Positions 1 through 64,000 of a DNA stretch of 64,000 bases are shown here, in pieces; position 1 is the first letter of the stretch, and each line of letters starts with the position of its first letter. Source of the stretch: Nemertoderma westbladi (Eukaryota; Animalia; Xenacoelomorpha); contig JAUCBJ010000203.1 of assembly GCA_032718475.1 (NCBI GenBank), forward strand, positions 1-64,000, read 5' to 3'. Both the position numbers and the translations under genes were made by a program. A model generated the notes under the pieces. It ran no database searches. It saw only the letters and a program-made list of their open reading frames with translations, and was not told the origin of the DNA.

Positions 1-3000
1 TTCCGATATTACTACTGGGTGCGGGACCATGGGTTTTGGGCACATTCAATAAACTGGGGGCGATTTATGGGCGAACTTTGGGGCAACTTACAGGGGATTT
101 ATATTATCGTGTATAATTATTGTGAATATTTGGTGTATATTGATTTGGGGAAGCCCAAAATTATTCTTAATCAGGTTTTCAACTATAGGAAGTTACATTA
201 AAGAGTATATCCAACTAATGCAGCTTTTCTCAACCGCAAACTTGCATCTTAGAAATATTCCCTCCCCACAATCAATATCCGGTGACTGGCCGGGGCTCGG
301 TGGTCTGTTAAGTCACGTCTCCAGCATCGGCGTTTTTCCCCCTGGTGTAGGAATAACGGCAACAATTGGTACTACAGTTCTGTACTAGAGGCCCTATATT
401 GGTACTACAGTTCTGGACTATATTGGTACTACAGTTCTGTACTAGAGGCCCTATATTGGTACTACAGTTCTGTACTAGAGGCCCTATATTGGTACTACAG
501 TTCTGGACTATATTGGTACTACAGTTCTGTACTATATTGGTACTACAGTTCTGTACTAGAGGCCCTATATTGGTACTACAGTTCTGGACTATATTGGTAC
601 TACAGTTCTGGACTATATTGGTACTACAGTTCTGTACTATATTGGTACTACAGTTCTGTACTAGAGGCCCTATATTGGTACTACAGTTCTGGACTATATT
701 GGTACTACAGTTCTGGACTATATTGGTACTACAGTTCTGGACTATATTTGGTACTACAGTTCAGTACTATTGGTACTACAGTTCTGGACTATATTGGTAC
801 TACAGTTCTGGACTATATTGGTACTACAGTTCTGTACTATTGGTACTACAGTTCTGGACTATATTGGTACTACAGTTCTGGACTATATTGGTACTACAGT
901 TCTGTACTATTGGTACTACAGTTCTGGACTATATTTGGTACTACAGTTCAGTACTAGAGGCCCTATATTGGTACTACAGTTCAGTACTATATTGGTACTA
1001 CAGTTCTGGACTATATTGGTACTACAGTTCTGGACTATATTGGTACTTACAGTTCTGTACTATAGGTACTACAGTTCTGTACTATATGGACTACAGTTCT
1101 GTACTAGAGGCCCTATATTGGTACTACAGTTCAGTACTATTGGTACTACAGTTCTAGACTATATTGGTACTTACAGTTCTGGACTATATTGGTACTACAG
1201 TTCTGTACTAGAGGCCCTATATTGGTACTACAGTTCTGGACTATATTGGTACTACAGTTCTGGACTATATTGGTACTACAGTTCTGGACTATATTGGTAC
1301 TACAGTTCTGTACTATATTGGTACTACAGTTCTGTACTATATTGGTACTACAGTTCTGTACTAGAGGCCCTATATTGGTACTACAGTTCTGGACTATATT
1401 GGTACTACAGTTCTGGACTATATTGGTACTACAGTTCTGGACTATATTGGTACTACAGTTCTGTACTATTGGTACTACAGTTCTGGACTATATTTGGTAC
1501 TACAGTTCTGTACTATATTGGTACTACAGTTCTGTACTAGAGGCCCTATATTGGTACTACAGTTCTGGACTATATTGGTACTACAGTTCTGGACTATATT
1601 GGTACTACAGTTCTGGACTATATTGGTACTACAGTTCTGTACTATATTGGTACTACAGTTCTGTACTATATTGGTACTACAGTTCTGTACTAGAGGCCCT
1701 ATATTGGTACTACAGTTCTGGACTATATTGGTACTACAGTTCTGGACTATATTGGTACTACAGTTCTGGACTATATTGGTACTACAGTTCTGTACTATTG
1801 GTACTACAGTTCTGGACTATATTGGTACTACAGGTCTGTACTATATGGACTACAGTTCTGTACTATATTGGTACTACAGTTCTGGACTATATTGGTACTA
1901 CAGTTCTAGACTATATTGGTACTTACAGTTCTGGACTATATTGGTACTACAGTTCTGTACTAGAGGCCCTATATTGGTACTACAGTTCTGTACTATTGGT
2001 ACTACAGTTCTAGACTATATTGGTACTACAGTTCTGGACTATATTGGTACTTACAGTTCTGTACTAGAGGCCCTATATTGGTACTACAGTTCTGGACTAT
2101 ATTGGTACTACAGTTCAGTACTATATTGGTACTACAGTTCTGGACTATATTGGTACTACAGTTCTGTACTAGAGGCCCTATATTGGTACTACAGTTCTGG
2201 ACTATATTGGTACTACAGTTCTGGACTATATTGGTACTACAGTTCTGTACTATATTGGTACTACAGTTCTGTACTATATTGGTACTACAGTTCTGTACTA
2301 GAGGCCCTATATTGGTACTACAGTTCTGGACTATATTGGTACTACAGTTCTGGACTATATTGGTACTACAGTTCTGGACTATATTGGTACTACAGTTCTG
2401 TACTATTGGTACTACAGTTCTGGACTATATTTGGTACTACAGTTCTGTACTATATGGACTACAGTTCTGTACTAGAGGCCCTATATTGGTACTACAGTTC
2501 TGGACTATATTGGTACTACAGTTCTGGACTATATTTGGTACTACAGTTCTGTACTATATGGACTACAGTTCTGTACTAGAGGCCCTATATTGGTACTACA
2601 GTTCTGGACTATATTGGTACTACAGTTCTGGACTATATTGGTACTACAGTTCTGGACTATATTGGTACTACAGTTCTGTACTATTGGTACTACAGTTCTG
2701 GACTATATTTGGTACTACAGTTCAGTACTATATTAGTACTACAGTTCTGTACTATATGGACTACAGTTCTGTACTAGAGGCCCTATATTGGTACTACAGT
2801 TCTGGACTATATTGGTACTACAGTTCAGTACTATATTGGTACTACAGTTCTGGACTATATGGACTACAGTTCTGTACTAGAGGCCCTATATTGGTACTAC
2901 AGTTCTGTACTAGAGGCCCTATATTGGTACTACAGTTCTGGACTATATTGGTACTACAGTTCTGGACTATATTTGGTACTACAGTTCTGTACTATATGGA

Positions 3001-6000
3001 CTACAGTTCTGTACTAGAGGCCCTATATTGGTACTACAGTTCTGGACTATATTGGTACTACAGTTCTGTACTATATTGGTACTACAGTTCTGTACTATAT
3101 TGGTACTACAGTTCTGTACTAGAGGCCTATATTGGTACTACAGTTCTGGACTATATTGGTACTACAGTTCTGGACTATATTGGTACTACAGTTCTGGACT
3201 ATATTGGTACTACAGTTCTGTACTATTGGTACTACAGTTCTGGACTATATTTGGTACTACAGTTCTGTACTATATGGACTACAGTTCTGTACTAGAGGCC
3301 CTATATTGGTACTACAGTTCTGGACTATATTGGTACTACAGTTCTGGACTATATTTGGTACTACAGTTCTGTACTATATGGACTACAGTTCTGTACTAGA
3401 GGCCCTATATTGGTACTACAGTTCTGGACTATATTGGTACTACAGTTCTGGACTATATTGGTACTACAGTTCTGGACTATATTGGTACTACAGTTCTGTA
3501 CTATTGGTACTACAGTTCTGGACTATATTTGGTACTACAGTTCAGTACTATATTAGTACTACAGTTCTGTACTATATGGACTACAGTTCTGTACTAGAGG
3601 CCCTATATTGGTACTACAGTTCTGGACTATATTGGTACTACAGTTCAGTACTATATTGGTACTACAGTTCTGGACTATATGGACTACAGTTCTGTACTAG
3701 AGGCCCTATATTGGTACTACAGTTCTGTACTAGAGGCCCTATATTGGTACTACAGTTCTGGACTATATTGGTACTACAGTTCTGGACTATATTGGTACTA
3801 CAGTTCTGGACTATATTGGTACTACAGTTCTGGACTATATTGGTACTACAGTTCTGTACTAGAGGCCCTATATTGGTACTACAGTTCTGGACTATATTGG
3901 TACTACAGTTCTGGACTATATTGGTACTACAGTTCTGGACTATATTGGTACTACAGTTCTGGACTATATTGGTACTACAGTTCTGTACTATTGGTACTAC
4001 AGTTCTGGACTATATTTGGTACTACAGTTCAGTACTATATTAGTACTACAGTTCTGTACTATATGGACTACAGTTCTGTACTAGAGGCCCTATATTGGTA
4101 CTACAGTTCTGGACTATATTGGTACTACAGTTCTGTACTATTGGTACTACAGTTCTGGACTATATTTGGTACTACAGTTCAGTACTATATTAGTACTACA
4201 GTTCTGTACTATATTGGTACTACAGTTCTGGACTATATTGGTACTACAGTTCTGGACTATATTGGTACTACAGTTCTGGACTATATTGGTACTACAGTTC
4301 TGTACTATTGGTACTACAGTTCTGGACTATATTTGGTACTACAGTTCAGTACTATATTAGTACTTACAGTTCTGTACTATATTGGTACTACAGTTCTGTA
4401 CTATATTGGTACTACAGTTCTGGACTATATTGGTACTACAGTTCTGGACTATATTGGTACTACAGTTCTGTACTATATTGGTACTACAGTTCTGTACTAG
4501 AGGCCCTATATTGGTACTACAGTTCTGGACTATATTGGTACTACAGTTCTGGACTATATTGGTACTACATTTCTGGACTATATTGGTACTACAGTTCTGT
4601 ACTATTGGTACTACAGTTCTGGACTATATTGGTACTACAGTTCTGGACTATATTGGTACTACAGTTCTGTACTATATTGGTACTACAGTTCTGTACTAGA
4701 GGCCCTATATTGGTACTACAGTTCTGGACTATATTGGTACTACAGTTCTGGACTATATTGGTACTACAGTTCTGGACTATATTGGTACTACAGTTCTGGA
4801 CTATATTGGTACTACAGTTCTGGACTATATTGGTACTACAGTTCTGTACTATATGGACTACAGTTCTGGACTATATTGGTACTACAGTTCTGGACTATAT
4901 TGGTACTACAGTTCTGGACTATATTGGTACTACAGTTCTGGACTATATTGGTACTACAGTTCTGTACTATATTGGTACTACAGTTCTGTACTAGAGGCCC
5001 TATATTGGTACTACAGTTCTGGACTATATTGGTACTACAGTTCTGGACTATATTGGTACTACAGTTCTGGACTATATTGGTACTACAGTTCTGTACTTTT
5101 GGTACTACAGTTCTGGACTATATTTGGTACTACAGTTCAGTACTATATTAGTACTACAGTTCTGTACTATATTGGTACTACAGTTCTGTACTAGAGGCCC
5201 TATATTGGTACTACAGTTCTGGACTATATTGGTACTACAGTTCTGGACTATATTGGTACTACAGTTCTGGACTATATTGGTACTACAGTTCTGTACTAGA
5301 GGCCCTATATTGGTACTACAGTTCTGGACTAGAGGCCCTATATTGGTACTACAGTTCTGGACTATATTGGTACTACAGTTCTGTACTATATTGGTACTAC
5401 AGTTCTGTACTATTGGTACTACAGTTCTGGACTATATTTGGTACTACAGTTCAGTACTATATTGGTACTTACAGTTCTGTACTATATTTGGTACTACAGT
5501 TCTGTACTATATGGACTACAGTTCTGTACTAGAGGCCCTATATTGGTACTACAGTTCTGGACTATATTAGTACTACAGTTCTGTACTATATTGGTACTTA
5601 CAGTTCTGTACTATATTTGGTACTACAGTTCTGTACTATATTGGTACTTACAGTTCTGTACTATATTTGGTACTACAGTTCTGTACTATATGGACTACAG
5701 TTCTGTACTAGAGGCCCTATATTGGTACTACAGTTCTGGACTATATTAGTACTACAGTTCTGTACTATATTGGTACTACAGTTCTGGACTATATTGGTAC
5801 TACAGTTCTGTACTATATTGGTACTACAGTTCTGGACTATATTGGTACTACAGTTCTGTACTATATGGACTACAGTTCTGTACTAGAGGCCCTATATTGG
5901 TACTACAGTTCTGTACTATATTGGTACTACAGTTCTGTACTATATTGGTACTACAGTTCTGGACTATATTGGTACTACAGTTCTGTACTATATGGACTAC

Positions 6001-9000
6001 AGTTCTGTACTAGAGGCCCTATATTGGTACTACAGTTCTGTACTATATTGGTACTACAGTTCTGTACTATATTGGTACTACAGTTCTGTACTATATTGGT
6101 ACTACAGTTCTGTACTATATGGACTACAGTTCTGTACTAGAGGCCCTATATTGGTACTACAGTTCTGTACTATATTGGTACTACAGTTCTGTACTATATT
6201 GGTACTACAGTTCTGGACTATATTGGTACTACAGTTCTGGACTATATTGGTACTACAGTTCTGGACTATATGGACTACAGTTCTGTACTAGAGGCCCTAT
6301 ATTAGTACTACAGTTCTGTACTATATTAGTACTTACAGTTCTGGACTATATTGGTACTACAGTTCTGGACTATATTGGTACTTACAGTTCTGTACTATTG
6401 GTACTACAGTTCTGGACTATATTGGTACTTACAGTTCTGTACTATATGGACTACAGTTCTGTACTAGAGGCCCTATATTGGTACTACAGTTCAGTACTAT
6501 ATTAGTACTACAGTTCTGTACTATATTGGTACTACAGTTCTGGACTATATTGGTACTACAGTTCTGGACTATATTGGTACTTACAGTTCTGTACTATATG
6601 GACTACAGTTCTGTACTAGAGGCCCTATATTGGTACTACAGTTCAGTACTATATTGGTACTACAGTTCTGGACTATATTGGTACTACAGTTCTGTACTAT
6701 ATGGACTACAGTTCTGTACTAGAGGCCCTATATTGGTACTACAGTTCAGTACTATATTGGTACTACAGTTCTGGACTATATTGGTACTACAGTTCTGGAC
6801 TATATTGGTACTACAGTTCTGTACTATATTGGTACTACAGTTCTGTACTAGAGGCCCTATATTGGTACTACAGTTCTGGACTATATTGGTACTACAGTTC
6901 TGTACTATATGGACTACAGTTCTGTACTAGAGGCCCTATATTGGTACTACAGTTCAGTACTATATTGGTACTACAGTTCTGGACTATATTGGTACTACAG
7001 TTCTGGACTATATTGGTACTACAGTTCTGTACTATATTGGTACTACAGTTCTGTACTAGAGGCCCTATATTGGTACTACAGTTCTGGACTATATTGGTAC
7101 TACAGTTCTGGACTATATTGGTACTACATTTCTGGACTATATTGGTACTACAGTTCTGTACTATATTGGTACTACAGTTCTGTACTAGAGGCCCTATATT
7201 GGTACTACAGTTCTGGACTATATTGGTACTACAGTTCTGGACTATATTGGTACTACATTTCTGGACTATATTGGTACTACAGTTCTGTACTATTGGTACT
7301 ACAGTTCTGGACTATATTGGTACTACAGTTCTGGACTATATTGGTACTACAGTTCTGTACTATATTGGTACTACAGTTCTGTACTATATTGGTACTACAG
7401 TTCTGGACTATATTGGTACTACAGTTCTGTACTATATGGACTACAGTTCTGTACTAGAGGCCCTATATTGGTACTACAGTTCAGTACTATATTGGTACTA
7501 CAGTTCTGGACTATATTGGTACTACAGTTCTGGACTATATTGGTACTACAGTTCTGTACTATATTGGTACTACAGTTCTGTACTAGAGGCCCTATATTGG
7601 TACTACAGTTCTGGACTATATTGGTACTACAGTTCTGTACTATATTGGTACTACAGTTCTGTACTAGAGGCCCTATATTGGTACTACAGTTCTGGACTAT
7701 ATTGGTACTACAGTTCTGGACTATATTGGTACTACATTTCTGGACTATATTGGTACTACAGTTCTGTACTATTGGTACTACAGTTCTGGACTATATTGGT
7801 ACTACAGTTCTGGACTATATTGGTACTACAGTTCTGTACTATATTGGTACTACAGTTCTGTACTAGAGGCCCTATATTGGTACTACAGTTCTGGACTATA
7901 TTGGTACTACAGTTCTGGACTATATTGGTACTACAGTTCTGTACTATATTGGTACTACAGTTCTGTACTAGAGGCCCTATATTGGTACTACAGTTCTGGA
8001 CTATATTGGTACTACATTTCTGGACTATATTGGTACTACAGTTCTGTACTATTGGTACTACAGTTCTGGACTATATTGGTACTACAGTTCTGGACTATAT
8101 TGGTACTACAGTTCTGTACTATATTGGTACTACAGTTCTGTACTAGAGGCCCTATATTGGTACTACAGTTCTGGACTATATTGGTACTACAGTTCTGTAC
8201 TATATTGGTACTACAGTTCTGTACTAGAGGCCCTATATTGGTACTACAGTTCTGTACTATATTGGTACTACAGTTCTGTACTATATTGGTACTACAGTTC
8301 TGGACTATATTGGTACTACAGTTCTGTACTATATGGACTACAGTTCTGTACTAGAGGCCCTATATTGGTACTACAGTTCAGTACTATATTGGTACTACAG
8401 TTCTGGACTATATTGGTACTACAGTTCTGGACTATATTGGTACTACAGTTCTGTACTATATTGGTACTACAGTTCTGTACTAGAGGCCCTATATTGGTAC
8501 TACAGTTCTGGACTATATTGGTACTACAGTTCTGTACTATATTGGTACTACAGTTCTGTACTAGAGGCCCTATATTGGTACTACAGTTCTGGACTATATT
8601 GGTACTACAGTTCTGGACTATATTGGTACTACAGTTCTGGACTATATTGGTACTACAGTTCTGTACTATTGGTACTACAGTTCTGGACTATATTGGTACT
8701 ACAGTTCTGGACTATATTGGTACTACAGTTCTGTACTATATTGGTACTACAGTTCTGTACTAGAGGCCCTATATTGGTACTACAGTTCTGGACTATATTG
8801 GTACTACAGTTCTGGACTATATTGGTACTACAGTTCTGGACTATATTGGTACTACAGTTCTGGACTATATTGGTACTACAGTTCTGGACTATATTGGTAC
8901 TACAGTTCTGTACTATATGGACTACAGTTCTGGACTATATTGGTACTACAGTTCTGGACTATATTGGTACTACAGTTCTGGACTATATTGGTACTACAGT

Positions 9001-12000
9001 TCTGGACTATATTGGTACTACAGTTCTGTACTATATTGGTACTACAGTTCTGTACTAGAGGCCCTATATTGGTACTACAGTTCTGGACTATATTGGTACT
9101 ACAGTTCTGGACTATATTGGTACTACAGTTCTGGACTATATTGGTACTACAGTTCTGTACTTTTGGTACTACAGTTCTGGACTATATTTGGTACTACAGT
9201 TCAGTACTATATTAGTACTACAGTTCTGTACTATATTGGTACTACAGTTCTGTACTAGAGGCCCTATATTGGTACTACAGTTCTGGACTATATTGGTACT
9301 ACAGTTCAGTACTATATTGGTACTACAGTTCTGGACTATATTGGTACTACAGTTCTGGACTATATTGGTACTACAGTTCTGGACTATATTGGTACTACAG
9401 TTCTGTACTAGAGGCCCTATATTGGTACTACAGTTCTGGACTAGAGGCCCTATATTGGTACTACAGTTCTGGACTATATTGGTACTACAGTTCTGTACTA
9501 TATTGGTACTACAGTTCTGTACTATTGGTACTACAGTTCTGGACTATATTTGGTACTACAGTTCAGTACTATATTGGTACTTACAGTTCTGTACTATATT
9601 TGGTACTACAGTTCTGTACTATATGGACTACAGTTCTGTACTAGAGGCCCTATATTGGTACTACAGTTCTGGACTATATTAGTACTACAGTTCTGTACTA
9701 TATTGGTACTTACAGTTCTGTACTATATTTGGTACTACAGTTCTGTACTATATTGGTACTTACAGTTCTGTACTATATTTGGTACTACAGTTCTGTACTA
9801 TATGGACTACAGTTCTGTACTAGAGGCCCTATATTGGTACTACAGTTCTGGACTATATTAGTACTACAGTTCTGTACTATATTGGTACTACAGTTCTGGA
9901 CTATATTGGTACTACAGTTCTGGACTATATTGGTACTACAGTTCTGTACTATATGGACTACAGTTCTGTACTAGAGGCCCTATATTGGTACTACAGTTCT
10001 GTACTATATTGGTACTACAGTTCTGTACTATATTGGTACTACAGTTCTGGACTATATTGGTACTACAGTTCTGGACTATATTGGTACTACAGTTCTGGAC
10101 TATATGGACTACAGTTCTGTACTAGAGGCCCTATATTAGTACTACAGTTCTGTACTATATTAGTACTTACAGTTCTGGACTATATTGGTACTACAGTTCT
10201 GGACTATATTGGTACTTACAGTTCTGTACTATTGGTACTACAGTTCTGGACTATATTGGTACTTACAGTTCTGTACTATATGGACTACAGTTCTGTACTA
10301 GAGGCCCTATATTGGTACTACAGTTCAGTACTATATTAGTACTACAGTTCTGTACTATATTGGTACTACAGTTCTGGACTATATTGGTACTACAGTTCTG
10401 GACTATATTGGTACTTACAGTTCTGTACTATATGGACTACAGTTCTGTACTAGAGGCCCTATATTGGTACTACAGTTCAGTACTATATTGGTACTACAGT
10501 TCTGGACTATATTGGTACTACAGTTCTGTACTATATGGACTACAGTTCTGTACTAGAGGCCCTATATTGGTACTACAGTTCAGTACTATATTGGTACTAC
10601 AGTTCTGGACTATATTGGTACTACAGTTCTGGACTATATTGGTACTACAGTTCTGTACTATATGGACTACAGTTCTGTACTAGAGGCCCTATATTGGTAC
10701 TACAGTTCAGTACTATATTGGTACTACAGTTCAGTACTATATTGGTACTACAGTTCTGGACTATATTGGTACTACAGTTCTGTACTATATGGACTACAGT
10801 TCTGTACTAGAGGCCCTATATTGGTACTACAGTTCAGTACTATATTGGTACTACAGTTCTGGACTATATTGGTACTACAGTTCTGGACTATATTGGTACT
10901 ACAGTTCTGGACTATATTGGTACTACAGTTCTGGACTATATTGGTACTTACAGTTCTGTACTATTGGTACTACAGTTCTGGACTATATTGGTACTACAGT
11001 TCTGGACTATATTGGTACTTACAGTTCTGTACTATATTGGTACTACAGTTCAGTACTATATTGGTACTACAGTTCAGTACTATATTGGTACTACAGTTCT
11101 GGACTATATTGGTACTACAGTTCTGGACTATATTGGTACTACAGTTCTGTACTATATGGACTACAGTTCTGTACTAGAGGCCCTATATTGGTACTACAGT
11201 TCAGTACTATATTGGTACTACAGTTCAGTACTATATTGGTACTACAGTTCTGGACTATATTGGTACTACAGTTCTGTACTATATGGACTACAGTTCTGTA
11301 CTAGAGGCCCTATATTGGTACTACAGTTCAGTACTATATTGGTACTACAGTTCTGGACTATATTGGTACTACAGTTCTGGACTATATTGGTACTACAGTT
11401 CTGGACTATATTGGTACTACAGTTCTGGACTATATTGGTACTTACAGTTCTGTACTATTGGTACTACAGTTCTGGACTATATTGGTACTACAGTTCTGGA
11501 CTATATTGGTACTTACAGTTCTGTACTATATTGGTACTACAGTTCAGTACTATATTGGTACTTACAGTTCTGTACTATATGGACTACAGTTCTGTACTAG
11601 AGGCCCTATATTGGTACTTACAGTTCTGTACTATTGGTACTACAGTTCTGTACTATATTAGTACTACAGTTCTGTACTATATGGACTACAGTTCTGTACT
11701 AGAGGCCCTATATTGGTACTACAGTTCAGTACTATATTGGTACTACAGTTCTGGACTATATTGGTACTACAGTTCTGGACTATATTGGTACTTACAGTTC
11801 TGTACTATTGGTACTACAGTTCTGGACTATATTGGTACTACAGTTCTGGACTATATTGGTACTTACAGTTCTGTACTATATTGGTACTACAGTTCTGGAC
11901 TATATTGGTACTACAGTTCTGTACTATATGGACTACAGTTCTGTACTAGAGGCCCTATATTGGTACTACAGTTCAGTACTATATTGGTACTACAGTTCTG

Positions 12001-13199
12001 GACTATATTGGTACTACAGTTCTGGACTATATTGGTACTTACAGTTCTGTACTATTGGTACTACAGTTCTGGACTATATTGGTACTACAGTTCTGGACTA
12101 TATTGGTACTTACAGTTCTGTACTATATTGGTACTTACAGTTCTGTACTATTGTTACTACAGTTCTGGACTATATTGGTACTACAGTTCTGGACTATATT
12201 GGTACTACAGTTCTGGACTATATTGGTACTTACAGTTCTGTACTATTGGTACTACAGTTCTGGACTATATTGGTACTACAGTTCTGGACTATATTGGTAC
12301 TTACAGTTCTGTACTATATGGACTACAGTTCTGTACTATATGGACTACAGTTCTGTACTAGAGGCCCTATATTGGTACTACAGTTCAGTACTATATTGGT
12401 ACTACAGTTCTGGACTATATTGGTACTACAGTTCTGGACTATATTGGTACTTACAGTTCTGTACTAGAGGCCCTATATTGGTACTACAGTTCAGTACTAT
12501 ATTGGTACTACAGTTCTGGACTATATTGGTACTACAGTTCAGTACTATATTGGTACTACAGTTCTGGACTATATTGGTACTACAGTTCTGGACTATATTG
12601 GTACTTACAGTTCTGTACTATTGGTACTACAGTTCTGGACTATATTGGTACTACAGTTCTGGACTATATTGGTACTTACAGTTCTGTACTATTGGTACTA
12701 CAGTTCTGGACTATATTGGTACTACAGTTCTGTACTATATTGGTACTACAGTTCTGGACTATATTGGTACTTACAGTTCTGTACTATTGGTACTACAGTT
12801 CTGTACTATATGGACTACAGTTCTGTACTAGAGGCCCTATATTGGTACTACAGTTCAGTACTATATTGGTACTACAGTTCTGGACTATATTGGTACTACA
12901 GTTCTGGACTATATTGGTACTTACAGTTCTGTACTATTGGTACTACAGTTCTGGACTATATTGGTACTACAGTTCTGGACTATATTGGTACTTACAGTTC
13001 TGTACTATATGGACTACAGTTCTGTACTAGAGGCCCTATATTGGTACTACAGTTCTGTACTATATTGGTACTACAGTTCTGTACTAGAGGCCCTATATTG
13101 GTACTACAGTTCTGGACTAGATTGGTACTACAGTTCTGGACTATATTGGTACTACAGTTCTGGACTATATTGGTACTACAGTTCTGGACTATATTGGTA

Positions 13200-16100
13200 C
13201 TTACAGTTCTGTACTATTGGTACTACAGTTCTGGACTATATTGGTACTACAGTTCTGGACTATATTGGTACTTACAGTTCTGTACTATATGGACTACAGT
13301 TCTGTACTAGAGGCCCTATATTGGTACTACAGTTCTGTACTATATTGGTACTACAGTTCTGTACTAGAGGCCCTATATTGGTACTACAGTTCTGGACTAG
13401 ATTGGTACTACAGTTCTGGACTATATTGGTACTACAGTTCTGGACTATATTGGTACTACAGTTCCTGACTATATTGGTACTACAGTTCTGTACTATTGGT
13501 ACTACAGTTCTGGACTATATTTGGTACTACAGTTCAGTACTATATTAGTACTTACAGTTCTGTACTATATTGGTACTACAGTTCTGTACTATATTGGTAC
13601 TACAGTTCTGGACTATATTGGTACTACAGTTCTGGACTATATTGGTACTACAGTTCGGTACTATATTGGTACTACAGTTCTGTACTAGAGGCCCTATATT
13701 GGTACTACAGTTCTGGACTATATTGGTACTACAGTTCTGGACTATATTGGTACTACAGTTCTGGACTATATTGGTACTACAGTTCTGTACTATTGGTACT
13801 ACAGTTCTGGACTATATTGGTACTACAGTTCTGGACTATATTGGTACTACAGTTCTGTACTATATTGGTACTACAGTTCTGTACTAGAGGCCCTATATTG
13901 GTACTACAGTTCTGGACTATATTGGTACTACAGTTCTGGACTATATTGGTACTACAGTTCTGGACTATATTGGTACTACAGTTCTGGACTATATTGGTAC
14001 TACAGTTCTGGACTATATTGGTACTACAGTTCTGTACTATATGGACTACAGTTCTGGACTATATTGGTACTACAGTTCTGGACTATATTGGTACTACAGT
14101 TCTGGACTATATTGGTACTACAGTTCTGGACTATATTGGTACTACAGTTCTGTACTATATTGGTACTACAGTTCTGTACTAGAGGCCCTATATTGGTACT
14201 ACAGTTCTGGACTATATTGGTACTACAGTTCTGGACTATATTGGTACTACAGTTCTGGACTATATTGGTACTACAGTTCTGTACTATTGGTACTACAGTT
14301 CTGGACTATATTTGGTACTACAGTTCAGTACTATATTAGTACTACAGTTCTGTACTATATTGGTACTACAGTTCTGTACTAGAGGCCCTATATTGGTACT
14401 ACAGTTCTGGACTATATTGGTACTACAGTTCTGGACTATATTGGTACTACAGTTCTGGACTATATTGGTACTACAGTTCTGTACTAGAGGCCCTATATTG
14501 GTACTACAGTTCTGGACTAGAGGCCCTATATTGGTACTACAGTTCTGGACTATATTGGTACTACAGTTCTGGACTATATTGGTACTACAGTTCTGTACTA
14601 TTGGTACTACAGTTCTGGACTATATTTGGTACTACAGTTCAGTACTATATTAGTACTACAGTTCTGTACTATATTGGTACTACTGTTCTGTACTATATTA
14701 GTACTACAGTTCTGTACTATATGGACTACAGTTCTGTACTAGAGGCCCTATATTGGTACTACAGTTCTGGACTATATTAGTACTACAGTTCTGTACTATA
14801 TTGGTACTACAGTTCTGGACTATATTGGTACTACAGTTCTGGACTATATTGGTACTACAGTTCTGTACTATATGGACTACAGTTCTGTACTAGAGGCCCT
14901 ATATTGGTACTACAGTTCTGTACTATATTGGTACTACAGTTCTGTACTATATTGGTACTACAGTTCTGGACTATATTGGTACTACAGTTCTGGACTATAT
15001 TGGTACTACAGTTCTGGACTATATGGACTACAGTTCTGTACTAGAGGCCCTATATTAGTACTACAGTTCTGTACTATATTAGTACTTACAGTTCTGGACT
15101 ATATTGGTACTACAGTTCTGGACTATATTGGTACTTACAGTTCTGTACTATTGGTACTACAGTTCTGGACTATATTGGTACTTACAGTTCTGTACTATAT
15201 GGACTACAGTTCTGTACTAGAGGCCCTATATTGGTACTACAGTTCAGTTCTATATTAGTACTACAGTTCTGTACTATATTGGTACTACAGTTCTGGACTA
15301 TATTGGTACTACAGTTCTGGACTATATTGGTACTTACAGTTCTGTACTATATGGACTACAGTTCTGTACTAGAGGCCCTATATTGGTACTACAGTTCAGT
15401 ACTATATTGGTACTACAGTTCTGGACTATATTGGTACTACAGTTCTGTACTATATGGACTACAGTTCTGTACTAGAGGCCCTATATTGGTACTACAGTTC
15501 AGTACTATATTGGTACTACAGTTCTGGACTATATTGGTACTACAGTTCTGGACTATATTGGTACTACAGTTCTGTACTATATGGACTACAGTTCTGTACT
15601 AGAGGCCCTATATTGGTACTACAGTTCAGTACTATATTGGTACTACAGTTCAGTACTATATTGGTACTACAGTTCTGGACTATATTGGTACTACAGTTCT
15701 GTACTATATGGACTACAGTTCTGTACTAGAGGCCCTATATTGGTACTACAGTTCAGTACTATATTGGTACTACAGTTCTGGACTATATTGGTACTACAGT
15801 TCTGGACTATATTGGTACTACAGTTCTGGACTATATTGGTACTACAGTTCTGGACTATATTGGTACTTACAGTTCTGTACTATTGGTACTACAGTTCTGG
15901 ACTATATTGGTACTACAGTTCTGGACTATATTGGTACTTACAGTTCTGTACTATATTGGTACTACAGTTCAGTACTATATTGGTACTACAGTTCAGTACT
16001 ATATTGGTACTACAGTTCTGGACTATATTGGTACTACAGTTCTGGACTATATTGGTACTACAGTTCTGTACTATATGGACTACAGTTCTGTACTAGAGGC

Positions 16101-19100
16101 CCTATATTGGTACTACAGTTCAGTACTATATTGGTACTACAGTTCAGTACTATATTGGTACTACAGTTCTGGACTATATTGGTACTACAGTTCTGTACTA
16201 TATGGACTACAGTTCTGTACTAGAGGCCCTATATTGGTACTACAGTTCAGTACTATATTGGTACTACAGTTCTGGACTATATTGGTACTACAGTTCTGGA
16301 CTATATTGGTACTACAGTTCTGGACTATATTGGTACTACAGTTCTGGACTATATTGGTACTTACAGTTCTGTACTATTGGTACTACAGTTCTGGACTATA
16401 TTGGTACTACAGTTCTGGACTATATTGGTACTACAGTTCAGTACTATATTAGTACTACAGTTCTGTACTATATGGACTACAGTTCTGTACTAGAGGCCCT
16501 ATATTGGTACTACAGTTCAGTACTATATTGGTACTACAGTTCTGGACTATATTGGTACTACAGTTCTGGACTATATTGGTACTACAGTTCTGGACTATAT
16601 TGGTACTACAGTTCTGGACTATATTGGTACTTACAGTTCTGTACTATTGGTACTACAGTTCTGGACTATATTGGTACTTACAGTTCTGTACTATATTGGT
16701 ACTACAGTTCAGTACTATATTAGTACTACAGTTCTGTACTATATGGACTACAGTTCTGTACTAGAGACCCTATATTGGTACTACAGTTCAGTACTATATT
16801 GGTACTACAGTTCTGGACTATATTGGTACTACAGTTCTGGACTATATTGGTACTTACAGTTCTGTACTATTGGTACTACAGTTCTGGACTATATTGGTAC
16901 TACAGTTCTGGACTATATTGGTACTTACAGTTCTGTACTATATTGGTACTACAGTTCTGGACTATATTGGTACTACAGTTCTGTACTATATGGACTACAG
17001 TTCTGTACTAGAGGCCCTATATTGGTACTACAGTTCAGTACTATATTGGTACTACAGTTCTGGACTATATTGGTACTACAGTTCTGGACTATATTGGTAC
17101 TTACAGTTCTGTACTATTGGTACTACAGTTCTGAACTATATTGGTACTACAGTTCTGGACTATATTGGTACTTACAGTTCTGTACTATATTGGTACTTAC
17201 AGTTCTGTACTATTGTTACTACAGTTCTGGACTATATTGGTACTACAGTTCTGGACTATATTGGTACTACAGTTCTGGACTATATTGGTACTTACAGTTC
17301 TGTACTATTGGTACTACAGTTCTGGACTATATTGGTACTACAGTTCTGGACTATATTGGTACTTACAGTTCTGTACTATATGGACTACAGTTCTGTACTA
17401 TATGGACTACAGTTCTGTACTAGAGGCCCTATATTGGTACTACAGTTCAGTACTATATTGGTACTACAGTTCTGGACTATATTGGTACTACAGTTCTGGA
17501 CTATATTGGTACTTACAGTTCTGTACTAGAGGCCCTATATTGGTACTACAGTTCAGTACTATATTGGTACTACAGTTCTGGACTATATTGGTACTACAGT
17601 TCAGTACTATATTGGTACTACAGTTCTGGACTATATTGGTACTACAGTTCTGGACTATATTGGTACTTACAGTTCTGTACTATTGGTACTACAGTTCTGG
17701 ACTATATTGGTACTACAGTTCTGTACTATATTGGTACTACAGTTCTGGACTATATTGGTACTTACAGTTCTGTACTATTGGTACTACAGTTCTGTACTAT
17801 ATGGACTACAGTTCTGTACTAGAGGCCCTATATTGGTACTACAGTTCAGTACTATATTGGTACTACAGTTCTGGACTATATTGGTACTACAGTTCTGGAC
17901 TATATTGGTACTTACAGTTCTGTACTATTGGTACTACAGTTCTGGACTATATTGGTACTACAGTTCTGGACTATATTGGTACTTACAGTTCTGTACTATA
18001 TGGACTACAGTTCTGTACTAGAGGCCCTATATTGGTACTACAGTTCAGTACTATATTGGTACTACAGTTCTGTACTATTGGTACTACAGTTCTGGACTAT
18101 TGGTACTACAGTTCTGTACTATATGGACTACAGTTCTGTACTAGAGGCCCTATATTGGTACTACAGTTCAGTACTATATTGGTACTACAGTTCTGGACTA
18201 TATTGGTACTACAGTTCTGGACTATATTGGTACTTACAGTTCTGTACTATATGGACTACAGTTCTGTACTAGAGGCCCTATATTGGTACTACAGTTCAGT
18301 ACTATATTAGTACTACAGTTCTGTACTATATTGGTACTACAGTTCTGGACTATATTGGTACTTACAGTTCTGGACTATATTGGTACTTACAGTTCTGTAC
18401 TATTGGTACTACAGTTCTGGACTATATTGGTACTTACAGTTCTGTACTATATGGACTACAGTTCTGGACTATATTGGTACTACATTTCTGTACTAGAGGC
18501 CCTATATTGGTACTACAGTTCTGTACTATATGGACTACAGTTCAGTACTATATTGGTACTACAGTTCTGGACTATATTGGTACTACAGTTCTAGACTATA
18601 TTGGTACTACAGTTCTGTACTATATTGGTACTACAGTTCTGTACTAGAGGCCCTATATTGGTACTACAGTTCTGGACTATATTGGTACTACAGTTCTGGA
18701 CTATATTAGTACTACAGTTCTGTACTATATTGGTACTACAGTTCTGTACTAGAGGCCCTATATTGGTACTACAGTTCTGGACTATATTGGTACTACAGTT
18801 CTGGACTATATTAGTACTACAGTTCTGTACTATATTGGTACTACAGTTCTGTACTAGAGGCCCTATATTGGTACTACAGTTCTGGACTATATTGGTACTA
18901 CAGTTCTGGACTATATTGGTACTACAGTTCTGGACTATATTTGGTACTACAGTTCAGTACTATTGGTACTACAGTTCTGGACTATATTGGTACTACAGTT
19001 CTGTACTATATTGGTACTACAGTTCTGTACTATATTGGTACTACAGTTCTGTACTATTGGTACTACAGTTCTGGACTATATTGGTACTACAGTTCTGTAC

Positions 19101-22100
19101 TATATTGGTACTACAGTTCTGTACTAGAGGCCCTATATTGGTACTACAGTTCTGGACTATATTGGTACTACAGTTCTGGACTATATTAGTACTACAGTTC
19201 TGTACTATATTGGTACTACAGTTCTGTACTATATTGGTACTACAGTTCTGGACTATATTAGTACTACAGTTCTGTACTATATTGGTACTACAGTTCTGTA
19301 CTAGAGGCCCTATATTGGTACTACAGTTCTGGACTATATTGGTACTACAGTTCTGTACTATATTGGTACTACAGTTCTGTACTATATTGGTACTACAGTT
19401 CTGGACTATATTGGTACTTACAGTTCTGTACTAGAGGCCCTATATTGGTACTTACAGTTCTGGACTATATTGGTACTTACAGTTCTGTACTATATTGGTA
19501 CTACAGTTCTGTACTAGAGGCCCTATATTGGTACTACAGTTCTGGACTATATTGGTACTACAGTTCTGGACTATATTGGTACTACAGTTCTGGACTATAT
19601 TAGTACTACAGTTCTGTACTAGAGGCCCTATATTGGTACTACAGTTCTGGACTATATTGGTACTACAGTTCTGGACTATATTAGTACTACAGTTCTGTAC
19701 TATATTGGTACTACAGTTCTGTACTAGAGGCCCTATATTGGTACTACAGTTCTGGACTATATTGGTACTACAGTTCTGGACTATATTGGTACTACAGTTC
19801 TGGACTATATTTGGTACTACAGTTCAGTACTATTGGTACTACAGTTCTGGACTATATGGACTACAGTTCTGTACTAGAGGCCCTATATTGGTACTACAGT
19901 TCTGTACTATATTGGTACTACAGTTCTGTACTATTGGTACTACAGTTCTGGACTATATTGGTACTACAGTTCTGGACTATATTGGTACTTACAGTTCTGT
20001 ACTATATGGACTACAGTTCTGTACTAGAGGCCCTATATTGGTACTACAGTTCTGTACTATATTGGTACTACAGTTCTGTACTAGAGGCCCTATATTGGTA
20101 CTACAGTTCTGGACTAGATTGGTACTACAGTTCTGGACTATATTGGTACTACAGTTCTGGACTATATTGGTACTACAGTTCCTGACTATATTGGTACTAC
20201 AGTTCTGTACTATTGGTACTACAGTTCTGGACTATATTTGGTACTACAGTTCAGTACTATATTAGTACTTACAGTTCTGTACTATATTGGTACTACAGTT
20301 CTGTACTATATTGGTACTACAGTTCTGGACTATATTGGTACTACAGTTCTGGACTATATTGGTACTACAGTTCGGTACTATATTGGTACTACAGTTCTGT
20401 ACTAGAGGCCCTATATTGGTACTACAGTTCTGGACTATATTGGTACTACAGTTCTGGACTATATTGGTACTACAGTTCTGGACTATATTGGTACTACAGT
20501 TCTGTACTATTGGTACTACAGTTCTGGACTATATTGGTACTACAGTTCTGGACTATATTGGTACTACAGTTCTGTACTATATTGGTACTACAGTTCTGTA
20601 CTAGAGGCCCTATATTGGTACTACAGTTCTGGACTATATTGGTACTACAGTTCTGGACTATATTGGTACTACAGTTCTGGACTATATTGGTACTACAGTT
20701 CTGGACTATATTGGTACTACAGTTCTGGACTATATTGGTACTACAGTTCTGTACTATATGGACTACAGTTCTGGACTATATTGGTACTACAGTTCTGGAC
20801 TATATTGGTACTACAGTTCTGGACTATATTGGTACTACAGTTCTGGACTATATTGGTACTACAGTTCTGTACTATATTGGTACTACAGTTCTGTACTAGA
20901 GGCCCTATATTGGTACTACAGTTCTGGACTATATTGGTACTACAGTTCTGGACTATATTGGTACTACAGTTCTGGACTATATTGGTACTACAGTTCTGTA
21001 CTATTGGTACTACAGTTCTGGACTATATTTGGTACTACAGTTCAGTACTATATTAGTACTACAGTTCTGTACTATATTGGTACTACAGTTCTGTACTAGA
21101 GGCCCTATATTGGTACTACAGTTCTGGACTATATTGGTACTACAGTTCTGGACTATATTGGTACTACAGTTCTGGACTATATTGGTACTACAGTTCTGTA
21201 CTAGAGGCCCTATATTGGTACTACAGTTCTGGACTAGAGGCCCTATATTGGTACTACAGTTCTGGACTATATTGGTACTACAGTTCTGGACTATATTGGT
21301 ACTACAGTTCTGTACTATTGGTACTACAGTTCTGGACTATATTTGGTACTACAGTTCAGTACTATATTAGTACTACAGTTCTGTACTATATTGGTACTAC
21401 AGTTCTGTACTATATTAGTACTACAGTTCTGTACTATATGGACTACAGTTCTGTACTAGAGGCCCTATATTGGTACTACAGTTCTGGACTATATTAGTAC
21501 TACAGTTCTGTACTATATTGGTACTACAGTTCTGGACTATATTGGTACTACAGTTCTGGACTATATTGGTACTACAGTTCTGTACTATATGGACTACAGT
21601 TCTGTACTAGAGGCCCTATATTGGTACTACAGTTCTGTACTATATTGGTACTACAGTTCTGTACTATATTGGTACTACAGTTCTGGACTATATTGGTACT
21701 ACAGTTCTGGACTATATTGGTACTACAGTTCTGGACTATATGGACTACAGTTCTGTACTAGAGGCCCTATATTAGTACTACAGTTCTGTACTATATTAGT
21801 ACTTACAGTTCTGGACTATATTGGTACTACAGTTCTGGACTATATTGGTACTTACAGTTCTGTACTATTGGTACTACAGTTCTGGACTATATTGGTACTT
21901 ACAGTTCTGTACTATATGGACTACAGTTCTGTACTAGAGGCCCTATATTGGTACTACAGTTCAGTTCTATATTAGTACTACAGTTCTGTACTATATTGGT
22001 ACTACAGTTCTGGACTATATTGGTACTACAGTTCTGGACTATATTGGTACTTACAGTTCTGTACTATATGGACTACAGTTCTGTACTAGAGGCCCTATAT

Positions 22101-25100
22101 TGGTACTACAGTTCAGTACTATATTGGTACTACAGTTCTGGACTATATTGGTACTACAGTTCTGTACTATATGGACTACAGTTCTGTACTAGAGGCCCTA
22201 TATTGGTACTACAGTTCAGTACTATATTGGTACTACAGTTCTGGACTATATTGGTACTACAGTTCTGGACTATATTGGTACTACAGTTCTGTACTATATG
22301 GACTACAGTTCTGTACTAGAGGCCCTATATTGGTACTACAGTTCAGTACTATATTGGTACTACAGTTCAGTACTATATTGGTACTACAGTTCTGGACTAT
22401 ATTGGTACTACAGTTCTGTACTATATGGACTACAGTTCTGTACTAGAGGCCCTATATTGGTACTACAGTTCAGTACTATATTGGTACTACAGTTCTGGAC
22501 TATATTGGTACTACAGTTCTGGACTATATTGGTACTACAGTTCTGGACTATATTGGTACTACAGTTCTGGACTATATTGGTACTTACAGTTCTGTACTAT
22601 TGGTACTACAGTTCTGGACTATATTGGTACTACAGTTCTGTACTATATTGGTACTACAGTTCAGTACTATATTGGTACTACAGTTCAGTACTATATTGGT
22701 ACTACAGTTCTGGACTATATTGGTACTACAGTTCTGGACTATATTGGTACTACAGTTCTGTACTATATGGACTACAGTTCTGTACTAGAGGCCCTATATT
22801 GGTACTACAGTTCAGTACTATATTGGTACTACAGTTCAGTACTATATTGGTACTACAGTTCTGGACTATATTGGTACTACAGTTCTGTACTATATGGACT
22901 ACAGTTCTGTACTAGAGGCCCTATATTGGTACTACAGTTCAGTACTATATTGGTACTACAGTTCTGGACTATATTGGTACTACAGTTCTGGACTATATTG
23001 GTACTACAGTTCTGGACTATATTGGTACTACAGTTCTGGACTATATTGGTACTTACAGTTCTGTACTATTGGTACTACAGTTCTGGACTATATTGGTACT
23101 ACAGTTCTGGACTATATTGGTACTTACAGTTCTGTACTATATTGGTACTACAGTTCAGTACTATATTAGTACTACAGTTCTGTACTATATGGACTACAGT
23201 TCTGTACTAGAGGCCCTATATTGGTACTACAGTTCAGTACTATATTGGTACTACAGTTCTGGACTATATTGGTACTACAGTTCTGGACTATATTGGTACT
23301 TACAGTTCTGTACTATTGGTACTACAGTTCTGGACTATATTGGTACTACAGTTCTGGACTATATTGGTACTTACAGTTCTGTACTATATTGGTACTACAG
23401 TTCTGGACTATATTGGTACTACAGTTCTGTACTATATGGACTACAGTTCTGTACTAGAGGCCCTATATTGGTACTACAGTTCAGTACTATATTGGTACTA
23501 CAGTTCTGGACTATATTGGTACTACAGTTCTGGACTATATTGGTACTTACAGTTCTGTACTATTGGTACTACAGTTCTGAACTATATTGGTACTACAGTT
23601 CTGGACTATATTGGTACTTACAGTTCTGTACTATATTGGTACTTACAGTTCTGTACTATTGTTACTACAGTTCTGGACTATATTGGTACTACAGTTCTGG
23701 ACTATATTGGTACTACAGTTCTGGACTATATTGGTACTTACAGTTCTGTACTATTGGTACTACAGTTCTGGACTATATTGGTACTACAGTTCTGGACTAT
23801 ATTGGTACTTACAGTTCTGTACTATATGGACTACAGTTCTGTACTATATGGACTACAGTTCTGTACTAGAGGCCCTATATTGGTACTACAGTTCAGTACT
23901 ATATTGGTACTACAGTTCTGGACTATATTGGTACTACAGTTCTGGACTATATTGGTACTTACAGTTCTGTACTAGAGGCCCTATATTGGTACTACAGTTC
24001 AGTACTATATTGGTAGTACAGTTCTGGACTATATTGGTACTACAGTTCAGTACTATATTGGTACTACAGTTCTGGACTATATTGGTACTACAGTTCTGGA
24101 CTATATTGGTACTTACAGTTCTGTACTATTGGTACTACAGTTCTGGACTATATTGGTACTACAGTTCTGTACTATATTGGTACTACAGTTCTGGACTATA
24201 TTGGTACTTACAGTTCTGTACTATTGGTACTACAGTTCTGTACTATATGGACTACAGTTCTGTACTAGAGGCCCTATATTGGTACTACAGTTCAGTACTA
24301 TATTGGTACTACAGTTCTGGACTATATTGGTACTACAGTTCTGGACTATATTGGTACTTACAGTTCTGTACTATTGGTACTACAGTTCTGGACTATATTG
24401 GTACTACAGTTCTGGACTATATTGGTACTTACAGTTCTGTACTATATGGACTACAGTTCTGTACTAGAGGCCCTATATTGGTACTACAGTTCAGTACTAT
24501 ATTGGTACTACAGTTCTGTACTATTGGTACTACAGTTCTGGACTATTGGTACTACAGTTCTGTACTATATGGACTACAGTTCTGTACTAGAGGCCCTATA
24601 TTGGTACTACAGTTCAGTACTATATTGGTACTACAGTTCTGGACTATATTGGTACTACAGTTCTGGACTATATTGGTACTTACAGTTCTGTACTATATGG
24701 ACTACAGTTCTGTACTAGAGGCCCTATATTGGTACTACAGTTCAGTACTATATTAGTACTACAGTTCTGTACTATATTGGTACTACAGTTCTGGACTATA
24801 TTGGTACTTACAGTTCTGGACTATATTGGTACTTACAGTTCTGTACTATTGGTACTACAGTTCTGGACTATATTGGTACTTACAGTTCTGTACTATATGG
24901 ACTACAGTTCTGGACTATATTGGTACTACATTTCTGTACTAGAGGCCCTATATTGGTACTACAGTTCTGTACTATATGGACTACAGTTCAGTACTATATT
25001 GGTACTACAGTTCTGGACTATATTGGTACTACAGTTCTAGACTATATTGGTACTACAGTTCTGTACTATATTGGTACTACAGTTCTGTACTAGAGGCCCT

Positions 25101-26300
25101 ATATTGGTACTACAGTTCTGGACTATATTGGTACTACAGTTCTGGACTATATTAGTACTACAGTTCTGTACTATATTGGTACTACAGTTCTGTACTAGAG
25201 GCCCTATATTGGTACTACAGTTCTGGACTATATTGGTACTACAGTTCTGGACTATATTAGTACTACAGTTCTGTACTATATTGGTACTACAGTTCTGTAC
25301 TAGAGGCCCTATATTGGTACTACAGTTCTGGACTATATTGGTACTACAGTTCTGGACTATATTGGTACTACAGTTCTGGACTATATTTGGTACTACAGTT
25401 CAGTACTATTGGTACTACAGTTCTGGACTATATTGGTACTACAGTTCTGTACTATATTGGTACTACAGTTCTGTACTATATTGGTACTACAGTTCTGTAC
25501 TATTGGTACTACAGTTCTGGACTATATTGGTACTACAGTTCTGTACTATATTGGTACTACAGTTCTGTACTAGAGGCCCTATATTGGTACTACAGTTCTG
25601 GACTATATTGGTACTACAGTTCTGGACTATATTAGTACTACAGTTCTGTACTATATTGGTACTACAGTTCTGTACTATATTGGTACTACAGTTCTGGACT
25701 ATATTAGTACTACAGTTCTGTACTATATTGGTACTACAGTTCTGTACTAGAGGCCCTATATTGGTACTACAGTTCTGGACTATATTGGTACTACAGTTCT
25801 GTACTATATTGGTACTACAGTTCTGTACTATATTGGTACTACAGTTCTGGACTATATTGGTACTTACAGTTCTGTACTAGAGGCCCTATATTGGTACTTA
25901 CAGTTCTGGACTATATTGGTACTTACAGTTCTGTACTATATTGGTACTACAGTTCTGTACTAGAGGCCCTATATTGGTACTACAGTTCTGGACTATATTG
26001 GTACTACAGTTCTGGACTATATTGGTACTACAGTTCTGGACTATATTAGTACTACAGTTCTGTACTAGAGGCCCTATATTGGTACTACAGTTCTGGACTA
26101 TATTGGTACTACAGTTCTGGACTATATTAGTACTACAGTTCTGTACTATATTGGTACTACAGTTCTGTACTAGAGGCCCTATATTGGTACTACAGTTCTG
26201 GACTATATTGGTACTACAGTTCTGGACTATATTGGTACTACAGTTCTGGACTATATTTGGTACTACAGTTCAGTACTATTGGTACTACAGTTCTGGACTA
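13200..26300. repeat. ~6.4-6.7 kb higher-order duplication within the array (boundaries approximate)
   Basis: Rare variants at +6717 (gttcctgact 13461/20178, cagttcggta 13651/20368, agttcagttc 15241/21958), then at +6446 (ctgaact 17131/23577, tattgttact 17211/23657). Confidence 0.9.
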
Positions 26301-29300
26301 TATTGGTACTACAGTTCTGTACTATATTGGTACTACAGTTCTGTACTAGAGGCCCTATATTGGTACTACAGTTCTGGACTAGATTGGTACTACAGTTCTG
26401 GACTATATTAGTACTACAGTTCTGTACTATATTGGTACTACAGTTCTGTACTATATTGGTACTACAGTTCTGTACTATTGGTACTACAGTTCTGGACTAT
26501 ATTGGTACTACAGTTCTGTACTATATTGGTACTACAGTTCTGTACTAGAGGCCCTATATTGGTACTACAGTTCTGGACTAGATTGGTACTACAGTTCTGG
26601 ACTATATTAGTACTACAGTTCTGTACTATATTGGTACTACAGTTCTGGACTATATTGGTACTACAGTTCTGGACTATATTGGTACTACAGTTCTGTACTA
26701 TATGGACTACAGTTCTGTACTAGAGGCCCTATATTGGTACTACAGTTCTGGACTATATTGGTACTACAGTTCTGTACTATATTGGTACTACAGTTCTGTA
26801 CTAGAGGCCCTATATTGGTACTACAGTTCTGGACTATATTGGTACTACAGTTCTGGACTATATTAGTACTACAGTTCTGTACTATATTGGTACTACAGTT
26901 CTGGACTATATTGGTACTACAGTTCTGGACTATATTGGTACTACAGTTCTGTACTATATGGACTACAGTTCTGTACTAGAGGCCCTATATTGGTACTACA
27001 GTTCTGGACTATATTGGTACTACAGTTCTGTACTATAGGTACTACAGTTCTGTACTAGAGGCCCTATATTGGTACTACAGTTCTGGACTATATTGGTACT
27101 ACAGTTCTGGACTATATTGGTACTACAGTTCTGTACTAGAGGCCCTATATTGGTACTACAGTTCTGGACTATATTGGTACTACAGTTCTGTACTATATTG
27201 GTACTACAGTTCTGGACTATATTGGTACTACAGTTCTGGACTATATTGGTACTACAGTTCTGGACTATATTGGTACTACAGTTCTGGACTATATTGGTAC
27301 TACAGTTCTGTACTAGAGGCCCTATATTGGTACTACAGTTCTGGACTATATTGGTACTACAGTTCTGGACTATATTGGTACTACAGTTCTGTACTAGAGG
27401 CCCTATATTGGTACTACAGTTCTGGACTATATTGGTACTACAGTTCTGTACTATATTGGTACTACAGTTCTGGACTATATTGGTACTACAGTTCTGGACT
27501 ATATTGGTACTACAGTTCTGGACTATATTGGTACTACAGTTCTGGACTATATTGGTACTACAGTTCTGTACTAGAGGCCCTATATTGGTACTACAGTTCT
27601 GGACTATATTGGTACTACAGTTCTGTACTATATTGGTACTACAGTTCTGGACTATATTGGTACTACAGTTCTGGACTATATTGGTACTACAGTTCTGGAC
27701 TATATTGGTACTACAGTTCTGGACTATATTGGTACTACAGTTCTGTACTAGAGGCCCTATATTGGTACTACAGTTCTGGACTATATTGGTACTACAGTTC
27801 TGTACTATATTGGTACTACAGTTCTGGACTATATTAGTACTACAGTTCTGTACTATATTGGTACTACAGTTCTGGACTATATTGGTACTACAGTTCTGGA
27901 CTATATTGGTACTACAGTTCTGGACTATATTTGGTACTACAGTTCTGGACTATATTGGTACTACAGTTCTGTACTAGAGGCCCTATATTGGTACTACAGT
28001 TCTGGACTATATTGGTACTACAGTTCTGTACTATATTGGTACTTACAGTTCTGTACTATTGGTACTACAGTTCTAGACTATATTGGTACTTACAGTTCTG
28101 TACTATATTGGTACTTACAGTTCAGTACTATATTAGTACTACAGTTCTGTACTATATTGGTACTACAGTTCTGGACTATATTGGTACTACAGTTCTGGAC
28201 TATATTGGTACTACAGTTCTGTACTATATGGACTACAGTTCTGTACTAGACTAGAGGCCCTATATTGGTACTACAGTTCTGGACTATATTAGTACTACAG
28301 TTCTGTACTATATTGGTACTACAGTTCTGTACTAGAGGCCCTATATTGGTACTACAGTTCTGGACTATATTGGTACTACAGTTCTGGACTATATTAGTAC
28401 TACAGTTCTGTACTATATTGGTACTACAGTTCTGGACTATATTGGTACTACAGTTCTGGACTATATTGGTACTACAGTTCTGTACTATATGGACTACAGT
28501 TCTGTACTAGAGGCCCTATATTGGTACTACAGTTCTGGACTATATTGGTACTACAGTTCTGGACTATATTGGTACTACAGTTCTGGACTATATTGGTACT
28601 ACAGTTCTGTACTATATGGACTACAGTTCTGTACTAGAGGCCCTATATTGGTACTACAGTTCTGGACTATATTAGTACTACAGTTCTGTACTATATTGGT
28701 ACTACAGTTCTGTACTAGAGGCCCTATATTGGTACTACAGTTCTGGACTATATTGGTACTACAGTTCTGGACTATATTAGTACTACAGTTCTGTACTATA
28801 TTGGTACTACAGTTCTGGACTATATTGGTACTACAGTTCTGGACTATATTGGTACTACAGTTCTGTACTATATGGACTACAGTTCTGTACTAGAGGCCCT
28901 ATATTTGTACTACAGTTCTGTACTATAGGTACTACAGTTCTGGACTATATTGGTACTACAGTTCTGTACTAGAGGCCCTATATTGGTACTACAGTTCAGT
29001 ACTATATTAGTACTACAGTTCTGTACTATATTGGTACTACAGTTCTGGACTATATTGGTACTACAGTTCTGGACTATATTGGTACTACAGTTCTGTACTA
29101 TATGGACTACAGTTCTGTACTAGAGGCCCTATATTGGTACTACAGTTCAGTACTATATTAGTACTACAGTTCTGTACTATATTGGTACTACAGTTCTGGA
29201 CTATATTGGTACTACAGTTCTGGACTATATTGGTACTACAGTTCTGTACTATATGGACTACAGTTCTGTACTAGAGGCCCTATATTGGTACTACAGTTCT

Positions 29301-29789
29301 GGACTATATTGGTACTACAGTTCTGGACTATATTGGTACTACAGTTCTGGACTATATTGGTACTACAGTTCTGTACTATATGGACTACAGTTCTGTACTA
29401 GAGGCCCTATATTGGTACTACAGTTCAGTACTATATTAGTACTACAGTTCTGTACTATATTGGTACTACAGTTCTGGACTATATTGGTACTACAGTTCTG
29501 GACTATATTGGTACTACAGTTCTGTACTATATGGACTACAGTTCTGTACTAGAGGCCCTATATTGGTACTACAGTTCTGGACTATATTGGTACTACAGTT
29601 CTGGACTATATTGGTACTACAGTTCTGTACTAGAGGCCCTATATTGGTACTACAGTTCTGTACTAGAGGCCCTATATTGGTACTACAGTTCAGTACTATA
29701 TTAGTACTACAGTTCTGTACTATATTGGTACTACAGTTCTGGACTATATTGGTACTACAGTTCTGGACTATATTGGTACTACAGTTCTG

Positions 29790-32700
29790 GACTATATTGG
29801 TACTTACAGTTCTGTACTATATGGACTACAGTTCTGTACTAGAGGCCCTATATTGGTACTACAGTTCAGTACTATATTAGTACTACAGTTCTGTACTATA
29901 TTGGTACTACAGTTCTGGACTATATTGGTACTTACAGTTCTGGACTATATTGGTACTTACAGTTCTGTACTATTGGTACTACAGTTCTGGACTATATTGG
30001 TACTTACAGTTCTGTACTATATGGACTACAGTTCTGGACTATATTGGTACTACAGTTCTGTACTATTGGTACTACAGTTCTGTACTAGAGGCCCTATATT
30101 GGTACTATAGTTCTGTACTAGAGGCCCTATATTGGTACTACAGTTCAGTACTATATTAGTACTACAGTTCTGTACTATATTGGTACTACAGTTCTGTACT
30201 AGAGGCCCTATATTGGTACTTACAGTTCTGTACTATTGGTACTACAGTTCTGGACTATATTGGTACTATAGTTCTGTACTATTGGTACTACAGTTCTGGA
30301 CTATATTGGTACTTACAGTTCTGTACTATATTGGTACTACAGTTCTGGACTATATTGGTACTTACAGTTCTGTACTATTGGTACTACAGTTCTGGACTAT
30401 ATTGGTACTACAGTTCTGTACTATTGGTACTACAGTTCTGGACTATATTGGTACTTACAGTTCTGGACTATATTGGTACTACAGTTCTGTACTATAGTGG
30501 TACTACAGTTCTGTACTAGAGGCCCTATATTGGTACTACAGTTCTGGACTATATTGGTACTACAGTTCTGGACTATATTAGTACTACAGTTCTGTACTAT
30601 ATTGGTACTACAGTTCTGGACTATATTGGTACTACAGTTCTGGACTATATTGGTACTACAGTTCTGTACTATATGGACTACAGTTCTGTACTAGAGGCCC
30701 TATATTGGTACTACAGTTCAGTACTATATTAGTACTACAGTTCTGGACTATATTGGTACTACAGTTCTGGACTATATTGGTACTTACAGGTCTGTACTAT
30801 ATTGGTACTACAGTTCTGGACTATATTGGTACTTACAGTTCTGTACTATATTTGGTACTACAGTTCTGTACTATATGGACTACAGTTCTGTACTAGAGGC
30901 CCTATATTGGTACTACAGTTCAGTACTATATTAGTACTACAGTTCTGTACTATATTGGTACTACAGTTCTGGACTATATTGGTACTACAGTTCTGGACTA
31001 TATTGGTACTACAGTTCTGTACTATATGGACTACAGTTCTGTACTAGAGGCCCTATATTGGTACTACAGTTCAGTACTATATTGGTACTACAGTTCTGGA
31101 CTATATTGGTACTACAGTTCTGGACTATATTGGTACTTACAGTTCTGTACTATTGGTACTACAGTTCTGGACTATATTGGTACTACAGTTCTGTACTATA
31201 TGGACTACAGTTCTGTACTAGAGGCCCTATATTGGTACTACAGTTCAGTACTATATTAGTACTACAGTTCTGTACTATATTGGTACTACAGTTCTGGACT
31301 ATATTGGTACTTACAGTTCTGGACTATATTGGTACTTACAGTTCTGTACTATTGGTACTACAGTTCTGGACTATATTGGTACTTACAGTTCTGTACTATA
31401 TGGACTACAGTTCTGGACTATATTGGTACTACAGTTCTGTACTATATTGGTACTACAGTTCTGTACTATATTGGTACTACAGTTCTGTACTAGAGGCCCT
31501 ATATTGGTACTACAGTTCTGTACTATATTGGTACTTACAGTTCTGGACTATATTGGTACTACAGTTCTGGACTATATTGGTACTACAGTTCTGTACTATT
31601 GGTACTACAGTTCTGGACTATATTTGGTACTACAGTTCAGTACTATATTAGTACTACAGTTCTGTACTATATTGGTACTACAGTTCTGTACTAGAGGCCC
31701 TATATTGGTACTACAGTTCTGGACTATATTGGTACTACAGTTCTGGACTATATTGGTACTACAGTTCTGGACTATATTGGTACTACAGTTCTGTACTATT
31801 GGTACTACAGTTCTAGACTATATTGGTACTTACAGTTCTGGACTATATTGGTACTACAGTTCTGTACTAGAGGCCCTATATTGGTACTACAGTTCTGGAC
31901 TATATTGGTACTACAGTTCTGGACTATATTGGTACTACAGTTCTGTACTATATTGGTACTACAGTTCTGTACTATATTGGTACTTACAGTTCTGTACTAG
32001 AGGCCCTATATTGGTACTACAGTTCTGGACTATATTGGTACTACAGTTCTGGACTATATTGGTACTACAGTTCTGTACTATTGGTACTACAGTTCTGGAC
32101 TATATTTGGTACTACAGTTCAGTACTATATTGGTACTACAGTTCTGTACTAGAGGCCCTATATTGGTACTACAGTTCTGGACTATATTGGTACTTACAGT
32201 TCTGTACTATATGGACTACAGTTCTGTACTATATTGGTACTACAGTTCTGGACTATATTGGTACTACAGTTCTGTACTATTGGTACTACAGTTCTGGACT
32301 ATATTTGGTACTACAGTTCAGTACTATATTAGTACTACAGTTCTGTACTATATTGGTACTACAGTTCTGTACTAGAGGCCCTATATTGGTACTACAGTTC
32401 TGGACTATATTGGTACTACAGTTCTGGACTATATTGGTACTACAGTTCTGTACTATTGGTACTACAGTTCTGGACTATATTTGGTACTACAGTTCAGTAC
32501 TATATTAGTACTACAGTTCTGTACTATATTGGTACTACAGTTCTGTACTATTGGTACTACAGTTCTGGACTATATTGGTACTACAGTTCTGGACTATATT
32601 GGTACTACAGTTCTGTACTATTGGTACTACAGTTCTGGACTATATTTGGTACTACAGTTCAGTACTATATTAGTACTACAGTTTTGTACTATATTGGTAC

Positions 32701-35700
32701 TACAGTTCTGTACTAGAGGCCCTATATTGGTACTACAGTTCTGGACTATATTGGTACTTACAGTTCTGGACTATATTGGTACTACAGTTCTGGACTATAT
32801 TGGTACTTACAGTTCTGGACTATATGGACTACAGTTCTAGACTATATTGGTACTTACAGTTCTGTACTATATTGGTACTTACAGTTCTGGACTATATGGA
32901 CTACAGTTCTAGACTATATTGGTACTTACAGTTCTGTACTATATTGGTACTTACAGTTCTGGACTATATTGGTACTACAGTTCTGGACTATATTGGTACT
33001 TACAGTTCTGGACTATATGGACTACAGTTCTAGACTATATTGGTACTTACAGTTCTGTACTATATTGGTACTTACAGTTCTGGACTATATTGGTACTACA
33101 GTTCTGTACTATTAAACTATTGGTACTACAGTTCTAGACTATATTGGTACTTACAGTTCTGTACTATATTGGTACTTACAGTTCTGGACTAGAGGCCCTA
33201 TATTGGTACTACAGTTCTGGACTATATTGGTACTACAGTTCTGTACTATATTGGTACTACAGTTCTGGACTATATTGGTACTACAGTTCAGTACTATATT
33301 GGTACTACAGTTCTGGACTATATGGACTACAGTTCTGTACTAGAGGCCCTATATTGGTACTACAGTTCTGGACTATATTGGTACTACAGTTCTGTACTAT
33401 TAAACTATTGGTACTACAGTTCTGGACTATATTGGTACTACAGTTCTGTACTATTGGTACTACAGTTCTGGACTATATTAGTACTACAGTTCTGTACTAT
33501 ATTGGTACTACAGTTCTGTACTATATTGGTACTACAGTTCTGTACTATATTGGTACTTACAGTTCTGGACTATATTGGTACTACAGTTCTGTACTAGAGG
33601 CCCTATATTGGTACTACAGTTCTGGACTATATTGGTACTACAGTTCTGGACTATATTGGTACTACAGTTCTGGACTATATTGGTACTTACAGTTCTGTAC
33701 TATATTGGTACTTACAGTTCTGGACTATATTGGTACTACAGTTCTGGACTATATTGGTACTTACAGTTCTGGACTATATGGACTACAGTTCTAGACTATA
33801 TTGGTACTTACAGTTCTGTACTATATTGGTACTTACAGTTCTGGACTATATTGGTACTACAGTTCTGGACTATATTGGTACTACAGTTCTGTACTATTAA
33901 ACTATTGGTACTACAGTTCTAGACTATATTGGTACTACAGTTCTGTACTATTAAACTATTGGTACTACAGTTCTGGACTATATTGGTACTACAGTTCTGG
34001 ACTATATTGGTACTTACAGTTCTGGACTATATGGACTACAGTTCTAGACTATATTGGTACTTACAGTTCTGTACTATATTGGTACTTACAGTTCTGGACT
34101 ATATTGGTACTACAGTTCTGTACTATTAAACTATTGGTACTACAGTTCTAGACTATATTGGTACTTACAGTTCTGTACTATATTGGTACTTACAGTTCTG
34201 GACTAGAGGCCCTATATTGGTACTACAGTTCTGGACTATATTGGTACTACAGTTCTGGACTATATTGGTACTACAGTTCTGTACTATTGGTACTACAGTT
34301 CTGGACTATATTTGGTACTACAGTTCAGTACTATATTAGTACTACAGTTCTGTACTATATTGGTACTTACAGTTCTGTACTATAGGTACTACAGTTCTGT
34401 ACTATAGGTACTACAGTTCTGTACTATTGGTACTACAGTTCTGGACTATATTTGGTACTACAGTTCAGTACTATATTAGTACTACAGTTCTGTACTATAT
34501 TGGTACTACAGTTCTGTACTATTGGTACTACAGTTCTGGACTATATTTGGTACTACAGTTCAGTACTATATTAGTACTACAGTTCTGTACTATATTGGTA
34601 CTACAGTTCTGTACTAGAGGCCCTATATTGGTACTACAGTTCTGGACTATATTGGTACTACAGTTCTGGACTATATTGGTACTACAGTTCTGGACTATAT
34701 TGGTACTTACAGTTCTGGACTATATGGACTACAGTTCTAGACTATATTGGTACTTACAGTTCTGTACTATATTGGTACTTACAGTTCTGGACTATATTGG
34801 TACTACAGTTCTGTACTATTAAACTATTGGTACTACAGTTCTAGACTATATTGGTACTACAGTTCTGTACTATTAAACTATTGGTACTACAGTTCTGGAC
34901 TATATTGGTACTACAGTTCTGGACTATATTGGTACTTACAGTTCTGGACTATATGGACTACAGTTCTAGACTATATTGGTACTTACAGTTCTGTACTATA
35001 TTGGTACTTACAGTTCTGGACTATATTGGTACTACAGTTCTGTACTATTAAACTATTGGTACTACAGTTCTAGACTATATTGGTACTACAGTTCTGTACT
35101 ATTAAACTATTGGTACTACAGTTCTGGACTATATTGGTACTACAGTTCTGGACTATATTGGTACTTACAGTTCTGGACTATATGGACTACAGTTCTAGAC
35201 TATATTGGTACTTACAGTTCTGTACTATATTGGTACTACAGTTCTGGACTATATTGGTACTTACAGTTCTGGACTATATGGACTACAGTTCTAGACTATA
35301 TTGGTACTTATAGTTCTGTACTATATTGGTACTTACAGTTCTGGACTATATTGGTACTACAGTTCTAGACTATATTGGTACTTACAGTTCTGTACTATAT
35401 TGGTACTTACAGTTCTGGACTAGAGGCCCTATATTGGTACTACAGTTCTGGACTATATTGGTACTACAGTTCTGGACTATATTGGTACTACAGTTCTGTA
35501 CTATTGGTACTACAGTTCTGGACTATATTTGGTACTACAGTTCAGTACTATATTAGTACTACAGTTCTGTACTATATTGGTACTTACAGTTCTGTACTAT
35601 AGGTACTACAGTTCTGTACTATAGGTACTACAGTTCTGTACTATTGGTACTACAGTTCTGGACTATATTTGGTACTACAGTTCAGTACTATATTAGTACT

Positions 35701-38700
35701 ACAGTTCTGTACTATATTGGTACTACAGTTCTGTACTATTGGTACTACAGTTCTGGACTATATTTGGTACTACAGTTCAGTACTATATTAGTACTACAGT
35801 TCTGTACTATATTGGTACTACAGTTCTGTACTAGAGGCCCTATATTGGTACTACAGTTCTGGACTATATTGGTACTACAGTTCTGGACTATATTGGTACT
35901 ACAGTTCTGGACTATATTGGTACTTACAGTTCTGGACTATATGGACTACAGTTCTAGACTATATTGGTACTTACAGTTCTGTACTATATGGACTACAGTT
36001 CTGTACTAGAGGCCCTATATTGGTACTACAGTTCAGTACTATATTAGTACTACAGTTCTGTACTATATTGGTACTACAGTTCTGGACTATATTGGTACTT
36101 ACAGTTCTGGACTATATTGGTACTTACAGTTCTGTACTATTGGTACTACAGTTCTGGACTATATTGGTACTTACAGTTCTGTACTATATGGACTACAGTT
36201 CTGGACTATATTGGTACTACAGTTCTGTACTATTGGTACTACAGTTCTGTACTAGAGGCCCTATATTGGTACTATAGTTCTGTACTAGAGGCCCTATATT
36301 GGTACTACAGTTCAGTACTATATTAGTACTACAGTTCTGTACTATATTGGTACTACAGTTCTGTACTAGAGGCCCTATATTGGTACTTACAGTTCTGTAC
36401 TATTGGTACTACAGTTCTGGACTATATTGGTACTATAGTTCTGTACTATTGGTACTACAGTTCTGGACTATATTGGTACTTACAGTTCTGTACTATATTG
36501 GTACTACAGTTCTGGACTATATTGGTACTTACAGTTCTGTACTATTGGTACTACAGTTCTGGACTATATTGGTACTACAGTTCTGTACTATTGGTACTAC
36601 AGTTCTGGACTATATTGGTACTTACAGTTCTGGACTATATTGGTACTACAGTTCTGTACTATAGTGGTACTACAGTTCTGTACTAGAGGCCCTATATTGG
36701 TACTACAGTTCTGGACTATATTGGTACTACAGTTCTGGACTATATTAGTACTACAGTTCTGTACTATATTGGTACTACAGTTCTGGACTATATTGGTACT
36801 ACAGTTCTGGACTATATTGGTACTACAGTTCTGTACTATATGGACTACAGTTCTGTACTAGAGGCCCTATATTGGTACTACAGTTCAGTACTATATTAGT
36901 ACTACAGTTCTGGACTATATTGGTACTACAGTTCTGGACTATATTGGTACTTACAGGTCTGTACTATATTGGTACTACAGTTCTGGACTATATTGGTACT
37001 TACAGTTCTGTACTATATTTGGTACTACAGTTCTGTACTATATGGACTACAGTTCTGTACTAGAGGCCCTATATTGGTACTACAGTTCAGTACTATATTA
37101 GTACTACAGTTCTGTACTATATTGGTACTACAGTTCTGGACTATATTGGTACTACAGTTCTGGACTATATTGGTACTACAGTTCTGTACTATATGGACTA
37201 CAGTTCTGTACTAGAGGCCCTATATTGGTACTACAGTTCAGTACTATATTGGTACTACAGTTCTGGACTATATTGGTACTACAGTTCTGGACTATATTGG
37301 TACTTACAGTTCTGTACTATTGGTACTACAGTTCTGGACTATATTGGTACTACAGTTCTGTACTATATGGACTACAGTTCTGTACTAGAGGCCCTATATT
37401 GGTACTACAGTTCAGTACTATATTAGTACTACAGTTCTGTACTATATTGGTACTACAGTTCTGGACTATATTGGTACTTACAGTTCTGGACTATATTGGT
37501 ACTTACAGTTCTGTACTATTGGTACTACAGTTCTGGACTATATTGGTACTTACAGTTCTGTACTATATGGACTACAGTTCTGGACTATATTGGTACTACA
37601 GTTCTGTACTATATTGGTACTACAGTTCTGTACTATATTGGTACTACAGTTCTGTACTAGAGGCCCTATATTGGTACTACAGTTCTGTACTATATTGGTA
37701 CTTACAGTTCTGGACTATATTGGTACTACAGTTCTGGACTATATTGGTACTACAGTTCTGTACTATTGGTACTACAGTTCTGGACTATATTTGGTACTAC
37801 AGTTCAGTACTATATTAGTACTACAGTTCTGTACTATATTGGTACTACAGTTCTGTACTAGAGGCCCTATATTGGTACTACAGTTCTGGACTATATTGGT
37901 ACTACAGTTCTGGACTATATTGGTACTACAGTTCTGGACTATATTGGTACTACAGTTCTGTACTATTGGTACTACAGTTCTAGACTATATTGGTACTTAC
38001 AGTTCTGGACTATATTGGTACTACAGTTCTGTACTAGAGGCCCTATATTGGTACTACAGTTCTGGACTATATTGGTACTACAGTTCTGGACTATATTGGT
38101 ACTACAGTTCTGTACTATATTGGTACTACAGTTCTGTACTATATTGGTACTTACAGTTCTGTACTAGAGGCCCTATATTGGTACTACAGTTCTGGACTAT
38201 ATTGGTACTACAGTTCTGGACTATATTGGTACTACAGTTCTGTACTATTGGTACTACAGTTCTGGACTATATTTGGTACTACAGTTCAGTACTATATTGG
38301 TACTACAGTTCTGTACTAGAGGCCCTATATTGGTACTACAGTTCTGGACTATATTGGTACTTACAGTTCTGTACTATATGGACTACAGTTCTGTACTATA
38401 TTGGTACTACAGTTCTGGACTATATTGGTACTACAGTTCTGTACTATTGGTACTACAGTTCTGGACTATATTTGGTACTACAGTTCAGTACTATATTAGT
38501 ACTACAGTTCTGTACTATATTGGTACTACAGTTCTGTACTAGAGGCCCTATATTGGTACTACAGTTCTGGACTATATTGGTACTACAGTTCTGGACTATA
38601 TTGGTACTACAGTTCTGTACTATTGGTACTACAGTTCTGGACTATATTTGGTACTACAGTTCAGTACTATATTAGTACTACAGTTCTGTACTATATTGGT

Positions 38701-41700
38701 ACTACAGTTCTGTACTATTGGTACTACAGTTCTGGACTATATTGGTACTACAGTTCTGGACTATATTGGTACTACAGTTCTGTACTATTGGTACTACAGT
38801 TCTGGACTATATTTGGTACTACAGTTCAGTACTATATTAGTACTACAGTTTTGTACTATATTGGTACTACAGTTCTGTACTAGAGGCCCTATATTGGTAC
38901 TACAGTTCTGGACTATATTGGTACTTACAGTTCTGGACTATATTGGTACTACAGTTCTGGACTATATTGGTACTTACAGTTCTGGACTATATGGACTACA
39001 GTTCTAGACTATATTGGTACTTACAGTTCTGTACTATATTGGTACTTACAGTTCTGGACTATATGGACTACAGTTCTAGACTATATTGGTACTTACAGTT
39101 CTGTACTATATTGGTACTTACAGTTCTGGACTATATTGGTACTACAGTTCTGGACTATATTGGTACTTACAGTTCTGGACTATATGGACTACAGTTCTAG
39201 ACTATATTGGTACTTACAGTTCTGTACTATATTGGTACTTACAGTTCTGGACTATATTGGTACTACAGTTCTGTACTATTAAACTATTGGTACTACAGTT
39301 CTAGACTATATTGGTACTTACAGTTCTGTACTATATTGGTACTTACAGTTCTGGACTAGAGGCCCTATATTGGTACTACAGTTCTGGACTATATTGGTAC
39401 TACAGTTCTGTACTATATTGGTACTACAGTTCTGGACTATATTGGTACTACAGTTCAGTACTATATTGGTACTACAGTTCTGGACTATATGGACTACAGT
39501 TCTGTACTAGAGGCCCTATATTGGTACTACAGTTCTGGACTATATTGGTACTACAGTTCTGTACTATTAAACTATTGGTACTACAGTTCTGGACTATATT
39601 GGTACTACAGTTCTGTACTATTGGTACTACAGTTCTGGACTATATTAGTACTACAGTTCTGTACTATATTGGTACTACAGTTCTGTACTATATTGGTACT
39701 ACAGTTCTGTACTATATTGGTACTTACAGTTCTGGACTATATTGGTACTACAGTTCTGTACTAGAGGCCCTATATTGGTACTACAGTTCTGGACTATATT
39801 GGTACTACAGTTCTGGACTATATTGGTACTACAGTTCTGGACTATATTGGTACTTACAGTTCTGTACTATATTGGTACTTACAGTTCTGGACTATATTGG
39901 TACTACAGTTCTGGACTATATTGGTACTTACAGTTCTGGACTATATGGACTACAGTTCTAGACTATATTGGTACTTACAGTTCTGTACTATATTGGTACT
40001 TACAGTTCTGGACTATATTGGTACTACAGTTCTGGACTATATTGGTACTACAGTTCTGTACTATTAAACTATTGGTACTACAGTTCTAGACTATATTGGT
40101 ACTACAGTTCTGTACTATTAAACTATTGGTACTACAGTTCTGGACTATATTGGTACTACAGTTCTGGACTATATTGGTACTTACAGTTCTGGACTATATG
40201 GACTACAGTTCTAGACTATATTGGTACTTACAGTTCTGTACTATATTGGTACTTACAGTTCTGGACTATATTGGTACTACAGTTCTGTACTATTAAACTA
40301 TTGGTACTACAGTTCTAGACTATATTGGTACTTACAGTTCTGTACTATATTGGTACTTACAGTTCTGGACTAGAGGCCCTATATTGGTACTACAGTTCTG
40401 GACTATATTGGTACTACAGTTCTGGACTATATTGGTACTACAGTTCTGTACTATTGGTACTACAGTTCTGGACTATATTTGGTACTACAGTTCAGTACTA
40501 TATTAGTACTACAGTTCTGTACTATATTGGTACTTACAGTTCTGTACTATAGGTACTACAGTTCTGTACTATAGGTACTACAGTTCTGTACTATTGGTAC
40601 TACAGTTCTGGACTATATTTGGTACTACAGTTCAGTACTATATTAGTACTACAGTTCTGTACTATATTGGTACTACAGTTCTGTACTATTGGTACTACAG
40701 TTCTGGACTATATTTGGTACTACAGTTCAGTACTATATTAGTACTACAGTTCTGTACTATATTGGTACTACAGTTCTGTACTAGAGGCCCTATATTGGTA
40801 CTACAGTTCTGGACTATATTGGTACTACAGTTCTGGACTATATTGGTACTACAGTTCTGGACTATATTGGTACTTACAGTTCTGGACTATATGGACTACA
40901 GTTCTAGACTATATTGGTACTTACAGTTCTGTACTATATTGGTACTTACAGTTCTGGACTATATTGGTACTACAGTTCTGTACTATTAAACTATTGGTAC
41001 TACAGTTCTAGACTATATTGGTACTACAGTTCTGTACTATTAAACTATTGGTACTACAGTTCTGGACTATATTGGTACTACAGTTCTGGACTATATTGGT
41101 ACTTACAGTTCTGGACTATATGGACTACAGTTCTAGACTATATTGGTACTTACAGTTCTGTACTATATTGGTACTTACAGTTCTGGACTATATTGGTACT
41201 ACAGTTCTGTACTATTAAACTATTGGTACTACAGTTCTAGACTATATTGGTACTACAGTTCTGTACTATTAAACTATTGGTACTACAGTTCTGGACTATA
41301 TTGGTACTACAGTTCTGGACTATATTGGTACTTACAGTTCTGGACTATATGGACTACAGTTCTAGACTATATTGGTACTTACAGTTCTGTACTATATTGG
41401 TACTACAGTTCTGGACTATATTGGTACTTACAGTTCTGGACTATATGGACTACAGTTCTAGACTATATTGGTACTTATAGTTCTGTACTATATTGGTACT
41501 TACAGTTCTGGACTATATTGGTACTACAGTTCTAGACTATATTGGTACTTACAGTTCTGTACTATATTGGTACTTACAGTTCTGGACTAGAGGCCCTATA
41601 TTGGTACTACAGTTCTGGACTATATTGGTACTACAGTTCTGGACTATATTGGTACTACAGTTCTGTACTATTGGTACTACAGTTCTGGACTATATTTGGT

Positions 41701-42123
41701 ACTACAGTTCAGTACTATATTAGTACTACAGTTCTGTACTATATTGGTACTTACAGTTCTGTACTATAGGTACTACAGTTCTGTACTATAGGTACTACAG
41801 TTCTGTACTATTGGTACTACAGTTCTGGACTATATTTGGTACTACAGTTCAGTACTATATTAGTACTACAGTTCTGTACTATATTGGTACTACAGTTCTG
41901 TACTATTGGTACTACAGTTCTGGACTATATTTGGTACTACAGTTCAGTACTATATTAGTACTACAGTTCTGTACTATATTGGTACTACAGTTCTGTACTA
42001 GAGGCCCTATATTGGTACTACAGTTCTGGACTATATTGGTACTACAGTTCTGGACTATATTGGTACTACAGTTCTGGACTATATTGGTACTTACAGTTCT
42101 GGACTATATGGACTACAGTTCTA
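29790..42123. repeat. 6167-bp higher-order tandem duplication within the array (29790-35956 / 35957-42123)
   Basis: Rare variants recur at exactly +6167: ggtactatag 30101/36268, actatagtgg 30491/36658, tacagg 30785/36952, gttttgtac 32681/38848. The ORF track repeats at the same offset. Confidence 0.95.
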
Positions 42124-43687
42124 GACTATATTGGTACTTACAGTTCTGTACTATATTGGTACTTACAGTTCTGGACTATATTGGTACTACAGTTCTGTAC
42201 TATTAAACTATTGGTACTACAGTTCTAGACTATATTGGTACTACAGTTCTGTACTATTAAACTATTGGTACTACAGTTCTGGACTATATTGGTACTACAG
42301 TTCTGGACTATATTGGTACTTACAGTTCTGGACTATATGGACTACAGTTCTAGACTATATTGGTACTTACAGTTCTGTACTATATTGGTACTTACAGTTC
42401 TGGACTATATTGGTACTACAGTTCTGTACTATTAAACTATTGGTACTACAGTTCTAGACTATATTGGTACTTACAGTTCTGTACTATATTGGTACTTACA
42501 GTTCTGGACTATATTGGCACTACAGTTCTGTACTATTAAACTATTGGTACTACAGTTCTAGACTATATTGGTACTTACAGTTCTGTACTATATTGGTACT
42601 TACAGTTCTGGACTATATGGACTACAGTTCTGGACTATATGGACTACAGTTCTAGACTATATCGGTACTTACAGTTCTGGACTACATTGGTACTACAGTT
42701 CTGTACTATAAACAAACGGTACTGGACGACTCCAAACACCTTGTTCTACAAACGTTTTCCTCTCAAAAATTCAATTTTTTATTAAAATTAGAGTCATTTC
42801 GTAAAATGACATTTCACGGGATTTTAATCAAACATACAGTACAAAATGTATTTCTCTACGTAAAACAACACATTAGGTTATGGATATATGAATTAATATA
42901 AAAACAATAATATAAAGAAAACCTATGAATAAATCTTTACTAGTAACCCAAGGAGCCCTATCCAAGGCGTGTAACAATGCACTTGAGTTTTTCTTTATTA
43001 AAGCGACTCATACCGTAAACATAAAGTTTACCAAAGAAGACCATGAATTACAGTAAAACGTTTTAATGAAAATGTGAGCATTAGTATAGCAGATATAAAC
43101 AGCATAAAATTGTTAGACTTTGACCACTTTTAATTACATATAGAGCGATAGAATCTAGGCCTACACTCAGTGATGAAATCACGCGAAGTGGTACTGCAAT
43201 AGACTAAACTGGTCAATGATTATATTGTTAGTCATTGCGCTTTCTGCATTCTGATAAAGTACCAAAACTGTTTGCAGACTTATTTAATAACCTCACCGGG
43301 CGGGGCTTTTGAATAAACTGATTAATACAAAAAAAAACTGAAGAACCAAAAAGTGATAGTGATCTGACCGCGCCGCTACTACAGTTGGCCAAAATACCCC
43401 AAAAGTGACTTGTTTAATTTTTTCTGAAAACTAGCCCATGTTGAAGAACGTATTTGAAAACATGGGGCGATTTTTAATATTAGTCATGTATTAGCATAGG
43501 CATAAACATCATATTGCTAAGAAATAAATGATATTTCAAAATTTGATAAGCTGCGCTATTTTTCCTTCGTCATCTTGTTTTCTCAGAATTGATCCACTAC
43601 TATAGCACTTATAACCGGTAAATTATAAAGATGCCCTTTTGTGCCCCTTTTGAGAATTTAGCTTTTAAAAATAAAAATGTACACTAT

Positions 43688-44140
43688 ATTAATAATAATA
43701 AAATAAATATTTTTATAGCGCCAACGTTATGGTATAGTATTCTGTAAGCAATCTCTGCGGAGCACAGTGAGAAATTAGCTACAATACTGTATGTTAAACA
43801 TACTTAAAAGTTAGTGCGTTAAAAAAAATATATGTTAAAATAAAATAAAATATACCGTATATAAAACCAATTGCTACGACGTAGGTCTACATACTTAAAA
43901 GGGAGTTAATTAAAACAAAAAGTTCGGTGAAAATGTTGACTGAAAAAAGTTATAGCTGAGAGAACATATGTGTTTTTAGTTTTGATTTAAAAACTGTGGT
44001 TGAATGAATTTCTCCTATCAACGTCGGTCTGTTATTCCACAGGCGAGATGCGCATATCTCAAACTCACGCCATCCGATAGTGTAGCAGCGGATTCGTGGC
44101 TCCCTCAGTGTAATGGTTGTGCAGCTTCTGGTAACGAGAC
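43688..44140 (-). mobile_element. 3' end of an L2/CR1-group LINE (ORF2 C-terminus, 3'UTR and tail)
   Basis: Minus strand reads TRSCTTITLREPRIRCYTIGWREFEICASRLWNNRPTLIGEIHSTTVFKSKLKTHMF..* (stop 43950-43952), matching the L2-type 'PRLWN.LP...FK..LKTHLF' tail. It is followed by GCGCTATAAAAAT...TATTATTAT. Confidence 0.75.
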
Positions 44141-44355
44141 GCTCGCGTTTGACTTTCCCAAGTCAAACTATCCCAAAAATTTGTAAATAATATTAATTTA
44201 TAGTCAATTAGGGCTAGGGAGTTATTGATGCTACTTGTAATTATTAATTACTGCCTGACATCCCCTCCCCAGCCTCTCTAAGCGGATGCTACATAGCAAC
44301 ACCAAGCAACGTAGTAACTAATTGATTCTGATTGACTGGCCCAGTATTTCGTTTA

Positions 44356-45263
44356 AGCCTGTTTTAAGGGGGATGGGGGGGGGAGGGGGGTACACCCCCC
44401 TATGGACCTATTTTGCAAATGGCTATAATTTCTGCTTGTGTGTAGTTTTGTATATTTTATACCTTTCGGGGGATTAACATATGGCCAAAGATTGGGCTCA
44501 AACAAAAATTTTCAAATTTGCGTCGCCCTCTAGCGGCCACCAGCGAATTTGTTAATTTCACTAAAAACACTAACTAATCTTACAATTTTGGGCGAAAATT
44601 TTTCAAGATTCAAGAACAAATTTAATTTTGGCGTTTTGATTTGATATCACATACCATTTCATGATTTCTTAATAAATAGTCATGGAATAATGAGACAACC
44701 TTAACAAACTATCAAATTTATATAAAAGTTTCCACATATTTTTATAATAAGCCTTTACACAGAACATTAAGCTTTGCGCAGCACGTGAAGGTATCACATA
44801 GCACTTAAAGTTTTCATACAGCTCGTTAATAAATCGAGCAACTCGGAAAGCCTTTTGATCAGAATGAGAAGCCTTCACGCGGTACATAAAATGATCATGC
44901 AGCACATGAAGACTTCGCGCAGGGAGTCCGGACAATTTCGACCCGGACAATTGCGACGCGGTCAATTGCGACCCATTAAATAAAAATTATAGGTCGCAAT
45001 TGTCCTAACATCTTCGCGCAGCACGTGAATTATTCTCAAAAAAAAATCCCACAGCAAACATTTCAGATTGCTTATTTTATGCTCTTTTTAATATTTCGAT
45101 GGACACACAAACAGAGGAAAAACCAGCTAAGCCGTTTCCAGATTTGAAGTCCTCATTAAATTCTGCTCTAGATGAAATAAAAAAAACAAAAAAACCCGAA
45201 AATTTTGACATGAGGGGGGGGGGGGGGGGGGTAACCCCCCCCCCCCCCCTTAGTAAAGGGCTG
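44356..45263. mobile_element. Putative non-autonomous DNA transposon with imperfect G-run/C-run inverted termini
   Basis: Left end agcctgttttaaggggg..gggtacacccccctatg resembles the reverse complement of the right end catgagggg..gtaacccc..cttagtaaagggct. No clear TSD. Confidence 0.35.
44923..45012. mobile_element. 90-bp MULE/Mutator-type MITE with 9-bp TSD
   Basis: Imperfect 21-bp TIRs (GGAGTCCGGACAATTTCGACC versus reverse complement GATGTTAGGACAATTGCGACC) and internal GGACAATTGCGAC tandem motifs. Flanked by TTCGCGCAG at 44914-44922 and 45013-45021. Confidence 0.8.
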
Positions 45264-45479
45264 GAACATTGTTTGTTGTCTTATTATTGTAGCAGAATAA
45301 TTCGGCAATGAATAACTACCTATTCAATATATTGAATGTGAATGTATTATAATAAAAATTTAATAAAATAAAACAATTCGAATGAGATACGTTCTGCATG
45401 ATATGTAAATATCTCTTCTTTTACTGCATTATAATAATACTAATACCTATATAAATAATAATGTACAGAAGAGAACTCC

Positions 45480-45915
45480 ACCAGTTTATGCCATGGCACA
45501 TGTCAAAAAGAATCGCATCAACGGCTTTTGAAACATATAAATAATGAAAATGGCACATTTCTATCAAGCTATAGCGATTTTGATATGTTGTGCCATGTTA
45601 AACTAAAGTGCCATGTGTCACATGCTAAAAAGCCGAACCTCTGTGCCACTACAGAATTCTAAACCATTTGTAATCGAATCAGCACCTTTGAAAACCCATA
45701 AAAACCGAAAATGGCCAAACCTAATTTCTACATGCTAAACGTGCCACATGCTAAAATGTGGCACTTCTGTGCCACTAGAGCATTCGAAACCATTTGTTAA
45801 CTTTTCAGCACCATGTTAAATCTAGGGGAACCGAAATCTGCGCCATTCTGCCTGTGTTTTATTGTGTCAAATAGGCCTATGCCAATTTTTGCACGTGCAA
45901 GAAATGGCACAAAGG
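45480..45915. repeat. Degenerate DNA-transposon-like relic with many TGTGCCA/TGGCACA motifs in both orientations
   Basis: About ten GTGCCA/TGGCAC words and semi-periodic catgctaaaa...tgtgccacta blocks. Confidence 0.4.
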
Positions 45916-46185
45916 GACCCTTTGAGAATTTGAGACCCCTCTCTGAATATTCGCCGCCATTGAAAACTCATATAGGCGAAAAATAGTGCTCAAACTATGA
46001 CATGATGAGTCTTTGCAATGAGGTTAGGTGCTAAATGACGTCAGTAGAGATGATAAAGAAGGAATTAGATGCAGTGAAAATATCACTATCTGATGGGAAA
46101 CCTGCAGAGAGGCAGATCAAATTCAACTTTTTAGTAACAACCGTCCTGCAGTGTGGGCCTGTATGCTGCTCGATCCAGAGCTCCC

Positions 46186-46430
46186 AGGGGGGGGGGGGGG
46201 GGGGGGGGGACATTCGACGCAATAAAAATTAATCCCTCTCCAGGCGAAATACGACGCAAATAACAGCTGATTACTCCCAAAAATAAAACTGCAACCTGTT
46301 CTATTGTGTTTAGTTTATTGTATTGGTTAAAATAACGTGCTACTGCAACCTGCTCATTTCCCTAAATTGGTAATTTAACATTGAGGCGGGTTATTAATTC
46401 GTCAAGATGGGATTTGCGTCCAGTTCCCCT
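46186..46430 (-). mobile_element. ~245-bp MITE-like dispersed repeat, copy 1 (inverted relative to 49332-49585)
   Basis: The reverse complement aligns along its length with 49340-49580 (cgcaaatcccatct...gagcaggtt.cagt.gcacgttatt...aaccaa.acaataaactaaa...gggagtaatcag...gagggattaatttt). Imperfect GGGGA..GACGCAA TIR. Confidence 0.75.
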
Positions 46431-47657
46431 CCTGGCTATCGCCAGGAGGATCAACCTGTTCACAACCTTGTTCTCTCGCTCTATTGAAACCTCCAGGCTT
46501 GAAGGGACACCGTGGCCAACAAGTTACTGTTTGCTTTGTTTGTCGGTCCGCCGGCATTGCTCCATTATAGCACAGGGCGATAACGTCATGTGACTTGGAT
46601 CCATTCGAGGATCGTTATTAGGGGTGTTCGCGGACAGAACGACCGACAGTGTCGGTTCGTACGTCCGACAATGTCGGACAGTTATATATATATATATATA
46701 CCTCGGATTAGGTTAAAAATGGGGTACTTTTGTTCGATCCCATCCAAATACACTCAACAAACAGTATTGTATTATAAGAAAAGTTCAAAATGACTTCTAG
46801 AATTTTTATTGAAATAATAAATAAAGTAAAGTATAAAAAGGGAATTCCAAACAAACCAAATAGTTGCAAAATACAGAACAGACATTACTGGCTACGTAGG
46901 TTCTGTAGCGCGTTATGGCAACTATATGACAGACAATAATGTACAACCAATATACCGTAGTAATATACGATAATTAATAGTCTAACTATTAATAATGCAG
47001 ACCCACACAAACAATAATTACTATTTAATATAATATTCGGAGATCCAGGGTAAACCTTCTAACCCTCAACTGTTAATACCATAGTGATGGTGAATTACAT
47101 CGCACTGTTGTTGCCTACCCCCCCCCCCCCGCATTATAAGTAATCAAGATATTTCTAATAATAATCCGTTTAAATAATTTGAGTAAAGGCCCCCTAAAAA
47201 CTCGTGCAGTATATATTATATGCACACCGACCTAGAATAATTCATCTTCTTCGTATGTTTGTTTACTATAATTTATATATGTTTATATAATAACATGTGT
47301 TTAAATAACATGTGTTACTTTGTAACAAACAACAAGTAAATATGTAGATTTACTCAAAAATGACTGCATATGAAAAACTGCATGAAAATTTTTTTGAGCA
47401 TAAAGAAGTGCGATTTGGTGGAATTTATTAAATTGCATTAATTTGATTCGATTAAGTATAGCAGCACTAAATTATAGATTTCGATAAAGCATAGTAGAAT
47501 ATAATAATATTGAGAACTATTCTACTTCATTAATTATGAACTAATCGCTCTCAGTGGAGTTCGTTGCAGTGATGATGACATTATCAGGGTATCGATACTA
47601 TCAACAGCCATTTTCTTTAAGATAATTTACGAGCTTCCCACAAACAGTGTTGCAATG

Positions 47658-47660
<3 letters not shown>

Positions 47661-47691
<31 letters not shown>
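47661..47691. repeat. (TG)15 microsatellite
   Basis: Direct reading. Confidence 0.97.
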
Positions 47692-47693
<2 letters not shown>

Positions 47694-47780
47694 GCAGGTA
47701 AATACTTAGAGAAAAGTGTAATGTAGCTTAGATAATCAATTAGGTCCATTTAGAAAATGATGTAAAAGCTCATAATAAAT

Positions 47781-48091
47781 GATTAATGCAGTAGATTAAT
47801 GCCGAGGGTTAATGCCGCGGATTAATGCCGCGGATTAATGCCGCGGATTAATGCCGCGGATTAATGCCGTGGATTAATGCAGTAGATTAATGCCGAGGGT
47901 TAATGCCGCGGATTAATGCCGCGGATTAATGCCGTGGATTAATGCCGTGGATTAATGCCGTGGATTAATGCCGTGGATTAATGCCGTGGATTAATTCCGC
48001 GGATTAATGCCGCGGATTAATGCCGTAGATTAATGCCGTAGATTAATGCCGCGGATTAATGCCGTGGATTAATGCCGTGGATTAATGCCGC
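47781..48091. repeat. 13-bp minisatellite GATTAATGCCG(C/T)G, ~24 copies
   Basis: Direct reading. The variant block gattaatgcagtagattaatgccgagggtt recurs at 47781 and 47872 (7-unit period). Confidence 0.95.
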
Positions 48092-48563
48092 TGGTGTCAT
48101 CGTGTTCCTTTTGAACCACTGTTTCTCCTCATCCTCCTACACATAGATTAATATCAAAGGAAAATAAACCCGAGCGCTTAATCGAAACGGCACTTTACGT
48201 TACACAGGGTTGTATTGATGTCGCAGCTACCTCGGATCGGAAGGAGAAAAACATAACACGCAATAAGTATATAATATAATTACCGGTATTTAACTTATTT
48301 ATGAATGGTTTTTAAACATAATTTAGAAAAATTTAATAAAATGTATAACAAATAAAGCCCACGTTCGAAGAAATACAAAGTAATAATAAACATTTTTATA
48401 ATAATGCCAACAATTGTAGATCGCCGTTGCAATATTTATTGCACTGACTTTCAAAATTGTGTTGTGCAAAACTTTGTAAATATAGTATCAATACTATAAA
48501 TAATAATAGTTTAGACCGACATAGTAATTAGCCTTTAGTTAGTAAACTGTGCAGTTAGTCTTT

Positions 48564-48612
48564 AAAGACAGACTTCAAAGACAGACTTCAAAGACAGACT
48601 TCAAAGACAGAC
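48564..48612. repeat. 13-bp tandem repeat AAAGACAGACTTC x3.8 in the presumed ABHD17 3'UTR
   Basis: Direct reading. Confidence 0.9.
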
Positions 48613-48744
48613 AGCATCGCATCGCATTATGTTATGGAACTATAAATAATAGAGTTTATGTTGCACCAGTTACAATTTCATTTAAATAACGAATTTATAA
48701 ATTTACATAAATTAATATAATTCGGTCGCATATAAATAAATACT

Positions 48745-48976
48745 TCAGTGGTTTGCAACTTGAGCGGGTAAATCAGTAGTAACGAATGTTTTTAGGCGTT
48801 CTAAGTATTGGCCGTAGAGTTCGACATCGTTGTGGCCGGCACCTTCGACCCATAGCGGCTCCACTGACCGCGGGCAGCGTTCGAAGATGGCTAGACCGTG
48901 GTTGAAGTCGATTACCTCGTCTTCAGTCCCGTGGATGACCAACACAGGAGATACTATCTTAGTGACCTTGTCAATG
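48745..48976 (-). CDS. ABHD17: ABHD17-family alpha/beta hydrolase (protein depalmitoylase), last coding exon (232 bp)
   Basis: Acceptor tttatttag|C, then [27 protein letters not shown]...[22 protein letters not shown] with catalytic Asp and His, and a TGA stop. Exons 281+375+232 = 888 nt = 295 aa + stop, in frame. Confidence 0.96.
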
Positions 48977-49331
48977 CTAAATAAACATAAAGGACAATTA
49001 TATTAAGGAACAAACAAATTAATTTTTGGTCGAAATGAGAAAGAAATACTAACTAATAAAAATATTAAATAAAAAAATGTTTTAGCTGCTTCTCGTAATA
49101 AACGATGGACGATTCTAGCGAACTCTGCCAAAGTAACAGAAAAGGGTTTAGAACTGTTTCTGTTGTTTTCCCAGTTACTTGTTTTTTGAAATTCAAGGAG
49201 ATAACGTACCCTTTGGCACGGTAGGTTGGGCGTTACTCTGTTTGTTTCAGGAAATTGGGTCTGTGCCAATTAGTGCCATTCAAACATATGGCCATGTATT
49301 TCTTGGCAAAACACGTTACATGAGGGAGACA

Positions 49332-49585
49332 GGGGGGGGGGGGGGGGGGGCTTGTCGCAAATCCCATCTCGGCGTATTAATATAAATGTTAAATTATCAA
49401 TTTAGAGAAAGGAGCAGGTTACAGTGGCACGTTATTCCAACCAAAACAATAAACTAAAGTCAATAGAACTGGTTACAGTTTTATGTTCGGGAGTAATCAG
49501 GTGTTAATTACGTAGATTTTCCACTGAAGAGGGATTAATTTTCAGTGCGGCGAAATTCCCCCCCCCCCCCCCCCCCCCACCCCCT
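49332..49585 (+). mobile_element. ~250-bp MITE-like dispersed repeat, copy 2 (in ABHD17 last intron); core motif also at ~52560-52625, ~60020-60075 and (inverted) ~62400-62480
   Basis: Inverted match to 46186-46430. Shared core aggaaa(g)gaacaggttacag...aaccaaaacaataaac. Confidence 0.75.
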
Positions 49586-50323
49586 ATCTGATATAAGGAC
49601 ATACAACAATACAACATCAACAAACGATTCAGAGCAGAGAGGACACTAATTATATAATATATATTTAATTATATACATGAAAAAAGTAATACTCTACGGT
49701 AGGAAAAAAAATTATCGTAAATAAGCACTTTTTGTCACTACAGGTGATTTCAAAAGACCGACATTAAAATATTCTGCCCGAGTGTATTGAGTTTTGCACG
49801 ACGGCAGAATATATGAATTTATTTTAACGAACACTATTTTATCTGAAAAATGAAACGAAATCTCCGCTCCGCTCAACGGCACTAAATGTACATTTTATTT
49901 ACATAAGATATATACCAGTACCTAAAGTATATATACGGGTAATCATACAGTTCAGTAGGCCTACTGTCTATGAGTGCGGGTACCATTTAACTAACAGGCT
50001 GTTAATAGCCGCCGACTGACCTAAACTTCACACTTTCTATCACTAATTTAGTTATAGAAAGTGCTAAAGTAAGCGAAAGCGATACTTACTTGCAATGTGT
50101 TTTCTACAAATGTTAGTGAGGAAAATTGATTTTTCAGATGATAATATTTACTTCCCCAGATGTAAAATATAACGGATTTTATATATCGATATTTATTTAT
50201 TGTTTCAAAAGTAATTCCTGTTATAATATACGGAGGAAATTATTACGAAACAATTTGGGATCAAATTTACAATAATATATCGCCAACCCATACCCAACCC
50301 ATTAGTTCTCGATTACAACTTAC

Positions 50324-50698
50324 CTAGCGAAGGCATCAAACCACCATGTGCGTCTCGTATCGGGGAAGGCGACTCTCATCCCGCTCATTAACGGGGAGTG
50401 GAGGATGACGCCGGCGCATTCGTATCGGGACGCGAGATCCACGGTGGGCACTGTGCCGATACTCTGTCCGTAAAGGAGTATCGACTCGGGACTGATCCCG
50501 TAGCGACTCCGCAACGCTTGCCACGCCGCGTCGATGTCCGTGTACAGGTTGCGCTCGCTCGCCTTCCCTGTGGAGACTCCGTACCCGGAGTAGTCGTAAC
50601 TAAATATGTTACAGTTCAGTCGCGTTCCCAAACCCACGTAGAAACTGCTCATCTGTCCGATATCAACCGCGTTGCCATGGGAGAAGAGAATATTGTAG
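50324..50698 (-). CDS. ABHD17: ABHD17-family hydrolase, coding exon 2 (375 bp)
   Basis: Acceptor tttctcag|C, then [24 protein letters not shown]...[12 protein letters not shown]...[15 protein letters not shown]...[13 protein letters not shown]...FDAFA, then donor AG|gtaagt. Contains the nucleophile GQSIG. Confidence 0.97.
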
Positions 50699-50776
50699 CT
50701 GAGAAATAAAAGTTACATCGTCGTGTTTAATTTATAATTATACATACATTATACATTACATACGGTATACCTGTAC

Positions 50777-51582
50777 CCAGGGCCGTGTTTAGGGAGGAGG
50801 GGGGGGGGGGGGGGGGGGCACCACGATCCAATAACTACAGCGATTGACCGAACTATAGAGGAGCCGAACTGAAACCGAATATGGCAATTTGGAATTTTGC
50901 CCCTTATTTTTTCCAAAATATATAAAAAACAAAAAGTTATTGTGAAAGACAGTAAATATTTTTGTAGCTTTGTGACATTTTTTTTCACTTTCGATTCTTT
51001 TATTTTTTGATGAGATGTTTTCAGACTGATATACACAGGAACATGTTTCAAATTTCTAATTTCCACGTCTAAATAGGGATATGAGTTTTCATGAAATATG
51101 TTTTCCAAGGAAATTTCCGAAAATTTCCGGAAAAGTATATTTCATCCGTAGTTACGACCAAAAGAAACAAGACAACTAACCACCTTAACACATCTAAGCA
51201 GGAATCCCTTGTTTCTCTTTCTACTGTTTACTCTACTTGTGTTTTACTGTGTTTTCAGAATGTACTTAATAAAATAATTAATAAAAGGAAATTTCCGGAT
51301 AATCCGAAAATGTAGAGGAAATTTCCGGGAAAATGTATGGGAAATTTCCAAACATTTCCTACTAATATATTTACATCTACATTCAGGTTTCTTTGAAAGG
51401 TATCTGCAATAAATATATTGAAAAGTTAGGGTAATGAAAACGAGATAAAATGTGTCTTTCAGTATATTATAGTCTGTGAGAAGTGCTTGGCGCCGTATAT
51501 GTGCAAACCCCATACAGTAGAACCCAGACCCCCCACCACTGACCCGACCCCAGGCCACCCACCACTCTAAATCCGGCCCTGG
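50777..51582. mobile_element. 806-bp non-autonomous TIR element (CCAGGGCCG...CGGCCCTGG) with 9-bp TSD, in the first coding intron of ABHD17
   Basis: TIR ccagggccgtgtttag versus reverse complement ccagggccggatttag. TACCTGTAC at 50768-50776 and 51583-51591. Internal GGAAATTTCC palindromic repeats. Confidence 0.75.
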
Positions 51583-51981
51583 TACCTGTACATTATACAG
51601 ATTTCAGTATTAACTAAAACACTAACTAACATTTATATAAACACATTTATTGTACCACTAGCTGACTACCGGTAGGGCTATTATTATATTGTTTAATACA
51701 GAAATATAGGCCTAATGATTTAATATACTTGTAATTTATATTCATTTATAATTGATAATATAATCATAGGCAGTTAATATTGATATTTTAGTTCAGTCAA
51801 TATAATATATGAGTATGGATGGTACTCATGAGTTGAGTATCCGTATTTACAACAACAAATAACTAATAATAAAGAGGCTGCTAGGACTAATTATTGCAAA
51901 ATTTCAGTTGCATAGCCCAGTGAGTGAGTGCAGGAGTGTCTAAGACTACAATTATTATGTAGGTTATTAATTACAACCAAC

Positions 51982-52262
51982 CTGGGATTAGGACAACAGC
52001 GTACGAACATGCAGCTAATTTTGTTGCCACTCTTTGTTTTAATTATAAAGACTTCAATGCAATCGAGTTCGCGTTGAGTATATTGCCACTCGGCTTTCTC
52101 AGTTAGGTGTAGGTTGTAAGTGGGAGAGGTCCCTGCAGTCTCGTCGCATTGAATATTGTAGGTGGGCGTTGGGGGGAGGAACGCCAGCTTTGCCGCGATA
52201 CGAGAAGGCCAGGGTGGACAGCAAAACAGGCTGCATATCTCGCTGAACGATAACCCATTCAT
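51982..52262 (-). CDS. ABHD17: ABHD17-family hydrolase, first coding exon (281 bp)
   Basis: MNGLSFSEICSLFCCPPWPSRIAAKLAFLPPTPTY...LHLTEKAEWQYTQRELDCIEVF...KSGNKISCMFVRC is the canonical ABHD17 N-terminus with its palmitoylated Cys cluster. Donor AG|gttggt, phase 2. Confidence 0.96.
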
Positions 52263-52452
52263 AACTAGTATAAGTAGACGATTGGATTTCCAAATTATAT
52301 GTTTTAATATAAATAGGCCAGTAGGCCTATATTTACAGATTTATCTGTTATTAGAATACGAGTACTTGAGTACGGTTTATATGTTGTAGGGCCTACAGCT
52401 GTAGGGTGTAGCGCCTAATGTACAAATGTACTTGCTTGAACGTGAACGGATG

Positions 52453-52758
52453 GCATATTACCAATTGGGGTGTCGTTTCAGCCTACCGGTATTTTAACAT
52501 ATGAAATTAATTTCGCGAATATTTAATTTCGATATTCACCATTTAAGGTGGGCCTACCTCTTAAAGGAAAGTAGCAGGTTATAACCTAATAATGGCAGGC
52601 TTTTCTAACCAAAAGAATAAACTAAATTTAGGAACACAGTTTAAGCCTACAGTAAATTTTTTACTTCAAGATACTATACATACAGTACTAATTCTTCAAT
52701 ATTAATTTAACATTAACCCTATGAGAAGGCTGAAACGACACCCCAATTGCCAATTTGC
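52453..52758. mobile_element. 306-bp MULE-type MITE with 9-bp TSD, ~190 bp upstream of the ABHD17 ATG
   Basis: Perfect 23-bp inverted repeat CAATTGGGGTGTCGTTTCAGCCT (52462-52484 / 52727-52749), extending imperfectly to G...C ends. GAACGGATG at 52444-52452 and 52759-52767. Confidence 0.85.
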
Positions 52759-53039
52759 GAACGGATGTGAACTTAATGTACGAATGTACATTAGGCCAAT
52801 CAAATACTCCCAATCAAATAGGCCTTCTGAAATAATGAAAATCAAATAATGAATATCAAATAGCACTGTTCTGTAGTGTTAGAAAAAGATTTTATTAATT
52901 CAGTAATTGTTATTTAGGCATCTGTAATGCTGTAGGCCTAATGTATATTGAAAATAAAATGATCCAATTTAAAATAAGGTAGAAATGTCTGTACCGGTAC
53001 TGGTACTGTATGTTTATAAAAAATATTTTATTATGTTAC

Positions 53040-53225
53040 CGTACTGAACTGAAAATAAGATGGTCATGGATCACGTAATTGCACGGCGACTCTAAAACAT
53101 TGAATAATAATGATTCGTCGTCAAGGATAGCCTGATAGCCCCTAGCCCCATGAGACTGCGGCTCGTTTCCATCTGACCATGGGGGTCCTCGACCTCGCCC
53201 TCGGTATGTGATGAACATATTATTG
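53040..53225 (-). other. Possible upstream (5'UTR) exon of ABHD17
   Basis: GC-richer island bounded on the minus strand by cttattacag| and |gtaaca. No coding homology seen, and splice-like sites alone are weak evidence. Confidence 0.25.
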
Positions 53226-53955
53226 CTGTAATAAGTCTATGAGTAAGATAAAGTAGGCATACTGGTAGTTAGTATAGTCTGATAGTATGTCTGTTTTTGT
53301 CTGATGATTAAATTTTAAAAATATTACCGTCAACACCCGAATGTGGGCATATATGCTTTTTAAAAAACCTCAAAGTTTTACATCATAATTTTAAGGGAAG
53401 TATCATGAAGTAAAATTCAATGAAAGTTTGATATCTAATCTTCACAATAAGTATTTAACAATTTATTATATTTCAGTTTTTTGTACATTTTTTTTTTTAA
53501 TTTAGAAAAGTGCCCACTTTACTGCTTTAAGGTACCGGTCTGCCGGTAGCCTAAAAAGTTCTACCCCAAAGTGAGCATTTTAACGGACTCTTCTTCAATC
53601 GACTTTTTAAAACATCAATTAGCTTAGTTTTTGCTTTAACATACCCCCTTATGTGGGCACCATTGGAAATTTAAAAAAAGCTATACAAACAGGGCGAAAA
53701 AAGTAACCAAAACAATGTATTGGTGAAAAATACAAGCGCTCCAAATATGCTAAAAATCAGTAAAATTTGATGAGCTATTTTTTGGATTCAGTGCCTTTAT
53801 TGAGTGCAAAATTTTGTCATAATACTTTGAAAATCAAACAAAACAACAAATTGTCTAATACATAAAACATAACTACCATGGCATTTGCCAGTGAGCCGCA
53901 ATGATTGATTATATCTGTATATTGTGGATTAACTGATTAAATTAATTAATTAAAA

Positions 53956-55919
53956 CGCAGTCGCAACTCAAACGAGTTATCATCTACGGACAATAGTTCT
54001 ACAACCCCAGCATCTCCCGCAGCGATCCCCGCTGCTCAACAGGATAACCAGGACTCTGCTTGCGCCTCGAGACCGGTTTCCAGTGATCAGCAGGGAAACC
54101 AGTAAAGGGAGACCATCGTTGCTCATCAAACCAGCACGCGTTTATCAAGTGTTGCTGCTTTAATGCCAGGTCACTGAAAAACAAATTGTCGGACTTGGAT
54201 GAGTTTATATCCACTACCCCGTATGATGTGATCGCGATAACGGAAACCTGGGCCAATGATTCTATTTCTGACGCGATGTTGTCTGGCAGCAAACGTTTCC
54301 GGGTCTTCCGGCAAGACAGACACGACCGGGTTGGGGGTGGAGTGGCCCTCCTTGTGCGGAACTCGATACAGTGCATACCTGTAGCACTTCCTCATCAAAC
54401 TACGGACATAGAAGCTGTAGCCATTGACCTCATCGACGGCTCTTCCCGATTAATATGCGCTTACTGTCCGCCACCTGTTCCCAGCGTTCCTGACACTACT
54501 ACCGAACTTTGCGAAGCTCTCAACATCCTGTGCGACACCAACTAACCGTGTGTAATCACTGGCGACTTTAATCTGCCGCTGTTCGATTGGACTGATGTTT
54601 CCCACCCGGACAACGATATCTATAACAACTTTTTTAGTTTCGTTTTGGAATCAGGCTGCCTCTTGCAGGTCCAGTACGAGCCTACCAGAGGTGACAACGT
54701 TCTAGACCTTATTTTTACCACGGATGACCATTTTGTCTCGAGCATTTCGACGGCTGCTCCATTCTCTACGAGTGAACACGCCACTGTGTCCTTCGATATA
54801 ATTGGTTCACCTCAGTGTGACAGCTCGGACACCTCTGCGCCACGTGGTTTTTACGATTTCGCTAATGGTGACTACACAGGTTTTAAGTCATTTATGAGGT
54901 CAATTAAATGGGAAGAAGACGAGTTTGCTTCACGTAGAACAGTGGACGATTTCTTCCTAGCATTTAGCAAGGTTATGAAAAGTGGTATAAATACTTATAT
55001 TCCTTATAAGGAATTTTGTAACGATAGCAACCAAAAGAAGTACCCTCATTACGTCAAGATTTTACAGAAAGCAAAGAAACGCTTGTGGCGCAGGCGTCAC
55101 TCGGAAGGCGGTATGGCTGCGTATAAATGTGTCGCAGCGCAAGCTTCCCGCTCCGCTCACCGTGCTGACTGCGAGCGGGAAATCCGGATTCTCAGTTCTG
55201 GAAACACAAATGCGATCTTTCGGTACCTGAAGAAAAAGAACTCCAACAGATCGGACATTGGCCCCCTGAAATATAAAGGTGAAACAGTAATTGATGACGA
55301 AACTAAGGCTACCATTTTTTCCTCTGTCTTTTCAGAAAATTTTACCCCTGACAATAATGTGCCTTTAAATTTTAACCGCAAAGTACCCTATAATGTTAAT
55401 TTATCTTCTGTTGAATTTAATCCTGTAAATGTTTCAACTTTTTTTTACATAAACTAGCTCCAAAACACAGTTCCACCCCGGACGGGTTCCCGGCTATTTT
55501 ATTTTCTAAACTAGCTTGTACAGTTGTACCATAGCAGCGCCCTTATCAGTTATTTTCCGTGTCTCTTTTGAATCGCACGCCCTTCTATCTGTTTGGCTCA
55601 CTGCCTACATTATACCTGTATTTAAAAAGGGCGATTCATAAGACCCTTATAATTACAGACCTATCTCCCTCACGTGTATAACCTGTAAGATAATGGAAAT
55701 GGTAATTAAAGATGGTTTGATAAATTACCTGTTAACAAACAAATTAATTACCTGGCAGCCCGGGCATAACACGGTTTTTTAAAGAGAAAAAGTACATGTA
55801 CACAATTATTAGATTGTCTTTCCAATTGGATTGGTGCAAACTTATAGATAAGCGTAAAAATGTTGATGTAATTAATATATGTAGATTTCTCTAAAGCGTT
55901 CGATTCTGTCGTACATAGT
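53956..55919 (+). mobile_element. Decayed CR1/L2-group non-LTR retrotransposon: ORF1 tail plus ORF2 (APE endonuclease and N-terminal part of RT), 5'- and 3'-truncated
   Basis: CFNARSLKNK...DVIAITETW...DR..RVGGGVALLV...AYCPP...GDFNLP..DW...PTRGDNVLDLIF, then PDGFP..., IPVFKKG..DPYNYRPISLT, HGF, DFSKAFDSV. In-frame stop at 54543-54545 and several frameshifts after 55440. No YADD motif. Confidence 0.93.
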
Positions 55920-56362
55920 TATCTGTCAGTCTGTCATACATACAGACATACATGTCATACATAGCATTTTTATCCAACAGATCTCAGCAAGTTTTGGTGG
56001 GCAATATGTTTTCACAGGTTTGTGCAGTTATCTCTGGTAGTCTGGTACGGTCCCAGACAGCCAGACTAGTTAACCAACCAGTCCTGCAGTCAGCTTAGTT
56101 GTTCACGTGCTGCTCGAAGTCCCAGACTAGTTAACCAGTCCGCTTAGTTGTTCACGTGCTGCTCGAAGTCCCAGACTAGGAAACCAGCAAGTTAGTTGTT
56201 CACGTGCTGCTCGAAGTCCCAGACTAGTTAACCAGTCAGCTTAGTTGTTCATGTGCTGCTCAAAGTCCCAGACTAGTTAACCAGTCAGCTTAGTTGTTAA
56301 CGAGCTGCTCGAAGTCCTAGGCTAGTTAACCAGTCAGCTTAGTTGTTCACGTGCTGCTCGAA

Positions 56363-58197
56363 CAGTCACTGATCTATGCCAAAATTGGCATTTTTCAAAA
56401 TTGGAAGTTTTCATGCCAAAATTGGAATTTTTGATATATTTTCTGTCCAGGGTCAGCCAATATTGGCTCTTGGCTGGGGTTAACTAAATTTTGCAAAAAA
56501 TTATATTTTGATGCATTTAGAAACTTATGACCGAGATAAAAAAAAATTCACCATGCTTTTGGTTTTTTATGATTAAAATTTTGATACTGTAACCTCTAGT
56601 TCCAAAATTGGAAGTTTTTGACCTGCCATTTTTGGCATTTTTTATTCTGATAGAGGAAGAGCAGCTGCAGACTGGCAGATAGAGATATCTGTATATTGGT
56701 ATATTACCGAACTTTTGTTGTAAATGTGTCAGTGTCATGCTGTGCTGCTGTGACAGCTGTGATGTGACATTATACATTCTAGTGCAGTAGTGAGTTGCAT
56801 GTGCTTGTGTGTGTAGTATATGGGTACTTGTACTATCCAATATCCGAATACCTTAATGTGAATGTTAACCTTGATATGATATCTTCTTAACTACATAAGA
56901 AACGCCCTGCGCTGGGCCATACAACAATGTAAGATTTGATCACATTATCAATTTCAATACTTTGTCTCTGTTTGTGTATAACTATACATTCTGACCTTTT
57001 TTTAAGAATTCACCATCACCTGCTTAGCTTGAAGAAGACTTAGTTCCAGTTGTTGTGTTAGTGTTAGTACTTCCAGAGGCGGTCATTCATTACCAGTGCC
57101 TTTTGTTTTATTAAATGCCGACTTTGTGCCACACATCTACCTGTCTACTGCATAAGTAACCGCTTTAGATCCTAGAGCACCTTAGACCCTGAACGAACTT
57201 AGATCTTGGGTGAACTTAGATCCTTCCCATTTGAACTTAGATCCTTCCCAGGCAGCCAAGCGAACTTAGATACTTCCCCTACTGCCATACGAACTTAGAT
57301 CCTTCCCATATGAACTTCGATCCTCAAAGTACGAACTTAGATTCCACCTTGCATATATCTGTATATATCAGTTCAGTATATTGCTGTACCATAGCTGTGT
57401 TAATGTAAAAACGTCATCCCCATACTGCCATAGGCCAGCAGACCTTACTGTAAATATTATCACGCTTGAAGGGAAGCGAACTTACAGTAGATCCTACTAC
57501 CATAATAATAATAAATAATACATTGCACCGAATTAGCTATTAATTTGCAAATTATAGTTTGTTGGTGATTAACTAATCGCAACTACTTTGAGTGTATGAC
57601 TTATTTGCATTAGATCATTATAAGTCTGTAAGTACTTTTATATGCTTAATGTAAAATGTAACACAGTACAATACTATAATATCAGTTGAACGTGGCCAGC
57701 ACTATATGATGTGGGATCTAAGTTCGCCTCTCATCTAGCAGTCTAGCGTGTGCTAAGGAATTTGTATAAATCTGGGATCTAAGTTCACCTAGTTCAGTAG
57801 TTAGGATCTAAGCTCCCCCGGACTACTGGATAGGATCTAAGTTCACTTAGTTAGGATCTAAGTTCAACCAGACTGCCAGATATAGGATCTATGTTCGCAT
57901 ATATCTGTATATAGGACCCAAGTTCGCATAGATATAAGTTCCTCAAACTGTCAAAGTCACGCCCTGCAGGATCTAAGTTCGTTTACCGAAATATATATAA
58001 TGCAAATGCATCATTACCTATACGGTAATAAATTTGCATGAAAATAGATTAGTTCAAACTGTCAAAATACATTATTAATCTAATATCTGGCTGACTGGTG
58101 CCTATCAGTACTAGTTCCAATTTTGGAATTAATGCCGAAATTGGAATAAAAACTTCCATTTTTGAAAACTGCCAATTTTGGCATAGATCACTGACTG
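56363..58197. mobile_element. Non-autonomous TIR element A: CAGT...ACTG ends, ~49-bp TIR, 5-bp TSD TCGAA
   Basis: Left cagtcactgatctatgccaaaattggcatttttcaaaattggaagtttt versus right reverse complement cagtcagtgatctatgccaaaattggcagttttcaaaaatggaagtttt. TCGAA at 56358-56362 and 58198-58202. The host minisatellite unit fixes the duplication at exactly 5 bp. Confidence 0.92.
57155..57988. mobile_element. Foldback/MULE-like element with tandem GAACTTAGATCC subterminal arrays, nested in element A (left boundary approximate)
   Basis: Multiple GAACTTAGATCC at 57195-57345 and inverted GGATCTAAGTTC at 57714-57981. Right end ggatctaagttcgtttaccg. Confidence 0.7.
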
Positions 58198-58509
58198 TCG
58201 AAGCCCCAGACTAGTTAACCAGTCAGCTTAGTTGTTTACGTGCTGCTCGAAGCCCCAGAATAGATAAAAAAACAACAATAACGGATGTGTGAGTTAAACC
58301 GATAAGAAATGATTTATTCTGATTCAATGAATTCTATTTAGTCTTACTCTATTCCAGTATTCTATTCATCATTCATGTAGGGCCATAGGGTATTCAATGT
58401 TAAAAAAAGATTTGAATTTACCGCCAAAATATAGGTGGCAGATCTGATCTGCCACCCTTTCTAGTACAAATTACATGTCTTTCAATCATTTGAATTTCCC
58501 GCGCTATGG

Positions 58510-58948
58510 CAGTCAGGAATACTGGTCACAATATGTCCAATTTACAGCCAGAATGTGTCCACGGAAAACGCTCTCAGAGTGAAATTTCTCCATAGTAAAC
58601 AATGCTAAATTTCATTTGAAAACCCGCAGTGAAATTTTAACATTGGCATTCTAAAAATTATGCCATTACAATCGCCATAAAATTCTGTGTATAGGCTGTA
58701 GGCCCCTAAATTAATTTGAGAATTAGAATCTCATCGTTGGGATAACTTATCATAATATTAAAAATAAAAATGTGCCCAGCTTCTGCTTTGAGTACTAGTG
58801 GAGTTACAGCCAAAATATGTCCGGAAATATAATCGCAGCCTGTCGCCTGTGAAGGACAAATAGTGGCTGCACGGACACTTTCTGGCTGTAAATATGTGGA
58901 CAATTTTTGGCTGAGCTTCAGCCAGAAAGTGACCAGTGTTCCTAACTG
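58510..58948. mobile_element. Non-autonomous TIR element B (439 bp): CAGT...ACTG ends, 5-bp TSD TATGG
   Basis: Left cagtcaggaatactggtcac versus right reverse complement cagttaggaacactggtcac. TATGG at 58505-58509 and 58949-58953. Internal cagcca(g/a)aa..tgtcc repeats. Confidence 0.88.
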
Positions 58949-59116
58949 TATGGAGCAGGGTGGCACCTTTTAGCTGTTTAGGGACTTGTATACCGGTACC
59001 GGTACTGCTATAGGCAGATACTGAGATACGCATAGCCGTTACACTGTTACACGTTGGGTGACGTTATACTGTTATAGCGGTACGGTACGGTACCGGTCCT
59101 GCCGGCCGGTACCAGT

Positions 59117-61057
59117 CAGTCTGTGAGAAGTCAAAAATTGGACTTGAGTCCAAAATTGGACTTCGACTCCAGTTCAAGTCCAAAATTGGACTTCTGTGAG
59201 TCCAATATTGGACTTCAAATCAGCCAATTGTTCCAGGGCCTTGGGTAATTGGATCGGGCGGGATTTTTTTTTTTAATCGAAAATATATCAAAAAATAAGA
59301 GTTTTGAACAGGGGGACCTGAAATTCACCAGGGGGAACTTTTTTTATAAGGCTTTAAATTTTTACAAAAGTCCAATATTGGACTTTAAGTCCAATTTTGG
59401 ACGTGACATTGAGAATCAAACTTAAAGGTACATGAAGCATGACAGATGAGAGACAGCCAGACAGCTATTAAGTTATGGAAAGTTACCTTTGCAGCTCTGT
59501 ATGTATCTTCACTCTTCAGTGTACTGTACTTAGAATATAATGGTACATTCTAGCATTCTAGGTACTTTGTACTTTACTTTTAGCATATTGCAGTATTGTT
59601 TAGTTTACAATTTACATTCATGTTATGTCTAACCTTACAGCCTTATGTACCCAGGACTTTAGAGTCTTTAGCTCTTTAGGACTAGATTAGATTATGCTCC
59701 AACAAATATTTAATTACAAATTATATTTGGTGGAAACTGGTAGCAATGCCAGGTTTGCCAACTGCAGCTGCTGCTAAGACTAACTACAGTACAAGCTACG
59801 ATTTCGTCTAAGCCTATGCCCTATGGGAGCCCTATCAGAAAGAAATACCACAAGTTGATGCTACCACCATCTCTTCTAATTTTTCCATACAACAGGAAGG
59901 GTATTTTTAAACGGCTGGATAATGAAAGGGGATTACTAACTGATTAACGTGTTGGGGTCTCCACATAATAAGTACAGAAGTAAGAAGTAACACACGTCAT
60001 ACTGTCATAATCATAAACCAATTGAGGGAAAGGAACAGGTTACAGAGGCAGGCTTTTCTAACTAAAACAATAAACGGCCACTTTTGACTTTACTAATTGA
60101 AGGAGCCCTATCACCTCACCACATACTATTACTACAATCGGCATGCTGTATTGCAGCTGCATTATATATAAACAGATAAAGGCCCTATTAAGAATGCTGT
60201 GCCGGCTTGTTGACAAAAGTGCGCCTCCACAACTCCCTTACACTCTTACAGCCTTATCACCCATGACATTTGCTAGATCATCTGCATCTTCAAGTCCAGT
60301 GTCCTTTAAGACAGTAAGAAAGATGCGTCTCAAGAAATTCATGGGCTGTCCACAATGCTTATTCACTCCATGAGGTGCACTGGCTGGTCCTCACAGCTTA
60401 AAGCAATGTCAAATGTCCTGCAAAGCGGAGGCGGCTTTGTTCTAGTGTCAAGCTTGGGGGAACCAATGACTGAATGAGACACCTCCAACTCCAATGTTAT
60501 ATAGTGTCTGGTTGGAGATGCAGAGATGTGTGCATTGTACTTGACACAGTGAACCTAATCAAAACAATTAGTCAATAAACATTAACTCAATAACAGTTAC
60601 AGTTTACAGTAGTCTTATTTTTGCCATACGAAAATACCACAGGTATGGGTATGTATGAATGAACTACTGAACTATACAGCTATAACTCAACTACCGCTAC
60701 CGCGGTATACACCACTAAGGCAGTAAGGCTACCGCAAAGCCATACCACTACCGCAAAAAGTAACTACTGATGTCTGACTGTGCGTGTGCGATCCCTGCTT
60801 ATAATACTTATAGTTATAATAATTAATTTAATCATTAAAATAATGTTGCATTGTAATTATGTAATATATATGTACTGAGACTGACTGACTGATACGGGAT
60901 ACAGTTTTGATTTAAATACCGATATACCTGTATACAGTATGGCAGCATGGGTACACTTGGAGTTGTACTAAAGTCCAATATTGGACTTTGGAGTCCAAAA
61001 TTGGACTTGAAGTCTAAAATTTGACTTGAAGTCCAATTTTTGACTTCTCACCGACTG
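59117..61057. mobile_element. Non-autonomous TIR element C (1941 bp): CAGT...ACTG ends, 5-bp TSD CCAGT
   Basis: Left cagtctgtgagaagtcaaaaattggactt versus right reverse complement cagtcggtgagaagtcaaaaattggactt. CCAGT at 59112-59116 and 61058-61062. Subterminal AGTCCAAAATTGGACT palindromic repeats. Confidence 0.9.
60185..60545 (-). mobile_element. Degenerate 3' end of an RTE-clade-like LINE, nested in element C
   Basis: Minus-strand fragments LEQSRLRFAGH (60413-60445) and LKDTGLEDADDLANVMGDK..ELWRR resemble the RTE ORF2 C-terminus. Frameshifted. Confidence 0.55.
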
Positions 61058-62342
61058 CCAGTACCGGTCAGCCGGTTGACCAGTAGCCTGTCTGCCTGTA
61101 GGCTTCAGGGCTTATGTACCGGTACCGTCAGACTGTAAAATATATATACAGACTGACAGATATAAGGTGTAAGGTATACGCATACGGCTGTACGGTACTG
61201 CATACTGGTATAGGCCTACTGCTGTAGGCTACTGCCAGACTGTTCGTATACGGTACCGTACCTCACACTGTCATGTCCCCAATTGCCAGTCCCTGTCATA
61301 CATATATCTGTACCTGTGTACCAGTGTACTGTACTGCTGTACCTGCTACCACTGTACCAGTACCAGCCTACTGCGAACTGATGTACGCTACTTCAGTAGG
61401 CCTGCTTGTATGCAGTTTCTTCCTTACTCTACCAGTCTACTGACTCAGTCGACAGTCGGTAGGTTCTGTTGACTGGTGCTTAGATCGTGGCTTTTCCAGT
61501 TAACATTATTCCATTTTGTATAAAACAAGTAATGTGGTTGGAGAAAGCTGCTACTAAGCAGCAACCAATCACGTTAATCCTGTTTTACACAGACAGACAG
61601 AGTCAATGAGAATGGAATATTGCTAACATAGGTTCCACCTTGGTGTAGTGGTTGCATTGAATTCACATCTCCCGTAGGTCATCACATGGGCCAGGACAGT
61701 TTTCGTTATTCTTTATTGTTATTCATTACAACGTCTGCCGACTTATAAGTCGTCAGACTTTGTGCGTAATCCCTGGCCGAAGAAAATTTATTTTTTTTTA
61801 ACATGAAAAAGTTCAGGTTACCTTTATTCCATATCTCAGTATTTGTATTCACTATCACCCTCCCCTTGCAGCCTTGTCTGTCTGCCTGTTTCATTATACA
61901 AGTTACACCGAAAGGAAACCAGTCAGGTGTCAGGCAGAACAGTAGGTACAGTAAAGCAAATTATTAAGAATGAAGCAACAGTAATATGTAATAGCCAAAG
62001 CCAATACCGGCACAGTACTGTAGCAGGTTTTGTTAATTCAAACTTTAAGCCTTAAAGGGGGCCTTATTCTTTCTCATGGTAGTTGCATGGGAACAGTAAT
62101 GACTGAGACGATTGAAAAAGTAGTGGAATGTAATTTATGCGATATGGAAGTACAATACAACCTCTACATTATCGAGACACAAACAAAAAATTGATAAAAA
62201 ACAGAAAAGGGAGAACCGGCAGCGAAACTAAACCATTTCCACGCTGTCCAGCATGCCAGCACTGTTCTTTTTGCTACTCACGTGTCGGGAATGCTACAGT
62301 CAGACCTTGGAACGATTGAATGGGTATGATGTAGCGTTTGCA

Positions 62343-62559
62343 CAGGTGTAAAAGCTACGCCGACAACCGGCAACCACTGCCCACAACAGCAAATATGAAA
62401 ATGTAACCTGAGTTCCTAACTCTCGTTTATTGTTTTGGTTAGACTAACCTTCCACTGTAACCTGTTCCTTTCCCTCAATTAACTAATTAATAAATAACAT
62501 TAATTAGCTTTAATAATGGTTGTCGGCGTTACGGCGTAGCATTTACTGTACATACACCC
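62343..62559. mobile_element. ~217-bp MITE with TIR GGTGTAAAAGCTACGCCGACAACC
   Basis: Inverted copy ggttgtcggcg[ttacggcg]tagcattta..tacaccc. Flanked by CGTTTGCA (62335-62342, 62560-62567). Confidence 0.7.
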
Positions 62560-62943
62560 CGTTTGCAGTGAAGTGGTTGGTATCATAAAATTTGTGTGAA
62601 TAAAACGCAACACGAGTTTCGGGGTGATGAACTGATATGTGAGTATGTGAGACCTGCATTTTCCACACATTGAATATTACTATGTCTGTACGTGGCAAGT
62701 ACCGGTACTTCAATGAGATATGAGTACTGTACAGTATGTTTATTACTAAACCAGACTTATAAATATTTAATTTACAGTTTACATCATTGTAATTAAACTA
62801 ACCCACTTACGTACTGACTTACACAACATACGGTATTTTTTATTTTTCTTGCATATATTATGCCTTGTATTGTACCATTATACAGATATAATAAATATTA
62901 TATGGCTTACTCGATTACTAACTGACAATCACTAGCAGCTTAA

Positions 62944-63565
62944 TTACTGTGGGGCGAGCCACGAAGTGAGCGAAGCCTTAGCATATGGGTACCATTAACG
63001 AGTTGTCTGTCGTCGTCGTCGTCGTCTGTCGTAAATTTTTGATCGCTAATAACTCGGTTATTCCTTGATGACATTAAACGAAACTCGGTACGTATGTATT
63101 CCGGCAAAAGTTTAGAAAGAATCTCAAGTTTTGTCAAAAACGAACGAACGCAACGAGTTTACAGTGGATACGAGTACCCATCTGCCATAAATCAGCTGTT
63201 ACTCTCACAGTTTCAAGACTTTGCACAGTTGTAAAGGTCGTTAGTCTCCGTTTAGGGAAATTATTTTAAGACAAAACAGGACGAGCGCAACGAGGCTCAT
63301 GAAGGAGAACAGTATTGTAAAACTAAAAATGTCATACTTAACTTAAATAGCCCTAGTTAGAAGGTTTACAAATGACAGTTAAAGTGTGTAAGGGCAAACT
63401 GAAATGGATCTATATTTTTACAACTAGTTTATCACAAACTGATAGCATCGTCTTCACTCATATATTTTAGGAAAGACAGTTTTCGTATATCTAATAGAGA
63501 TTAGTATAATGTACTTTCTAATTTAGGCTCTCGTGCTGCGCGAAGGCCCCACGAACGTGTAATAT
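62944..63565. mobile_element. Possible Helentron-associated (HINE/DINE-like) non-autonomous element
   Basis: Short subterminal inverted repeat GTGGGGC / GCCCCAC, GCGAAG-type hairpin motifs and a (GTC)n/GTCTGTC microsatellite at ~63004-63030. Confidence 0.35.
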
Positions 63566-64000
63566 CTGATTACTTTGGAATAATGGTAACCTGAACTTTT
63601 TGAAGTTAGCAATATTCCATTCCCATTGACTCTGTGTTAAACATGATTAACGTGATTGGTTGCTGGTTAGTAGCAGCCCCTAGCAGGTTTCTCCAACCAC
63701 CTTTAAAGCACCTGTGGTTCTGTTGTACTTGTAGGACTGAAGTCCTACAAGTACTGAAGAACTGAGAAGTAGTGAAGTACTGAAGTCACCTGGCTTCCTG
63801 CTGGAAGTATAGGCAGTTGCCAGTTGGTTACAGAGATAAGTACGGGTGGGTCGGACACCATTGGCCTTCGGGACACACAAACAAATCCCAAAAAACCAAT
63901 AGCCACCGTCGCCTACAGTGTATATATTGAAAGTTAATCAAAATGCATCGATGTTCTGGTGTTATTTAAGCCTTGACTGCACACTGAGGACCATCCAATA

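Follow-up and report, generated by a model that had tools for sequence, protein, structure and literature searches.

Excision of the Sleeping Beauty transposon leaves the footprint TA-CAG-TA or TA-CTG-TA, in which the terminal three bases of the element stay between the target duplications after non-homologous end joining (PMC6943129). Another group with features relevant here, hAT5, is a Blackjack-related hAT lineage with 5-bp duplications (PMC12730594, PMC9004415). In the 64-kb stretch of Nemertoderma westbladi DNA analysed in this study (contig JAUCBJ010000203.1, positions 1 to 64,000; hereafter the window), we found 59 perfect 13-mers of the form N5-CAG/CTG-N5 (27 with CAG and 32 with CTG), in which the trinucleotide is flanked by 5-bp direct repeats. 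All of them were located within a single region:

51926..61876, no strand assigned: scar field with 59 perfect and 18 one-mismatch motifs (51900-61900)

The motif density in the field was 5.9 per kb, i.e., about one motif per 170 bp. The initial annotation had reported at least 34 such motifs, and all 34 of its positions were confirmed as perfect N5-C[AT]G-N5 (15 CAG and 19 CTG); the lower bound holds, and the full count in the window is the higher number given above, with 57 perfect motifs inside 52314-61601 and the remaining two at 51926 and 61864. Its estimate of less than one motif per 10 kb by chance agreed with our controls, which gave means of 0.31-0.60: dinucleotide shuffles of 51900-61900 (n = 200) contained on average 0.31 motifs (maximum 2), and order-4 Markov sequences for the same stretch (n = 200) contained 0.60 (maximum 4). 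Perfect motifs were absent from the adjoining 9.2 kb used as a downstream control (42710-51899), from 61901-64000 and from the 42-kb satellite at 395-42709. Thus the designation of the region as a hotspot is appropriate relative to the rest of the 64-kb window, to which the comparison was limited.

The enrichment was specific for both the arm length and the core. Around CWG, the observed and shuffled counts were 27 and 18.2 for arms of 2 bp, 16 and 4.4 for 3 bp, 5 and 1.2 for 4 bp, 59 and 0.34 for 5 bp, and 1 and 0.02 for 6 bp. Among all 64 three-letter cores between 5-bp arms, CTG (32) and CAG (27) were followed by ACT (7) and AGT (6). Direct repeats of 5-mers in the field numbered 123 at a lag of 8, and 26, 24, 13 and 23 at lags of 9 to 12. 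Generic slippage, templated repair or assembly error could be considered as the source of the motifs, given that other small duplications occur in the region; for example, bare 5-bp tandem repeats exceeded the shuffles about 3-fold in the field (35 vs 11.2) and in the control (33 vs 10.5). However, slippage is unable to add a constant CAG or CTG that is missing from the ancestral site, and the equal enrichment of other spacers or repeat lengths that the initial annotation had named as its sign was not seen within the window. The motifs were also reproduced by short-read contigs, which argues against assembly error, and we regard this group of explanations as having a negligible chance of being correct. 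When shortened cores (C, G, CA, TG and CG) were tested between the arms, G occurred 21 times vs 2.4 expected, and A, T and C occurred 15, 16 and 6 times; since A and T cores were raised as well as G, the existence of shortened scars is suggestive only. Three stretches of 7 bp and one of 6 bp left out of read contigs fit either trimmed scars or plain duplications. The frequency of TA-CWG-TA was 0.44 per kb in the control, 1.1 within the field and 2.4 past 61.9 kb, all of these values resting on small numbers.

Sibling repeats, the reading frame of a LINE or contigs of other repeat copies show that six of the 59 perfect motifs are each an 8-bp insertion. The initial annotation had named six insertions, two of them from the LINE frame (55516 and 55751, the latter an imperfect motif) and four from sibling repeats (56053, 56079, 57790 and 61589), and each of these withstood re-examination. 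The features concerned are as follows:

53953..56039, plus strand: broken LINE with an endonuclease and the start of a reverse transcriptase (Pfam, frames)
55516..55528, no strand assigned: TTGTA-CAG-TTGTA, which shifts the LINE reading frame; deleting 8 bp restores it
55751..55763, no strand assigned: CCTGG-CAG-CCCGG (one mismatch), which shifts the LINE frame; deleting 8 bp restores it
56053..56091, no strand assigned: motifs 56053 and 56079 in the first unit of a 49-bp tandem repeat, missing from sibling units
57790..57802, no strand assigned: TAGTT-CAG-TAGTT; the sibling subterminal repeat at 57842 has no motif
59586..59598, no strand assigned: TATTG-CAG-TATTG; contigs of other repeat copies omit 8 letters in all four runs
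61589..61601, no strand assigned: ACAGA-CAG-ACAGA, located in the left arm of a long inverted repeat whose right arm (63625) contains a single ACAGA

The absence of motif 56079 was established from the alignment of the 49-bp units and that of 56053 from an empty sibling site. An automated sibling test found an empty sibling for 4 of the 59 motifs vs 3 of 200 random deletions, one of the four (61148) being a low-complexity match. Compared with the window, three pieces from other repeat copies lacked 17, 25 and 30 letters and carried 1, 1 and 0 substitutions, respectively; these shortfalls fit 2x8+1, 3x8+1 and 3x8+6. We also considered whether 48 gap letters of a LINE contig could represent six 8-bp scars, and dropped this reading, because insertions of 4 and 5 bp are also evident from the frames at this place. 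If every perfect motif is an 8-bp insertion, 472 bases have been added in the field; perfect scars alone would then make up about 4.7% of 10 kb.

One-mismatch motifs were also in excess: 18 were found in the field vs 4.6 expected (a number reached by none of 300 shuffles) and 9 in 61901-64000 vs 0.9 expected, whereas the control stretch had 4 vs 3.0 expected. The reproducibility of the perfect motifs was assessed in contigs of sequencing runs, most clearly in one stretch:

61035..61499, no strand assigned: stretch of single-copy depth with 10 perfect motifs; contigs of runs X1, X2 and X3 are identical, with no other letters and no gaps

In total, the window and the contigs of two studies, from 2019 and 2023, agreed letter for letter at 13 motifs (these 10 and 3 in 52879-53385); at most one of the studies can be the source of the window, one strain or individual is possibly common to both, and such contigs lose minor variants. 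This identity argues against assembly error and also against the idea that programmed excision of germline-limited elements creates the scars afresh in somatic cells. The uniform shape and very high density of the scars would suit that idea, but somatic excision would randomise the central A or T in each individual, and the excess of substituted motifs implies that scars age. We therefore consider it very improbable.

Three non-coding elements with CAGT...ACTG ends and 5-bp target duplications, belonging to three different families, reside in the field (the labels A, B and C were assigned in this analysis), and a further element lies next to it:

56363..58197, no strand assigned: element A, 1835 bp, ends CAGTCACTGATCTATG / CAGTCAGTGATCTATG, 5-bp duplication TCGAA
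58510..58948, no strand assigned: element B, 439 bp, ends CAGTCAGGAATACT / CAGTTAGGAACACT, 5-bp duplication TATGG, no motifs
59117..61057, no strand assigned: element C, 1941 bp, ends CAGTCTGTGAGAAGTC / CAGTCGGTGAGAAGTC, 5-bp duplication CCAGT
50778-51581: 804-bp element with ends CAGGGCCG, readable with a 5-bp or a 9-bp duplication

Element A sits inside a 49-bp tandem unit and contains 13 motifs and a nested repeat; element C carries subterminal AGTCCAAAATTGGACTT repeats, 14 motifs and nested repeats. For element B an empty site was detected in all four runs, with 58504 joined to 58949, 444 bases skipped and 5 letters fitting either side. The constant core of the scars, CAG or CTG, equals the first or last three bases of A-C. 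The proposal of the initial annotation that elements like A-C have been excised here is thus borne out as far as the CAG...CTG ends, the 5-bp duplications and one empty site are concerned, but excision alleles of A, B or C themselves were not seen, nor was a filled, empty and footprint trio at any one site. The scars could alternatively stem from another CAG-ended 5-bp family outside the window, A-C being bystanders or having landed in scars. Any CAG-ended family would leave an identical scar, and A, B and C are themselves three different families. Against this, the ends and duplication length of A-C match the scars exactly, and the ordinary 49-bp unit around A and the single duplication in the empty site of B imply that these two did not land in scars. 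This possibility, which is compatible with the mechanism proposed below, appears unlikely but deserves to be kept in mind.

The arms of the motifs were diverse, with 48 different arms among the 59 motifs after the strands were collapsed, which implies that the motifs are not one repeat family. The ratio of CAG to CTG, 27:32, did not deviate from 1:1 (P = 0.60), and the core was not associated with purine or pyrimidine at any of the 5 arm positions. The unsymmetrised arm matrix was palindromic, with T at position 1 in 28 and A at position 5 in 27 motifs, and C at position 2 in 21 and G at position 4 in 19, and with G at position 2 in 5 and C at position 4 in 2; such symmetry is expected of a two-fold symmetric complex. 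The arms had a GC content of 33% vs 39% in the field. The lean to YNNNR noticed in the initial annotation is present but weak (23 of 59 vs 25% background, P = 0.016), and T-M-W-K-A fits better, the tests of the latter having been selected post hoc on data already viewed. The duplications of A, B and C all fit the arm matrix, a weak result given its chance of about 0.27.

Taken together, the motifs are probably footprints left when cut-and-paste DNA transposons like A-C were excised, as the initial annotation had suggested, and since then passed on by inheritance; the specificity of core and arm length and the anatomy of the elements agree in supporting this reading. According to the mechanism that we propose, a transposase encoded elsewhere in the genome would insert an element with a 5-bp stagger at the loose palindromic target T-M-W-K-A. 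Upon excision, the transferred strand would be cut at the tip of the element and the other strand 3 nt inside, leaving each flank with a 3' CAG overhang. The overhangs would pair as C:G, A:A and G:C and be ligated, and random repair of the A:A mismatch would yield CAG or CTG. At least 59 such germline events would have taken place along the ancestry of the haplotype, over a period in which a minority of the scars could acquire a substitution.

The field adjoins a gene, ABHD17, the exon search for which gave animal matches of up to 88% identity:

51982..52262, minus strand: first coding exon of ABHD17, ATG at 52262
50324..50698, minus strand: second coding exon, borders from the sequence and a junction in run X4
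48745..48976, minus strand: last coding exon, border from the sequence

Since ABHD17 runs on the minus strand from an ATG at 52262, the field lies 5' of the start codon, and its earlier description as upstream of the gene is correct in this sense except for motif 51926, which falls in the intron that follows the first coding exon. Run X4, in which a loose end at 51982 consisted of exon-2 sequence (one spliced junction), behaves like RNA. Its depth was 433 in the bin 61169-61515, and a non-coding first exon with a donor-like site may be located on the minus strand at about 61427-61540; because the bin touches a repeat, this exon stays a candidate.

A scar every 170 bp or so is a density that is difficult to account for. 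As a candidate cause of the clustering, we somewhat favour a preference of the elements for chromatin in the 5' region of the gene. The CpG observed/expected ratio was 0.69 in the field vs 1.03 in the scar-free gene body, and the CpG-poorer field is thus a poor fit to a simple unmethylated-promoter model. The distribution inside the field was uneven: the LINE had no motifs in 53953-55499 and 3 perfect and 1 imperfect in 55500-56039, and under uniform placement the probability of 1547 motif-free bp in this mid-field LINE is about 1e-4. Scar density was highest beside the elements, with 4 in the 168 bp between B and C and 10 in the 472 bp right of C. These density peaks, together with the location of three elements and all 59 scars in one 10-kb stretch next to 9.2 kb that have no scars, could also reflect repeated short-range hopping of one or a few elements, whose present resting places would be A-C. 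However, the 27 scars inside A and C imply later hops or visits by other elements, about 60 successive hops with no loss on the way would presumably require very efficient reinsertion, and the older one-mismatch scars reach past the field. Hopping, which is compatible with excision footprints as the best explanation, is therefore a possible cause of the clustering, though the less likely one.

The transposase was searched for in the window with Pfam, and no transposase family was found in 65 frames of at least 48 aa (65 of the 97 listed frames, plus 3-7 further frames). The only families above the cut-off in the scanned frames were the LINE endonuclease and ABHD17, and element A had no match. 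The element end motif had no matches in viral contigs; the 30 matches in metagenome contigs all lacked a paired end with a duplication and were taken as chance. A search of 42700-64000 against Rfam gave no matches. Each scar would be a record of the cutting chemistry of a transposase that nobody has in hand. Chance alone would produce the 13-bp motif only about 0.03-0.06 times per kb, so that a genome could be searched for past insertion and excision with a single regular expression; the resulting map could yield a target preference that does not depend on the elements still present, as well as the share of 5'-region sequence written by transposon visits.

A literature search that covered few subscription papers and did not include Repbase Reports found no published account of N5-CWG-N5 scars, of hAT5 excision, or of a 5-bp duplication combined with a Sleeping Beauty-like cut. 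Transib/RAG1 shares the 5-bp duplication (PMC1131882), but the ends are CAGTC/CAGTT here vs the CACAATG heptamer plus nonamer there, and the AT-leaning targets of this locus differ from the GC-rich ones of Transib, which uses hairpin chemistry (PMC1131882). The similarity to hAT5, which was compared by description rather than by end sequences or excision products, comprises the 5-bp duplication, the invertebrate host (PMC12730594, PMC9004415) and G as the third terminal base (PMC1131882); this G is present at both ends of A-C and is not diagnostic, since Sleeping Beauty also ends in CAG. A hAT5-type transposase could nick 3 nt inside the end and close the flank into a hairpin whose loop is CAG; a host nuclease opening this loop at its 3' edge would give the same overhang. 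The 804-bp element would suit such a transposase when read with a 5-bp duplication, but it can be read with a 9-bp duplication as well. For hAT a flank hairpin is described (PMC5499845, PMC8151067); according to PMC8151067, the scars become heterogeneous when such hairpins are opened, and hAT excision is blunt or with a 1-nt overhang. In contrast, the scars here carry a constant, element-derived core and not the inverted flank bases that are the hAT signature (for hAT5, by extrapolation). No longer-core class stands out in the field (seven longer cores between 5-bp arms had no occurrences), and cores complementary to the arm were not enriched (28/6/5/1 for 1-4 nt in the field and 22/9/7/0 in the control). 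A hairpin opened exactly at the CAG loop would be indistinguishable by sequence and may have occurred; as both hAT5 and Transib belong to hairpin-forming superfamilies, other scar shapes should be expected from them, and we judge the hAT5 route quite unlikely.

The closest parallel is that with Sleeping Beauty and other Tc1/mariner elements, whose scars also consist of the terminal three bases (CAG/CTG) between two duplications, whose ends begin with CAG, and whose scars are explained, as proposed here, by internal cleavage of the element that leaves 3' overhangs for end joining (PMC6943129, PMC8151067). The Tc1/mariner footprint, in which the terminal 2-4 element bases lie between the duplications (PMC6943129), corresponds to our CAG/CTG core. 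Unlike in Sleeping Beauty, the duplication is a varied 5 bp and not TA, as also seen in TCGAA, TATGG and CCAGT at A-C and in the 5 letters at the empty site of B; the net insertion is 8 bp and not 5, and the scars would be natural, inherited and dense. The AT-leaning 5-bp target excludes standard Tc1/mariner elements. The combination of a 5-bp target and a cut recessed by 3 nt thus fits neither Tc1/mariner nor the described hairpin-forming 5-bp families, which predicts either that the lineage is new or that the hAT mechanism has an exception. We tentatively propose, at somewhat less than even confidence, an uncharacterised eukaryotic transposase lineage that would combine a nearly sequence-free 5-bp target with hairpin-free cutting of the Tc1/mariner style 3 nt inside the ends, and that would home to gene 5' regions in the germline, where its 8-bp insertions would be about as frequent as point mutations and N5-CWG-N5 would provide a genome-wide map of its past visits. 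As part of the same tentative proposal, this lineage could be either a relative of Tc1/mariner no longer tied to TA or a hAT5 no longer using the hAT hairpin.

Perfect motifs consisting of a 5-bp direct repeat around CAG or CTG (N5-CWG-N5) occurred 59 times in the window, all within 51926-61876, the stretch at the 5' side of ABHD17 that we refer to as the field. The initial annotation had listed 34 such sites and had read them as excision footprints of a transposon with a 5-bp duplication; all 34 were real N5-CAG/CTG-N5 motifs, and the low chance expectation claimed for them was borne out by dinucleotide shuffles (0.31 motifs, maximum 2, n = 200). An order-4 Markov null gave 0.60 (maximum 4, n = 200). 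The controls proposed for other repeat lengths and spacers revealed a sharp peak at 5-bp arms (5 motifs at k = 4, 59 at k = 5, 1 at k = 6) and at the cores CTG (32) and CAG (27), the next cores reaching 7 and 6; 3-bp arms around CWG numbered 16 vs 4.4 (k = 3). No perfect motif was found in 42710-51899 (hereafter the control), in 61901-64000 or in the satellite. One-mismatch motifs numbered 18 vs 4.6 expected in the field and 9 vs 0.9 in 61901-64000, two of the latter falling within an 18-bp tandem repeat; the control showed no such excess (4 vs 3.0). Removal of motifs exposed three further ones, which were overlapping or nested cases. The observation of an N5-CWG-N5 motif field is confirmed. 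The landmarks of the window are as follows.

395-42709, satellite of 42 kb with a 24-bp repeat, 22-33-bp unit variants and higher-order blocks
51982-52262, 50324-50698 and 48745-48976, minus strand, coding exons of ABHD17

The window content is animal DNA. The commonest satellite unit is ACAGTTCTGGACTATATTGGTACT (501 copies), and the protein of ABHD17 exon 2 matches named ABHD17 across many animals with up to 88% identity. The exon 1-exon 2 junction was visible in X4, a public sequencing run that behaves like RNA; the cover of X4 around 61.4-61.5 kb overlaps a repeat. The field can be read either as the long first intron of ABHD17 or as lying upstream of its promoter. The last coding exon is enclosed by 194-bp inverted arms (46189-46382 and 49385-49578, 86% complementary), and roughly 24 tandem copies of a 13-bp unit (GATTAATGCCGTG) occupy 47781-48090, downstream of the ABHD17 stop codon.

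The window or parts of it were contained in four public runs (X1 to X4) from three studies, X1/X2 and X3 belonging to separate ones. Single-copy-depth contigs of X1, X2 and X3 covered 61035-61499 (10 motifs) and 52879-53385 (three motifs), and those of X1 and X2 covered 52192-52376 (two motifs), in each case identical to the window with no other letters and no gaps. Since X1/X2 and X3 come from different studies, which may share one strain, at most one of them is the source of the window. This identity argues that the scars are real and inherited, and speaks against assembly error and against their de novo formation in each soma. The contig alignments listed contained no empty allele, such contigs being of a kind that drops variants. 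In coding exon 1 (52061-52221), one X1 contig carried 8 differences from the window in 161 letters and represents either a divergent allele or a paralog; the X2 contig from the same sample was identical.

Several motifs could be recognized individually as 8-bp insertions. Deleting 8 bp at both 55516 and 55751, which had been described as frame-breaking insertions, merged three frames of the broken LINE (53953-56039, plus strand) into one. Empty sibling sites for 56053, 57790 and 61589 were present in the window, 56079 was missing from the other 49-bp units, and at 59586 the eight bases were left out in contigs of other repeat copies in 4/4 runs. Insertion was shown in this way for 6 of the 59 perfect motifs and one imperfect motif, and we infer it for the remaining perfect ones from their shape. 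The automated sibling test, in which most motifs had no sibling in the window, was positive for 4/59 motifs (one being a low-complexity match) vs 3/200 random deletions. Among the 12 indels listed (12 of 400 rows), one was a perfect 8-bp scar; three of 7 bp and one of 6 bp were readable either as plain duplications or as 5-bp repeats around a shortened core.

Three resident non-coding elements lie in the field.

56363-58197, element A, ends CAGT...ACTG, 5-bp duplication TCGAA
58510-58948, element B, ends CAGT...ACTG, 5-bp duplication TATGG
59117-61057, element C, ends CAGT...ACTG, 5-bp duplication CCAGT

They represent three families with short subterminal motifs in common. Element A is inserted at TCGAA within a 49-bp unit. 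The empty site of element B was seen in 4/4 runs as a joint that omits 444 bases and has five letters common to both sides. The scar core is identical to the terminal trinucleotides of the three elements (CAG at the start, CTG at the end). The elements are candidate movers behind the scars, and the interpretation as excision footprints is supported. The window reading frames scanned yielded no transposase family, and scans of viral and metagenome contigs gave nothing usable on a paired element with the common end motif.

Further elements were observed nearby. An 804-bp element (50778-51581) with the ends CAGGGCCG...CGGCCCTG, which we take to resemble hAT ends, lies in the intron following the first coding exon of ABHD17; its duplication can be read as 5 bp (GTACC) or, one base wider, as 9 bp (TACCTGTAC), and the former reading would make it the fourth element with CAG ends. 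A 306-bp inverted-repeat element (52453-52758), high in copy number by depth, is readable with a 9-bp duplication (GAACGGATG). The left arm of a long inverted-repeat element (61530-63700) bears motif 61589; the arm also contains some 175 inserted bp, seen in 4/4 runs as a joint of 61623 to 61799. The interior of the element holds one-mismatch motifs only, perhaps older scars. GTAC is denser in 51900-64000 (6.8-9.1 per kb) than in 42710-51899 (2.5 per kb), includes runs such as ACCGGTACCGGTAC and may represent a second type of palindromic scar.

Motif density reached 21-24 per kb in the short intervals on either side of C and was about 7 per kb within A and C themselves; element B and the 5' part of the LINE (53953-55499, 1547 bp, mid-field) had none. 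Among the 32 aligned pieces listed of 38,918, six, two of them overlapping, belonged to repeats within A and C; their roughly 1280 letters carried 7 substitutions and 7 distinct perfect motifs, and therefore scars may have arrived there about as often as substitutions. However, a LINE piece had 51 substitutions and 3 perfect motifs, and a piece within B had 5 substitutions and none. The 5' part of the LINE is scar-free even though the LINE diverged by about 2.4% over the aligned piece and has a premature stop at 54543. The CpG observed/expected ratio was 0.69 in the field vs 1.03 in the scar-free gene body.

CAG and CTG occurred at 27:32, not significantly different from 1:1 (P = 0.60), and the core was independent of arm sequence. 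The arms (48 of 59 distinct) displayed a loose palindromic preference, T-M-W-K-A: 52/59 had no G at 2 and no C at 4 (background 0.65), and 47/59 began with T or ended with A (background 0.51), tallies chosen post hoc. The lean to YNNNR suggested initially fits 23/59 arms, and the preference is better described by T-M-W-K-A. In Sleeping Beauty, according to PMC6943129, the non-transferred strand is cut inside the element, leaving 3' overhangs, and end joining yields TA-CAG-TA or TA-CTG-TA. Similar steps combined with a 5-bp duplication would produce exactly N5-CWG-N5, the 3' overhangs presumably pairing around an A:A mismatch, as the Sleeping Beauty geometry suggests.

No description of N5-CWG-N5 scars was found in the literature searched, which excluded Repbase Reports and most subscription papers. 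Non-autonomous elements are classed solely by ends and duplication, as PMC4455052 confirms. PMC12730594 and PMC9004415 give hAT5 a 5-bp duplication, and PMC1131882 does so for Transib; both share it with the elements here, whose ends and target GC do not fit Transib. Both hAT and Transib are described as forming flank hairpins (PMC5499845 and PMC8151067), and scars should therefore contain inverted flank bases, but such cores were not enriched among the motifs here. A hAT5 transposase nicking 3 nt inside, with the hairpin opened at the loop edge, is a possible alternative to the Sleeping Beauty-like excision proposed here. MULE excision, as described in PMC5225508, is mostly precise, unlike the scars here. 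Tc1/mariner elements differ in their TA target, which neither the scars nor the elements here show, whereas their excision geometry is like that of the scars.
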